DNA of 64,000 nucleotides from an uncultured Actinomycetes bacterium (GCA_963767005.1 CAVYCN010000018.1:32001-96000), one strand, 5' to 3'; numbered from the stretch's first letter, positions 1 to 64,000 are shown. Made by a program: numbers and translations. The notes: generated by a model not told the origin, from the sequence alone.

Positions 1-26
1 ACCACCGCCACGTTCGGCTTGCTCAT
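1..26 (-). CDS. 5' end of a gene running off the window (MSKPNVAV...), product unknown
   Basis: ATG at 26 preceded by an AAGGAG RBS, same orientation as the upstream operon; only 8 full codons visible. Confidence 0.4.
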
Positions 27-221
27 GATCTTCTGCTCCTTGCGCTCGAGTTGCTGCGGTGGACCGTGGCGCGCGCCGGCCGCCCTTGGCGGTCGCGCAT
101 CGCGGTCCACCCGTCACGGAGGGATTCGCTCATCGCCGAGAGGGGGCGGGCCGGCTCAGCGTCTGCACTGCGCACCACCGTCCGCGGGTCCGCCGGCCCG
201 CCCCCTCTCGGCCACGTCGTC

Positions 222-1586
222 CTAGATGCCGAGCTGCTCTTCGACCACGCCGATCGACTCGTCGAGCACGCGCACGACCTCGTCGATCTGCTCCTTGCTG
301 ATGATGAACGGCGGCGCCACGGCGTGGCAGTGACCGCCGCCCAGCAGGCGCACGAACACGCCGCGCTTGAAGGCCTCGTCGCGCACCTTGGCGGCCGCGC
401 CCACCGCCGGCGGGAACCACTCCCTGGTCGCCTTGTCCTGCACGTACTCGATGCCGGCCACGAGGCCCACGCCGCGCACGTCGCCCACGATCGGGTGCTC
501 GAGCAGCGTCTTCAGACCCGCCTGCATGTAGGCGCCGACCTCGGCGCAGCGCTCGACCAGGTGCTCGCGCTCGACGATCTCGAGGTTGGCGAGGCCGGCC
601 GCCGAGCAGAGCGGATGGCCGTTGTAGGTGGCGCCGCTCATGAAGGCCTCGCCCGGGCCGCCCAGGAAGGCGTCGTAGACGTGGTCCTTGGCGCCCACCG
701 CGCCGAGCGGCAGGTAGCCCGACGACAGGCCCTTGGCCAGGGTGATCAGGTCGGGATCGGAGCCGAACTGCTGAAAACCGAACCACGTGCCCGAGCGCCC
801 GAAGCCGGTGATCACCTCGTCGTTCACCACGAGCACGTCGTTTGCCTTGCAGGTCTCGCAGACCAGCGGCCAGTACTCGGGCGGCGGTGGGATCACGCCG
901 CCCGTGCCGATCATCGTCTCGCCGAGCATGGTGCCGACGTTCTCGGCGCCGTAGAAGGCGATCTCCTGCTCGACGACCTTGGCGCACTCCATCTTGCAGT
1001 CGTCGCCGTAGGTCTTGTTCCAGGCGCAGCGGTAGCAATAGGGCGCGCCGAGCTTGATGAAGCCGGGCAGCAGCGGCTCGAACTTCTGGCGGTTGACCGA
1101 GAGCCCCTGGGCACTCGTCGAGGTCATCGTGGTGCCGTGGTAGGAGCGGTCGCGGAACAGCACCATGTACTTGGTGCCGTTGCCGCGGTTGCGATGGTAC
1201 TGGCGCGCCATCTTGATGGCGGTCTCGACCGACTCGCCGCCGCCGAGGGTGAAGAACACGTGGTTCAGGTCGCCCGGCATGAGGCTCGCCACCTTGGCGG
1301 CGAGCTTGATCGTGGGCTCGTTCGCGATCTGGAAGATGTGGTAGATCGCGAGCTTGTCCATCTGCGCCTTGATGGCGTCGTAGATCTCGGTGCGTCCGTG
1401 GCCCACGTTGACGGTCCACAGCGACGCGAAGGCGTCGATGTAGGCGTTGCCCTCGGTGTCGTAGACCACGGCGCCTTCGGCGTGGTCCATGATGATCGGC
1501 TTCAGGCCCTGCATCTGCGTGAACGGCGGCCAGAGGTGGCCGAGAAAGTCGTCCTCCAGCCGCGGCGTCTGGCTTACCTCTGTCAT
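222..1586 (-). CDS. Class III (omega-amine) PLP aminotransferase
   Basis: 454 aa; GGESVETAIK, SYHG, DEVITGFGRSG and TLAKGLSSGYLP (PLP lysine) motifs; GAGGAG RBS. Confidence 0.93.
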   Translation of the reverse strand: MTEVSQTPRLEDDFLGHLWPPFTQMQGLKPIIMDHAEGAVVYDTEGNAYIDAFASLWTVNVGHGRTEIYDAIKAQMDKLAIYHIFQIANEPTIKLAAKVASLMPGDLNHVFFTLGGGESVETAIKMARQYHRNRGNGTKYMVLFRDRSYHGTTMTSTSAQGLSVNRQKFEPLLPGFIKLGAPYCYRCAWNKTYGDDCKMECAKVVEQEIAFYGAENVGTMLGETMIGTGGVIPPPPEYWPLVCETCKANDVLVVNDEVITGFGRSGTWFGFQQFGSDPDLITLAKGLSSGYLPLGAVGAKDHVYDAFLGGPGEAFMSGATYNGHPLCSAAGLANLEIVEREHLVERCAEVGAYMQAGLKTLLEHPIVGDVRGVGLVAGIEYVQDKATREWFPPAVGAAAKVRDEAFKRGVFVRLLGGGHCHAVAPPFIISKEQIDEVVRVLDESIGVVEEQLGI

Positions 1587-1618
1587 GGCTCCTCCTCGCT
1601 CTCCTGCCCGGGTCGCCC

Positions 1619-2254
1619 TCAGCGGACGAGCGCCTTGGCGAGATCGACGGCCGCCGCCGCGTTGGCGCCGTAGCCGTCGGCCCCTACCTCATCGACGAAC
1701 GCCTGCGTGACGGGCGCCCCGCCGCAGACCACCTTGACGCTGTCGCGCAGGCCCTCGGCCTGGAGCAGCTTCACCGTGTCGCCCATCTTCGGGATGGTCG
1801 TCGTCAGCAGGCCGCTCATGCCGATGAGGTCGGGCTTGTACTCCTGCACGGCCGCGACGAACTGGGCCGGCGTGATCCCGGTGCCCAGATTGTGCACGGT
1901 GAAGCCGGCCCCCTCGAGCATCATGGCTACGAGGTTCTTGCCGATGTCGTGCACGTCGCCCTCGACCGTGCCGATCACGATCGTGGCGACGGCGCCGCTG
2001 TCGCCCTCGGCAAGGCGCGGCTTGAGGATATCGAGGGCGCCCTGCATGGTGCGCGCGCTGAGCAGAACCTCGGGGATGAACGACTCGCCGGCGCGCATGC
2101 GCTGCCCGACGACGTCCATCCCGGGCAGCAGGCCGCCGTCCAGGATCTCACGGGCGCCGACCCCCTGCTCGAGCAGTTGCCGCGTCAGCTCCTTCGCGCG
2201 CTCGCCGTCACCGGCGATGACCGCCTCTTTCACGTTCTCGTAGGCATCCGCCAT
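1619..2254 (-). CDS. Methylamine methyltransferase corrinoid protein (MttC/MtbC family)
   Basis: B12-binding motif GDVHDIGKNLV...SGLLTTT...GGAP with N-terminal cap domain; start moved to ATG 2254. Confidence 0.93.
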   Translation of the reverse strand: MADAYENVKEAVIAGDGERAKELTRQLLEQGVGAREILDGGLLPGMDVVGQRMRAGESFIPEVLLSARTMQGALDILKPRLAEGDSGAVATIVIGTVEGDVHDIGKNLVAMMLEGAGFTVHNLGTGITPAQFVAAVQEYKPDLIGMSGLLTTTIPKMGDTVKLLQAEGLRDSVKVVCGGAPVTQAFVDEVGADGYGANAAAAVDLAKALVR

Positions 2255-2354
2255 GGCCGTCCCCAGTCTCCTTTCAGCCCGATCCCGCTCGATCACCAGG
2301 CGCGCGCCGACGTCGCGCCTGCCTGAGCCGCGACGACGTGGTCGATCGCCGGCA

Positions 2355-3842
2355 CTAGAAGGTCACCGCGGTCGCCTCGACGCCGAGCTCCTTCTCGGTC
2401 TCCTCGACGATCGCGCGCAGGCGCTCGAGCACCCCGGCCGGCAGCGGCGCCGGCTCGTGCGTGGCGAGCAGCCGGCGCGCCTCGGCCGTGGCGCTCGCAT
2501 ACAGGTCGGCGCCGCCGGCGGCGGCCCAGTCGTCGCGTACACGCCGGTCGATCAGCCTCGCCTGCGACTGCGAGCGCATGTGCTTGTACGTACTGTCGAG
2601 GCTCAGGAAGTCGCCCTGCGAGCCGACCTCGTGGATATCGTCGATCATCAGCAGCTCGTCGGTCACCGGGATGCCGCCGATCGTGAACTTGATGAGCCGC
2701 GCGAACTCGCAATCCATGAGCAGCTGACCGTAGTCGAAGGTGACGCCTGACTCGAGCATCCCCAGGCCGTAGATCAGGTTGGCCCCTGCCAACGCTGGAA
2801 GCAGGCCCGTGAGAGTCTTCTCGTGACCGGACTGCGCGTCACCGAGCTTGGCGTCGCCCTACGCACCGGCGACCCAGCTCGGCAGCAGGTAGAAGCGCGC
2901 GAGCTGGGCCACGGCCGCGTTGATCAGGCCGCACTCGGGGCTGCCGACCGAGGCCGAGGCGAGACGCAGGTCCATGGCCGTCGTCGAGCTGCCGTAGACC
3001 ACCGGCGCGCCGCGCCGAGTGAGCTGGGCCAGGGTGATGCCCGACAGCACCTCGGCGTTGTGGGTGACGAGCGTGCCCGACAGCGAGACCGGCGACGAGG
3101 CGCCCGCCATCGCCATGCTCAGCACGTTCACCGTGCTGCCGCTGCGGGCCGCGCCCATGATGATCTCGCAGCAGTCCTTCACCAGCTTGAGCGGGCTGAC
3201 CGGGCAGGTGATGAACGACACGAGCGGGCGGCGCCGCAGGGCGGCCGCGCCGCCCACGACCGCGGCCGCCATCTCGACGACGCGCTCGAGCAGGTGGCCG
3301 TTGATCGGGCCGATGAAGACGTGCTTGGTCGTGTTGGCGAAGATCGCCTCGGCGTTGTGCAGCGGCACCGCGTCCTGCGGCACGTCGTGCGCGCCGATCG
3401 GGCGCTCGACCACGTCGATCTCGGGCAGCGCGTCGATCAACCGGGTCGCCTCGGCGACGTCGCGCTTGGTCGGCTCGCGCAGCGCGCCGGTCTCGGGGTC
3501 GGTGACCTTGATGCCCTCGCCGAAGTTGGTGAAGCCGACGCGGCCCGGCTCGAGCACGATGTCGTTCTCGGGCACGCGCCCGCAGAGCGTGATGGACGAC
3601 GGCGCGCTGCGCACGGCGTCCTCGACCAGGTGGGCCGGCAGGCGCACGATGCGGGCGTCGCGCTCGACGTCGGCGCCGCCCGCCTCGAAGAGGTCGAGCG
3701 CGGCGTCGTCCTCGACCCACACGCCCGTCCGCCCCAGCACCTCGAGCGTCGCCAGGTGGATGTCCTGGATCTCGTCGTCGGTGAAGACGTTCAGGCTGAG
3801 CCCGCCAGACGCCTTGTGCCCGGCGTGCGGGTTCCTTCTCAT
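2355..3842 (-). CDS. mttB: Pyrrolysine-containing trimethylamine:corrinoid methyltransferase (495 aa, Pyl328)
   Basis: ORFs 2859..3842 and 2355..2792 are in frame, separated only by TAG at 2859-2861; read-through gives LPSWVAGA-O-GDAKLGDAQSGHEKT, matching the known Pyl site of MttB. Confidence 0.9.
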
Positions 3843-3971
3843 GGCTCGACCTCCTTCGAGCGCCTGGCCGCCGCCCGCCTGCGGCGGGCGGCGCCGATCA
3901 GTACCGCGCGGGCGGCGGCCGCAGGGAGAGGACGTCCGCCGCCCGCCCGTGAGTGCGGGAGCCTGTCGTCG

Positions 3972-5405
3972 CTAGTGCTCCCGTCCGTGGTCCAGCGCCG
4001 GCTCACGCACCAGGCCGGTCTTGCGCTTGAGCCGTTCCACACAGTTGATCCTGATGTCGAGCAGCTCGGCGATGCGGGCCTTGGCCTCGAGGCCCTTGGC
4101 CACACCCGGCACGGCGGTCACCGTGCCGATGTCGAGCTCCTCGCGCAGGGTGCGCATGAGGGTCGAGTCGGACAGGTCGGACACGCCGACCCCGAGCTTG
4201 TCGGCCACGTATGCCTTCGCCTCGGGGAGCCTCATCTTTCTGAGCTGCATCCTGGCCACCAGATCTCCAGCGGTCTTGATGCCGCCGATCGACGAGGCAA
4301 GCGCGTGCGCCATGCCCATGCCGTTCGGGTCGCCGGTACCCACCTATAACCCGTCGGCGCGGCCGATCTCGACCATCGCCGCGCTGGCTCGCGTGACCAT
4401 GTCGATGGGCGAGACCTCGAACATGGGCACGCCGCCGACGCCGTTGCCGACGTTCGGGTGGATCGGGATCGTCGCCTCGGCGGTGCAGGCCTGCACGAAG
4501 GTCACCGCGCGCGCCACGTTCCAGGCGCACGACTTCTTCGAGTTGTTGTTGACGACCGGCCCGAAGATGGCGGCGCCGGCCTTCTCGACGACCTTCACCT
4601 GCTGGTGCGGCCAGAGGCCGGCCAGGCGCGTGCCGTCGTACTCGAGCTCGCCGTGGAAGCCGAGCACGTTCTCGGCCGCCATGCCGATCTGGACGGCCAT
4701 GTCGGTGGTGCTCGAGATGTGCTCGCAGGCGCGCAGGGTGGCGAGGAACTCGGCGTCGCCGGTCGAGGCCACCGTGTCGTAGTTGATGCCGTCGGCGGCC
4801 ACCTCGACCATGCGCTCGGACAGCCAGATGGTGTCGGCCTGGCAGACCTCGAGCGCCTCCTCCTGCGTGCGCCGTGCCTCGTCGATCTTGCCCAGCGGCA
4901 GCAGGTCGGACGGGTTCTCGAACGAGCCGTCGGGCCGGTAGTAGAGGCCGAGGTTCGGCATGAAGCCGTAGAGCAGCGGCAGGATGGTGATGTGCTGGAG
5001 CAGCTCCATGTGCTCCTGCTCGACCGTAGCGATGAACTTGCAGGGCTTCACGGAGTAGTCGAGGTGACCGACCTCCATCGAGTCGAAGGCGAAGGCGGTC
5101 TCGAACAGGCGGATCGCCTGCTCGCGGCTGATCGGCGCGGCGATGCCGCTCGACAGGCGCGACGAGCAGAGCGTGTTGACCGAGCCGTCCTTGCTCATGA
5201 CCGCCTCGTGGCCCCGCTCCACGCCCCAGATCCGCTGAGGGCTGGCGAACATGTCCTCGAGGTAGTCGAGCTCGTTCTCGCAGAGCGGCGGCATCTTGCC
5301 CCTCGCGGCGGCTGCCTCCGTGCCCTCGACGAGGTCGCGACGCAGGTCGTCACGACTCATCTGCACGGTGGCGCCGTCCCCCATGCGCGTCGTGATGGTG
5401 CTCAC
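3972..5405 (-). CDS. mtbB: Pyrrolysine-containing dimethylamine:corrinoid methyltransferase family protein (477 aa, Pyl354)
   Basis: ORFs 4344..5543 and 3972..4343 are joined by in-frame TAG at 4344-4346; context [14 protein letters not shown]...GDLVARMQ and N-terminal TRMGDG match MtbB; GTG start with GGAGG RBS. Confidence 0.9.
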
Positions 5406-5502
5406 AACTTCGCCACCTCCTCTGCCGGCCGCGTCGACCGGGCAAGTCCCGCGGTGCCGTCGGAGCCCCGGCGCGGCCTGTATGCGTCCACGAGTTGGCC
5501 GG

Positions 5503-5531
5503 ATGCTATCCCACCCAGGTGGATAACACAA
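5503..5531 (-). promoter_or_regulatory. Putative sigma70 promoter of mtbB (TTGTGT-N17-TAGCAT) with palindromic operator CCACCCAGGTGG (5511-5522) in the spacer
   Basis: Read from the sequence; the same operator recurs at 15134-15145. Confidence 0.6.
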
Positions 5532-5580
5532 GCGGCGACACACCGCCGGACCAGTTCTACGACCTCGTGACGCGGAACCG

Positions 5581-6297
5581 CTAGCCTGCCGCTGCGCCGT
5601 CCCGCGCGGCGAGCCCCCTGAGCTCGGCCATCGAGTTGCGCAGCAGCAGCTCGAGGGCCGAGAGCGGGCGCCGCAGGTCGAAGTGCTCAGGGTCGAGCCC
5701 GGCCTGGATCGACAGGCCGTCGGGGATCGCGGCGATGAGCTCGGCGAGGCCGGTCAGGATCTCGTGCTGGCGGCCGTCAGCGCCCTCGGCGGCGAGGCCC
5801 AGCCACTCGAGGTTCTGGCGATACCACCAGCGATACAGCTCGAACATGCGCTCGCGCAGCTCCGGATGGCGGAACGCGTGCGGCAGGATGTCGAAGAAGC
5901 CGCGGAACGAGTCGGCCCCGACGATCATGCCCTCGATGCCGATCATGGCCGCGTGCAGGCGGTCGTCGGCGCTCACTGTGCGCAGGTCGGCGGCCAGGCG
6001 CAGGCACTCGTCGTGGATGAGGGCGTCGACGACGGCGGCCACCAGGCCGGCCTTGTTGCCGAAGTTGTAGCGGATCGAGGCCTTGTTGACGCCGGCTTCG
6101 GTCGCCACGTTCTCGAGCGTGAGTGCCCCGTAGCCGCGCTTGGCGAGCAGCCGCGACGCCGCTTCGAGGATCTTCTGCGCCGTCTCGGGCAGCGTCGACA
6201 GCGGGTCCTCGAACGGCACCCACTTGCTCGCCTTCTTCGGCGCCGGCGCGGTCCCCCCCGCGCCGGACCTGGTCGTCTGTCGGGCGGCGCCGCTCAT
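5581..6297 (-). CDS. TetR/AcrR family transcriptional regulator
   Basis: KILEAASRLLAKRGYGALTLENVATEAGVNKASIRYNFGNK HTH; ATG overlaps the upstream TGA (ATGA). Confidence 0.92.
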   Translation of the reverse strand: MSGAARQTTRSGAGGTAPAPKKASKWVPFEDPLSTLPETAQKILEAASRLLAKRGYGALTLENVATEAGVNKASIRYNFGNKAGLVAAVVDALIHDECLRLAADLRTVSADDRLHAAMIGIEGMIVGADSFRGFFDILPHAFRHPELRERMFELYRWWYRQNLEWLGLAAEGADGRQHEILTGLAELIAAIPDGLSIQAGLDPEHFDLRRPLSALELLLRNSMAELRGLAARDGAAAG

Positions 6298-7742
6298 GAC
6301 GTCGCCGCGATCGCCGCGTCCGTCACGGCGCAGATCTCGCGCAGGGCGGCGAGCTGGTCGTCGCTCAGGTGCGGGGCGCGGCCGGCCCGCGCGGCGAGGA
6401 CCTCCTCGACGCGCGCGACGGCCGCATCGAGCTCGGTCGTGCCCTCGGCGCGCCAGGCGTCGTAAGGCAGACGCGAGGCGACACGCGGCATGAAGTGCAC
6501 ACCGTTCCTGATCGCCTGGCGCGTGTCCTTCTCCTTCAAGAAGTTGCCGCCGATGCCCACGCGCTCCATCATATCGCGGGCGATGGTCGCCGGGCTGATC
6601 TCGATCTCGCCGAGCAGCCGGCGGATCATCGCCACGATCTCGGCATCGACCACGATCTGCGGCAGGTAGAGCGTGTTGACCGAGTCGATCAGGCCCATGC
6701 CACCGCTCAGCAGGTCGGAGCCGGCCGCCACCGTGACGAAGGCCTTGAGCGCCTTCTCGAAGCCGTCCTGCACGCCGAGATGCTTGGCGTCGGTGCCGAG
6801 GCCCGGCGTCGTGACCGGCAGGCCGAGGTCGTGCAGCACCTCGGTGAAGGCCGCGTCGTACAGGGCCCCCTCGAGGGCGCCGTAGCAGATGCTCGTCGAG
6901 CGCATGTCGAGGATGGTGCCGGACGGACCGCAGATCAGGCGCGCGCCGGGCGACAGCACCTGCAGGGCGGCGCAGGCGCCGAGCAGCTCGGCCAGGCCCT
7001 GGACGACCACGCCGGCCAGCGTGGCGGGCGCCGTCGCGCCCGAGATCGGCACGGTGTAGATCTCGATCGGTGTGCCGTGGTCGGCCAGGCGCGCGTGCAC
7101 GTCGAGCAGGCGACCGTCGAGCGACAGCGGCGAGGCCACCGTGAACAGGGTGCTGATCCGGGGCCGCCGGCGAAACTCCTCGAGGCTGCCGCAGAGCACC
7201 TCGGCGATCGCCAGCACGAGCTCGACCTCGCTCGGGCAGTCGACGAAGGTGACGTGCTTGTCGGTCTCGGTGAGGACCGTGTAGTACTCGATCTTCTCGC
7301 GCGCTTCGAGCGCCACGTCGTTGGCCGTCACCGTGGTCCACTGCACGTCGAGCTCGGGCGTCTCGTCGAGCAGGATCGTGGCCTCGCGCAGGTCGCGCAG
7401 GGTCGAGGGGCGGTGCTCGCCGCTACGGTAGTCGAGCGTGAGCGCGGCGCAGCCGGAGGGCGAGAAGCGCGACCTGCCGCCCTCGCGCAGCACGACGTCG
7501 TGCTCGGGCGTGGCGCCGCCCAGCACGATCTCGCGCGGGCACTGCCGGCGCAGCCGATCGACGAGCTCTGCCGGGAACCGCACGACGCCGGTCTCGTCGT
7601 CGACCGCCGCGCCGGCCTCGCGCAGCCGCGCCAGGTGCCGGGTACCGGCCATCCTCAGACCGACCCGCTCGAGCAAGGCGAGCGCCTCCTCGTAGACGAG
7701 GTGCTTCTCGGCGTCGCTCATCCAGGTCGTGCGGGCTTGCAT
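6294..7742 (-). CDS. Non-pyrrolysine MttB-superfamily methyltransferase
   Basis: 482 aa MttB-like (VASPL, GATAPATLAG, PGLGTDAK...QDGFEK); no internal amber codon. Confidence 0.88.
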   Translation of the reverse strand: MQARTTWMSDAEKHLVYEEALALLERVGLRMAGTRHLARLREAGAAVDDETGVVRFPAELVDRLRRQCPREIVLGGATPEHDVVLREGGRSRFSPSGCAALTLDYRSGEHRPSTLRDLREATILLDETPELDVQWTTVTANDVALEAREKIEYYTVLTETDKHVTFVDCPSEVELVLAIAEVLCGSLEEFRRRPRISTLFTVASPLSLDGRLLDVHARLADHGTPIEIYTVPISGATAPATLAGVVVQGLAELLGACAALQVLSPGARLICGPSGTILDMRSTSICYGALEGALYDAAFTEVLHDLGLPVTTPGLGTDAKHLGVQDGFEKALKAFVTVAAGSDLLSGGMGLIDSVNTLYLPQIVVDAEIVAMIRRLLGEIEISPATIARDMMERVGIGGNFLKEKDTRQAIRNGVHFMPRVASRLPYDAWRAEGTTELDAAVARVEEVLAARAGRAPHLSDDQLAALREICAVTDAAIAATS

Positions 7743-7755
7743 GGCTCGTCCTCCG

Positions 7756-9585
7756 TCAGTGCCGCTTGCCGGTCCCCGGACCGTCGCCGCGCCCCGCGGC
7801 CGGGATCACCGGCAGGACCAGGTGCGAAGCGTGGCGGTGGTCGTGCCGGACGGTCTGTCGGGCCGCGCGGCGACGAGCGTCGGTGCCCGCCGGTCGGCCC
7901 GTGTTCAGGTTGCGGTCGTAGCGGCCGAAATCGCTGCTCGAGACCTCGAGCCGCAGGCTGTGTCGCCGGCCGAAGAGGTGACCCGTGGCCGCCATGTCGA
8001 CCGTGAGCCGCAGCACCTCTTCGCCATCGTATCGCGTGGTGTCGCGCTGCTCGAGCGCGCCGAGGCGCGCGATGCCCTCCTGCACGAGCTGGGCGTGGCC
8101 GTCGGGGAACACGTCGACGAGGGCCGCCGTGAAGTCGGTATCGGGCGCCGACGACGCGACGTGCAGCTCGCACGAAAGCGGACCGACGACCTCGAGCTCC
8201 TCGTCGAGCGGCGCCGTCGTGTAGACGAGCACGTCGGGCCGCGTCTCGAGCGGCCGTCGGTCGTCGAGTGCGGTCGCCATGTCCCAGATGCTGCGCGTGA
8301 GCCAGTAGTCGACCGGTCGCTCGGGGTCGTACACGAACGCGTCGGGCGGCTCGTCTCCGGGGGGCTCGGCGCTGAGGCCGCCGCCGACGCCGCCGGCCCG
8401 GCCGTCCCCGCGCAGGTACAGACGCAGCGGCTCGGCGGCCGGCAAAGGCCAGCCGTCGGCCGTGCGCCAGCGGTCGGCGCCGACCACGTAGACCTGCACG
8501 GTCGGATCGTCCTCGACGCCGTTGCGCACGCCCCGCAGCCAGCGCTCGAAGAAGCGCTCCTCGCGGTCGTAGCACCAGGCGTCGCGGTCGACCGGGATGC
8601 GGCCGACGTGCCCGGTCACGAGCGTGCTCAGGCCGTGGTCGGTCGGTCCGAGCACGAGCTGCTGCACCGTCGCCGTGGCGGTGTGCCGGGCGCTCGCCGC
8701 GGTCCAGGCGGCGAGCGAGGCGTCGAGGAACACGTCGTACCAGCCGCTCCAGTGCAGGCCGGGCACGGCGATCGGTGCCCGCGACAGGTCGCGCTCCTGC
8801 CACCACTCGTCGCGACGCGGGTGGTGCACGAGGTCCTTGAAGGCCGGGCTGCAGGTGCCCGCGGCCTCGTCCATCGTCTCGACGGGCAGGTGCCAGGGAT
8901 CGAAGCGAAAGGAGTTGAGCAGCGCCCGGGCGTTCATCTCGTAGGCCCACTCGCCGATGCCGAGCAGCGAGAAAGCGCCGCCGTGGTAGGCCGCCCGATA
9001 GAAGTCGGGCGCGGTGTCGCCGGGCGCCACGCAGCGCAGGTTGGGGTGGCCGCTCGCGGCGACGGCCCACTGCGTGATGCCGTGGTACGACTCGCCGGCC
9101 ATGCCCACGTCGCCGTTGCACCAGGGCTGGGCGGCGACCCAGTCAAGCGTGTCCCAGCCGTCGGCGGCCTCGTGCACGAGCGGCTCCCAGCGCCCGCCCG
9201 AGCCGTACTTGCCGCGCACGTCCTGCACGACGCAGCGGTAGCCCTTCCGCGCCCAGTAGGCGCCGCGGGCGTGCATATAGGGATGGTCGTCGCGGCCGTA
9301 GGGCTGGCGGATGAGCACCACCGGCAGCGGCCCGGCCGCGCCGCTGGGATGGAACACGTGGGCCCGCAACGCGACGCCGTCGCGCATCGGCACGGCGACG
9401 TCGCGCTCCACGCGGTGGCCGGCGAAACGGTCGGGCGTGCGCGTCGGCGTGACCGCACGGGGCACGACGCAGCGCCGGCGGTAGGCCTGGGCGCAGCGGC
9501 GGCCGGACCAGCGCAGCTCGGCCGTCGCTCGCGCCGCCCAGTGTCGCGCGCTCACGCCCGCCGCCTCGATGCCGAGAGCCGCCAC
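7756..9585 (-). CDS. CocE/NonD family serine hydrolase (esterase/peptidase)
   Basis: VPMRDGVAL, RQPYG, QDVRG, nucleophile GESYHG, GWYD and a C-terminal PepX_C-like region; start uncertain (9585 or 9465). Confidence 0.9.
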   Translation of the reverse strand: MAALGIEAAGVSARHWAARATAELRWSGRRCAQAYRRRCVVPRAVTPTRTPDRFAGHRVERDVAVPMRDGVALRAHVFHPSGAAGPLPVVLIRQPYGRDDHPYMHARGAYWARKGYRCVVQDVRGKYGSGGRWEPLVHEAADGWDTLDWVAAQPWCNGDVGMAGESYHGITQWAVAASGHPNLRCVAPGDTAPDFYRAAYHGGAFSLLGIGEWAYEMNARALLNSFRFDPWHLPVETMDEAAGTCSPAFKDLVHHPRRDEWWQERDLSRAPIAVPGLHWSGWYDVFLDASLAAWTAASARHTATATVQQLVLGPTDHGLSTLVTGHVGRIPVDRDAWCYDREERFFERWLRGVRNGVEDDPTVQVYVVGADRWRTADGWPLPAAEPLRLYLRGDGRAGGVGGGLSAEPPGDEPPDAFVYDPERPVDYWLTRSIWDMATALDDRRPLETRPDVLVYTTAPLDEELEVVGPLSCELHVASSAPDTDFTAALVDVFPDGHAQLVQEGIARLGALEQRDTTRYDGEEVLRLTVDMAATGHLFGRRHSLRLEVSSSDFGRYDRNLNTGRPAGTDARRRAARQTVRHDHRHASHLVLPVIPAAGRGDGPGTGKRH

Positions 9586-9591
9586 CCCGCC

Positions 9592-11372
<1,781 letters not shown>

Positions 11373-11376
<4 letters not shown>

Positions 11377-12305
11377 CTCGCACCTGTGTCCCTGTCGATG
11401 CCGATCATCGCCCGTGAGACGCCGTCGGTCACGAGATTGGTGCCGATGGTGAGCAGCGCGATCATCAGAACGGGCACGAACACCGCCCACGGCTGCACGA
11501 TGATGGCGACCCGGTTCTCGTTGATCATGAGGCCCCAGTCGGCGGCCGGCGGCTGCATGCCGAAGCCGAGGAAGCTGAGGGCCGCGATCAGTCCGATCGA
11601 ATAGGTGAGGCGCAGGCCGAACTCGACGAGCAGCGGGCTCGTGATGTTCGGCAGGATCTCACCGACCAGGATCCTGCGGCGCGGCACGCCGAGCGCCTCG
11701 GAGGCGCGCACGAAGTCGCGGCCCACGATCTCGAGCGTGGCGCCGCGGGCGACGCGGGCGATGCGCGGCGCGTGCGTGATCGCCGTCGCCAGGACCAGCA
11801 GCCAGAGCGCGTGACCGAGCACCGAGACGAGCAGCAGGACGAACACGATCTGGGGAAAGGCGAGCAGCACGTCGAGCAGGCGCATGATGACGTCGTCGAC
11901 AGCCGCTCGCGAGTAGCCGGCCAGCAGCCCCAGGCCGACGCCCAGGACCATGGCGAGCACCGTGGCGATCACCGAAAGGCCGATCACCGTGCGACCGCCA
12001 CAGAGCACCCTGCTCAGCACGTCGCGGCCGATGCCGTCGGTGCCGAGCAACGCCTTGGCGGAGGGGCCCGAGTAGTCGGGGGCTATGCCGGTGGCAAACG
12101 GCGAGTGCGGTGCCACGTACGGCCCGATCAGGGCGACGGCGACGATCACCACGACGATGCCGAGGCCGACCCTGGTGCGGCCGAACCTGAGCGAGGCGAC
12201 GAGCATGCCGACCCACTCCCGTCTCCGACGAGTCGGCTGCGCATCGGGCGGCGCCTCGCCGGTGCCGGGGAGAAGCTCCTGGGTGTCTGGCGTGACGGCG
12301 CTCAT
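11373..12305 (-). CDS. Peptide ABC transporter permease (DppC/OppC-like)
   Basis: LGTDGIGRDVLSR, EAA-like loop, GMQPPAADWG; several TM segments. Confidence 0.92.
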
Positions 12306-13267
12306 CGCAGACCGGTCCTGAGTCGCGGGCTGACGAGGATGGTGAGGATGTCGGCGGCGAGGTTGGCCACGACGTAGACACCGGCGATCAGCAGCGCGAT
12401 CGCCTGGATGACGGGGATGTCGCGGTTGACCACGGCATCGACGAAGCCGGCGCCGATGCCGGGGTAGTTGAAGACCCACTCGACGACCACGACGCCACCG
12501 GCAAGCCAGGCGAGCTGCAGGGCCGAGACCTGGATGGCCGGGATCACCGCGTTGGGCAGGGCGTGCCGCGACATGACGGTGCGCTCGGGCATGCCCTTGA
12601 GACGAGCCATCTGCACGTAGTCGCTCTCGAGCACCTCGATCATCGAGGCGCGCAGGATGCGGCTGATGTACGGCGCCACCGCCAGGACGAGGGTGGCCAC
12701 CGGCAGCACGAGCAGGTTGAGTTGGCTCCAGATCGAGGCGTTCGGGTCGATCCGCGACACCCCCGGCATGACGTGGAGCACGTTGGTGGCCAGGAAGAAG
12801 AGCAGCAGCATGGCGATGACGAACTCGGGCATCGCCGCCAGGGCGAGCGAGCCCACCGAGGTCGTGAGGTCGAACAGCGAGTCGCGCCATAGGGCGGCGA
12901 GCGAGCCGATCAGGATCGAGACCGGGATGCTCACGATGGCCGCGAAGAGCACGAGCAGCGCCGAGTTCGTGACGCGCGATCTCAGGAGCGACGTGACCGA
13001 CACACCCGATGCCGTCGAGGTGCCGAGATTCCCCGAGGCGATGTCCTTGAGCCAGATGCCGTACTGGACGTAGCGCGGCCGGTTCAGGTGGAGCTGCAGG
13101 CGCAGCGCGTTGTACATCGCCTTGTCGGCGGCCTGCTTGCCGAGGATCGCCCGCGCGGGATCGCCCGGCAGCGCCTGCGTCGCGGCGAAGATGACGACCG
13201 AGACCAGGAACAGCGTGAGGACGCCCAGGGCAAGCCGGCGAAGGATGAGTTTCAACAGCGGTGGCAC
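12302..13267 (-). CDS. Peptide ABC transporter permease (DppB/OppB-like)
   Basis: LPGDPA, DYVQMARLKG, VEWVFNYPGIG, RDIPVIQ motifs. Confidence 0.93.
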   Translation of the reverse strand: MPPLLKLILRRLALGVLTLFLVSVVIFAATQALPGDPARAILGKQAADKAMYNALRLQLHLNRPRYVQYGIWLKDIASGNLGTSTASGVSVTSLLRSRVTNSALLVLFAAIVSIPVSILIGSLAALWRDSLFDLTTSVGSLALAAMPEFVIAMLLLFFLATNVLHVMPGVSRIDPNASIWSQLNLLVLPVATLVLAVAPYISRILRASMIEVLESDYVQMARLKGMPERTVMSRHALPNAVIPAIQVSALQLAWLAGGVVVVEWVFNYPGIGAGFVDAVVNRDIPVIQAIALLIAGVYVVANLAADILTILVSPRLRTGLR

Positions 13268-13294
13268 GCCGCTCCCCCCTTCGATAGCGGGACC

Positions 13295-13335
13295 GCCCCG
13301 GCGCCCCGGCCCGTGGCGGGCCGGGGCGCCGGGGC
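13295..13335. terminator. 19-bp perfect GC stem-loop between the SBP and permease genes (mRNA stabiliser or partial terminator)
   Basis: GCCCCGGCGCCCCGGCCCG-TGG-CGGGCCGGGGCGCCGGGGC. Confidence 0.6.
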
Positions 13336-13355
13336 TCGCGCCCCTTCAGCTTCGA

Positions 13356-14966
13356 TCAGACGAAGTAGAACTTGTTGAAGTGGAAGCTCGAGAGCGGCAC
13401 GCCGCCCTTGTCGGGCACGACGCCGCCGAGCTTGGCGCTGAAGGCGTCGGTCTGGTCGTTGAACGCCCAGACAATGAGGCCGCCCCGCTCCTGCTCGATG
13501 GTCTGCGCCTCGCCGACGAGCTGGTCGCGCGCGGTCTTGTCGCCGGTCTTGAATGCCTGCTGCACGACCTTGAGCCACTGGGCATCCTTCCAGTGGGTCT
13601 CGTTGAACGGTGCGGTCGGCAGCGTGCCCTGGGCGGTCTGAGCCAGGTAGTTGCGGGTGTACCAGAAATCCTGGGCAAAGGGCCAGGTGAGGTACTGGTT
13701 GCCGTAGAAGATGCTGGCGTCGACCTTGTTCACGTCGACCGTGACACCGGCCGCCTTGGCCTGCTGAGCAAAGACCTGGGCGGCGAGGACGGCCGAGCCA
13801 CCGACCGCGTCGGACGTGGTCAGGGTGACCTTGAGGTCGTTGTTGTAGCCCGCCTGGCTGAGCAGCGACTTGGCCTTCTCGATGTCCTGCACGCGCTGCT
13901 GCAGTTGCGGCGTGCCGGGGTCGAACGGCGCGTACATGTCGTTGCCGGCCCAGCCGTAGCTGTTGTAGGCCTGCGAGATCATCGCCTGGCGGTCGATCAT
14001 CAGGCGGAATGCCTGACGTACGCGCACGTCGTTGAAGGGCTTGACGTCCATGCGCATGGTGAAGGGCTGCCAGGCGCCGGTGTGGGCGTCGAGCACCTTC
14101 ATGCCCTGGGCCTGGACGACCTTGACCTGCGAGCTCGGCAGGTCGGAGATCGCGTCGACGTTGCCGCCCAGCAGGGCGTTCACGCGGGCCGTCGGGTCGC
14201 CGAACTCGATGATCGTGAGCTGGTCGACGTGCGGCGCCTCGCCCCAGTACTCCTTGTTGGCCGCGAAGACGATCTGCTGGCCGGGCGAGAAGCTGCTGAG
14301 CTTGAAGGGGCCGGTGCCTATGGGCTGCTTCGGGTTGAAGCTCTGCGGCACGATGGTGTTGCCGTAGACGGCCATCGCCTCGTCGAAGACGGAGTTCGGC
14401 GCGTCGAGGGTGAACTGCACCGTGCTCGCGTCGACCTTCCTGATGCCGCTCGCTTTGAGTGCCGCGAGCTGAGTGGCACCCATCTTCGGGTTCTTGGGGT
14501 CGATGATGCGCTTGTAGCTGTAGACCACGTCGTCGGCCGTCATCGGCGTGCCGTCGTGGAAGACGACGCCGCTGCGCAGCTTGACGGTCCAAACCGTGGC
14601 GTCGGTGTTCGGCGTGACCTCCTCGGCCAGGAGGTTCACCAGCTTGTAGTCCTGGTCCCAGCCGAGCAGCGCGTCGTAGAGCTGGAACGTGATGGCGATC
14701 TCGGGCTCGGTCGTGGCGAGCTGGCCGTCGAGGTGCTCGTTCGCCGAGCCGCCGACGATGCCGATCCGCAGGTTGCCGCCCTGCTTCGGCGTCGCCGAGC
14801 TCGACGCGCTCGAGCCCGAGCTGCTGCTCGTGTTGCTGCCGCACGCGGCGAGCACCGAGGCGAGACTGACGCCGGCCCCCGCAACCAGGGCCCCCTTCAG
14901 CACGTCGCGCCGGGTGTACTTCGCGTCCGTGAAGTTGAGCGGGAACGAACGGTCTGCTCCGTCCAC
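13356..14966 (-). CDS. ABC transporter substrate-binding lipoprotein, family 5, Tat-exported
   Basis: Twin-arginine TRRDVLK, lipobox LAAC, Ser-rich linker, FHDGTPMTADDV, GTGPFK, VRVRQA. Confidence 0.93.
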   Translation of the reverse strand: MDGADRSFPLNFTDAKYTRRDVLKGALVAGAGVSLASVLAACGSNTSSSSGSSASSSATPKQGGNLRIGIVGGSANEHLDGQLATTEPEIAITFQLYDALLGWDQDYKLVNLLAEEVTPNTDATVWTVKLRSGVVFHDGTPMTADDVVYSYKRIIDPKNPKMGATQLAALKASGIRKVDASTVQFTLDAPNSVFDEAMAVYGNTIVPQSFNPKQPIGTGPFKLSSFSPGQQIVFAANKEYWGEAPHVDQLTIIEFGDPTARVNALLGGNVDAISDLPSSQVKVVQAQGMKVLDAHTGAWQPFTMRMDVKPFNDVRVRQAFRLMIDRQAMISQAYNSYGWAGNDMYAPFDPGTPQLQQRVQDIEKAKSLLSQAGYNNDLKVTLTTSDAVGGSAVLAAQVFAQQAKAAGVTVDVNKVDASIFYGNQYLTWPFAQDFWYTRNYLAQTAQGTLPTAPFNETHWKDAQWLKVVQQAFKTGDKTARDQLVGEAQTIEQERGGLIVWAFNDQTDAFSAKLGGVVPDKGGVPLSSFHFNKFYFV

Positions 14967-15133
14967 TGCGCACTCCCCCCTATCCTGACTTGACGTCGTC
15001 GTCGAGCCCGAGCCTGCAACCGGCGAGGCCACGGTCAGCGAGGCGAGACGTCCACGCGACCCCGTCGGCCGCAGGTCCGGCCCCGGCCCCGGGACGATGA
15101 GCCCCGGGCAACTGCCGGACCCTGCGGATTCAT

Positions 15134-15181
15134 CCACCTGGGTGGTTTGACGAATGCTATCAGCGCCGGCGGCGTTGTCAA
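15134..15181 (-). promoter_or_regulatory. Putative sigma70 promoter of the ABC operon (TTGACA-N16-TAGCAT) followed by operator CCACCTGGGTGG (15134-15145)
   Basis: Consensus -35 at 15176-15181, -10 at 15154-15159, palindrome just downstream of the predicted TSS. Confidence 0.65.
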
Positions 15182-15326
15182 TACCGTCGTGACGAGCGAG
15201 CTATCCTATGCCGGAATGGCCTCTCCACCTGTGTGGGATGGGGCGCCTGCCGGGCCCCCGCTGCCGTCGTCCCAGCCGCCACCGTCCCCATTGCCGCCCG
15301 CAGCGGCGGCCGGTACGCTTGCGGCC

Positions 15327-16289
15327 ATGGACGACCGCTTGCGCGTGCTGCTCGTGTCCAACATGTACCCGACGCCGACGCGACCCGCTTTCGGCGTGTT
15401 CGTCGCCGACCAGGTCGCGGCCCTGCGGGCCACCGGCGAGGTCGACGTCGAGCTGTTTACCTGGGACGCCGGCGGGCGGCCCTGGCGCTACGCCCTCGCC
15501 GGCCTCGAGCTCGCCCTCACGCGCGTCCGCGCCGACGTCGTGCACGCCCACTACGGCCTGTCCGGCGCCGTCGCCCTGGCGAGCTCGACGCGCGCGCCCC
15601 TCGTGCTCACGGTCCACGGGCGCGACTGCCACCAGCCTGTGGTCAGGCGGCTGACCGCCCTCGTCGCACGGCGCGCCGCCGCCGTCGTGGCCGTGTCGGA
15701 CGAGCTCGCCGGGCACTGCCCGTTCCCGGTGCGCGCCGTGATCCCGCCGGGTGTCGACCTCGAGCTGTTCCGGCCTCTCCCCCGCGCTGAGGCGTGCGCC
15801 CGGCTGGGTCTGCCCGACGACCCCGCACGGCGACTGATCGTCTTTCCGGCCGACCCGGCGCGCCCCGAGAAGCGCTTCGCCGACGCCGCCGCGCTCGTCG
15901 CCCGCGTCGCGGTGGCGCGGCCCGGCGTCGAGCTGCGGCCGGTCTTCGGCCGGCCGCGCGCCGAGATGCCGCTCTGGCTGAACGCGGCCGACGCCGTCGT
16001 CGTCACCTCGGAGCGCGAGGGGTACGGCCTCGCCTGCGTCGAGGCGCTGGCCTGCGACGTGCCGGTGCTCTCCACGCCGGTCGGCATCGCGCTGCGCCTG
16101 CTGCCGGCCGTCGAGGGCTGCCTGTGCGCGCGCTTCGACGTCGCGTGCTGGGGGACGCACCTCGAAGCGCTGCTTGGCGGGGATGGCCGAGTCGCCGGCC
16201 GAGCCACGGCCGAGACGCAGAGTCTCGCCGGGTCAGCCCGCCGGCTGCTCGAGCTCTACCGCGCGCTTCAGACCGGCGTGACGAGGTAG
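15327..16289 (+). CDS. Glycosyltransferase family 4 (GT-B)
   Basis: RVLLVSNMYP, VHAHYG, EGYGLACVEALACDVPV motif. Confidence 0.88.
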   Translation: MDDRLRVLLVSNMYPTPTRPAFGVFVADQVAALRATGEVDVELFTWDAGGRPWRYALAGLELALTRVRADVVHAHYGLSGAVALASSTRAPLVLTVHGRDCHQPVVRRLTALVARRAAAVVAVSDELAGHCPFPVRAVIPPGVDLELFRPLPRAEACARLGLPDDPARRLIVFPADPARPEKRFADAAALVARVAVARPGVELRPVFGRPRAEMPLWLNAADAVVVTSEREGYGLACVEALACDVPVLSTPVGIALRLLPAVEGCLCARFDVACWGTHLEALLGGDGRVAGRATAETQSLAGSARRLLELYRALQTGVTR

Positions 16290-16501
16290 CCGGCGACCTG
16301 GTCGTCGGCGACCAGCACGCCGGCGAGCGCGCCGCTGTGGGTCACCGGAGCGTGCAGCCGGTACTCCGCGCCGCCGATGTTCACCACGTGGCCGCGCCGG
16401 GCCGCGAAGGGAAGGCAGAGGCGAGGGGCGATACCGCTCCGGCGCACGTCACAGACGGCCGCCCTGAAGGCGGTGTAGTCGATGTGGCCGTTCGTCGTCA
16501 C
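16268..16501 (-). CDS. Small hypothetical protein
   Basis: 77 aa ORF with a GAGG RBS-like motif downstream of hypE; no recognised motif. Confidence 0.4.
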   Translation of the reverse strand: MTTNGHIDYTAFRAAVCDVRRSGIAPRLCLPFAARRGHVVNIGGAEYRLHAPVTHSGALAGVLVADDQVAGYLVTPV

Positions 16502-16597
16502 ACCTCGGGTATCGGACGGGGCGCGGGCATCCTTGATGGAGCCTGGGACAGGCTCCGTGCCCTACTCTGGCGACAGTCCGGGCGACCGCCTGGGGGC

Positions 16598-17632
16598 TCA
16601 GCAGATGCGCGGCAGCAGCTCGCCGACCGGCATATCGATCACCCGGCGGGTGCCGAACGCGGTGCGCAGCGCGACCCGGCCGCGATGCCCCTCGACGATC
16701 GTGCCGATGCACGCTGCGCGGGCGCCCTCGGGGCGCCCGCGCAGCGCCGCGAGCACCGCGCCGGCCGCGTCGGGGGCCACGGCGAACAGCATCTTGCCCT
16801 CGTTGGCAAGGGCGAGCGGGTCGTAGCCGAGCAGCTCGCAGGCGGAGCGCACCGCCGGCGACACCGGCAGCGCCTCCTCGTCGACCTCGACCCCGAGGCC
16901 CGCCTCTTCGGCGAGCTCGGCGAGCACGGTGGCCAGACCGCCGCGAGTAGGGTCGCGCATGAAGTGCACGCCGCCGCCGGCGGCCGCCAGGGCGGCCTCG
17001 ACCAAGTGCCAGAGCGGGGCGCAGTCGCTGCGCACGTCGAGGCTCAGGTTGAAGTCGCCGCGGGCGGCCACCACGGCCAGGGCATGGTCGCCGAGCGTGC
17101 CCGAGATCAGCAGCGCGTCGCCGAGGGCGACGGCCGCCGCCGAGACCTCGTGGTCGACCACGATCTCGCCCACGCCGGTCGTCGTGATGAACAGGCCGTC
17201 CGCGGCGCCGCGCTGCACCACCTTGGTGTCGCCGGTCACGATCGCGACCGGCGCCTCGGCGGCGGTCGCGGCCATGCTGGCGCAGACCTCGTGCAGGCGG
17301 GCCAGCTCGAAGCCCTCTTCGATGACGAAGGCGGCGGCGAGGCCCAGCGGCCTCGCCGCCGCCGTCGCCAGGTCGTTCACGGTGCCGGCCACCGCCAGGC
17401 GGCCGATGTCGCCGCCGGCGAAGGTGAGCGGCTGCACGACGTGGGCGTCGGTGGTGAGCGCCACGCGGCCGCTCACCGCCAGGGCGGCGGCGTCGTCGAG
17501 GCGCGCCAGCACGGGATTGTCGAAGTGGCGTAGGAACACGTCGCGCACCAGGTCGCGATACAGGCGGCCGCCGCTGCCGTGCCCGAGCAGGACGCGCGGC
17601 TCGCCGTCGGCCGCGCGTCCGCCGTCAGACAT
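16598..17632 (-). CDS. hypE: Hydrogenase maturation carbamoyl dehydratase HypE
   Basis: GHGSGG, GGDIGRLAVAGTVNDL, MRDPTRGG, C-terminal LPRIC. Confidence 0.96.
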   Translation of the reverse strand: MSDGGRAADGEPRVLLGHGSGGRLYRDLVRDVFLRHFDNPVLARLDDAAALAVSGRVALTTDAHVVQPLTFAGGDIGRLAVAGTVNDLATAAARPLGLAAAFVIEEGFELARLHEVCASMAATAAEAPVAIVTGDTKVVQRGAADGLFITTTGVGEIVVDHEVSAAAVALGDALLISGTLGDHALAVVAARGDFNLSLDVRSDCAPLWHLVEAALAAAGGGVHFMRDPTRGGLATVLAELAEEAGLGVEVDEEALPVSPAVRSACELLGYDPLALANEGKMLFAVAPDAAGAVLAALRGRPEGARAACIGTIVEGHRGRVALRTAFGTRRVIDMPVGELLPRIC

Positions 17633-18725
17633 CGCCGTCCTCCGGCTCCTCGATCGCCCGATAGCGGAAGTGCGCGGCGCAGGAGCCCTCGCTCGACACC
17701 ATGCAGGCGCCGACCGGCGTCTCGGGCGTGCAGCGCCGTCCGAACAGGGCGCACTGCGCGGGGTCGATCAGACCGCGCAGCACCTCGCCGCAGCGGCACC
17801 CGCGCGGCTCGATCGGCTCGCCGGGGTCGACGGAGAAGCGTTCCTCGGCGGCGAGGTCGCGGTACTCGGCGGCGAGGCGCAGACCGGAGCCCGGGATCGG
17901 CCCGAGACCGCGCCAGACCGCGTCGCAGGGCTCGAACACGCGCGCGAGGAGCTCCTGGGCGACGCGGTTGCCGGCCGGCGCCACGGCGCGCCGGTAGCCG
18001 TTCTCGATCGCCGGCCGGGCCTGCCGGGCGAGCATGAGCAGCGCCTCGAGCACGTCGTCGGGGCCGAAGCCGGCGACCACCCCGCCGACGCCGTAGTCGG
18101 AGACGAGGAACCGGTAGGCGTCGCTGCCGGTGACCACACTGACGTGGCCCGGCAGGATGAAGCCGTCGATGCGCGACTCGCCCGCGTCGAGCAGCGCTCG
18201 CAGGGCGCCCGGCATCGTCTTGTGCAGGCTGAGCACGGAGAAATTGGCGAGGTGGCGCTCGCGGGCCAGCACGACGGCGCCGGCCACGGTCGGGGCGGTC
18301 GTCTCGAAGCCGATGCCGGCCAGCACGAACTGGCGGTCGGGCTCGGCGGCCGCCAGGTCGAGCGCGTCGAGCGGCGAGTAGACCACGCGCACGTCGGCCC
18401 CGGCGGCGCGCTCGCGCGCGAGGCTGCTACGCGAGCTCGGCACGCGCACGAGGTCGCCGAAGGTGACGATCGTGACCTCGGGCAGGCGCGCGAGGGCGAC
18501 GACGACATCGAGGTCGCCGACGGCCGTCACGCAGACCGGACAGCCGGGCCCGGACACCAGGCCCACGCCCGGCGGCAGCAGGTCGCGCAGACCGTAGCGC
18601 GAGATCGCCATCGTGTGGGTGCCGCAGACCTCCATGTAGGTGCGGTCTCCCCCACCGACGCTCGCCAGGGCCGCGGCGAGACCGGCGATGCGCGCGGCGT
18701 CGGGCGTTCTGGTCGGCCCGGCCAC
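17625..18725 (-). CDS. hypD: Hydrogenase maturation protein HypD
   Basis: MEVCGTHT, SGPGCPVCVT, GFETT, PGHVS, CMVSSEGSCAA. Confidence 0.96.
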   Translation of the reverse strand: MAGPTRTPDAARIAGLAAALASVGGGDRTYMEVCGTHTMAISRYGLRDLLPPGVGLVSGPGCPVCVTAVGDLDVVVALARLPEVTIVTFGDLVRVPSSRSSLARERAAGADVRVVYSPLDALDLAAAEPDRQFVLAGIGFETTAPTVAGAVVLARERHLANFSVLSLHKTMPGALRALLDAGESRIDGFILPGHVSVVTGSDAYRFLVSDYGVGGVVAGFGPDDVLEALLMLARQARPAIENGYRRAVAPAGNRVAQELLARVFEPCDAVWRGLGPIPGSGLRLAAEYRDLAAEERFSVDPGEPIEPRGCRCGEVLRGLIDPAQCALFGRRCTPETPVGACMVSSEGSCAAHFRYRAIEEPEDGDV

Positions 18726-18732
18726 GGCGCTC

Positions 18733-19026
18733 CTAGATCGAGGGGTCTTCGGGGTGCCCGTCGTCGGCCGTGTCCGGCTCGCCGGACACCCTCGGCTGGT
18801 CGGGCTCGGCGCCCAGGCCGGCGATCTCCTCGAACAGGGCGAGCCGCTCGGCGGCGTCGTCGGAGTCGAGCACGGCGATGGCAAAGCCGGCGTGCACGAG
18901 CACGTAGTCGCCGACGCGCGCGTCGGGCACGAGCATCAGGCTGGTCCGCTGGACCAGGCCGTCGGCCTCGATCGTGGCGTCGGGGCCGTCGGTGGCCGTG
19001 ATGCGCATCGGGATGGCAAGACACAT
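18733..19026 (-). CDS. hypC: Hydrogenase chaperone HypC
   Basis: MCLAIP N-terminus, GDYVLVHAGFA. Confidence 0.96.
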   Translation of the reverse strand: MCLAIPMRITATDGPDATIEADGLVQRTSLMLVPDARVGDYVLVHAGFAIAVLDSDDAAERLALFEEIAGLGAEPDQPRVSGEPDTADDGHPEDPSI

Positions 19027-19044
19027 GGGGATCAGCGCTCCAGC

Positions 19045-21606
19045 TCAGTCGGGCGGGGTGTCGAGCAGCCCGCGTCTGCGCAGGTCAGTATAGCCCGCGA
19101 TCACGGCCTGCCCAAACGCCAGACCGCCGTCGTTGGCCGGCACTCGGGCGTGCGTGAGCACGGTGAAGCCGGCGGCGGCGAGGGCGTCCTCGCACAGGTC
19201 GGTCAGCAGGCGGTTCTGGAAGACCCCGCCCGAGAGCGCGACCGTGGTGAGGCCGGTCGCGGCCCGCGCCCGGCGGCAGAGGTCGAGCACGATGGCGGTC
19301 ACGGTGGCGTGCAGGCGCGAGCCGACGGCGGCGGGCGTCGCGTGGGCTGCGAGGTCGTCGAGGACGCCGTCGAACAGGGCGGCGAGCCGCACGACGTGCG
19401 GCTCGCCGCCCTCGCCGGCACCCGCCGCGACCGCGAAGCCGTACGGCGCCGCGCCCGCCGCCGACACCATCTCGAGCTCGATCGCCGCCTGGCCCTCATA
19501 GGTGACCGCGGCGCGCACGCCGGCGAGGGCCGCGACCGCGTCGAACAGGCGGCCGCAGCTCGAAGTGAGCGGCGCGTTCACGCCGGCGCCGACCTGGGCG
19601 GCCACGGCCGCAAGCTCGTCGTCGGCCACGGCGAAGCCGGAGCGGCGCGCGCGCTCGACGCCCTCGTCGCCGAGCAGCGCGAGCAGCCAGCCGGCCGCCG
19701 TGCGCACCGGCCGCCTGATGGCGAGGGCGCCGCCGGGGAGCGGCAGGTACTCGAGGTGGCCGAGACGGCGATAGCCGAGCAGGTCGCAGAGCAGCACCTC
19801 GCCGCCCCAGAGCGCGCCGTCGGCGCCGTAGCCGAGGCCGTCCATGCTCACGCCGATCGCCGGGCCCTCGACCCCGTGCTCGGCCAGGCAGGCCGCCACG
19901 TGGGCGTGGTGGTGCTGCACGCCCACCGCCACGGCGCCGGTCGCGGCGATCCGCGCGAGCGCGTACTTCGTGGCGAGGTACTCCGGGTGCAGGTCGTAGG
20001 CCACGACCTCGGGAGACAGACGGAAGAGGTGCTCGTACACGGCGACGCTCGCCTCGAAGTGCTCGAGCGTCTCGATGTTCTCGAGGTCGCCGATGTGCTG
20101 CGACAGGAAGGCGTTGCGCTCGCGCGTCAGGCAGAAGGTGTTCTTGAGCTCGGCGCCGCAGGCCAGTACCTGGGGCAGCTCGCGCGCCAGCTCGATCGGG
20201 AACGGCGCGTAGCCGCGCGAGCGCCGCACGAGACGCGGGCGCTCGCGCCGCACGACCGCCACCGAGTCGTCGTAGCGGGCCGCGATGTCACGGTCGTGCA
20301 CGAGGTGATAGTCGGGGATGCCGGCCAGACGCCCCAGCTCGGCGGCGTCGCGCACGATCGGCTCCTCGGCCAGGTTGCCGCTCGTCATGACCAGCGGCCG
20401 CCCGGCCGCCTCGAGCAGCAGGATGTGCAGCGGCGTATAGGGCAGCATCACGCCCAGGTGGCGCTGCCGCACGGCGACCTCGGGGCTGATCTCGGGCGCG
20501 CGGCCGCCGTCCGGCGGCCGCGCGCCGGCCACTGAGGGTCCTGATGGGAGTCGCGCCTCGGCGCCGGCCGCGACCTCCGCTCCCGGAGTAAGGTCGGGAC
20601 GCACCTCGCGCCAGTCGACCAGGACGATCGGATGCTCGACCGCCGTGAGCAGCTCGCGCTCGGCCGGCGTCGTGCGACAGTGGGCCGCGACCTGGTCGAG
20701 GTCGCGGAACATCACGGCGAGCGGCTTGTCGGGCCGGCGCTTGCGCTCCTTCAGACGGCGCACGGCGGCGCCGTCGGTCGCGTCGCAGGCCAGGTGAAAG
20801 CCGCCCAGACCCTTGACCGCCACGATGGCGCCGGCGCGCAGCAGCTCGGCGCTGCGGGCGATGGGCTCGTAGCCGCCGCCGGCCAGCACCACGCCAGCCG
20901 CGCCGGCTCCCGCCCGCATGTCGACCAGCGTCACCTGCGGCCCGCAGACCGGGCAGGCGTTGGGCTCGGCGTGGAAGCGCCGGTCGGTCGGGTCGGTGTA
21001 CTCGCGCCGGCAGGCCGGGCACATCGGAAAAGCGCGCATGGTGGTGCGCTCGCGGTCGTAGGGCAGGTCGTCGATGATGGTGAAGCGCGGCCCGCAGTTG
21101 GTGCAGTTGGTGAACGGGTAGCGGTACCGCCGATCGGCCGGGTCGAGCAGCTCGGCACGGCAGTCGTCGCAGGTCGCGATGTCGGGCGAGACGAGCTGGT
21201 AGGCCGCGGGGTCGGCGGCGCTCTCGAGGATGACGAACGCCGTCGCGCCCTCGGCCGCCACCTCGTCCTCGTCGAGGGCGGCGATGTAGGCGCGCGGCGG
21301 CGCCTCGCGCGGCAGCGCCGCACAGAAGGCCGCGACTGCGGCGGCGTCGCCCTCGACCTGGATCTCGACACCGGCCGACGTGTTGCGCACCCAGCCGTGC
21401 ACGCCGAGACGCACGGCGAGGTTGTAGACGAACGGTCGAAAGCCGACGCCCTGCACCACGCCGCGCACGCGCAGGAAGCGCGCGGCCGGGCCGCCGGCGG
21501 GACCGGTGTCGCCGGCGGGACCGGTGTCGCCGGCGCTCACGCCGGCGGCGCCGGGGTCGCCGTGCCGTTCAGCCTCCCCCCGCTCGCGGGGCGTCAGGCC
21601 GGGCAT
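19045..21606 (-). CDS. hypF: Carbamoyltransferase HypF
   Basis: Acylphosphatase GVVQGVGFRP, two Zn fingers, KGLGGFHL, QHHHAH, PANDGG. Confidence 0.96.
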   Translation of the reverse strand: MPGLTPRERGEAERHGDPGAAGVSAGDTGPAGDTGPAGGPAARFLRVRGVVQGVGFRPFVYNLAVRLGVHGWVRNTSAGVEIQVEGDAAAVAAFCAALPREAPPRAYIAALDEDEVAAEGATAFVILESAADPAAYQLVSPDIATCDDCRAELLDPADRRYRYPFTNCTNCGPRFTIIDDLPYDRERTTMRAFPMCPACRREYTDPTDRRFHAEPNACPVCGPQVTLVDMRAGAGAAGVVLAGGGYEPIARSAELLRAGAIVAVKGLGGFHLACDATDGAAVRRLKERKRRPDKPLAVMFRDLDQVAAHCRTTPAERELLTAVEHPIVLVDWREVRPDLTPGAEVAAGAEARLPSGPSVAGARPPDGGRAPEISPEVAVRQRHLGVMLPYTPLHILLLEAAGRPLVMTSGNLAEEPIVRDAAELGRLAGIPDYHLVHDRDIAARYDDSVAVVRRERPRLVRRSRGYAPFPIELARELPQVLACGAELKNTFCLTRERNAFLSQHIGDLENIETLEHFEASVAVYEHLFRLSPEVVAYDLHPEYLATKYALARIAATGAVAVGVQHHHAHVAACLAEHGVEGPAIGVSMDGLGYGADGALWGGEVLLCDLLGYRRLGHLEYLPLPGGALAIRRPVRTAAGWLLALLGDEGVERARRSGFAVADDELAAVAAQVGAGVNAPLTSSCGRLFDAVAALAGVRAAVTYEGQAAIELEMVSAAGAAPYGFAVAAGAGEGGEPHVVRLAALFDGVLDDLAAHATPAAVGSRLHATVTAIVLDLCRRARAATGLTTVALSGGVFQNRLLTDLCEDALAAAGFTVLTHARVPANDGGLAFGQAVIAGYTDLRRRGLLDTPPD
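21493..21535. repeat. 18-bp tandem repeat (2.4 copies) in the hypF N-terminal extension
   Basis: GCCGGCGGGACCGGTGTC x2 plus a partial copy; encodes (AGDTGP)2. Confidence 0.7.
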
Positions 21607-22466
21607 CGGAACTCGTGGTCCTCCTCGAGGCGCACGACGTGGCAGCCGGGGCAGCGCATGGTATAGGTGTGTCCGATCGCCACGTCGTGCGTCGCGCAGA
21701 AGTCGATCTGCACGCCGAGCACCTCGAGCTCGTCCTCGTCGCAGACCCCGCAGGGCGTGAGCACGACGTCGCCGAGAGCGTAGCTCTGTCGCAGCCGGGC
21801 CATGGCCTCGCGCGCCCCGGGGTGAAAGGCAAGATCGGCCTCGAGCTCGGCGCCGGTCGAGGCCACCGATTCGGGCGTCGCCGCGGCGACCTGGCCCGCC
21901 AGATAGGCGAGGCGGTAGCCGCGCCGCCGCAGCAGCTCCTGAAAGCGGCAGCCCGCCGCGCAGCGCTCGCCGGCCAGGGCGGCGGCGTGCAGGCGCAGCA
22001 CGTCGGCACTCGCCGCGAAGGCGCGCAGGTCGACCTCGTCGACGGGTTCCGGGCTGCGCGTCTTGGGCGGCCGCCCGCGCCGCCGCGGCTCGTGCTCGCG
22101 CACGAGGCCGAGCAGACCGATGTCGGGCGCCGTGCGCAGGGCCTCGCCCACCCGGTCGAGCCAGTCCGGCGCGAAGGCGAGATCGTCCTGCACACGCACG
22201 ATGATCTCGCCGCTCGCCATGGGAAAGGCCGTATCGATGCCGCAGTGGGCCATCTCGGGCTCGCGCGCTTCGAGGGCGACCGCCGCGACTTCGCCGCGCA
22301 GGTACTGCCGCGAGAGGTAGTCGAGGACGTCGTCGCGGTGCTGCGCGGCGAGCACGACCACCTCGGCGTCGCCGGGGATCGAGTCGTGCAGGCGGTGGAG
22401 GGCGGCGCGCAGCGCCGCGACGCCGTGCGTCGAGACCAGGGCCACGCTGACGGGGGTCTCGGGCAT
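21594..22466 (-). CDS. Hypothetical protein: GT2-like N-terminal fold plus C-terminal Cys/His metal-binding region
   Basis: Tightly packed between the protease gene and hypF; ASGEIIVRVQDDLAFAPDWL resembles the GT-A DxD region; CGVC...CATH...CPGCH. Confidence 0.7.
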   Translation of the reverse strand: MPETPVSVALVSTHGVAALRAALHRLHDSIPGDAEVVVLAAQHRDDVLDYLSRQYLRGEVAAVALEAREPEMAHCGIDTAFPMASGEIIVRVQDDLAFAPDWLDRVGEALRTAPDIGLLGLVREHEPRRRGRPPKTRSPEPVDEVDLRAFAASADVLRLHAAALAGERCAAGCRFQELLRRRGYRLAYLAGQVAAATPESVASTGAELEADLAFHPGAREAMARLRQSYALGDVVLTPCGVCDEDELEVLGVQIDFCATHDVAIGHTYTMRCPGCHVVRLEEDHEFRCPA

Positions 22467-22468
22467 GG

Positions 22469-22954
22469 TCAGGCGACGGGCGAGAGGCTCGGCGGACAGG
22501 CGCCGCTGGCGAGCTCCTCGCCGATCAGGGCGACCACGCGCTCGGCGGCCGCGGCCACTGGCGCCGAGAGCTCCTCGCCGAAGGTCTCGACGTCGACCGC
22601 CTCGACCGTGTAGACGACGACCTCGCCCGGCATGTCGTAGCCGAGCTGCTCGCCGAGCTCGAGCGCGGTGCCGAGGTGGATGCTGTGCGCCGAGCCGTAG
22701 CGATGGCCGCCGCGAAACGCGGCGGCGTCGACCCTGCCGATGGTGCCCGGCGCGGCGCCGCTGCGCAGGGCGTCGATAATGATCACCTTCGTGAAGCCGC
22801 GCACGAGCTCGAGCAGGCGAAGACCGCCGACCTCGCTCTCGGCGACCTCCACGTCGCTCGGCATGGGGAGCTCCCGAAGACGATGGGCCACGACTAAGCC
22901 GAGCCCGTCGTCGGAGAGGATCGGGTTCCCCATGCCGAGGACGAGGGTGGTCAT
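22469..22954 (-). CDS. Hydrogenase maturation protease (HyaD/HycI family)
   Basis: VLGMGNPILSDDGLG, IIIDA, SAH motifs. Confidence 0.94.
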   Translation of the reverse strand: MTTLVLGMGNPILSDDGLGLVVAHRLRELPMPSDVEVAESEVGGLRLLELVRGFTKVIIIDALRSGAAPGTIGRVDAAAFRGGHRYGSAHSIHLGTALELGEQLGYDMPGEVVVYTVEAVDVETFGEELSAPVAAAAERVVALIGEELASGACPPSLSPVA

Positions 22955-22957
22955 CTG

Positions 22958-24427
22958 CTACATGTTCCTCTTGGCCGTCGCGACGACCTCGCGGGTCGTC
23001 TCGCTGCGCACCGTGATCTCGAGCGGCATCTCGCCGGGCAGTGTGTGCGTGGCGCAGCCGAAGCAGGGATCGTAGGCGCGGAAGGCCATCTCGATCATGT
23101 TGAGCGTGCCTTCCTTGATCTCCTTGCCGCCGGTGAGGAGCCCCTCGGCCGCCTTCTTGAGCGACATCGAGATGGCGGCGTTGTTGTTGGTCGTGCCGAC
23201 GATCAGGTTGACGGCCGTGACCATGCCCTTCTCGTCGGTCTTGTAGTGATGGAAGAGCGTGCCGCGCGGCGCTTCGACCACGCCGACGCCCTCGCCGACG
23301 ATGCCCGTCGGGATGTTGCGCACGTCGGGACTGATGATGTCGGGGTCCTGCGCCAGCTCGTGGGCCCGCTCGGCCGCGTAGAGCAGCTCGACGAGGCGTG
23401 CCCAGTGGGTGGCGAGGGTGGCGTGCACCGGCTTGCCGCCGAGGGTCTCGTAGAAGCGCTCGTACTCGGCCTGGGCGAGCGGCGTCGCCATGCCGTCGGA
23501 GGCGTTCAGGCGGCTCAGCGGCGAGGCCCGGTACACACCCGAGTCCTTGCCGTCGACGAAGCCCTTCCAGCCGACCGACTTGAGGTACGGGTAGACCAGG
23601 TAGCTGTAGGGCTCGACGTGCTCGGCGAGGTGGGCGAGGTAGTCCTTGCCCTCGAACTTCTCGAGCTCGGTGCCGTCGGGGCCCACCACGCGGATCTGGC
23701 CGTCGTAGAAGTTGACCTTGTTGTTCTCGTCGACCATGCCCATGTAGTAGGTCTCGTGAGTGAAGGCGTCGCTTTTGATCAGGTCGACGTAGTCGCTGTT
23801 GCCGAGCACGACGTCGTTGAACAGGCCGATCGAGAACTTGGCGAACTCGACCTGCTCGGCCGTGACCTGCACCATGCGGTCACGCTGCTCGGCGGTGATC
23901 GCGTGGCTCACGCCGCCCGGCAGGCCCATCACCGGGTGGATCTGCTTGCCGCCGATCATGCTGATGAGCTCGGCCGCTTCGGCGCGCAGCTTGATCACGG
24001 CGCCGCCGGTCTCGAGGCCGACCTTGTTGATGACGCCCAGGATGTTGCGCTTGGCCGGGTCGGACTCGGGCCCCATGATGAAGTCGGGACCGGCCAGGAT
24101 GTAGAAGTGCGTGGTGTGGTCGGTCACGTAGAAGATGTTGTAGAGCAGCTCGCGTAGCTTGCGGCCGGCGGGCGCGACCTCGACGCCGAAGACGTTGTCG
24201 ATGGCCTTGGTGGCGGCCATGTGGTGCGCCTCGGGGCAGACGCCGCAGATGCGCGGCGTGATGCGCGCGAGCTCCTCGACGGGACGGCCCAGGCAGAAGC
24301 GCTCGAAGCCGCGCAGCTCGGGAATCTGAAAGTAGACGTTCTGGACCTTGTTGTCGTCGTCGACGAAGATCTCGATCTTGCCGTGACCCTCGAGCCGGGT
24401 GATGGGATCGACGCTTATCTTCTTCAT
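22958..24427 (-). CDS. mvhA: [NiFe]-hydrogenase large subunit, group 3c (MvhA)
   Basis: PITRLEGH, L1 RICGVC, L2 RAYDPCFGCATH with a cleavable C-terminal tail; hdr-mvh context. Confidence 0.94.
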   Translation of the reverse strand: MKKISVDPITRLEGHGKIEIFVDDDNKVQNVYFQIPELRGFERFCLGRPVEELARITPRICGVCPEAHHMAATKAIDNVFGVEVAPAGRKLRELLYNIFYVTDHTTHFYILAGPDFIMGPESDPAKRNILGVINKVGLETGGAVIKLRAEAAELISMIGGKQIHPVMGLPGGVSHAITAEQRDRMVQVTAEQVEFAKFSIGLFNDVVLGNSDYVDLIKSDAFTHETYYMGMVDENNKVNFYDGQIRVVGPDGTELEKFEGKDYLAHLAEHVEPYSYLVYPYLKSVGWKGFVDGKDSGVYRASPLSRLNASDGMATPLAQAEYERFYETLGGKPVHATLATHWARLVELLYAAERAHELAQDPDIISPDVRNIPTGIVGEGVGVVEAPRGTLFHHYKTDEKGMVTAVNLIVGTTNNNAAISMSLKKAAEGLLTGGKEIKEGTLNMIEMAFRAYDPCFGCATHTLPGEMPLEITVRSETTREVVATAKRNM

Positions 24428-25398
24428 CAGACTCTCGCCCTCCTGAGCAGCGAACTGGCGAGACCGAAACGGTAGAACGTGCCTACCGGATCGGGCACGG
24501 TGGCCGCGATGCGGGCGATCTCGTCGGGGTCGGGATCGTCGATGATCGACGCGAGCGTGCTCAGCATCTTGGCGCCCTGGTCGGTGACGCCCTCGGGCGG
24601 CCCGTAGCAGCCGCGACAGGGCATGCCGACGCTCGTGCAGCGCGACCCGCAGCCAGCCGCGGTGGCCGGGCCCATGCAGATGAGGCCCTGCTCGAGCAGG
24701 CACTTCTCGGTGTCGGGCAGGAACTCCCAGATGCGCTTGAAGCCGTGGATCTTCTTCTCTTCTTTCACGCGCTCGCACTCGTCGCAGCACGACTTGGGCG
24801 CCACGCCGATGGTCGCGCCCTTGGGCGGCAGCTCCGCCTTGCCCTGGAGCGCCGCCGTGACGACGTCGAGGACGCCGGCGATCTGGTGCGCCTCGGGCGG
24901 GCAGCCCGGCATGAAATAGTCGACCGGGACGGTCTGGTCGAGCGTCTTCACCGTGTCGTACATGTGGGGCAGGTCGAGCTCGCCCTCGGGCACCGTGTAG
25001 TGCTCCTGCGGGTAGACGCCCTCGGGGTTGTCGACCGACGGGTTCTGCGTGTAGACGAGGTCCTTGATCTCCTGTGCGCTCGCCACGTTGGCGAGGCCGG
25101 GGATGCCGCCCATCGTGGCGCAGGCGCCGAAGGCGACGAGCACCTTGCTCTTGGCGCGCAGCACCTTGGCGATGTGCTCGTTCTCGGAGTTGCGCACGCA
25201 GCCGTTGAAGAGGCAGACATCGATGTAGCCGTCGTCGTAGGCTTCGAGGTCCTTGTACTTGAAGTCGGCCGCGGCCGGCCAGAAGACCACGTCGTAGTTC
25301 TGGTCGACCTCGATGATCTTGTCCTTGATCTCGAGCAGGGCGATCTCGCAGCCGCCGCAGCTGCCCGCCCAGTACATGGCGAACTTGAACTTGCTCAT
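24427..25398 (-). CDS. mvhG: [NiFe]-hydrogenase small subunit MvhG
   Basis: SCGGCE, FGACA, PGCPP, CLLEQGLICMGP, PCRGCYG. Confidence 0.93.
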   Translation of the reverse strand: MSKFKFAMYWAGSCGGCEIALLEIKDKIIEVDQNYDVVFWPAAADFKYKDLEAYDDGYIDVCLFNGCVRNSENEHIAKVLRAKSKVLVAFGACATMGGIPGLANVASAQEIKDLVYTQNPSVDNPEGVYPQEHYTVPEGELDLPHMYDTVKTLDQTVPVDYFMPGCPPEAHQIAGVLDVVTAALQGKAELPPKGATIGVAPKSCCDECERVKEEKKIHGFKRIWEFLPDTEKCLLEQGLICMGPATAAGCGSRCTSVGMPCRGCYGPPEGVTDQGAKMLSTLASIIDDPDPDEIARIAATVPDPVGTFYRFGLASSLLRRARV

Positions 25399-25859
25399 GC
25401 CGGCACCGCCTCCGGGGCCACCTCGGCCGCCTCGTCTTTGAACTGACTGCCCCAGCCGAGCGGTCCGAGCGCGCGGATCTCCTCGACGAACTCGGTCACG
25501 ACGCGGGCGAACTTGTCGCCCTCGGCGGCCGAGACCCACTCGAGCCGCACGCGACCGTGCTCGAGGCCGAGCTGCTCGAGCAGCTTCTCGGTGAGCGGGA
25601 AGCGGCCCGCCGTGCGGTAGTTGCCGTTGATGTAGTGACAGTCGCCGGGATGGCAGCCGGCGATCATCACGCCGTCGGCGCCTTCGGCGAAGGCCTTCAT
25701 GATGTGGGTGGGGTCGACCCGGCCCGAGCAGTTGGTCTTGATCGGCACCATGTTGGGCGGGTACTTCATGCGGGCCGTGCCGGCGAGGTCGGCGCCGTTG
25801 TAGCTGCACCAACGGCACAGGAACCCGATGATGCGCGGTTCGAATCCGTTGTCACTCAC
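25395..25859 (-). CDS. mvhD: [2Fe-2S] hydrogenase/heterodisulfide reductase adaptor MvhD
   Basis: FLCRWCSYNGAD, CSGRVD, GCHPGDCHY, WVSAAEG. Confidence 0.95.
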   Translation of the reverse strand: MSDNGFEPRIIGFLCRWCSYNGADLAGTARMKYPPNMVPIKTNCSGRVDPTHIMKAFAEGADGVMIAGCHPGDCHYINGNYRTAGRFPLTEKLLEQLGLEHGRVRLEWVSAAEGDKFARVVTEFVEEIRALGPLGWGSQFKDEAAEVAPEAVPA

Positions 25860-25886
25860 TGTCGTCTCCTTATGGTCGCGACCCGC

Positions 25887-27869
25887 CTAGACGGCGAGCG
25901 CCCCTTCGATCTCGGCGAAGATCTGCTGGTCGAGGTAGCCGGCCTGCTGCGGCACGTTGGAGCCGCAGGCCGCGACGCAGACGCCGCAGCCCTTGCAGGC
26001 CGCCGTGATCACCTCGGCCGCATCCTTCTCTTCGTTGTACTGGATCGCGTTGTGCGGGCAGAGGCCCACGCAGATGTGGCAACCCGAGCACTTCTCGGGA
26101 TCGATGTAGGAGATCGTGGGTTCGACCTTGACGGTGTCGTTGTCGACCAGGGCCAGCACGCCGGCCGCCGCGGCGCCCGCCTGGGCGACCGTGTCGGGGA
26201 TGTCCTTGGGGTACTGGCAGCAGCCGGCGATGAAGATACCGTCGGTGACGGTGGCGACCGGCTCGAGCTTGGGGTGCCGCTCGAGGTAGAAGCCGTTGGA
26301 GCTGCAGCCGAAGCCGAAGACCTGCGAGACCTCTTTCGCGTCGTGCGCCGGCGAGAGACCGGAGGCGAGGATCACCATATCGGCCGGGATGCGCCGCACG
26401 ATGCCGAGCAGCGTGTCCTCGGTCTTGACGACCAGACGGCCCTCTTCTTCGGGCGAGAGGGCGACGTCGGTGACCTCGGCGGCGCGGCCGCGCACAAAGT
26501 TGACGCCCTCGTCCATGAGCCGCCGGTAGAACTCTTCGTAGTTCTTGCCGTAGCAGCGCATGTCGATGTAGAGCTCGTAGACGTCGGTCTCGGGCAGGTG
26601 CTCCTTGATCAGGTGCGAGAACTTCAGCGAGTACATGCAGCACACGCGCGAGCAGAACTCCTGGTAGTTCTGGTCGCGGCTGCCGACGCAGTGCAGGATG
26701 GCGACCGACTTGGGCGCCTCGCCGTTCTTGCAGACGATGTGGCCGCCGGTCGGGCCGCTGGCGTTGGAGATGCGCTCGAACTCGAGACTCGTGATGACGT
26801 TGTCGAGGCGGCCGTAGCCGTAGCGCGATTCCTGCGACGGATCCCAGAGCTCGAAGCCGGTAGCCATGATGATGGCGCCCACGTCGAGCTCGACGACCTC
26901 GTCCTTCTGCTCGAAGTCGATCGCCCCCGGACCGCAGGCCGGCACGCAGGACTGCTGCTTGCACTTGCCCTTGGACAGGGTGAGGCACTTCGTCGCGTCG
27001 ATCGTGGCGCGCAGCGGCACCGCCTGCGGGAACGGGATGTAGATCGCGCTGCGAAAGCCGAGACCCTGGTCGAACTCGCTCTTGACCTTGCGCACGACGC
27101 AGGCTTCCTGGCAGGCGCCGCAGCCGGTGCAGGTGTCGGTGTTCACGTAGCGCGCCTTCTTGCGCACCTTCACGGTGAAGTTGCCGACGTAGCCTTCGAC
27201 CTCTTCGACCTCGGAGTAGGCCATCAGCGTGATGTTGGGGTCTTTGCCGAGCGCCGACATCTTCGGCGTGAGGATGCAGGCGGCGCAGTCGAGGGTCGGG
27301 AAGGTCTTGTCGAACATCGCCATGTGGCCGCCGATCGAGGGGTTGCGCTCGACCAGGGTCACGTGCTTGCCGGTGGCCGACAGCTTGAGGGCGGCCTCGA
27401 TGCCGGCGATGCCGCCGCCCACCACGAGCACGTCGTGGTTGACCGGCACCTCGATGGGCTCGAGTGGCTGGTTGAAGGGCAGCCGGTGGATCTGGGCGCC
27501 CAGGATGCGCTTCGCCTTGGCGGTGGCCGCCGTCGGGTCGATCGTCACCCACGAGCAGTGCTCGCGGATGTTGGCCATCTGCAGCAGGTACGGGTTGAGG
27601 CCGCCGTCGGAGGCCGCCTTGCGGAAGGTGGGCTCGTGCATGGTCGGCGAGCAGGCCGCCACGACCGCGCGCGTGATGCCGAGCTCCTTGATGTCGTTCT
27701 TGATGAGGTCCTGGCCGGGGTCGGAGCACATGTACTTGTACTCGCGCGCGACGGCGACGTTGGGCTGAGTCGCCGCCCACTTGACGACGTCGTCGACGTC
27801 GACCTTGCCGGCGATGTTGGTGCCGCAGTGACAGACGTAGACGCCGATCTTCTCTTCAGCCATCGTCAT
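25887..27869 (-). CDS. hdrA: Heterodisulfide reductase subunit A (flavin-bifurcating)
   Basis: GVYVCHCG, NIREHCSW, GGGIAG, KTFPTLDCAACI, CSRVCCMY, two ferredoxin domains; start 27869 or 27863. Confidence 0.96.
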   Translation of the reverse strand: MTMAEEKIGVYVCHCGTNIAGKVDVDDVVKWAATQPNVAVAREYKYMCSDPGQDLIKNDIKELGITRAVVAACSPTMHEPTFRKAASDGGLNPYLLQMANIREHCSWVTIDPTAATAKAKRILGAQIHRLPFNQPLEPIEVPVNHDVLVVGGGIAGIEAALKLSATGKHVTLVERNPSIGGHMAMFDKTFPTLDCAACILTPKMSALGKDPNITLMAYSEVEEVEGYVGNFTVKVRKKARYVNTDTCTGCGACQEACVVRKVKSEFDQGLGFRSAIYIPFPQAVPLRATIDATKCLTLSKGKCKQQSCVPACGPGAIDFEQKDEVVELDVGAIIMATGFELWDPSQESRYGYGRLDNVITSLEFERISNASGPTGGHIVCKNGEAPKSVAILHCVGSRDQNYQEFCSRVCCMYSLKFSHLIKEHLPETDVYELYIDMRCYGKNYEEFYRRLMDEGVNFVRGRAAEVTDVALSPEEEGRLVVKTEDTLLGIVRRIPADMVILASGLSPAHDAKEVSQVFGFGCSSNGFYLERHPKLEPVATVTDGIFIAGCCQYPKDIPDTVAQAGAAAAGVLALVDNDTVKVEPTISYIDPEKCSGCHICVGLCPHNAIQYNEEKDAAEVITAACKGCGVCVAACGSNVPQQAGYLDQQIFAEIEGALAV

Positions 27870-27883
27870 CTCCTCCTCGCCGG

Positions 27884-28756
27884 TCACGCCGGGATCGCGG
27901 CGAGCACGCCGTCGCACGAGACGACCTGCTTGTCGATGGCGAGCTTCGTGGGTTCGACGCCGAACGCGAGGCCGGCGAGCTGCGTGAAGTACATCACCGG
28001 GATGTTGAAGCTGGTGTTGTAGGTGGCGTTCACGCGCGGCTGGTAGGCCTCGAGGTTCATCTCGCAGAGCGGGCAGGCGGCGACGATCACGTCGGCGCCC
28101 TTGTCGGCGGCCGACTTGAGCAGCTCGAAGCACATGTGCAGGGCGGCGTCCTCTTTGGTCATCATCATCATGCCGCCGCAGCACTTGACCTTGCTCGGGT
28201 AGTCGACGACGTCGGCGCCGAGGGCCTTGAAGAGAGCGTCCATCGTGGTCGGGAACTCGGGGTCGTCGAAGGCGCCCATGGGGCGCGAGTACTGACAGCC
28301 ATAGTAGGGGGCGACCTTGATGCCGGTGAGACGGCGCGTGACCTTGTTCTCGATGGCCTCGAGCCCGACGTCGTTGATCAGCACGTCCATGATGTGGCGC
28401 ACGTTCTTGGTGCCGTCGTAGCTGCGGCCCACGGCGCCGAGGGCGCCGTTGACGGCCTTGAAGACCTCGTCGCTCTCGTTCATGTAGCGGTTGGTCTTGG
28501 AGAGACTCGTGTAGCAGGCGTTGCAGATCGCGACGAGGTCTTCGTCGCCCTGCTGCTGGGCGATCGCCAGGTTGCGCGCGGCGATGGCGAACGAGTCGAG
28601 CTCGCGCACCGAGAAGTAGCTCGTGGCGCCGCAGCAGTTCCAGTCGTCGAGCTCGCGGAGCTCGATGCCGAGCTTGGCCATGAGCGCGCGGGTGGAGATG
28701 TCGTAGGCCTTGCCGGTGGCTTCGGCCGAGCAGCCCGGGTAGTAGAGGTATCTCAT
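27884..28756 (-). CDS. hdrB: Heterodisulfide reductase subunit B
   Basis: Two CCG domains (YYPGC...WNCCG...CNAC; YYGC...KCCG...CPLC). Confidence 0.95.
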   Translation of the reverse strand: MRYLYYPGCSAEATGKAYDISTRALMAKLGIELRELDDWNCCGATSYFSVRELDSFAIAARNLAIAQQQGDEDLVAICNACYTSLSKTNRYMNESDEVFKAVNGALGAVGRSYDGTKNVRHIMDVLINDVGLEAIENKVTRRLTGIKVAPYYGCQYSRPMGAFDDPEFPTTMDALFKALGADVVDYPSKVKCCGGMMMMTKEDAALHMCFELLKSAADKGADVIVAACPLCEMNLEAYQPRVNATYNTSFNIPVMYFTQLAGLAFGVEPTKLAIDKQVVSCDGVLAAIPA

Positions 28757-29355
28757 TGGACCTTGGCCTCCTGCGCCTTGACCTCTTCGGCCTCGAGATA
28801 GGCGGAGATCCTGGCGATCTCCTCGCGGCCGCGGATGTTCTTGGCGAAGAGCGGCAGGCGACCGCCGAAGAACAGCTTGGCGCCGACGCTCGTGAACTTG
28901 AGGGCCAGGCCGGGGTTCTTGGTCATGACGAACTTGCCGATGAGCTCGACCTCGTGGTTGCGGCCGTGCTTGCGGACGCTGTCGATGAAGTACTTGGTCA
29001 TGGCCGGGTTCTTGCTGGCGGGCGGCAGGATGTCGTACTTCATGCCGAGGCGCTTGAGCTCGTACATGAGGTCGGTGATCTTGATGCCGGCCGGACAGCG
29101 CACCGTGCAGTAGTAGCACGAGGTGCACAGCCAGATCGTGTTGCTCTTGAGCACCTTGTCGATCATGCCGGCCCGGAAGGCGGCGATCACCTCGCGCGGA
29201 CCGTAGTCCATGAGGTAGCTCGTCGGGCAGGAACCGGTGCAGGTGCCGCACTGCTGACAGATCTTGATCTTCTCGCCGGCGGGCATGCGCATGACGTCGT
29301 CGGTGAACGCCTTTTGCACCGCCCTGGCCTGTGGCGTGGTAGCTAGCTCCGTCAT
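28753..29355 (-). CDS. hdrC: Heterodisulfide reductase subunit C
   Basis: CQQCGTCTGSCP and WLCTSCYYCTVRCP 4Fe-4S motifs. Confidence 0.94.
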   Translation of the reverse strand: MTELATTPQARAVQKAFTDDVMRMPAGEKIKICQQCGTCTGSCPTSYLMDYGPREVIAAFRAGMIDKVLKSNTIWLCTSCYYCTVRCPAGIKITDLMYELKRLGMKYDILPPASKNPAMTKYFIDSVRKHGRNHEVELIGKFVMTKNPGLALKFTSVGAKLFFGGRLPLFAKNIRGREEIARISAYLEAEEVKAQEAKVQ

Positions 29356-29843
29356 TCTCCTCTCCAGATCATCACGTGGCTCCCCACGACTTGACGTCCG
29401 CCGCACCACCTTCGCTCGGATGGTCGCACGCGGACGCTTGCTGACTGGCCGGATGCCGAGGCTGGCTCCTCCCCGCCTCCGTCACGATCGTCGTGGCCGT
29501 CAAACGTCGGCCCGGTGTGGCGCCCTGGGACATTGGCCCAACCTTGTGAACCCAGGTGCAAGTGCCTGAAGTCTAGCAGAGCAGCGTGCGGCCTGCAGCC
29601 GCTCTCGGGCGTCCTCCATGGTCCGAACGTAGCACAGAACGGGACCCCGGTTCGCGGTCCAAGGTGTACAAAGCGGCCTCGCGCGGGACTGCCTTTTGTG
29701 CGCTTGCGGGCCACACTCGTGCTCGCGTGCGCGCGACAAGCCAACCCGCGCCGCCCGCCGCTTGGCTCAAGCGCCGCGCCCACCGGCCGATGATTGGCAC
29801 AAACGGCGCCGGTGACCTACAATCTGGCGACGTCCACTCGTGG

Positions 29844-29919
29844 GCCGACGTAGCTCAGCTGGCAGAGCACATCACTCGTAATGATGGGGTCCTCGGTTCG
29901 ATTCCGAGCGTCGGCTCCA
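29844..29919 (+). tRNA. tRNA-Thr(CGT)
   Basis: 76 nt; acceptor stem GCCGACG/CGTCGGC, anticodon arm CATCA-CT-CGT-AA-TGATG, TTCGA T-loop, encoded CCA. Confidence 0.97.
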
Positions 29920-29920
29920 A
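29875..29920 (+). repeat. attL core (3' part of tRNA-Thr)
   Basis: CTCGTAATGATGGGGTCCTCGGTTCGATTCCGAGCGTCGGCTCCAA, identical to 40435-40480. Confidence 0.93.
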
Positions 29921-30004
29921 CAAAATCGCTGGAAATCGCGGGTACGCCCCTCTGCCCCATCCCTACCAGGGATGCTCTTCTGCCAACATTCGCCAACACG
30001 ACCC

Positions 30005-31282
30005 CTACTTGCCGCTCGTCTTGACCAGGTTCGCGATCGTCTCCGCCGCGCCGGCGTCCATGCCCGGGGCGACGTGTGAGTAGATGTCGAGCGTCAGCGC
30101 GACGCTCGAGTGACCGAGCCTCTCCTGTACGACCTTCGCCGGAACGCCAGCGCGCAGCGCGAGGCTGGCGTGCGTGTGGCGGGCACCGTGCAGCGAGAGC
30201 GCCGGCAGCTTGGCAGCCTCTACGGCCTTGACGAACGCCCGGCTGACGTCGTTCGGGTCCAGCGGTGTGCCGGCCTTGCTCGTGAAGATGTAGTCGCCGG
30301 CGCCGTTCGCGATGTGCTGGCGCAGGATCTCCGCCGTCTCGGCGTCGAGCTGCACGACGCGCTGGCCGCTGTCGGACTTGGGCGTGGTCTCGATCACCTT
30401 CTTGTTGAGCGGCACGCGCGACTTACTCACCGAGATCGACCCGTTGGCCGCGTCAAAGTCGCTCAGGCGCAGGGCCAGAGCCTCGCCACGGCGCAGGCCG
30501 GTCATCAGGTACAGGCGCCAGAGAACACCCAGGCGGTCCGCCTTGGTCGCCTCAAGGAACGCCCCCACCTGCTCAGCGGTCCATGCTTTCTGAGCGGCTG
30601 TCGACGGCGCCGCAGGCCGCGGCAGGCGCTTGGTAACGCCTTTGGCGGGGTTGCGGCTCAACAGGCCGCTCACAGCAGCGTCATTCAGGGCGCGCGAGAG
30701 CGTCGCATGGACGCGCCGCACGGACGCCGGTGCCAGGCCGCCCTCGCCGCCGTTGGCCTTGCCTCTGGCGGCCAGGATCGCGTAATGGGCGCGGATGGCG
30801 TCGCGGGTGAGCTTCTGCAGTTGCACGGTGCCGATGTCGTACGGCGCCGCATCGCGACCGATCAAGTGGTTCTCGACTAGCTGCTTGTAAGACTGCAGCG
30901 TCGTCGGCTTGAGATCCTCGCCGGCGATCGCCGGCAGCCACTGGTCGCGCAGGTACTCGGCGAGGGTCAACTTCAGGGGCATGACGAACTCGCCCTCGCG
31001 CAGCGTGCGCTTGCGATCGTCGCGCGCGTCCTCCGCGTCCCTGCGCGTCCGAAAGCCGCCCTGCACGATCTGCCGTCGCTCCCGCGTGGCCTTCACGGCG
31101 CCACCACAGGCCGGGCAGGCCTCGAGGCGCCGCTGGCCGACCCACTGCCGCCGGCCGCACTGCTGGCAGCGTTGCGCCGCCTGCAGGCCGAGCTCGAGCG
31201 TGTAGGCCCATGAGCCGCCGTCGCTTCGACGTCTCACCCCTGCCCGCATCTGTCCGACCGTGGTCTCTTGCCTTGTCGCCAC
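30005..31282 (-). CDS. int: Tyrosine integrase
   Basis: Catalytic R (GLRRGE), K (TPK), HGAR, RLGHS and Y (DIYSH); SAM-like middle domain; GTG start just after the xis stop. Confidence 0.95.
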   Translation of the reverse strand: MATRQETTVGQMRAGVRRRSDGGSWAYTLELGLQAAQRCQQCGRRQWVGQRRLEACPACGGAVKATRERRQIVQGGFRTRRDAEDARDDRKRTLREGEFVMPLKLTLAEYLRDQWLPAIAGEDLKPTTLQSYKQLVENHLIGRDAAPYDIGTVQLQKLTRDAIRAHYAILAARGKANGGEGGLAPASVRRVHATLSRALNDAAVSGLLSRNPAKGVTKRLPRPAAPSTAAQKAWTAEQVGAFLEATKADRLGVLWRLYLMTGLRRGEALALRLSDFDAANGSISVSKSRVPLNKKVIETTPKSDSGQRVVQLDAETAEILRQHIANGAGDYIFTSKAGTPLDPNDVSRAFVKAVEAAKLPALSLHGARHTHASLALRAGVPAKVVQERLGHSSVALTLDIYSHVAPGMDAGAAETIANLVKTSGK

Positions 31283-31283
31283 G

Positions 31284-31493
31284 TCACTCCCCTTTCCGCT
31301 TGCGGGCCGACTCGCCCAGCACCGCATCGACCGAGGCCGGGTCGATGCGCCACTGGCCGCCGCGACGATCGCCGCCCGGTGTGCGGTAGCCCGTCAACCT
31401 GCCGGCCTCGAGCCACTGTCGGACTGCTTCGGCTGAGACGTCCAGCCGGGCAGCCGCCTCCGTGGTGGTCAAGAACTTCACCCTCGGTGTCAT
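31284..31493 (-). CDS. Excisionase-like HTH_17 DNA-binding protein
   Basis: FLTTTEAAARLDVSAEAVRQWLEAGRL...WRID; directly upstream of int. Confidence 0.88.
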   Translation of the reverse strand: MTPRVKFLTTTEAAARLDVSAEAVRQWLEAGRLTGYRTPGGDRRGGQWRIDPASVDAVLGESARKRKGE

Positions 31494-31814
31494 GCGCCCC
31501 CTATCTTGGTTCGATTGGTTCTACAGGCTCATTAGATACCGCCCAACGGTCGGCGTCAAGGGCCTGAAAGAGACCTGTCAAGAGAGGAATCGGACAGATT
31601 TCGGAGGGCCGGCGTCGCTATCGGCAGGACAGGAGTCGACCGGGCCTGACCCGGGTCGACGGGGCCGAAACGAGTCGAGCCGTTGGCGAAACGGCGGCTC
31701 GTATGATCGCTGCGGCATGTGCAAGAGCAAGCAATCGAGCAGGTGCAAAAACCTCCGGCAGATTTCCAGCGCCGGGTCCTCGACAATCGGCGAGTAAGCG
31801 TCACGAAGGAGGAG

Positions 31815-32039
31815 ATGGTGACCGGCACCGGCATCAGATTGACCGGCGAGCGTGAGGCCCTGCACCTCACGAAGTTCGCCCTCGGCGCGAAGTCGGGCGT
31901 GCACCCGTCACGCGTCGGGCAGATCGAGAGCGGCCACGTCGTGCCCTACGACGTCGAGCTGGCACGCCTGGCGCGGGCTCTGCACTTTGCCGGCGACCCG
32001 CACGAGCTGCTCGAGCCCTGCGGCGAGATCGTCGCCTGA
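31815..32039 (+). CDS. XRE/Cro-like HTH regulator
   Basis: LTKFALGAKSGVHPSRVGQIESG helix-turn-helix; AGGAGG RBS. Confidence 0.75.
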   Translation: MVTGTGIRLTGEREALHLTKFALGAKSGVHPSRVGQIESGHVVPYDVELARLARALHFAGDPHELLEPCGEIVA

Positions 32040-32047
32040 CCCGGACA

Positions 32048-32407
32048 ATGGCGACTGCCCCGACATGCGACGTGCACTGCCTGCGAGCGGGCCGCTGCAC
32101 GATCGTCGATGGCCAGCTGTTCTTCGACAGCGAAGAGCAGGCGGCTGCGGCTTGGGGAGTGTCGCCGAACGGCTTGGCCCTCGCCCGCCAACGCGGCGAG
32201 CTCGAGGGCGCGTACGTGGCGGTAGGACGTCGCGTGCTCTACAGCCGGCTGGCGCCCGTCCTTCGGGCGCTGGGCATCACTGGCCCGGAACAACTCGGGG
32301 CCTTCGCGAACGGCATCGGCATCACCGACGTCGCCGGCCTGATTCAGTTCCTGACGGGGCCGAGCGGCGTTGGCAACAGGGTGGCGACGGGCGCTGACGG
32401 AGGCTAA
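32048..32407 (+). CDS. Hypothetical protein (possible HTH-like region, N-terminal Cys cluster)
   Basis: 119 aa ORF in the operon; EEQAAAAWGVSPNGLALARQRG. Confidence 0.55.
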   Translation: MATAPTCDVHCLRAGRCTIVDGQLFFDSEEQAAAAWGVSPNGLALARQRGELEGAYVAVGRRVLYSRLAPVLRALGITGPEQLGAFANGIGITDVAGLIQFLTGPSGVGNRVATGADGG

Positions 32408-32459
32408 TCCTCGTGCCCGCCATCACTGTCACTGATGCACTGAAACGGAGGACCGACCT

Positions 32460-32780
32460 GTGGCGAGCGATCCCCAACCCCTGCCCGCCGGACGCACCGC
32501 GGCCTTCGACCTGCTAGCGGCCGACACCCGCGCCGGCACTCGCGTCCTGGTCGCTTGCCCCTCACGCTGCGTTCGGCGCCAGTACCTGCGCGGCATCGCC
32601 AAGCGCGGCGGCGACATCGAGAAGGTCTCGTTTGTGATCGGCACCTCGTTCCGCGACGCGCCTTGCGCCCTTGCCAAGGACCTGCGGCGCCAGTTCGGAC
32701 CGCGCTGTCGGGTGGTCGACGTACGCGAGCTCGGAAGGTCAGGCGGCGAAGGCGGTCGGCAGGCGAGCCATCATGACTGA
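32460..32780 (+). CDS. Hypothetical protein
   Basis: 106 aa ORF with ACGGAGG RBS, overlapping the start of the replication gene. Confidence 0.5.
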   Translation: MASDPQPLPAGRTAAFDLLAADTRAGTRVLVACPSRCVRRQYLRGIAKRGGDIEKVSFVIGTSFRDAPCALAKDLRRQFGPRCRVVDVRELGRSGGEGGRQASHHD

Positions 32781-34236
32781 GCTGCTCGCCGACTTCGCGG
32801 CCGAGGACGCACTCTGCGGCGCCGCCCTTTCGAACGAGGCCGCGGCGACCGCCTTCTGCGAGCTGGTCGATCCGATGGATCTCTACCAGGGCCCGCAGCG
32901 CCAGGTGGCGGAGGCGATTCGCTTGCTGCACGGCCAAGGCGGCGGCCACGTCGATGCCGTGGTCGTAAGCGCCTACCTGGGCGACAAGGTCGATAAGGCG
33001 CTGGTCCACAGCCTGCCGGACCTGTGCCCGGCGGCCACCAACGTTGCGACCTACGCCGGCATCGTGAGCACCATGGCGCGCCGCCGACGCCTGCTGGCCC
33101 TCTCGCACCGCCTGACCGACCTCGCCACGGCCAACGGCAAGCCTTCGGACGGCCTCCTGGCCGAGGCCGAGCGGCTGACCGACGAGGCCCTAGGGGCAGA
33201 GCGCGCGAGAGATGGGGCGAGCGGCTCGGAGCTACAGAGACGCTTCGACGACTTGGTGCTCACCGGGCCGCAGTTCGCTTCGCGGACCCCGGAGCTGATT
33301 GACTTCATCGCTCCCCCTTACGTCGCTCGCGCCCACCTGCACGAGATCGTCGGCAAGCTGAAGCACGGCAAGACGCGCTTCTACAGCGATCTCGCCTACT
33401 CGGTGCTCAACGGCATCCCTTTCTTGAACCAACCGACCCAGCAGTCGGCGGTGATGTTTCTGATGGAGGACAGCGACGGCACGATGCGTCTCAACCTCGA
33501 GCGCGCCGGCATCCTCGAACACCCGGATCTCCACCTCATGAACATCAGTTGGCTGTTCCGCTCCGGTCTAGTCTGGCAAGAGGTCTGCAGGTGCGTCGGC
33601 GACTACGTAGCGCGCCACGGCATCAACCTGCTGTTCACCGACACCTTCTTGCGCTGGGCGGGTCTCACAGAGGGCCAGGAGAGCGACTCCGGGGCCTGCG
33701 CTCAGGCCCTGGCGCCCCTGGATGCGATCAGGCAGGAGACGGGCGCCGCCATCGTCGTCGTGCACCACGAGGGCAAGAAGCACGGCGGCGATACCTCCGA
33801 TGCGGGGCGCGGGTCGTCGGCGATCGGCGCCTTCATGGACTCCATCCTGGTCCTGCGTCGCGTGTCGGGCCAAGGCCCGAAGGCCGCCCGCCGGCGCAAG
33901 CTCGAGTACATCGGTCGGTTCGATGCCCCGGCCAACGTCGTAGTCGAGCTCGACGGCGGCTCGGGCCACTACCGCCTGATCGGCGATGCCCTCACCACCG
34001 AGACCGAGCAGGCCCGGCAGTTCGCCCTCGACGCCCTGCCCGAGCACGAGACGCGCGCCGTCACCGAGCGCTGGCTCTGCGACGAGAGCGGCATCGACAG
34101 CTCGACCATGGGGCGCGCCCTCAAGGCCCTCATGCGTGACGGCTTCGTCACCGGCAGGCTCGGCGCCGGCGGGGCCAGCTCCAAGGCTTTCGGCTACTGG
34201 CTACAGGCAGACCAACAGGCCCTCGGCGAGTCGTGA
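32773..34236 (+). CDS. Replication protein: DnaB N-terminal-like domain + RepA/AAA_25-type ATPase/helicase + C-terminal winged helix
   Basis: DnaB_N-like AAEDALCGAAL...PAATNVATYAGIV; Walker A GKLKHGKT; Walker B LLFTD; VVHHEGK...GRGSSA; C-terminal HTH-like segment. Confidence 0.8.
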   Translation: MTELLADFAAEDALCGAALSNEAAATAFCELVDPMDLYQGPQRQVAEAIRLLHGQGGGHVDAVVVSAYLGDKVDKALVHSLPDLCPAATNVATYAGIVSTMARRRRLLALSHRLTDLATANGKPSDGLLAEAERLTDEALGAERARDGASGSELQRRFDDLVLTGPQFASRTPELIDFIAPPYVARAHLHEIVGKLKHGKTRFYSDLAYSVLNGIPFLNQPTQQSAVMFLMEDSDGTMRLNLERAGILEHPDLHLMNISWLFRSGLVWQEVCRCVGDYVARHGINLLFTDTFLRWAGLTEGQESDSGACAQALAPLDAIRQETGAAIVVVHHEGKKHGGDTSDAGRGSSAIGAFMDSILVLRRVSGQGPKAARRRKLEYIGRFDAPANVVVELDGGSGHYRLIGDALTTETEQARQFALDALPEHETRAVTERWLCDESGIDSSTMGRALKALMRDGFVTGRLGAGGASSKAFGYWLQADQQALGES

Positions 34237-34456
34237 ACAGATCCCTGAACAGGTTCTCGACCCCCAGGGCCTCAGCCGCTGCGCCCCGCGGACCTGTTCA
34301 CATCTCCTCTATAGGATGCGTATTGAACAGAACAGGTTCTCAGGCACGATTCGGTCGTCGACCTGTTCACCCTGCGACGGAAGGTCGCAGGGGGGTGAAC
34401 AGGGCTCCGAGAGCGGCCACCTGTTCACGGGAGAGGTTGAACAGTTCACTGAACAG
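34234..34456. repeat. Iteron array / putative replication origin (9 x TGAACAG in both orientations)
   Basis: TGAACAG at 34234, 34246, 34324, 34396, 34438, 34450; CTGTTCA at 34294, 34363, 34421. Confidence 0.8.
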
Positions 34457-34489
34457 TTCCCCCTCCCCGGGCGGGCAGTGTGGGCGTCA

Positions 34490-34719
34490 CGCTGGCAGCA
34501 TCCGCGCAATCGCGGGAGCGGTGGGGGTCCCGCTGGCGACCGTGCAGCGTGACGCGGCCAGGTTCGATATCAATCGAACCTGGCCGCGTCACGGGCCGCG
34601 ACGGCAAGACCTACCCGGCTCGCAAGAACGGCGTGTCGCGCGGCCGCGAGGCCACGGCCGAGCGCCGCGAGCGGCGAACGTTCGGGCCTCTACGCGCGCG
34701 CGCACGGGGCCGGCGGTGA
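34490..34719 (+). pseudogene. Frameshifted remnant of a phage-type HTH protein
   Basis: SIRAIAGAVGVPLATVQRD in one frame, followed by EPGRVTGRDGKTYPA in another. Confidence 0.5.
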
Positions 34720-34723
34720 TGGC

Positions 34724-35089
34724 ATGACCGACCCGATACCCGGCTCCGACCTGGTCATGCGCCGGTGCTCGACCTGCCGTCGCGACCTTCCGCTCGAGAC
34801 CGGGTTCTACCGCTGCCGGCGGCGCACCGGCGGCCGGGAGTACATCTGCAAGGACTGCCAGCGGGCGCAGAAGCGCAGCCCGGCCGGCAGGGCGATCGCC
34901 CAGCGCTACCGCGCTGCGCACAAGGACCAGGCGCGCCTGTACCAGGCTGGCTATCGCGCCGGGCGGCGCCGGGCGGCGCGAGACGCCGCGGCGATCGCGG
35001 AGCTCACGCAGTTGCTCGAGCAGCTCGAGGGAGTTGTCAAGCGGTTGGCGCCGGGCCGTTCTCAGCCTCGAAACGGCTACCGTGCATGA
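34724..35089 (+). CDS. Small Zn-finger protein (phage-type)
   Basis: CSTC...FY...CKDC followed by a basic helix; resembles the N-termini of phage HNH/EndoVII proteins, but no nuclease domain is seen. Confidence 0.65.
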   Translation: MTDPIPGSDLVMRRCSTCRRDLPLETGFYRCRRRTGGREYICKDCQRAQKRSPAGRAIAQRYRAAHKDQARLYQAGYRAGRRRAARDAAAIAELTQLLEQLEGVVKRLAPGRSQPRNGYRA

Positions 35090-35279
35090 CCCCCTGTCAT
35101 CCAACGACGCAGCGGCGGTCGGCGCCGGCGGGTTCGCCACGCCCACCGCGCGCCGGCCCCGGTGCGTCGAAAAGCGTAGCGACAAAAGCGACGGCGCCCG
35201 AAATCGCCGAACCAGGCGGCGACGGCGGGTCCAGACTTGACCACAGAAGTGCTCTGCAGCCCCGAAGGGACGTGAGCCG

Positions 35280-35477
35280 ATGACAGCCACCGCCGCGCTG
35301 ACTGTGACCGAGACCGCTAGGCGCCTCAACGTCTCGACCGCCCTCGTCTACCGACTTGTCCGCCGCGGTCAGCTGCCGGGCGCCGCGCGCGTCGGCCGCT
35401 CCTGGCGCATCGACGCGCGGCGCTTGGACGCCGCCCTGTTCGGGGCTCCCGCGGCAGACTCGAGGGCCGTCAAGTGA
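35280..35477 (+). CDS. Excisionase-family HTH_17 protein
   Basis: LTVTETARRLNVSTALVYRLVRRGQLPGAARVGRSWRI. Confidence 0.85.
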   Translation: MTATAALTVTETARRLNVSTALVYRLVRRGQLPGAARVGRSWRIDARRLDAALFGAPAADSRAVK

Positions 35478-35505
35478 CAGACCGGCCGCCGACTCGCGCC
35501 CCGTC

Positions 35506-35663
35506 GTGAGCATCGCGGAGGCCGCCGCACACCTGGGCACGAGCGTTGACACCTGCGCGACCTCGTAAGGTGCGGCCGATTCGCGGACGCCTTGGACGCC
35601 CTGCTCTGGCGCCTCGCCGGCTGCGACGCGGACGAATTGCTACCAGACGACGAAGACGACTGA
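35506..35663 (+). pseudogene. Frameshifted HTH_17-like gene
   Basis: SIAEAAAHLGTSVDT continues as LRDLVRCGRF...DDEDD* after a frameshift near 35553. Confidence 0.5.
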
Positions 35664-35692
35664 AACCCCGACCCCGACAGGAGAACCGACCC

Positions 35693-36630
35693 ATGAGTGA
35701 CACACCCTCGCCCTTCGCCCGCAACCTCGACCGGACCGACCCCTCGAACTTCGGCATCCCCCCGAACACCCCGACCAGCATCCCCGACACCACGATCGTC
35801 AGCGGCGCCAACGTGCAGTCGGCGCAGGCAACGGTCGCGAGCTACCGCACCATCGCCGAGAACCGCTGGGAGACGTTCCGCACGGCCCACGAGGCCGATC
35901 TCAGGACGGCCGGCGTGGCCGCCTGTTCGAGAACGTCGTGGCGGACGCGACGGCCATCTTCGACGCCTCGGACGGGCTGCTCACCACGGCACTGAGCGTC
36001 GCCACGAGCCGCTTGCTCTCAGCGGAATACGCAATGCAGAAGCTTCGCGACGCCCACACCACGGCGAGTGGTACGTGGCTGGCCGAGTTCGTCGCCTTCG
36101 ACGGCGATCTGGGCGCCTTCGTCGCGAGCCTCGCCAACGCGGCGTATCCGAAGCCGAGCGGCGACGAGGCGCTTCTGCGCCAAGAGGCCGCCACCATCCT
36201 GCACGCCGGCGACGCCGACCACCGGCCCGTCGATGCGCTTCGCAAGCTGGCCGGCGCCGAGCGCCGCGACCTCGCCGCGTTCGCGCTGAGTCCGTGGGCG
36301 TCCACCTGGGCCGGCACTCGCGGGGTGTCCGCGCCGGACCTGCAGGCCGTTCGCCTCGCGGCCATCGAGGCCGCGAAGGATCTCGGCGCCGAGGCTGAGC
36401 AGGCCGCGGCGCGCGCCTACGCCGACGCGATGGCTCTCCTGGGCGTCCGTCCGTGCATGGTCATCGCTGCGCAGGCCGCCGGCAACGTGGCACCGCTCGC
36501 AGCTGGGCTGGGGTTCAACGTCGACTACCCGGTCGGCAAGCAGTCGATCGACTTGCTCGCGTGGCGCGCTGGACCCGCCGACGCGCCGCCATCACGACGG
36601 TCTGAGGTCGCAGCATGCCGGAATCCGTGA
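35693..36630 (+). pseudogene. Hypothetical helical protein, apparently split by a frameshift near 35920
   Basis: ATG 35693 with AGGAGA RBS; protein-like sequence switches frame into ORF 35938..36630. Confidence 0.5.
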
Positions 36631-36632
36631 CA

Positions 36633-37090
36633 ATGAAGTGGCGCGGCGTCGAGGCGACGGCGGCGGAACGCGCTGGCGCTGCCGCGGCCTCACCCTCTGG
36701 GCCGAGCACGTGCTGCAACAGTCGGTCGAGATCGTGCCGCTGTTGGAGGGCACGCTAGAGCGCAGCGGCGCGGTCAGTCCAGCGAACGCCGAAAGCCTGA
36801 CGGCCGCCGTCTCCTACGACACGCCCTACGCGGTGCGCCAGCATGAGGACCTCACGTATCACTATCCGAACGGGCGCCAGGCGAAGTACCTCGAAACGCC
36901 GCTCAATGCGTCGGTCGACACGGGCAAGGCGTTAGTGGCCGAAGAGATCCACGCGGCGCTCACCGGCGGCCGGCTGCGCCCGTCCTATCGGCGGCCGAGG
37001 ACGCCTCGACCCCCGACGACAGCGGCGGCCCGGACGTGGGTGACATGGTCAGCGACGTGGCCAGCGTGGCGCAGGTCGTGGTCAACGTGA
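36633..37090 (+). pseudogene. Phage HK97 gp10-like (tail-completion/minor structural) gene, frameshifted near the 5' end
   Basis: MKWRG...AA then RGLTLWAEHVLQQSVEIVPLLEGTLERSG...VSYDTPYAVRQHE...AKYLETPL, recalled from actinophage gp10-like proteins. Confidence 0.6.
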
Positions 37091-37288
37091 TCGCGCCCGA
37101 AACGCTCATCTTCGACCTCTGACCGGAAGACGATCAGGGGCAGCGGCCATGACCATCCAACTGATCGAAACCGCCCAGTCCGACGAGCTGCTCGAGCCCG
37201 ATTTCATGTTCGCCGACGACGACCGGACCGCGACGAGCAGCTGCAGCAGCGAGCACAGGAGTGGAAAGAGCGAATCGGCCACGGGGCC

Positions 37289-38107
37289 GTGGCCGACCTG
37301 TGGACGGGCTGCAACTTCGGCTGCAGGTACTGCCTGCCGATGGCTCGCGGCTGGGCGGCGCAGTGGCAGGAGCGCGCCGCCCTGCCGCCTGGGCACCGCT
37401 TGCTAGACAGCCACGTCCAGCCGCGCACCTGCGACCCGCTCAATACCGTGCGACTGGAGGCGACCGAAGGTCCGGCCCCGCCGGCTGTGCTCTCTCCCTT
37501 CAGCGACCCCTATCCGCCCGAGGAAGAGGCGGCCGGCGTGACCAGGGCTGCGATCGCGGCCCTGCACGGCTACGGTATCGGCGTCCAGATCATCACGAAG
37601 TCGGGAACGCGGCCCGTGCGTGACTTTCAGGCGCTCCGCCCGGGCCGCGGCGCGAAGCGAGGCGCGAAACTCGGCGCCCATCCCGACGACGCCTTTGGTG
37701 CGACCCTCACGTTCGTGAACGAGGGCGACTCGCGAGCCTGGGAGCCTCGAGCAGCGTCGCCCGCGGAGCGCATGGCGGGTCTCGAGGAAGCGCACCGGCG
37801 CCGCATCCCGACGTTCGTCAACCTAGCTCCCGTGATGGACGCCAACCAGGCCCTCGAGCTCATCCGCCGCACGCACGCCTACGTCGACTTCTACCACGTC
37901 GGCATGATGCGGCAGCGCGAAAGCGCGGTCTCACCGGCCGACTACGAGGGATTCGGCCGGCAGGCGGCGGTGCTGTGCCGGGACGTGAACGTCCCCTGCT
38001 CCATCAGCCGACCGACGAACAGCGTCGACGAGTGCTACAGGATCGTGGACGACGTCATGAGCCTCGCCGGCTGGCGGATGACTTGCGCGACGCGCCCCGA
38101 GTGGTGA
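37289..38107 (+). CDS. Radical SAM protein, SplB/DNA-repair-like family (5' part possibly frameshifted from ATG 37149)
   Basis: GCNFGCRYC (CxxxCxxC), FSDPYP, IITK, WEPRAASPAER motifs. Confidence 0.75.
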   Translation: MADLWTGCNFGCRYCLPMARGWAAQWQERAALPPGHRLLDSHVQPRTCDPLNTVRLEATEGPAPPAVLSPFSDPYPPEEEAAGVTRAAIAALHGYGIGVQIITKSGTRPVRDFQALRPGRGAKRGAKLGAHPDDAFGATLTFVNEGDSRAWEPRAASPAERMAGLEEAHRRRIPTFVNLAPVMDANQALELIRRTHAYVDFYHVGMMRQRESAVSPADYEGFGRQAAVLCRDVNVPCSISRPTNSVDECYRIVDDVMSLAGWRMTCATRPEW

Positions 38108-38222
38108 CCGCGCACGTTGGCGACTCGTTGTCGAGGCGCAGGAAACGCGCTCGCCGCCACGGCGCTGCATCATAGGCAGTGATGCGGTGATACCATCGCG
38201 GCTGTCGAGCGGGGGGCCCGCG

Positions 38223-38393
38223 ATGGCAGTATGTCCGAGGTGTGGGCAGCAGCTGGTGAGCGGCCGGTGCATCAACTGCCAGCCGCTCCGCCCGGGCTTC
38301 GACAGGACGACCTTCCTCATCGGCCAGGTCTGGAAGCTCGTCATGCTGATCGTCTTCATCGCGATCCTGCTCTTCTTCATCTGGCACTGCTGA
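38223..38393 (+). CDS. Small Zn-ribbon membrane protein
   Basis: CPRC...CINC followed by one strongly hydrophobic helix. Confidence 0.55.
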   Translation: MAVCPRCGQQLVSGRCINCQPLRPGFDRTTFLIGQVWKLVMLIVFIAILLFFIWHC

Positions 38394-38487
38394 ACCGCGT
38401 TCGGAGCGACTCCGTCGCAACGACGGTGGGGCCGCCGCGCATACGATCCCGCGAATCTAGAGTTGCGCTACCCGGATAGGAGGGGCC

Positions 38488-38862
38488 ATGTCTCGGAGAA
38501 CGTTGGCGGTAGGGGCGGTCGCAATCATCGCGCTGGCCCTTGTACTGTCGGCCTGCGGGTCGAAGGACCCGTTCGTCGGTGACTGGAAGCAGTCTGACCA
38601 GGGCGGCACGATGTACTTCCACGTCGACGCGCCAAAGAACGGGGTCTACGACATCAGCTGGAGCAACGGAACATCCGGGACGGAGAGCCCCACCGCCGAC
38701 ACCTCAGAGGTGATGCACTTTCAGGTGAAGAAGACGGGGTCCGGGGTCTACTCGGGCGGCGACCCCACAACGACCCTCACCCTGGTCGGCGACAAAAGCA
38801 TGACGGTCGAGTACATGGACACCGACAACCAAGAGGCCCGCGCCAATTTCACGAAGCAGTAG
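38488..38862 (+). CDS. Lipoprotein of unknown function
   Basis: Signal peptide with lipobox LSAC, DPFVGDW, AGGAGG RBS. Confidence 0.8.
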   Translation: MSRRTLAVGAVAIIALALVLSACGSKDPFVGDWKQSDQGGTMYFHVDAPKNGVYDISWSNGTSGTESPTADTSEVMHFQVKKTGSGVYSGGDPTTTLTLVGDKSMTVEYMDTDNQEARANFTKQ

Positions 38863-38874
38863 GGGAAGCCCGCT

Positions 38875-39282
38875 TCACAGCTTGCTCGCCAGGGCAGCCG
38901 GGATACTGCTCCACCGCATCGTCGCGGGATCAGCAGAGAGCAACTCTTCAATCACCGCGGCCTTGCGCCGACGGGTGACGTGGGCCCGCACCTCTTCGTC
39001 GGGGTTACGAGAGGGACGGACGGGCTTCGACGGACAAGCCTTCGGAAACGCGGTCCACGTGTTCGCCTCGTCCGGGTCAATACGCTCCAGCGGCCTAAGC
39101 ATGTAGACGAACTCCTCGCTGCCTTCCTCGGAGAGCTCGCTCAAAGCGTAGACCGTCCCGTCCTTAAGAAGAAGGCTGCGTCCGGGGCTTGCCGCCAGGC
39201 GCAGGCCCAGCGGCCTCCGCTCCTCTTCCCAAGTGAAGTCGCCGAGCAGTTCCCAACCCTCGAGCGGATCGCGATCGTCCAC
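38875..39282 (-). CDS. Hypothetical protein
   Basis: 135 aa ORF with non-shadow amino acid composition. Confidence 0.5.
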   Translation of the reverse strand: MDDRDPLEGWELLGDFTWEEERRPLGLRLAASPGRSLLLKDGTVYALSELSEEGSEEFVYMLRPLERIDPDEANTWTAFPKACPSKPVRPSRNPDEEVRAHVTRRRKAAVIEELLSADPATMRWSSIPAALASKL

Positions 39283-39396
39283 GGAGCCCCCCCACGTCGA
39301 TACCGTGCCGGCATCATGTCAAAACTCCCTGGGACGAGAAAGGTCCGCCACCGCCGCAACGGTGGCGGACCTTTCTGTCGTTCCGGTACAGGTCGC

Positions 39397-39909
39397 TCAG
39401 GACTGCACGGCGGCCTTCTCCATGCGCCTGGCGGCCTCCTGGCGCCCGAGCGGGTAGGTCGTGACCAGTAGAAGCGTCTCCCGGCACTCGCGCAGCACGA
39501 CCATGAAACTGAGGTCGACCGGCGCGACGACTACCGTATCGAGGCGAGCTCGGCCGCTGCGGCCGGCGCGATTCCTGCGCGGCTGACGCCAGGAGCAGGC
39601 CCGGAGGTCGCCCTTCGCCTGTCGCTCGAGGATGTCCCAAACGCGCCCCAGCATGGCGCAGCGCTCAAGGTCCAGCCACCGGCCCCGCTTCGGGCCGCGG
39701 TCGCCGGTGACGAGATGCCAGAACAGCGTCTCGTGGTCGCCGCAGGCCGCCACCGTTCGGCCGTCGATCGCCAGGTGGCCGTCGACGATCGCCTCGAATT
39801 GCCAGCGGCAGCGTTGCAGCCACTCGATTAGCGGGCCGTCGAAGTCGCGGATGCGGAAGGGCTCCGGCAGGCCGAGCTCGCCGCGAAGATCCGGCGCGAT
39901 CGCGACCAT
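39397..39909 (-). CDS. Hypothetical protein, possible RelE/BECR-like fold
   Basis: FWHLVT...DLERC and C-terminal FMVVLRE...LLLVTTYP; ATG overlaps the upstream TGA. Confidence 0.6.
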   Translation of the reverse strand: MVAIAPDLRGELGLPEPFRIRDFDGPLIEWLQRCRWQFEAIVDGHLAIDGRTVAACGDHETLFWHLVTGDRGPKRGRWLDLERCAMLGRVWDILERQAKGDLRACSWRQPRRNRAGRSGRARLDTVVVAPVDLSFMVVLRECRETLLLVTTYPLGRQEAARRMEKAAVQS

Positions 39910-40304
39910 CACGACCACTCGCTACGGGGCGCCCTGAGGCGCTGACGGCGCGCCTCGCGCGCCAAGCGGGCCGCGGCGTCTACCCGGTCGACTGCGCGCC
40001 GGTAGGTCTGTGTTGGCTCCGCTACCGCGTGTTGGTAGGCCCGCCGCACCGTCTCGCAGGCCGGCAGGCGGTGGACCTGTCCGCCCTCGGTGCGGGCCAG
40101 GTACATGAACTCTACGGCGCGCTCGGCGTCGACCGACACGAGATCCTCGTCGGCCGGCTTGGCGCCGGGAGACGCGCTGCCGACCACGAAGCCGGCAGCG
40201 GTCTCGAGAAGCATGAGGCGCCGGCCGGGCGTCCCCCGGCTTGCGACCTCAGCGACGAGCGACCCTACCTCGCTCGTCAAGACCTGTGCAGATGCCGTTC
40301 GCAT
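39909..40304 (-). CDS. Hypothetical protein
   Basis: ATG 40304 with GAAAGGGG RBS; translationally coupled (TGATG) to the next gene. Confidence 0.55.
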   Translation of the reverse strand: MRTASAQVLTSEVGSLVAEVASRGTPGRRLMLLETAAGFVVGSASPGAKPADEDLVSVDAERAVEFMYLARTEGGQVHRLPACETVRRAYQHAVAEPTQTYRRAVDRVDAAARLAREARRQRLRAPRSEWS

Positions 40305-40434
40305 GTGACCCCTTTCGGTTGGCCGTGCTGCCAACGCTGCTGCCAACGTTGGCCGTGTCCGGCCGTGTCCTTGGGTGGGTCGCCATGGGCGGCGCTGGCC
40401 TTCGGAACATGCCTGTGAGCAGGGAAATCGATAG

Positions 40435-40480
40435 CTCGTAATGATGGGGTCCTCGGTTCGATTCCGAGCGTCGGCTCCAA
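40435..40480 (+). repeat. attR core (duplicated 3' part of tRNA-Thr)
   Basis: 46-bp exact copy of 29875-29920; lacks the tRNA 5' half. Confidence 0.93.
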
Positions 40481-40582
40481 GAACTTCCGCGGCAGACTCC
40501 ATCTGCGGCGGCGGGGCCTCTTCTCTCACCCGGTGCGCGCAGCGTCCCGGCCGGTCGCCGGTCCGCGTGCCTTGCCGGTGCT

Positions 40583-41704
<1,122 letters not shown>

Positions 41705-41800
41705 CGCCTTGCCCCCTGGATCGAAGAAGGACGTTCTCCGGCGGCACGCGGGGCAGGGACGACCCCTCGTGCGCTCAGGTTCGGGCGAAGCGGCGGAAGA

Positions 41801-41841
41801 AGAGGCGCCCGCCGGAGCGGTGAGCTCCGACGGGCGCCTCT
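41801..41841 (-). terminator. Stem-loop downstream of the cold-shock gene
   Basis: AGAGGCGCCCGCCGGAGC-GGTGA-GCTCCGACGGGCGCCTCT, 18-bp stem with one mismatch; weak U-tract. Confidence 0.55.
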
Positions 41842-41877
41842 GGAGGTCCGCTCAGGACTTCGCGGCGCGAACGTCCG

Positions 41878-42078
41878 TCAGGCGAGCCTTACGTTGGTAG
41901 CCTGGGGGCCCTTCTGGCCCTGCTCGACCTCGAACTCAACGGCCTGATCCTCGGACAGGCTCGCAAGACCGGGCGCCAGCGAGTTGGCGTGCACGAACAC
42001 GTCCTTGCTGCCGTCGTCCGGGGCGATGAAGCCGTAGCCCTTGCCACCGTTGAACCACTTAACTTTGCCTTGAGCCAA
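41878..42078 (-). CDS. Cold-shock protein (CspA family)
   Basis: [26 protein letters not shown]; TTG start with GAGGAG RBS. Confidence 0.95.
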
Positions 42079-42228
42079 TTCCTGCTCCTCTAGCCAGGAG
42101 CGTGTCTGCGGCAACTCTCGAAGCAACGACGCGCTCACCTATGAATGCTGCTACGAAAGCTGCAACGCAACAGTCATGACAGTGTACCCTATTTCGGCCT
42201 TTTTGGGAGCCGCCATGAGTCGATGGTC

Positions 42229-43632
42229 TCACATCTCCGGCTGCAAGGGGGCTTCGCGGCGGACATCGGGCGTGCGCAGCGCGAGCTTCTTCAGGTATCC
42301 GCGGTTGGATCGATCCCAGCGCCAGCGGCGCGCGTACCACCAGCACCAGGCGTGGTCGCGCACCGCCGCGAAGCGCAGACCGGCGAGGTGATCGAGGACG
42401 CGACGCAGTGAGTAGAAGCGGGCGTAGCCGCGCAGCACCTCGGTCTGCAGGTCGACCGGCCGCAGGCGCCGCGGTGTGAACACCACGTGCTGCCCGTCGT
42501 AGAGGCGCCAGTCGCGTTCGAAGATCCGCCCTTCGGCCTGCATGTCCGCGAACTGGCGCGTGCCCGGCGCCGGCGTGAGGATGTTGAGCATCAGCGTGTC
42601 GACGCCATGGGCGCGGGCGAAGTCGACGGTTTCACGCACGGTACCGGCCGAGTCGGTGTCGGCGCCCAGGACGAACATGCCATGGCAGCGGATGCCGACC
42701 TCGTGCAGCCGGCGCACCGCCTGCACGACGTCGTCGACCGTCTGCGACTTGTCGAAGCTGTCGAGCGTGGCCTGGTCGATCGACTCGAGGCCGAGGGCCA
42801 CCCGGTAGCAGCCCGACCGTCGCATGAGGTCGAGCAGCTCGTCGTCGCGCGTGGCGTCGGCCCTGATCTGAGCCTGCCAGGGCACGACCAGGTCGCGTTC
42901 GATCATGAGACGCAGCAGCGTCTTCAGGCGCCGCTTGTCGGCGGCGAAGTTGTCGTCGTAGAAGAACACGAAGCTGGGCCGTTTCGCGGCGAGCTCGGCG
43001 ATCACGGCCTCGGGGCTGCGATACCGGTAGCGGCGCCCGAACATCGCGGTCACCGAGCAGAAGTTGCAGGCGAAGGGGCAGCCCCAGCTCGTCATGATGG
43101 GGGTCGACCTCAGGCGCTCGTGGCCGACGATCAGCGTGAGGTCGGGCACGGGCAGGTCGTCGAGGTCGGCGGCCGGCTCGCGCGGCTCGTTGTGTACCGA
43201 CACGCCCGCCCGCCTGAACGACAGGCCGGGGATGTCGTCGAGCGCGCGCCGGCCCCGCAGCGCCTCGACGAGCTCGAGCATGAGCGCCTCGCCACCCTCG
43301 CCGCGGGCCACGTAGTCGGCGTGGGCGAGCGCCTCGTCGGCGGCGAAGGTCACGTGCGAGCCGCCGATCACGGTGGGTATCCCGCGGCCCCGCAGCTCGT
43401 CGGCCAGCTCGTAGGCGGCGGGCGCCGTCGCGGTCGTCGCCGAGATGCCTACGAGATCGCTCGACAGGAGGTCGCGGCGATCGATCGGCGCGACGTGAGG
43501 ACAGTAGACGAGCACGTCGTGGCCCGCCTCGTTGAGCGCCGCGCCGATCATCGGCAGGCCGAGCCGCGGATACAGCAGGGGCGACCACAGATGAAGGCTC
43601 GGCGACTCCGGCTCGATCAAGCGGATCTTCAT
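42229..43632 (-). CDS. B12-binding domain radical SAM protein
   Basis: N-terminal cobalamin-binding domain (GGSHVT, GEG); GCPFACNFC; YDDNF. Confidence 0.92.
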   Translation of the reverse strand: MKIRLIEPESPSLHLWSPLLYPRLGLPMIGAALNEAGHDVLVYCPHVAPIDRRDLLSSDLVGISATTATAPAAYELADELRGRGIPTVIGGSHVTFAADEALAHADYVARGEGGEALMLELVEALRGRRALDDIPGLSFRRAGVSVHNEPREPAADLDDLPVPDLTLIVGHERLRSTPIMTSWGCPFACNFCSVTAMFGRRYRYRSPEAVIAELAAKRPSFVFFYDDNFAADKRRLKTLLRLMIERDLVVPWQAQIRADATRDDELLDLMRRSGCYRVALGLESIDQATLDSFDKSQTVDDVVQAVRRLHEVGIRCHGMFVLGADTDSAGTVRETVDFARAHGVDTLMLNILTPAPGTRQFADMQAEGRIFERDWRLYDGQHVVFTPRRLRPVDLQTEVLRGYARFYSLRRVLDHLAGLRFAAVRDHAWCWWYARRWRWDRSNRGYLKKLALRTPDVRREAPLQPEM

Positions 43633-43798
43633 GGGACTCCCGTCAGCCGACACGGGCCGAGGCGACCGGCGTCGTGGGCCCGGCCCACGAGCGGGGCCCC
43701 TCGCGCGCCTCGTGGTGGCCCCTTTCTACCCACAAGACGGGCTGCGCGGGGGCGTTCGGCGTTGGAAGTTTCGAGACGGACCGCGGAACTTCTCGGGG

Positions 43799-44008
43799 CT
43801 ATTTGGTGCGGGTGCCGAGCGACGCACGCTTGAGCTGGGGCCACTGCGACTTGCGCACGACGAGCCGCCGGCCGCCCTGAGCGACGAGCGTGACGTAGGG
43901 CTCCTGCGATGAATCGCCGTAGCGGACCGCGGTGCTCATGTTCCGCTCGGCGACAGTCCACATATGGCCGTCGAAGCGCACGTATGCGCCCAGCTCGGTA
44001 TTGTCCAC
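43799..44008 (-). CDS. Small hypothetical protein
   Basis: 69 aa ORF with GGGAG RBS. Confidence 0.45.
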   Translation of the reverse strand: MDNTELGAYVRFDGHMWTVAERNMSTAVRYGDSSQEPYVTLVAQGGRRLVVRKSQWPQLKRASLGTRTK

Positions 44009-44135
44009 GATCGTCTCCCATGCGGTGATCCGCGCCAGTGGAGAGGTGGGCGCCCACGCCGGCTCCAGAGCGAGCGGAGCTGAGCAAGAGCTTACACCCT
44101 CGTGGCGCGCTCTGCCCCGATCGCGACGGTCCTTC

Positions 44136-44774
44136 CTACGAGGTCGCGCTCGCGTCGGCCTCGAGGTGGTAGCGCTTCCAGGCGGCGTCGTTGTCGGCGG
44201 CGTCGGTCCCAGTCAGCAGGCGGCGTTCGTCGGAGCCGGCGAGCCTCTTCAGGTGCATCGTCTGCCCGCAGGCGGGACAGTCCTGCGTGGCTCGGGGCGG
44301 AGGCTCGACCGCGACCGCGCAGTACGGGCAGGAGACCGGCCCGTCCATACGCGTCGGGTCCGTGGCCGGCTCGCCCTCTGTGCGCGGCAAGCTCGACGTT
44401 GCCACTGAGGAGCCGGTCGCCGCGGCCGGAGGCTGGTCGGCGGTCGTCGCCGGCACGGCGAGCTCCCATTCCGCGAGCTCGGCGAGCCATTCACGCAGGC
44501 CGTCGTGCGCCCAGTCCAGCCAGGCGCGCCGATCGTAGTCGATGAGCTTGCCGGCGCTGACCGACGCGCCCTCGACGGACAGCCGTGGCGCCCGGTAGAC
44601 GACCTGCTTGCCCGCCCAGGAGCTGCGCGAGTTGAAGGTGGCGACGACTCTGGGCGGCGCCGCCGAGCCGGCCGCGACGGGGGTCGCGGTGACCCCGTCC
44701 GGCGACGCGCCGCAGGCCGGACAGACCTGCACCGCGGGGTCGAGCGCGGCTCCACACGTGCGACAGCGCGGCAT
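44136..44774 (-). CDS. Protein with two Zn-ribbon modules
   Basis: CRTC...CPAC at the N-terminus and CPYC...CPAC near the C-terminus; GAGGGAG RBS. Confidence 0.65.
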   Translation of the reverse strand: MPRCRTCGAALDPAVQVCPACGASPDGVTATPVAAGSAAPPRVVATFNSRSSWAGKQVVYRAPRLSVEGASVSAGKLIDYDRRAWLDWAHDGLREWLAELAEWELAVPATTADQPPAAATGSSVATSSLPRTEGEPATDPTRMDGPVSCPYCAVAVEPPPRATQDCPACGQTMHLKRLAGSDERRLLTGTDAADNDAAWKRYHLEADASATS

Positions 44775-44990
44775 GGCGACTCCCTCATCGGATGTCCCTT
44801 CAGCCCGCTCTGTGATGCAGGTCAGGGCAGGGCCAGCGTACCCTCCGGGAAGCCCCCGGCACAACCTGGACCTCGGCAAGAAATCGCCCCGAATCGTGCG
44901 CTCGACGGCGCGAGGCGACATAATGCGTCAGAACAGTGTGCATCGCGGCCGACGGCGGTCTCGGTGCGCCCAGGAAGGCGAGGCAGAGAG

Positions 44991-45371
44991 ATGGGACCTG
45001 AGGTCGACTCCGTTCGCGGGTACCGCGAATGGCTGGCGCGAGGCCTCTACTGCTGGCTCGAGTGGCGGGCGGTGATGGCCGAGGAGCGGCCGGCCGACCG
45101 GCGCTGCCTGCAGGCCGCCAAGGCGCTCTACCGCGCGGCGCGCGAGGTCATGGCGCTGCCCGACGACGACCCGCGGCTGCTGCGGCTGGCGCGTCTTTGT
45201 GATGCGGGCGACGGCGCCGTGCGCGAGTTCCGCGAGCAGGAGTGCCGCATCATCGCCTGCCACGGTTTCGGCTCTGCCGGCACGCAGACCACCGGGGGCC
45301 TGCTGGCCGCCCTGGTGAGGGCGGCAGACGACGCCGTGCTCCTGTCGCTCGAAAACGCACTCTCGCCGTAG
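44991..45371 (+). CDS. Hypothetical protein
   Basis: 126 aa helical ORF with typical codon usage. Confidence 0.55.
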   Translation: MGPEVDSVRGYREWLARGLYCWLEWRAVMAEERPADRRCLQAAKALYRAAREVMALPDDDPRLLRLARLCDAGDGAVREFREQECRIIACHGFGSAGTQTTGGLLAALVRAADDAVLLSLENALSP

Positions 45372-45474
45372 GGCGACGACCTGAGGATGCGGCGCTGCGA
45401 GGCCTGGCTCTGGGAAGCTGCCGCAGGCCAGGCAGAGCACTGACGATACCCACTCCCGGAAAGCAGACCAAGGT

Positions 45475-46182
45475 ATGTCTCAACTCGGCGATCGCCTGAC
45501 GCGTGGTAGATCAGGTCGTCAGGGACCGCGGCTCGTGCCCTACGCCGCGACGGTGCTGGCCGTCCGGCCGATCCTGAGAAGCGCCTACCGCCTCAGGGTC
45601 GTCGGCCCCGACCGAGTCCCCGCCGCGGGGCCACTCGTGGTCGTCGCCAACCACGAGAGCAACCTCGATGGCTTCGTCCTGATCTCGGTCCTCGGGAAGC
45701 GGCGCCTCACGTTCCTCTCCGCCGCGCACCTCTTCGAACGACCCGTCATCGGGCGCTATCTGCGCGCCATCGGCGCGCTGCCGGTCGAGGAGGAGCGCGC
45801 CAACGTCGCGAGCTTCAGGAAGGCCCTCGCGATCCTCGCCGCGGGCGGGACCGTGGCCGTCTTTCCCCAGGGAGGCATCGACCGCACCGAGACCCAGGGC
45901 GGCGCGGCATACCTGGCGCTCAAAGCGGGCGCGCCGCTGCTGCCGCTGCACCTTTCGGGTACGCGCGAGGCGCTGCCGGCAGACGGCACCTGGCCTGCCC
46001 TGGCGCGCATCACGGCGCACGTCGGTGTGCCGGTCCCCGCCAGCGCGATCGCCAACGGGCACACCAGCACCAGCGCGGCGGTCGCCGAGGGCACCGCCCT
46101 CATCGCGCGACTGCTGGCCGAGATGCGAACGGCACAGGTGCCTTCACCCCGCCGTGGCGGGGTGGTCGCCCGCGACGCATGA
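45475..46182 (+). CDS. Lysophospholipid/1-acyl-glycerol-3-phosphate acyltransferase (PlsC family)
   Basis: NHESNLD (HxxxxD) and FPQG motifs. Confidence 0.88.
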   Translation: MSQLGDRLTRGRSGRQGPRLVPYAATVLAVRPILRSAYRLRVVGPDRVPAAGPLVVVANHESNLDGFVLISVLGKRRLTFLSAAHLFERPVIGRYLRAIGALPVEEERANVASFRKALAILAAGGTVAVFPQGGIDRTETQGGAAYLALKAGAPLLPLHLSGTREALPADGTWPALARITAHVGVPVPASAIANGHTSTSAAVAEGTALIARLLAEMRTAQVPSPRRGGVVARDA

Positions 46183-46937
46183 CTCGCGGCGAGCGGCGCC
46201 GGCCGGGGCAGCCCGCGCGCCGACGCAGACGGCTCCTGGCCGCCGTCGCCGTCGCGGCGGCGGTCGTCGCCCTCGTCCTGCTCGGGCTCGACCTGCACCG
46301 CCGCTGGCCCCCCTCGTCCTCCGCCCTCGCCCAGATGCGCCGCGACGCGGTGGTGTGGCAGGCCGCCCTGGCGCCGCGCTGGCCGAGCGCCTACGCCGAC
46401 GACCTGAAGCTGCCGCCCGCGGTGGTGCGCGCGCTCGACGCGCGCGAGCGCTCCCAGCTCGCGAGCGTCGAGACGCAGGAGATGCTGCACGAGGACCTCG
46501 CCCAGTCCGGGATCGCCGAGCTCATGACGCAGGCGCGCCGGCTGAACCCCCAGGAGCCCCGTGAGCCGGTCGAGACGCTCTGGCAGCGCCGCGTGGTGTC
46601 GTTCCGGTTCGCGCGGCGCGACCTCGACGGCGCGATCGTCTGCGACGCTCTGATCTGGTCGGGCTCGCGCCTCGCCCGGTGGGACTCTCGGACGAAGCGC
46701 TTCGTGCCGGCGCGGCGCTTCGACGTCGAGCCGCTGTACGAGCTCGTGTTCCGCCGCGATCAGGGCCGCTGGCGGCTCGACGCGGCCGCCGTCCTGCGGT
46801 ACTCGGTGGACACGAGCTCGCGCTACGGCCCCTCCACCCCGCACCGGCTGCTGCCGCCGGGCTGGGCGCCGGTCGCCACCGTGCCGGCGGCGACCTCAGC
46901 GTCGTCGCGCCCGGCGTCCTCGCCGTCGAGCCGCTAG
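46179..46937 (+). CDS. Hypothetical membrane-anchored/secreted protein
   Basis: N-terminal TM helix; ATGA overlap with the acyltransferase gene. Confidence 0.65.
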   Translation: MTRGERRRPGQPARRRRRLLAAVAVAAAVVALVLLGLDLHRRWPPSSSALAQMRRDAVVWQAALAPRWPSAYADDLKLPPAVVRALDARERSQLASVETQEMLHEDLAQSGIAELMTQARRLNPQEPREPVETLWQRRVVSFRFARRDLDGAIVCDALIWSGSRLARWDSRTKRFVPARRFDVEPLYELVFRRDQGRWRLDAAAVLRYSVDTSSRYGPSTPHRLLPPGWAPVATVPAATSASSRPASSPSSR

Positions 46938-47680
46938 ACGGGCTCCTCGTCGAGCGTCCAGCCGGGGCAGGCGGCGGGATCGACGCGGACGACGTGCAGG
47001 CGGCGCTCCGCGAGCGCCGCCCGCACGTCGTCGAAGGTCTCCCAGGGCACGAAGGGCAGCCCGTCCCGCGCGCAGATGCGGGCCAGCACGTCCTTGGCGA
47101 AGACGACGTCGGCGTACACCGCGGCGTAGCGGTCCGAGCTGCCGTCGCCGACGAAGGCCACCGGCCCGCGCCGGCGGTGATCGAGCACGGCCTGCATCTT
47201 GCAGGTGCCGCAGCCGCGACACCGTGGGTGCTCTCGCGGATGACGGAGCGTCAGGCCGTCGACGCCCTCGACCAGCACGTTCGTGAGGACCGGCACGTGC
47301 GAGAGCCCGGCGGCGGCGAGCAGCGGCTCGACGTAGAAGCCGAGCCCGTCGCTCACGACCGCCACCTCCACCCCCCGGCCCTGCGCCCAGCGCACGAAGG
47401 CAGCGAAGCCGGGATCAAGCGTGATGTGCTCGAGCGCGAAGGCGAGCAGCTCATCGCGCGGCGCCCGCAGCAGCCGCGCCAGACGCGCCATGTCGGCGCG
47501 GTGGGTCGCGCTGCCCTTCCAGCTCGCCCGCGCGAAGTGACGCTCCCAATCGTCGCCGACGAAGCGCCGGCAGAGCTCGATGAAGCCGTCGAGCGGGCTC
47601 GCCGTGCCGTCGAAGTCGACGAGCACGCTCGCGACCTGCCACGCGGGCGGCCGGCCCCCACTGTCGCGCGAAGTCGCCAT
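46934..47680 (-). CDS. MtnX-like HAD-IB phosphatase
   Basis: VDFDGT, VVSDG, CGTCK, GDGSSD, VFAK. Confidence 0.88.
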   Translation of the reverse strand: MATSRDSGGRPPAWQVASVLVDFDGTASPLDGFIELCRRFVGDDWERHFARASWKGSATHRADMARLARLLRAPRDELLAFALEHITLDPGFAAFVRWAQGRGVEVAVVSDGLGFYVEPLLAAAGLSHVPVLTNVLVEGVDGLTLRHPREHPRCRGCGTCKMQAVLDHRRRGPVAFVGDGSSDRYAAVYADVVFAKDVLARICARDGLPFVPWETFDDVRAALAERRLHVVRVDPAACPGWTLDEEPV

Positions 47681-47768
47681 CACGCCCGATCCTGCGCGCG
47701 GCCGAGACGGCGCGCAACCCGGGCGCCGGCCGGTGCAATGGCTCGCCGAAGCGACCGGCGTGGTCGTC

Positions 47769-49442
47769 CTAGGCGGAGGCGCCCGGACCGCGCAGCACCG
47801 CGCCACCACGCGCCCCGGTGTGCGCGCCGTCCCACACGGCGGCCTCACCGTTCACGAAGACGTAGTCCATGCCCTCGGCGTAGCGATGCGGGATGTTCTC
47901 GAAGGGCGCCGTGTGCGGGTACGGGTTGGTGGCGCAGTCGTGCACGCGCTCGAGGTCGAAGACCAGCAGGTCGGCGCGCGCCCCCGGCCGCAGGATGCCG
48001 CGATCCCACAAGCCGAAGCGCTGGGCCGGCAGCGACGTCATCTTGCGCACGGCCTCCTCGAGGCGCAGCACCTCGCGGTCGCGCACGAAGCGTTCGAGGA
48101 TGCCGGGGTACTCGCCGAAGCTGCAGGGCCAGTACGCGGTCGCGTCGTCGGGCGCCGGCAGGGGCTGCACGAGGCCGTCGGAGCAGAACATGCTGAGCGG
48201 GTGCCGCGCCACGATCTCGACCTGTTCCGAGTCGATGTACTCGAAGATGCCGACGATCTCGTCGCGCGATTCGACGATCAAGTCGAGGAACGTGTCGAAG
48301 GAGTCGGCGCCGCGCGCCGTGGCGATGTCGGCGACCGAGCGGCCGAGCAGCGTCTGGTCGGGTGCGCTCAGCACGACGACGCGCTCGAAGCGGCCGTGCC
48401 GCACGAGGCCGGCGTAGCCCGGGCCGGGCCGGTGGTCGTCGGCGGCGACCTCGCCACGCAGGGCCGCGCGCCGCCCGGGGTCGCGCAGCACGGCGACGAG
48501 CTCGTCGACGGCGAGGCTGTGCAGCGGCTGCGGCAGGCCCCGCGACAGGCGCGGCGCAAGCTCGGTGTGGACGTCGTTGTCGAGCGTGACGTCGAGCCCC
48601 GCGGCGCGCGCCCGCTCGATCGCGCCGAGGTTCTCGGCGGCCCGCGGCCCGCCCCACTTGGGCACGTTGTGCGAGACCTCGACCGGCAGGCCGGCCTCGC
48701 GACCGACCAGCAACGCCTCGTCGACGGCGGCGACGATCGTCTCGCGCTCGCCGCGCACGTGGCTCGTGTAGATGCCGTGGAAGGGCGCGACCACCCGTGC
48801 GAGCGCGACGATCTCGTCGGTCGACGAGTAGCAGCCCGGCGGGTAGACGAGGCCGGTCGACAGACCGTAAGCGCCGGCGGCCATGCTCGCCGCCAACAGG
48901 TCCTTCATGACGGCGAGCTCGCGCTCGCCGGCGGGGCGCTCGTCGAAGCCCATCACCGCCACGCGCAGCGCGCCGTGACCGACCAGCGCGGCGACGTTGA
49001 TGCCGCAGCCGCCGGCCTCGACGCCGCCGAGATACTCGGCGAACGTGCGCCAGGTGATCGGCGGCACGTCGAAGTAGAACTCCCACATCTTCACGAGGTC
49101 GGCGACGTGGGCGTCGGCGACCGGGGCCGCCGACATGCCGCAGTTGCCCATGACGTGGGTCGTCACGCCCTGGTAGAGCGCCGACTCGGCGCCGGGGTCG
49201 GTGAGCACCGTGAAGTCGGAATGCGTGTGCGGGTCGACAAAGCCCGGCGTGACGTAGCGGCCGCCGGCGTCGATCACGCGGGGCGCGGGCCGGCCGGCGC
49301 GCGGCAGCGCGCCGGCCGGCCCCACCCGCGCCACCAGGCCGCCCTCGAGCAGCACGTCGGCCGCGACCCAGGGGTTGCCGGCGCCGTCGACCAGCCGACA
49401 GCCCGTGATCAGTACGCTGTCGGGGCCGGCCGGGACGCTCAT
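47769..49442 (-). CDS. N-acyl-D-amino acid deacylase (D-aminoacylase family amidohydrolase)
   Basis: PGFVDPHTHSD, GNCG, STGLVYPPG, SHVR, EEAVRKMTSLPA. Confidence 0.92.
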   Translation of the reverse strand: MSVPAGPDSVLITGCRLVDGAGNPWVAADVLLEGGLVARVGPAGALPRAGRPAPRVIDAGGRYVTPGFVDPHTHSDFTVLTDPGAESALYQGVTTHVMGNCGMSAAPVADAHVADLVKMWEFYFDVPPITWRTFAEYLGGVEAGGCGINVAALVGHGALRVAVMGFDERPAGERELAVMKDLLAASMAAGAYGLSTGLVYPPGCYSSTDEIVALARVVAPFHGIYTSHVRGERETIVAAVDEALLVGREAGLPVEVSHNVPKWGGPRAAENLGAIERARAAGLDVTLDNDVHTELAPRLSRGLPQPLHSLAVDELVAVLRDPGRRAALRGEVAADDHRPGPGYAGLVRHGRFERVVVLSAPDQTLLGRSVADIATARGADSFDTFLDLIVESRDEIVGIFEYIDSEQVEIVARHPLSMFCSDGLVQPLPAPDDATAYWPCSFGEYPGILERFVRDREVLRLEEAVRKMTSLPAQRFGLWDRGILRPGARADLLVFDLERVHDCATNPYPHTAPFENIPHRYAEGMDYVFVNGEAAVWDGAHTGARGGAVLRGPGASA

Positions 49443-49481
49443 GGGCTCCTCCTGGTCGCGCGCGCGGGATCCCGCGCGCGC

Positions 49482-50645
49482 TCAGACGCCGTAGGCGGCG
49501 CGCACCAGTGCGAGATAGTCCTCGTAGCCGGCGTCGCGCGCATTGTCGGGCGAGCATACATGCTCAGCCGACAGCCGCGCGACCTGCTCGGCCTCGGCGT
49601 CGGACAGCGGCTGCAGCTCGCGCAGCGCCGGGATGCCGATCTCGCGCATGAGGGCCCGCACCCGCTCGACGCCCGCGGCCGCCGCCGCCGCGTCGTCGCG
49701 GCCGCCGACCTCGACGCCGAGCGCCGCCGCGACACGCGCGTGCTTGACGGGATCGGCCGGCGCGTTGAACTCGAGCACGGCCGGCAGGAACACGGCGCAG
49801 GCCAGGCCGTGCGGCGTGTCGAACACGCCGCCCAGGCTCTCGCCCAGGCAGTGCACCGCTCCGACATCGGCGTTGCCGAACGCCATGCCGGCCAGCAGGC
49901 TGCCGAGCAGCATGTCGCTGCGCGCCGCGCGGTCGGTGCCATCGGCGACGGCCCGCGGCAGGGCGCCGCCGACGAGGCCGATCGCGCGCAGTGCGAGGGC
50001 GTCGCTCACCGGGTTGGCGGCCTTGCAGGTGTAGGCCTCGACCGCGTGGATCAGCGCGTCCATGCCGGTCGAGGCGGTGAGCGCGAGCGGCAGCGACGCG
50101 GTGAGCTCGGGGTCGAGCACGGCGACGCGCGGCGCGATGCGCGGGTCGAGGAGCGTCATCTTGTAGTGATGCTCCTCGTCGGTGATCACGGCGACCCAGG
50201 TGACCTCGCTACCGGTACCAGCTGTGGTCGGCACGGCGAGCAGCGGGATGGGCGGCTTCTCGGGCACCTTGGGGTCTTCCCAATCCTTCACGCGGCCGCC
50301 GTTCGTCACCAGGGTGGCGGCCGCCTTGGCGACGTCGATCGCGCTGCCCCCGCCGAGGCCGACGATGGCCCCGGCGCCGGCCGCGAGGGCCGCGTCGGCC
50401 GCCGCCCGGCACTCGGCGTCGCGCGGGTTCGACGAGATCGCCGAGAACACGGTGCACTCGCGACCGGCTGCCTTCACGATGCCGGCGACGCGGTCGGCCA
50501 GGCCCGCCGCGACGAGGCCGGCGTCGGTGATCAGCAGGACGGCACCGTCCGACAGCGCCGCCGCTTCCTGGCCCACCTCGGCGACTCTGCCGGGTCCGAA
50601 CACGATGCGGGTGGCAAGCTGGAAGCCGAAGGCGACATCGTCCAT
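49482..50645 (-). CDS. Iron-containing alcohol dehydrogenase
   Basis: GGGSAIDVAK, PTTAGTGSE, DALIHAVE, HGLACA. Confidence 0.93.
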   Translation of the reverse strand: MDDVAFGFQLATRIVFGPGRVAEVGQEAAALSDGAVLLITDAGLVAAGLADRVAGIVKAAGRECTVFSAISSNPRDAECRAAADAALAAGAGAIVGLGGGSAIDVAKAAATLVTNGGRVKDWEDPKVPEKPPIPLLAVPTTAGTGSEVTWVAVITDEEHHYKMTLLDPRIAPRVAVLDPELTASLPLALTASTGMDALIHAVEAYTCKAANPVSDALALRAIGLVGGALPRAVADGTDRAARSDMLLGSLLAGMAFGNADVGAVHCLGESLGGVFDTPHGLACAVFLPAVLEFNAPADPVKHARVAAALGVEVGGRDDAAAAAAGVERVRALMREIGIPALRELQPLSDAEAEQVARLSAEHVCSPDNARDAGYEDYLALVRAAYGV

Positions 50646-50868
50646 GACTGCTCCTTTGGGCGGACCCAACGTGGCACGGTAGCCGGATGGTATCGCCCGG
50701 GAAACGACGCTTGAACGGCCGGCCAGAAGGCCGTGCGCACGGCCGTGGCCGTCTGCACCCGGGGCCTCGCCGCCGGCGGTGCAACCGCACACCGCAAGGC
50801 TACGCGCGCGGCGCCGATCGACGGTCCGGCTCCGAACGCCCCGGGTGGCACGGGGTCGACCGGCGCCG

Positions 50869-52611
50869 TCAGCCTCGAGGCAGCTCGCGGGCGGCCAGCA
50901 CGTCGGCGGCACGCAGGCCCAGGTAGACCTCGACCAGGCCACCGCTCGCCGCCAGGTCGACGCCGAGGAGCTGCTCGATCCGCGCCAGACGCTTGCGCAG
51001 GGTGTTGCGGTGCACGAAGAGCACCTCGGCGGTCTCGCCGACCTGGCAGCCGTGCGCCAGATAGGCCTCGAGCGTGTCGAGCAGCCCGGTGCCGCGGCGC
51101 GCGTCGGTCGAGCGCAGGCGGTCGGCGACCGCCGCCCGCAGCTGGGTCAGCACCTCGGTCGAGAGCGCGTCGAGAGCCAGGTAGCGCGCCCCGAGCTCCT
51201 CGAACAGCGTGACCGTCGGCGCCGGCCGCGAGCGCGCCGTGGGCGGCGCCTGTCCCGGCCGCGCCCCGCCGGTCGACCGGTCGAGAGCCGCCGAAGCGCC
51301 GACGCCGTCGCCCGCGTCGCGGCCGTGGTACAGTGCGAGGCGCGCCTGGCCGGCGGCGCGCCGCACCTGCTCGACGCCGGTCGCCGCCGCCGACACGCCG
51401 ACCGGCAGCGAGCCGAGGTCGGTGCGTACGCCCACCGTCTCGGCGACCTCGCCGAAGAACCGCGCCGCCGCCTCGCCGCCCGCACCGGCGACCGCCGCCG
51501 GGCAGAACGCGAACACCTCGGCGCCGAGGCGGTGCGACAGGAACGGCACGTCGCGCTCCTCGAGCAGGCCGTCGAGGGCCGCGTGCGCCGCGGCCGCCGG
51601 TGCGACGCCGACGCCGAGCACCGCCACCCGCCAGGGCTCGCCGGGCTCGATGCCCTGGTTGACGAGGCGCTCGGCGAGCTCACCCGGGCCGCCGCGCTCG
51701 TGCAGCAGCAGCTCGAGCAGGCCCGAGCGGGCGCGCCGCCGCGAGTCGGCCGTGACGTGGATCGTGCCGAGGCTCACCTCGAGCAGCCGCTGCGCGAACG
51801 ACAGCGAGGCGTCGGCGAGCTCCGAGATCAGCCGGCCCGCAGGGTGGACGACGAGCAGCAGCCGCTCGAGGCGGCCACCGACCCGCACCTCGCGAAAGCC
51901 GACCCAGCGGTCGTCGAGCTCGAACACCGAGCGCGGCGCGCCCTGCCGGGTGAGGCGGTCGTACTCGCGCCAGGCACGCGCGACGAGCTCGCGCTCGTCG
52001 GCCGCCGGATTCGGCCCCGACGAGCTCGCCAGCACGCGCCCGGCGCGGTCGAACACGACCGCCTGGGCGCCGAGCAGCTCGCCCAGGCGCCCGACCAGGG
52101 CCTCGACGCTGTGCTCGTCGAGCAGCGCGTCGACGAGGCACTGCTGCATGGCGACGCTGCGCCGCAGGCGGTGCATGTCGCGCGAGGCGAGGGCGTTGAA
52201 GACGTAGCTCGTGATCAGCCGGAAGGGCGTCTCCTCGGGCACGCGCAGGATCGGCAGGCCCTCGTCGTCGCCGGCCCGCAGCATGGCGTCCGGGATCACG
52301 CGCACGTTGGGCTGGATGGCCACGCCCACGCCCGCCATGCCGCTGCGCTTGAGCAGGCGCACGAGCCGCACGCCCGACTCGGGGTCGGCTTCGAGACGCG
52401 GTCCCGTAGTGAGCACGACGCTGCCCTGTACCATCCAGGGCGTCGGGTCGTCGAGGTCGCCGATGTACACGGCCTCGACGACCTTGGACAGGCCGGCGCG
52501 GCCGGCCACCACCTGCAGGTGCAGGTCGGGGGCCTTGACGAGCTCGGCGACCGTGAGGCCGCCCGGCGGCAGGCCGCCGTCGTCGACGGGGTTGAGGCGC
52601 TGCGGCTGCAC
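50869..52611 (-). CDS. PucR family transcriptional regulator
   Basis: N-terminal PucR domain (DDPTPWM...LTTG); C-terminal [15 protein letters not shown]. Confidence 0.92.
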
Positions 52612-52736
52612 GACGGTCAGCCTATACCGTCGCGCGGAGCGACGTCTCGCCGGCCGTGGCCGGCGCGGGCTTCTGGGGGGCAGAGAGCCCGCGCCGGCCG
52701 GACGCCGCGGCCGGCGTCAGCAGACCCGGCCGCGGC

Positions 52737-53672
52737 TCACCGCAAAAAGAGCGCGGCGACGGCCTTCTCGGTGTGCATGCGGTTCTCACCCTGGTCCCAG
52801 AAGGCGCAGTAGGGGCTCTCGATGACCTCGTCGACCATGTCCTCGCCGCGGTAGCCCGGCAGGCAGTGCATGTAGATCACGTCAGGCTTGGCCATCTCGA
52901 TCACGCGCATGTTGACCTGGTAGGGGGCGAAGTCCTTGAGGCGCTGCTCGCGGTTCTCGGTGGCCATCGAGTGCCAGGTGTTGCCGTAGATCACGTCGGC
53001 CTGGCCGGCGACCTCTTCGAGGTCGGGCGTATAGACGATCTTCGACCCCGAGAGGGCGGCCCACTTCTGGGCGATCGCGAGCTGCTCGGCGTTGGGCTGA
53101 TAGCTCTCGTTGGGCTGGGCGGCGTAGAAGTCCATGCCGAGCATGGCGGAGCCCATCATGAGCGAGTGGCAGACGTTCCAGATGTCGCCCAGGTAGGCGA
53201 CCTTGAGGCCCTTGTAGTGGCCCTTCTTCTCTTTGATCGTCATCAGGTCGCAGAGGCCTTGGCAGGGGTGGGTCTCGTTGGTCAGCGCGTTGATCACCGG
53301 GTTGAGCATGTAGCGGGCGAACTCCTCGACGACCTCCTGGCCGAAGGTGCGGATGAAGAGGCCCTCGCAGTAGCGGTCGATGATGCGCGCCGTGTCTGAG
53401 ATCGGCTCGCCGCGGCTGGTCTGCATCTGGTCGGGGCTCATGTAGAAGGTCTGGCCGCCGAGCTGGGCGATGCCCGCCTGAAAGCTCAGGCGGGTGCGCG
53501 TCGATGCCTTCTCGAAGATCAGGGCGACGGTCTTGCCGCGCAGCGGCTCGAAGAGCTCGCCGATCAGGCGCTTGCGCTTGAGCTCGATCGCCGTGTCGAC
53601 GATGAAGCGCACCTCGTCGGGGGTGAAGTCGGCGAGCTTCAGGAAGTCTCTGCCCTGGAAGTGGTGCTGCAT
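52737..53672 (-). CDS. Ornithine carbamoyltransferase-family transcarbamylase (substrate uncertain)
   Basis: ASTRT, HPCQ and HCLP motifs; substrate loop reads NTWHSMA rather than DxxxSMG. Confidence 0.88.
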   Translation of the reverse strand: MQHHFQGRDFLKLADFTPDEVRFIVDTAIELKRKRLIGELFEPLRGKTVALIFEKASTRTRLSFQAGIAQLGGQTFYMSPDQMQTSRGEPISDTARIIDRYCEGLFIRTFGQEVVEEFARYMLNPVINALTNETHPCQGLCDLMTIKEKKGHYKGLKVAYLGDIWNVCHSLMMGSAMLGMDFYAAQPNESYQPNAEQLAIAQKWAALSGSKIVYTPDLEEVAGQADVIYGNTWHSMATENREQRLKDFAPYQVNMRVIEMAKPDVIYMHCLPGYRGEDMVDEVIESPYCAFWDQGENRMHTEKAVAALFLR

Positions 53673-53687
53673 GGTAGGGGGCTCCTC

Positions 53688-54332
53688 TCAGTCCGTCCAG
53701 CCGTAGGCTCTGATCGGCGAGCCGTCGCCGCCGGCCAGGCGCAGCGGCACGAAGGCGCAGTGTGCGGCCCGGCCGGCGGCCAGGCCCGCCAGCTCGGTCA
53801 GATTGGTCAGGTTCTCGACGATCAGCACGTCGGCGCCCAGCAGGATCTCGTGGGCATGGGTCGTGTCCTGCAGCGAGCTGTCGACGTTGAAGGCGTCGGT
53901 GCCGACCAGGCCTACGCCGGCGGCCACGACGGCCCGGCAGGCCCCGGCGCCGAGCCAGGGGTGCTCGAACATGCCGGCGCCGCCCCAGTGACGATCCCAG
54001 CCGGTGGCCAGTAGCAGGGCGCCGCCGGCCGGCAGCCGCGCGAGCGCGGCGGCGAGCGCAGGCTCGCCGATCTCGTCGTCGGCGCCCGCCGTCACGCTCG
54101 CCACCACGGCCGGCAGCACGAAGCGCTCGAGCGGGTACTCGTCGATCGCGGAGCCGCCGCGCACGTAGTGGCCGGCGGCGTCGATGTGGGTGCCGCTGTG
54201 GCTGCCGAGCGCCAGGCGCGAGACACGCCAGGGCTCGCCGACGGCGGCGTCGACGAGCTCGACGACCGGATCGCCGGGGTAGATCGGCATCCCGGTCGCG
54301 AGCTCGTGACTCAGATCGACGAAGTGCGTCAC
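53688..54332 (-). CDS. Cyclase family (kynurenine formamidase-like) metal hydrolase
   Basis: DLSH...PIYPGDP, HSGTHIDA, VENL, DGSPIRA; GTGA overlap with the permease gene. Confidence 0.9.
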   Translation of the reverse strand: MTHFVDLSHELATGMPIYPGDPVVELVDAAVGEPWRVSRLALGSHSGTHIDAAGHYVRGGSAIDEYPLERFVLPAVVASVTAGADDEIGEPALAAALARLPAGGALLLATGWDRHWGGAGMFEHPWLGAGACRAVVAAGVGLVGTDAFNVDSSLQDTTHAHEILLGADVLIVENLTNLTELAGLAAGRAAHCAFVPLRLAGGDGSPIRAYGWTD

Positions 54333-55804
54333 GCGTTTGCTCCGGCGCGGTGCAGCTCCCTGTCGCTGGCCTCGATCGCGGCGTACTCGCTCGCCGGGTC
54401 GAAGTTGCGGGTCAGCAGGAAGTAGGCGGCGGCGGTGACGACCACGCCGACCATCCAGGCGATGTCGACGCTGTTCAGGTAGTGACCGGCGATCGGCCCC
54501 GTGAAGTAGCTCTTCAGACTGACCAGGTTGAGCAGCACCATGAAGGGGACCTCGGCCGCGAAGCCGATCGCATAGGCCAGCATGCCGCGCGGCGACCAGA
54601 CACCGTAGATGCCGTGCGGCTTGAAGATGTCGACGATCGAGTAATGGCCGCGACGCACGAAGAAGAAGTCGATCAGGTTGGTCGTGGTCCACGGCACGAG
54701 CAGGTAGAGCATGAGGGTCAGGGCGGTGTCGACGACGCCCACGGCGCTCGTCGAGATCGCCTTCGCGATCACGAACCAGATCACCGTCAGCACGAGGATC
54801 GTGACGATCCGCGCGCGCTTGGTGGGTGTCACCTTGCGGAACGAGTCGACGCCGGCCAGCGTGGTGAGCATGCCGCCGTAGGCGTTCATGCCCATCGTCG
54901 CGGCGAGCGCGCTGGCCGACACGAACGCGGTGAGGCCGCCGAGGTGGCCGATCACATGGTTGCCGGCACTCTGCAGGCCGACGAGGCCGTCGGTCGCGCC
55001 CAGACGGACGGCGAGCCAGGCGCCCAGGGCGATCAGCCAGACCGATGGGATCGCCGCGCCGCTGAACACCCAGGCGATGGTCGAGCCCTTGGCGGTGCGG
55101 CGCGGCAGGTAGCGCGAGTAGTCGGACACATAGCCGGCGTAGGTCAGGTTGTAGGCGGCCGCCGCCGAGAGCTGCGCCATAAAGCCGGTCCAGTTGAAGC
55201 CGTAGGCCGTGTGGCTGGCGACGTGGCCGGCGTGACCGGTGAGGATGCCGATCGAGATGATGCCGACGAGCGGCAGCGAGATGTAGAGCAGCCAGCGGAA
55301 CATGCGGTGCAGCCAGTCGTAGCCGTAGATGGCCAGCAGCGCGGCGCCGGCCGTCGCAACGACGGCGATGACGTTCGCGTTCCAGCCGAAGGTGCCGTGC
55401 AGACCCTGAGCGAGCAGCACCTGGTCGGCCACGTTGAAGGCCATGTACGTGAAGAGCATGGCAAAGAGCGGCACGACCACGCCGCGAAAGCCGAACTGGG
55501 CGCGCGACTGGATCATCTGCGGCAGCCCGAGCACCGGCCCCTGGGTCGCGTGGAAGGCCATGAAGACCGTGCCGGCGACGATGCCGAGCAGGCCGGCCAG
55601 GATGGTCCAGTACAGCGACAGGCCGAAGGCCGGACCGATGAAGCCGATGGGGATCGTGAAGTACTGGAAGTTCCCCAGGAACCACAGCGGCCCCTGATGC
55701 CACACCTTGCCGTGTCGCTCGGAGTCGGGGATCCAGTCGATGGAGCGCACCTCGATCCCGCTGATGCCGCTCGGGGTGCGCGTCGGTGACTCAACCGTGG
55801 CCAT
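54329..55804 (-). CDS. Purine-cytosine (NCS1) permease family transporter
   Basis: EVRSIDWIP..ERHG, GLPQMIQSRAQFG, YVSDYSRYLP; many TM segments. Confidence 0.92.
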   Translation of the reverse strand: MATVESPTRTPSGISGIEVRSIDWIPDSERHGKVWHQGPLWFLGNFQYFTIPIGFIGPAFGLSLYWTILAGLLGIVAGTVFMAFHATQGPVLGLPQMIQSRAQFGFRGVVVPLFAMLFTYMAFNVADQVLLAQGLHGTFGWNANVIAVVATAGAALLAIYGYDWLHRMFRWLLYISLPLVGIISIGILTGHAGHVASHTAYGFNWTGFMAQLSAAAAYNLTYAGYVSDYSRYLPRRTAKGSTIAWVFSGAAIPSVWLIALGAWLAVRLGATDGLVGLQSAGNHVIGHLGGLTAFVSASALAATMGMNAYGGMLTTLAGVDSFRKVTPTKRARIVTILVLTVIWFVIAKAISTSAVGVVDTALTLMLYLLVPWTTTNLIDFFFVRRGHYSIVDIFKPHGIYGVWSPRGMLAYAIGFAAEVPFMVLLNLVSLKSYFTGPIAGHYLNSVDIAWMVGVVVTAAAYFLLTRNFDPASEYAAIEASDRELHRAGANA

Positions 55805-55927
55805 GGCAAGCTCTCCTCTCGCCTGACGTCGTTGGGGCTGGCCGGTGGGCTGCTGCTGATCGTGCACGATCCACGGCGACCGCCACAGGCGTCGCCGGAC
55901 AGAGGGACAAAAGCAGGCGCGGACGGC

Positions 55928-56827
55928 TCACGACCGTCCCGCCTGACGGGGCGCGCCGGCGCGGGCGGCGGCCGGCATGCCGGCCGCCGCCCGCGCCGGC
56001 GCGCTCACCGCGGCGTAGAGCTCGGGGCGCCGGTCGCGCAGCTGCGAGCCGTAGCCCGCGCGCGCCTGCCGGGTGTGTTCCAGGTCGACGGCGCCGGCGA
56101 GCAGAGCGTCCTCGCCGTCGTCGAGCGCGGCGACCTGGTGCCCGAAGCAATCGACGATGCGCGAGTGGCCCGAGAACGACGCCGGCCCGTCGGGTCCGGT
56201 GCGGTTGACCGCGACGTGCGGCACGACGTTGTCGTAGGCGCGGGCCGCGACCGCGAGCTCCCAGTCGGCGACGTAGGGGTCCTCCCAGGCGCCGATCGTG
56301 ACGAGCAGCTCGGCGCCGGCCAGCGCGTGCGTGCGGGCGACCTCGGGAAAGGCCGCGTCCCAGCAGATCATGAGACCGAGCTCGCCGAGCGATGTGGCGA
56401 CGATCGGCAGCTCGTCGCCGTCGGCGAAGTGGCGGAGCTCGGTCTTGAGGCAGTGCGTCTTGCGGTACGAGACCACGGGGCGGCCGTTGCGCTCGAAGAC
56501 GGCGGCCGCGTCGTAGATCAGGCCGGGCGCGCCGCCCGCCTCGGCGTAGCCCGCGATCAGCACCACGTCGAGCTCGGCGGCGAGGGCGGCAAGGGCCCGC
56601 AGGCTGGCGCCGTCGGGCCAGGGTTCGGCCAGCGCGGCGAACCGCTCGCCGGCCGAGTAGCCGGTGACGGCGAGCTCGGGCGCGACCAGCAGCGCGAGCT
56701 CGGGTTGCGCCGCCTTGAGCTCGCGCCCGAGCGCGGCCATACGGGCCACGTTGGCCGCAGGGTCGCCGGTCGTAGGCCGCAGCTGGATGCCGCCGGCGAC
56801 GATCACGGACGCACGCGGGCGGGCCAT
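55928..56827 (-). CDS. Carbon-nitrogen hydrolase (nitrilase superfamily amidase)
   Basis: E-K-C triad: APELAVTGY, YRKTH, ICWDAAFPE. Confidence 0.92.
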   Translation of the reverse strand: MARPRASVIVAGGIQLRPTTGDPAANVARMAALGRELKAAQPELALLVAPELAVTGYSAGERFAALAEPWPDGASLRALAALAAELDVVLIAGYAEAGGAPGLIYDAAAVFERNGRPVVSYRKTHCLKTELRHFADGDELPIVATSLGELGLMICWDAAFPEVARTHALAGAELLVTIGAWEDPYVADWELAVAARAYDNVVPHVAVNRTGPDGPASFSGHSRIVDCFGHQVAALDDGEDALLAGAVDLEHTRQARAGYGSQLRDRRPELYAAVSAPARAAAGMPAAARAGAPRQAGRS

Positions 56828-56837
56828 CGGGCTCCTC

Positions 56838-57695
56838 TCAGACGTCCCGCAGGAGCGGGAACGTCATGCAGTGCGGTCCGCCGCCGCCCTTCAAGATCTC
56901 GCTGATCTCGGGGGCGATGACCTCGAGGCCGAGGGCGCGCAGCTTCGCGTTGACGTCGCGATTGCCGGCGAAGGTCAGCACGCGGCCGTCGCCGAGCGCC
57001 TGGATGTTGCAGTGGTGGGCGAGCACGCCGGCGCTGCTCACCTCGATCAGCTCGAAGCGGCGCTTGGCCAGGGCGCGCAGGAAGAACTCGGGCATCTGCT
57101 CGACGGCGCACACAGCGACGCCCGGCGCCACGATGTTGAAGGCCATGTCGAGGTGCAGGTTGCGCGAGGGAAGCTGCACGCCGCGCACGGTGTAGCCGAG
57201 CGGCTCGAGGATCTCCTGGGCGTTGCGCAGCCCCTCCCAGTCGGTGCGCGCCACCACGCCGTGGGCCACCGTGGCCTCGTCTATGAGCCAGAAATCGCCG
57301 CCCTCCAAGGAGCCGCGGCAGACCTTGCCGATGATGGGCACGCCGAGCTCTCGCAGCCTGGCCTCGTAGAGCAGCTCCTCGCCCTGGCGCACCGGCTCGC
57401 GGAAGCTGCCGATCAGCGCACCCTCGGCCAGACAGGCGCCGAAGTCGCGCGCGTAGACCATGTAGGGCAGCTCGGGATCGGGCTCAATGAGCTCGACCGC
57501 GACGCCGGCCTCGCGGTAGGCCGCCACGAGCTCTGAGTGCTCGCGGGAAAAGGCCGCAAGGTCGGGCTGCTCGCCGCGGGCCAGCACGCCGCGGGTGATC
57601 TCGTTGATGGGCTGGAAGCTGAAGTGGTCGGGGGGGCACAGCAGGACCTTGCGGAGCCTGCCCGTCGCGTTCGACACAAACAGCTGCTCGGTCAT
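56838..57695 (-). CDS. Amidinotransferase / DDAH / arginine deiminase superfamily (pentein) enzyme
   Basis: YARD, LEGGD, LHLD, GGGGPHCMT motifs. Confidence 0.9.
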   Translation of the reverse strand: MTEQLFVSNATGRLRKVLLCPPDHFSFQPINEITRGVLARGEQPDLAAFSREHSELVAAYREAGVAVELIEPDPELPYMVYARDFGACLAEGALIGSFREPVRQGEELLYEARLRELGVPIIGKVCRGSLEGGDFWLIDEATVAHGVVARTDWEGLRNAQEILEPLGYTVRGVQLPSRNLHLDMAFNIVAPGVAVCAVEQMPEFFLRALAKRRFELIEVSSAGVLAHHCNIQALGDGRVLTFAGNRDVNAKLRALGLEVIAPEISEILKGGGGPHCMTFPLLRDV

Positions 57696-57842
57696 CTGGG
57701 GCAACTCCTCTCCACCTGACGCTGTCGCGAGCGGAACGTATCCGGCGCGGACGAGAGCGACAAGTGGACCTCTGCACCCGAAATGATGGATGGAAGGTGC
57801 CCTTGTACACCTGGTTTGATGCCGACGGCTGGCGGTGGTCGA

Positions 57843-58493
57843 ATGGGACCCGTGCAACGTCCCGTCATCATGTTCGACAACGACGGCGTGCTGGTCGATT
57901 CGTTCGACGCCTTCCTCGCGGCGTTCGGCGCGGCCTGCCGCCGCCACGGCCACCCCGAGGTCGGCACCCGCGAGCGGTTCCTGGGCCTGTTCGAGGGCAA
58001 CTTCTACGACGCCATGGCGGCGCGCGGCGTAGCCGGCGACGCGCTGCGCGCGATCGTCGCCGACACGACGGCCGCGCTCGACGCCTCACCGGAGCTGCAG
58101 CATCCCTTCCCCGGCGTGCCGGAGCTGCTGGGCGGCCTCGCCGCCCGCTTCGACGTTGTGGTGATCACCTCGAACGCGGCCGCCGTGGTGCGCGACTTCC
58201 TGGAGCGCGAGGGGCTCGCCGGCCTCGTGACCGACGTGCTCGGCGTCGAGACCGATCCGAGCAAGGTGCGCAAGATCGCCACGGTCACCGCGCGCTACCC
58301 CGGCCAGGCGCCGTACTACTACGTGGGCGACACGAGCGGCGACATGATCGAAGGCGCCGCGGCCGGAGTGACCCCGCTCGGCGCCGGCTGGGGCTGGCAC
58401 GGGCCGGCGGCGCTCGCGACGGCCGGCGCAGCCTACGTCGCGTCCACGCCGGCCGACCTGCTCGCGTTCGTGACGGACGGCGCCGGCTCGTAG
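57843..58493 (+). CDS. HAD family hydrolase (phosphoglycolate phosphatase-like)
   Basis: FDNDGVLVDS, ITSN, YVGDTSGD, WGW. Confidence 0.88.
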   Translation: MGPVQRPVIMFDNDGVLVDSFDAFLAAFGAACRRHGHPEVGTRERFLGLFEGNFYDAMAARGVAGDALRAIVADTTAALDASPELQHPFPGVPELLGGLAARFDVVVITSNAAAVVRDFLEREGLAGLVTDVLGVETDPSKVRKIATVTARYPGQAPYYYVGDTSGDMIEGAAAGVTPLGAGWGWHGPAALATAGAAYVASTPADLLAFVTDGAGS

Positions 58494-58508
58494 CGCGGCG
58501 CCGCCGCC

Positions 58509-59228
58509 TCAGAACGAGGCGACGAAGTTCTCGACGAGCCGCCGGCAGAGCTCCCGCGAGCCCTCTACGATCGTCGGCACGCTCTCGACGAGCCCCGCGT
58601 AGAGGGCGGGGTCGCGGCGCGCCACTCCCTTGTTGTCGCGCCGCAGCCAGAACCGCAGGATGCTCTCGTCGACCTCGACGTGGAACTGCAGCCCCCAGGC
58701 GCGACGGCCCACCCGGAACGCCTGCACGCCGGGATCGCCGGCGCGCCGGGCGAGCACCTCGGCGTCGGTCGGCACGGTGAACGACTGGGCGTGCCACTCG
58801 AGGGCGTGGAACGGTGAGGCGAGGCCCCGCAGCAGACCATCGCCGCGCACCACCTCGACCGGCAGCCAACCGACCTCGGGCTCGCCGCGCGCATACACGC
58901 GCCCACCGATCGCGGCGGCGAGCTGCTGCCCGCCCAGGCAGATGCCCAGGAGCGGCATGCCGAGCTCGACGGCCGCGGCAAGCAGACGCCGTTCAGGGTC
59001 GATGAACGGGAACTCGGCCGCCTGGTCGGTGTTCATCGAGCCGCCGAGCACCACGAGCCCGCCCATCCGTCCGAGCTCCTCGACGCGCGGCACCGTGGCC
59101 CCGGCGTGGAGCTGGCGTACGTCGACCGTCAGGCCGGCGTTGACGAGCGCCTCGTAGAGCGTGCCCGCGTGACCGGCAGCCTCGTGCTGCAGGACCACGA
59201 CCGGCTCGTCGGTGGGCGGATGGATCAT
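58509..59228 (-). CDS. Type 1 glutamine amidotransferase (GuaA-like, stand-alone)
   Basis: VLGG, LGICLGGQ, WH, GLQFHVE triad. Confidence 0.9.
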   Translation of the reverse strand: MIHPPTDEPVVVLQHEAAGHAGTLYEALVNAGLTVDVRQLHAGATVPRVEELGRMGGLVVLGGSMNTDQAAEFPFIDPERRLLAAAVELGMPLLGICLGGQQLAAAIGGRVYARGEPEVGWLPVEVVRGDGLLRGLASPFHALEWHAQSFTVPTDAEVLARRAGDPGVQAFRVGRRAWGLQFHVEVDESILRFWLRRDNKGVARRDPALYAGLVESVPTIVEGSRELCRRLVENFVASF

Positions 59229-59408
59229 GGTCGAAAGCGTACCCTGCCGGGCCCTACGCACGAAACATAAGTTGTGACGGGCGTTTGCCGATACACCACC
59301 CTGCCGGGAGAGAGACGCTCGGCGTCCGCGCGCCGTGGCCCGAGAGGGCTCCTCCGGCGACGGCGGGCGCCCGGTGCTCTCCGGGGTTGGCGGAGAAAAG
59401 GGTCACGT

Positions 59409-63203
<3,795 letters not shown>

Positions 63204-63306
63204 AGCCTCGGCGGGCCGCCGCCTCCGGGTCCCGGCAACGGCGGGCCGACGGCGCCGCAGCGGGCACACTAGCGCCACGGCCACCACGTCCACGAGGGCA
63301 GGGCAG

Positions 63307-64000
63307 ATGACAGACCGAGTCGGGCAGATCCTCTCCTGGTACCGCTCCGAGAATCCAGGGGTCCAGGCCAACCTCTACCGCCTGCTCATGAGCGGCCGCC
63401 TGGCGGGCACCGGCAAGCTCGTCATCCTGCCGGTCGACCAGGGCTTCGAGCACGGTCCGGCGCGCAGCTTCGCGCCCAACCCGGCGGGCTACGACCCGCG
63501 CTACCACTTCCAGCTCGCGATCGACGCCGGCTGCAACGCCTACGCGGCACCGCTCGGCTTCATCGAGGCCGGCGCGGCGGAGTTCGCCGGCCGTATACCG
63601 CTCATCCTCAAGGCCAACAACCACGACCTGCTCTACACGAACGTCGAGGGGCCGCTGCCGGCGGTGACGGCGGGCGTCGAGGACGCCCTGCGCCTGGGCT
63701 GTGTCGCGATCGGCTTCACGATCTACCCGGGCTCGGCCGCCCGCACCGAGATGTACGAGGAGCTACGCGAGCTGGCCCTCGAAGCCAAGGCCGCCGGCCT
63801 GGTCGTCGTCGTCTGGTCGTACCCGCGCGGCGGCGAGCTCACCAAGGAGGCCGAGACGGCGGTCGACGTGTCGGCCTACGCCGCGCAGATCGCCGCCCAG
63901 CTCGGCGCCCACGTCGTCAAGGTCAAGCCGCCGACCTACGGCCCCTGGGACGCCAAGTCGAAGGAGGCGCTCGAGAAGGCCGGAGTGCCGCTCGAGACGC
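63307..64000 (+). CDS. fbaB: Class I fructose-bisphosphate aldolase (DhnA/FbaB type), truncated by the window end
   Basis: MTDRVGQILSWYRSENPG...ILPVDQGFEHGP...GFTIYPGS...WSYPRG...AHVVKVK. Confidence 0.9.
   Translation, partial: MTDRVGQILSWYRSENPGVQANLYRLLMSGRLAGTGKLVILPVDQGFEHGPARSFAPNPAGYDPRYHFQLAIDAGCNAYAAPLGFIEAGAAEFAGRIPLILKANNHDLLYTNVEGPLPAVTAGVEDALRLGCVAIGFTIYPGSAARTEMYEELRELALEAKAAGLVVVVWSYPRGGELTKEAETAVDVSAYAAQIAAQLGAHVVKVKPPTYGPWDAKSKEALEKAGVPLET

Follow-up and report, generated by a model that had tools for sequence, protein, structure and literature searches.

The pyrrolysine (Pyl) methyltransferases MttB, with its corrinoid protein MttC (PDB 7XCL-7XCN; PMC9842639), and MtbB, with MtbC, from Methanosarcina barkeri are among the closest described relatives of the enzymes considered here, and the literature has treated actinobacterial Pyl-containing mttB and mtbB as specific for trimethylamine (TMA) and dimethylamine (DMA) (PMC10805028). 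In a classical methylamine locus, mttBC and mtbBC stand together with mtmBC and permeases. Non-Pyl members of the MttB family, namely MtcB (carnitine) and MtyB (gamma-butyrobetaine) of Eubacterium limosum, move a methyl group from a C4 betaine to the corrinoid protein MtqC, and demethylation halts there after one methyl, with no growth on the tertiary or secondary products (PMC8604678). MtyB has no detectable activity on its tertiary product and less than 1% on the secondary amine (PMC8604678), so that other enzymes are needed to reach the primary amine. The oxygen-dependent carnitine route combines uptake, a cytoplasmic acyl-carnitine hydrolase, malic semialdehyde, D-malate and a decarboxylating dehydrogenase that yields pyruvate, but it needs oxygen and releases TMA. 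In Acinetobacter baumannii, L-carnitine passes through malic semialdehyde to D-malate with the stereocentre unchanged (PMC11353897).

The locus described here lies in a window of 64,000 nucleotides, the whole stretch of DNA that was analysed, on contig C18 of an uncultured actinobacterial genome (G000). All eleven of its genes were confirmed as real and lie on the minus strand. The features are as follows, in window positions unless the contig is named.

C18:28580-29680, minus strand: tartrate/D-malate dehydrogenase gene, operon continuation outside the window
C18:29692-30957, minus strand: PGK-like gene, operon continuation outside the window
C18:30986-32025, minus strand: GAPDH-like gene, operon continuation past the left end of the window
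1..25, minus strand: 5' end of this extra type II GAPDH-like gene, the remainder lying outside the window
222-1586, minus strand: class III omega-aminotransferase (PF00202, 296 bits)
1619-2254, minus strand: corrinoid protein (PF02310 and PF02607)
2355-3842, minus strand: Pyl-MttB, TAG at 2859-2861 (TIGR02369, 715 bits, cut-off 525)
3972-5405, minus strand: Pyl-MtbB, TAG at 4344-4346 (TIGR02368, 498 bits, cut-off 369)
5503..5531, minus strand: promoter-like element of the mtbB operon, TTGTGT-17-TAGCAT
5511-5524, minus strand: operator-like copy 2, inside the spacer of that element
5581-6297, minus strand: TetR repressor with a BetI-type C-terminal domain (PF00440 and PF13977)
6294-7742, minus strand: non-Pyl MttB (PF06253), without in-frame stop
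7756-9585 (start uncertain, 9465 possible), minus strand: CocE/NonD serine hydrolase (TIGR00976, 402 bits)
9592-11376, minus strand: fused double ABC ATPase (profile matches)
11373-12305, minus strand: OppC-like ABC permease (profile matches)
12302-13267, minus strand: OppB-like ABC permease (profile matches)
13356-14966, minus strand: family-5 solute-binding protein (SBP; PF00496, 280 bits; weak TAT-signal match)
15132..15145, minus strand: first copy of the operator-like palindrome, CCACCCAGGTGGAT, immediately following the importer -10 box
15154..15181, minus strand: sigma70-type promoter-like site of the importer operon, TTGACA-16-TAGCAT

The first-pass annotation had described one co-oriented cluster; the common orientation stands, but the genes fall into two operons with separate promoter-like sites. 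Nor does the cluster end at 222, because the GAPDH-like, PGK-like and tartrate/D-malate dehydrogenase genes continue the operon beyond the window. The single corrinoid gene is not conserved as such among relatives, since G008, G003, G002, G024, G062, G072 and G085 have two. Of the genome's 38 MttB-family loci, 7 have an in-frame stop, and MtbB loci number 8; adjacency alone is thus weak evidence, and it is synteny and the common operator that carry the case.

The pyrrolysine decoding set is complete in the genome, with tRNA-Pyl (pylT), pylSc, pylSn, pylB, pylC and pylD on contig C3, and both in-frame TAGs coincide with pyrrolysine positions. In alignments to 7XCL and 7XCM, the TAG of Pyl-MttB falls on Pyl334 of 7XCL and equivalents of G110, M249, O334 and Y364 are retained; Gly110 and Tyr364 have been described as MttB residues alongside Pyl334 (PMC9842639). 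The MtbB orthologues shown have one TAG each, always in the same column. The likeness to M. barkeri thus extends to folds, Pyl position, these residues and an adjoining corrinoid gene. In contrast to M. barkeri, however, MtmB, MtbA and a methylamine permease are missing from the present locus, its Pyl genes are very probably co-regulated with an ABC importer, an esterase, a non-Pyl MttB and an aminotransferase, and the genome has 7 Pyl-MttB and 8 Pyl-MtbB paralogues in differing contexts. In addition, Leu151 of M. barkeri MttB is replaced by Arg146, which lies where a barrel strand ends. This arginine is present in all 21 cluster Pyl-MttB rows and missing from M. barkeri MttB and from five of the genome's six other paralogues, but 18 of the 51 other short Pyl-type representatives have it too. 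Pyl-MttB is a candidate norcarnitine demethylase and Pyl-MtbB a candidate demethylase of the secondary amine N-methyl-4-amino-3-hydroxybutyrate, and we consider it reasonably likely that the pair acts on a C4 skeleton.

The SBP has no close solved structure (best E 5e-45). The CocE/NonD hydrolase aligns to cocaine esterase (E 1.5e-91) with its Ser-Asp-His triad and oxyanion Tyr intact, these residues being placed by what we take to be the cocaine esterase numbering; it is a candidate acyl-carnitine esterase, although we give this substrate slightly less than an even chance. In a FastTree phylogeny, non-Pyl MttB groups, with a support of 97, with MttB genes of another genus that directly precede the aminotransferase; it resembles MtcB and MtyB in its fold and in lacking a Pyl codon. 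The MttB superfamily has PDB structures only for MttB, MtgB and 4YYC; aligned to 2QNE and 9YCE, non-Pyl MttB carries Thr in place of the Arg and lacks the His, so the betaine-site residues of the glycine betaine methyltransferase MtgB are missing, Arg and His having been proposed as that site (PMC6855144). It is a candidate quaternary-amine (carnitine) demethylase. The corrinoid protein scores under every specific NCBIfam cut-off. The aminotransferase, under every named NCBIfam subfamily cut-off shown, has putrescine, GABA and omega transaminases as top PDB matches and is a candidate 4-amino-3-hydroxybutyrate or GABA transaminase.

The two operons are linked by a common motif. The promoter-like site of the importer operon is the only one found there (shuffles mean 0.6), and its -35 box is invariant in four of four aligned upstream regions, while the mtbB promoter region contains a near-invariant 31-bp block in six of six. 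Across the 3.44 Mb of the genome, the exact 14-mer is found at these two promoters only, once at each, against a mean of 0.03 in window shuffles, and 146 of 20,000 random pairs of upstream regions had a 14-mer in common. We then counted the palindrome CCACCYRGGTGG in relatives, with up to 1 mismatch within 450 bp upstream. It precedes MtbB of at least 75% identity in 20 of 21 rows (19 of 20 distinct loci), compared with 0 of 20 rows at 55-75% identity and 1 of 9 below 55% (1 of 29 in total). It is also found upstream of 35 of 49 aminotransferase rows and 20 of 34 SBP rows, and ahead of tetR in several relatives. TetR is likely, judging from these positions, to be the reader of the motif, and the importer and mtbB operons very probably form one regulon.

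Conserved synteny, which the first-pass annotation had proposed as a check, was found: the whole gene order recurs in G011, G008 and G003, and the same parts in other orders, with the same operator motif, in two more genera. Among 89 family genomes, which are kin and not independent counts, Pyl-MtbB orthologues of at least 75% identity occur in 36 and an aminotransferase orthologue in 60. The aminotransferase lies within 35 kb of the cluster-type MtbB in 14 of the 36, farther away in 3 and on another contig in 14, and was not found in 5. A GabT-like enzyme takes its slot in L137, L160 and G024. Parts are also kept singly: G016 (97% complete) has the cluster-type MtbB alone, G001 and G010 the aminotransferase alone, G004 and G007 Pyl-MttB and the aminotransferase without cluster-type MtbB, and G070 (97%) and G081 GAPDH-PGK-LarA, in a neighbourhood that lacks both methyltransferases and the aminotransferase.

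What follows the aminotransferase gene narrows the skeleton to a 3-hydroxy-4-aminobutyrate, i.e., carnitine. The GAPDH-like and PGK-like pair is extra to the housekeeping gap-pgk-tpi-gpm genes on C2, and its closest solved relatives are archaeal type II GAPDH and PGK (PDB 2CZC, 1CF2, 2CUN), with which it shares the Cys motif of the active site and most of the basic residues of PGK. It differs in having malate racemase or D-malate dehydrogenase neighbours, in HQ for the archaeal HH motif (one His gone; so in all listed rows, 75 out of 82) and in Gly for PGK Arg65 (Lys in 2CUN), HQG followed by G, D or S without Arg65 being present in all listed rows, 62 out of 63. Judged as glycolytic PGK and type II GAPDH, the pair thus lacks the full set of substrate-phosphate-binding residues, a role that we presume for the residues in question. 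The GAPDH-like gene is present in 32 of 36 genomes with the cluster MtbB clade and in 18 of 53 others. After PGK, 29 close loci have a LarA racemase in 18 cases and a tartrate/D-malate dehydrogenase in 3; here the dehydrogenase takes the racemase slot (TIGR02089, 476 bits, cut-off 470; best PDB match 3FLK), with D-malate and tartrate not told apart. The best HMM for the racemase is the nickel-pincer LarAH6/Mar2 (PMC7583248, PMC11770544), missing from the present locus; full-length family copies score 455-483 bits, just under the malate racemase cut-off of 500 (NF052593), and 8 of 9 distant copies tested exceed it. Aldehyde:ferredoxin oxidoreductase and LarA replace GAPDH/PGK in G022, G014, G023, G017 and G097 (LarA seen in three). 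Among 47 distant loci with the pair, LarA occurs in 20, split transketolase in 15 and 17, malic enzyme in 13 and iolB/D/E/G in 6-8; on chemical grounds, malic semialdehyde would be expected to remain if transketolase cleaved 5-dehydro-2-deoxy-gluconate, an intermediate of inositol breakdown. These contexts all point to (R)-malic semialdehyde, for which L-carnitine is the precursor amine carrying three methyl groups. It is highly probable that the module yields D-malate, and the amine is probably carnitine-derived.

From the observed genes, Pyl codons, linkage, motif and gene replacements, we infer every substrate and reaction of the following pathway. The family-5 ABC system would import carnitine or acyl-carnitine, from which CocE would strip the acyl group. 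Non-Pyl MttB would pass the first methyl to the corrinoid protein, leaving norcarnitine, and Pyl-MttB and Pyl-MtbB would demethylate the tertiary and the secondary amine, respectively, to (R)-4-amino-3-hydroxybutyrate, which has no remaining methyl, so that no MtmB would be needed. The aminotransferase would form (R)-malic semialdehyde. This carboxylate analogue of D-glyceraldehyde 3-phosphate may be oxidised to D-malate by the GAPDH-like and PGK-like enzymes with a gain of one ATP; D-malate dehydrogenase (malate racemase and malic enzyme in relatives) would give pyruvate, and enzymes encoded elsewhere would transfer the methyl groups to tetrahydrofolate. Unlike in E. limosum, the breakdown would be carried to completion by two Pyl enzymes together with an aminotransferase and an oxidation module, and unlike in the oxygen-dependent route, the C-N bond would break by transamination after demethylation, without TMA, and the aldehyde would be oxidised by GAPDH/PGK look-alikes with ATP gain. 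The reading of import, hydrolysis, demethylation and transamination is supported on genomic evidence, the larger Pyl substrate and the CocE ester substrate being what we infer; for the whole chain from (acyl)carnitine to D-malate with ATP gain, we put the chances slightly above even.

The main rival explanation treats Pyl-MttB and Pyl-MtbB as ordinary TMA and DMA enzymes, merely co-regulated with a carnitine or 4-amino-3-hydroxybutyrate (GABOB) module because TMA and DMA accompany its substrates, with non-Pyl MttB doing all C4 demethylation or the primary amine taken up as such. Both proteins exceed the NCBIfam equivalog cut-offs, the catalytic residues are those of MttB (PMC9842639), the literature consulted names only methylamines as Pyl-enzyme substrates, and the genome itself has one Pyl-MtmB (C3:80398). 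However, no operator was found upstream of this gene, and the two MtmB islands opened use a different MtbB clade, also with no operator. The absence of mtmB and a TMA permease to the left was borne out: the four mtmB matches in the genome all lie off C18, the gene calls contain no permease in the 20 kb left of the window, and mtmB was found neither in the cluster loci searched nor in the regulon. Pyl-MtmB matches occur in only 2 of the 36 genomes with cluster-type MtbB, leaving 34 without. A genome-wide search with working controls found no TMA-releasing glycyl-radical lyase or Rieske oxygenase of the CutC and CntAB types, MtyB halts after one methyl, and even reduced loci keep Pyl-MttB joined to the aminotransferase operon. 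We therefore regard this explanation as unlikely.

It is similarly improbable that the three-step logic serves another betaine, such as gamma-butyrobetaine (via GABA and a 4-hydroxybutyrate route), hercynine or a sulfated or conjugated betaine, with the Pyl pair as broad N-methyl-amino-acid demethylases. In many genus-g10 loci, genes for an Fe-alcohol dehydrogenase, a CoA-transferase, GDH and a likely 4-hydroxybutyryl-CoA dehydratase flank the aminotransferase, three of these loci being without GAPDH/PGK; the dehydratase is named from sequence, its HMM match being HpaB-like. Many also add sulfotransferase-like, ATP sulfurylase and SulP genes in the same operons. The Pyl pair of G024 and G062, along with the closest SBP, runs into M20 peptidase and histidine-degradation genes, a block that G091 shares up to a break before the Pyl pair, and HutH of the G024 hut operon, with an intact ASG motif, needs a primary amine. 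Carnitine accounts for neither the M20/hut genes nor the sulfate genes of these relatives. Nevertheless, the last genes of the present operon are GAPDH-like, PGK-like and D-malate dehydrogenase genes, which require the hydroxyl group; this genome yielded no sulfotransferase-like or ATP sulfurylase gene; its 4-hydroxybutyrate genes are located on a different contig and lack the operator; and G024, G062 and G072 also carry CocE-MttB-aminotransferase-GAPDH-PGK-LarA. A chance neighbourhood of importer, Pyl pair and aminotransferase with unrelated jobs, as the many methyltransferase loci and the relatives that vary gene order and lose parts singly might suggest, is very improbable, given a common operator at exactly these promoters in three genera despite rearrangement and the rarity of a common 14-mer in random upstream pairs.

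Demethylation of a carnitine-derived amine by the Pyl pair would mean that Pyl enzymes reach beyond mono-, di- and trimethylamine. We think it somewhat more probable than the opposite that Pyl-MttB and Pyl-MtbB paralogues of this lineage diversified to act on amino acids and amino alcohols bearing N-methyl groups, that the regulon encodes a complete anaerobic route for carnitine without TMA, its ATP coming from a D-malate module that resembles glycolysis, and that sister paralogues beside choline-kinase-like or histidine genes serve other betaines. If this is true, the Pyl-MttB and Pyl-MtbB families, known only for simple methylamines, would gain carnitine-sized substrates.

All eleven genes that the first-pass annotation had placed in the cluster were recovered on the minus strand by gene calls and profile matches, including the two pyrrolysine (Pyl) enzymes:

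3972-5405, minus strand, Pyl-MtbB, one in-frame TAG, above the NCBIfam cut-off when read through
2355-3842, minus strand, Pyl-MttB, one in-frame TAG, above the NCBIfam cut-off when read through

In the alignment, the TAG of the MttB gene corresponds to Pyl334 of M. barkeri MttB, and the equivalents of Gly110, Met249, and Tyr364 are retained (reference residues from the available text of PMC9842639). The proposed boundary did not stand, as the unit continues across the window edge past the aminotransferase into genes for a type II GAPDH-like protein, an archaeal-type PGK-like protein, and a tartrate/D-malate dehydrogenase, in this order. mtmB and permease genes just left of the window had been named as the arrangement that would speak against the proposal; no mtmB occurs on the contig, and no permease was called within 20 kb to the left. 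No RNA holder is listed for the region, and a PDB search gave no clue to the ligand of the substrate-binding protein (SBP).

The expected synteny is borne out in relatives: the full gene order was found again in the genomes G011, G008, and G003 (CocE is split in the last two, probably by sequencing error), and the same parts occur in G002, G005, and G009, rearranged or spread over contig ends. Orthologues of the window Pyl-MtbB (at least 75% identity; hereafter this MtbB clade) are present in 36 of 89 family genomes, and the aminotransferase orthologue is at most 35 kb away in 14 of these 36, 45-87 kb away in 3, and on a different contig in 14; no orthologue was found in the other 5. A second genus usually has a first block of TetR, Pyl-MtbB, corrinoid protein, non-Pyl MttB, Pyl-MttB, and sulfate genes, and a next block of SBP-ABC, non-Pyl MttB, aminotransferase, GAPDH, PGK, and LarA. 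The window non-Pyl MttB clusters in the tree with the copy directly before the aminotransferase in that genus, and CocE also stands upstream of this aminotransferase-linked MttB in G064, G024, G062, and G072 and at locus L160, although a genome-wide scan for CocE yielded just 3 close loci and 6 distant ones. It counts against a fixed unit that parts were found alone in G016, G070, G081, G001, G010, G004, and G007.

Shared regulation probably links these parts. There is a promoter-like site upstream of the SBP gene and a near-invariant 31-bp block upstream of mtbB, and both contain CCACCCAGGTGGAT, which has two exact copies in the window and two in the genome (shuffle mean 0.03). The palindrome CCACCYRGGTGG, scored with at most one mismatch within 450 bp upstream, precedes 20 of the 21 rows that belong to this MtbB clade, or 19 of 20 distinct genes because two rows are one gene, and it precedes 0/20 other MtbB rows at 55-75% identity and 1/9 below 55%. 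It was also found upstream of the aminotransferase (35/49 rows), SBP (20/34), and tetR (4/11), with these three sets not deduplicated and rows too close to a locus end removed from the operator counts; the relatives' loci, 1.2 Mb in all, contain 71 exact sites. The local TetR presumably reads this operator; TetR is more distant (54-57%) in G011 and G009, where the motif is the same. We consider the cluster real and conserved, and probably one regulon.

Housekeeping glycolysis was rejected as the role of the GAPDH-like and PGK-like genes, which are extra copies because a standard gap-pgk-tpi-gpm operon stands on contig C2 of the same genome. Of the 36 close loci retrieved with the GAPDH-like protein, 29 were counted: PGK is followed by LarA in 18, by tartrate/D-malate dehydrogenase in 3, by another gene in 3, and by the end of the contig in 5. 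LarA matches the model of the malate racemase LarAH6 best, with scores of 455-483 bits in this family where the cut-off is 500; the available text of PMC7583248 and PMC11770544 describes LarAH6 as a tested malate racemase. Malic enzyme is added in G003 and G002, five genomes instead have an aldehyde:ferredoxin oxidoreductase gene after the aminotransferase, and a GabT-like enzyme replaces the aminotransferase at loci L137 and L160 and in G024. At 47 distant loci, most of them lower in GC, the GAPDH-like/PGK-like pair is accompanied by LarA (20), transketolase halves (15 and 17), malic enzyme (13), iolB (8), iolD (6), iolE (7), and iolG (8), and 8 of 9 tested LarA proteins from these loci are above the malate racemase cut-off. 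Inositol operons at L167, L179, L186, L199, and L200 combine split transketolase with GAPDH-like and PGK-like genes and a gene for malate racemase or D-malate dehydrogenase, and are candidates for a transketolase route for inositol. Once transketolase had acted on 5-dehydro-2-deoxy-D-gluconate, the remainder would be (R)-malic semialdehyde, whose shape would match that of D-glyceraldehyde 3-phosphate with a carboxylate replacing the phosphate. Arg65 is missing from the PGK-like proteins and HQ replaces HH in the GAPDH-like proteins; we take PGK Arg65 and the GAPDH HH motif to be residues that bind the substrate phosphate. The amine giving (R)-malic semialdehyde is (R)-4-amino-3-hydroxybutyrate, that is, L-carnitine minus its methyls. 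As reported in the available text of PMC11353897, A. baumannii converts L-carnitine to D-malate via malic semialdehyde with the stereocentre unchanged, and its carnitine operon also encodes an acyl-carnitine hydrolase (available text of PMC13631058).

The regulon contains one non-Pyl MttB, one tertiary-amine-family enzyme, and one secondary-amine-family enzyme. The aminotransferase requires a primary amine, and therefore three methyls must be removed. For the non-Pyl enzyme MtyB, the available text of PMC8604678 gives undetectable activity on 4-dimethylaminobutyrate and less than 1% on 4-methylaminobutyrate, and states that demethylation in E. limosum halts after one methyl. Across the 89 kin genomes, incomplete ones included, the GAPDH-like gene occurs in 32/36 genomes with this MtbB versus 18/53 others, and Pyl-MtmB in 12/89 overall and 2/36 with this MtbB; the two MtmB islands opened carry a different MtbB clade and no operator. 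Arg is found at position 146 in 21/21 cluster Pyl-MttB rows (Leu in M. barkeri), at the end of a barrel strand by the secondary structure of an AlphaFold model, and is missing from 5/6 own paralogues; it is only a hint because 18/51 other short representatives carry Arg there.

On balance, we lean slightly towards a carnitine regulon in which Pyl-MttB and Pyl-MtbB act on carnitine-derived amines and the pathway ends in D-malate. Simple methylamines are the strongest competitor. The two Pyl enzymes pass as TMA and DMA methyltransferases in all sequence tests; peat Actinobacteriota expressing such Pyl genes are described as TMA/DMA users in the available text of PMC10805028, and that of a 2026 paper (PMC13044021) still ties Pyl to simple methylamines. 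Carnitine also does not account for the histidine genes that come after the Pyl pair in G024 and G062, or for the sulfate genes in genus g10. Histidine dipeptides or hercynine as the main substrate, our first idea from G024, were demoted to a rival because the hut-linked non-Pyl MttB belongs to another clade and the malate module of G024 is elsewhere. TMA release by CutC or CntA was dismissed, as no gene of either type was matched in the genome. Beside carnitine itself, 4-hydroxybutyrate-route genes adjoining the aminotransferase hint at a second substrate, either gamma-butyrobetaine or GABA. Searches of open-access text (subscription journals and supplements were outside their scope) found no paper describing the pathway, nor any on Thermoleophilia methylamine methyltransferases, an inositol-transketolase-malate semialdehyde link, malate racemase with GAPDH-PGK-semialdehyde, or anaerobic demethylation of carnitine to 4-amino-3-hydroxybutyrate. 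What is new here is that the operator and the phyletic pattern, each set against negative controls, tie a specific Pyl-MttB/Pyl-MtbB pair to a malate module.

The window's own genome, G000 (3.44 Mb, 19 contigs, ~71% GC, 100% complete, 4.9% contaminated), carries tRNA-Pyl, pylSc, pylSn, pylB, pylC, and pylD, as well as tRNA-Sec. It also holds 38 MttB-family loci, of which 7 have an in-frame stop, along with 8 MtbB loci and a single Pyl-MtmB on a contig other than that of the window. Duplicated stretches with MttB, corrinoid, gap, and gdh genes are nearly identical between C6 and C9 and between C2 and C3, and may be assembly or bin duplications that slightly inflate paralogue counts. Amber is ambiguous in G000 because TAG ends 962 of 2981 called genes (about one-third, Pyl read-through sites included), mtbB and mttB among them. 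A pterin-binding methyltransferase candidate and Fhs are both on C3, and a domain search of the genome found no acetyl-CoA synthase domain. Two of three HAL-family genes keep the MIO-type motif and the third is divergent, with no methyltransferase gene in the called neighbourhood of any. A cluster look-up of 10 MttB representatives returned a taxon for the Methanosarcina cluster only.

Other loci broaden this picture. A sister Pyl-MtbB clade (~70% identity, nested within this clade in the tree) stands alone among three APC permeases, two choline/ethanolamine-kinase-like genes, and unnamed proteins at C2:292600-306600 of G000 (L058), L035, and L036; the operator is absent there, and the enzyme is a candidate N-methylethanolamine demethylase. 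The closest SBP relatives run into M20 peptidase and histidine-degradation genes (L032 and L077 in G024, L083 in G062, L082 in G091); in G024 and G062, this block comes after the Pyl pair. Its HutH has an intact ASG motif, its urocanase scores equally as HutU and S-methyl-thiourocanate hydratase, and these loci may carry out full demethylation of hercynine. In many relatives, the conserved neighbours of the Pyl methyltransferases or of the SBP operon include a sulfotransferase-domain gene (PF19798), ATP sulfurylase, and SulP (L097-L110, L119-L120, L030, and L091); the first two were not found in G000. At C6:52866-65105 of G000 (L062), a second Pyl-MtbB/Pyl-MttB pair, its MttB also with Arg, faces a related non-Pyl MttB, after which come genes for hydroxyacid dehydrogenase, SDR, FGGY kinase, FAD oxidase, and ETF; this is likely another betaine pathway. 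The Pyl-MtmB at C3:79500-82500 (L068) follows dimethylargininase-like and ornithine carbamoyltransferase genes, suggesting methylamine release from methylarginine; this MtmB was found in 0/11 same-genus genomes searched. About 13 kb left of the window (L001:5991-11707), a non-Pyl MttB and an enolase-superfamily gene, with no operator, lie beside an arginine/lysine decarboxylase gene. Within the window, this bacterium has an HdrABC-MvhADG-type heterodisulfide reductase/hydrogenase cluster (22469-29319, minus strand; hyp maturation genes at 16598-21606), which may be an electron sink for methyl oxidation. An integrase after tRNA-Thr with phage- or ICE-like genes (30005-41704) is likely an integrated element. 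A guanidino or methylarginine catabolic operon (47769-57695, minus strand) comprises amidinotransferase/dimethylargininase-like, nitrilase-family, NCS1 transporter, cyclase, ornithine carbamoyltransferase, PucR-like regulator, Fe-ADH, and amidohydrolase genes.

To our knowledge, genome annotation gives TMA or DMA to any amber-codon gene of this kind, and the substrates of Pyl enzymes in the papers considered here are methylamines only. If the carnitine reading is true, the 22nd amino acid would serve to activate tertiary and secondary amines in general, and TMA/DMA annotations in peat and soil metagenomes would often be wrong. It would also provide a fate for norcarnitine, which the available text of PMC8604678 calls unknown, and would mean that carnitine can be consumed anaerobically without TMA formation.
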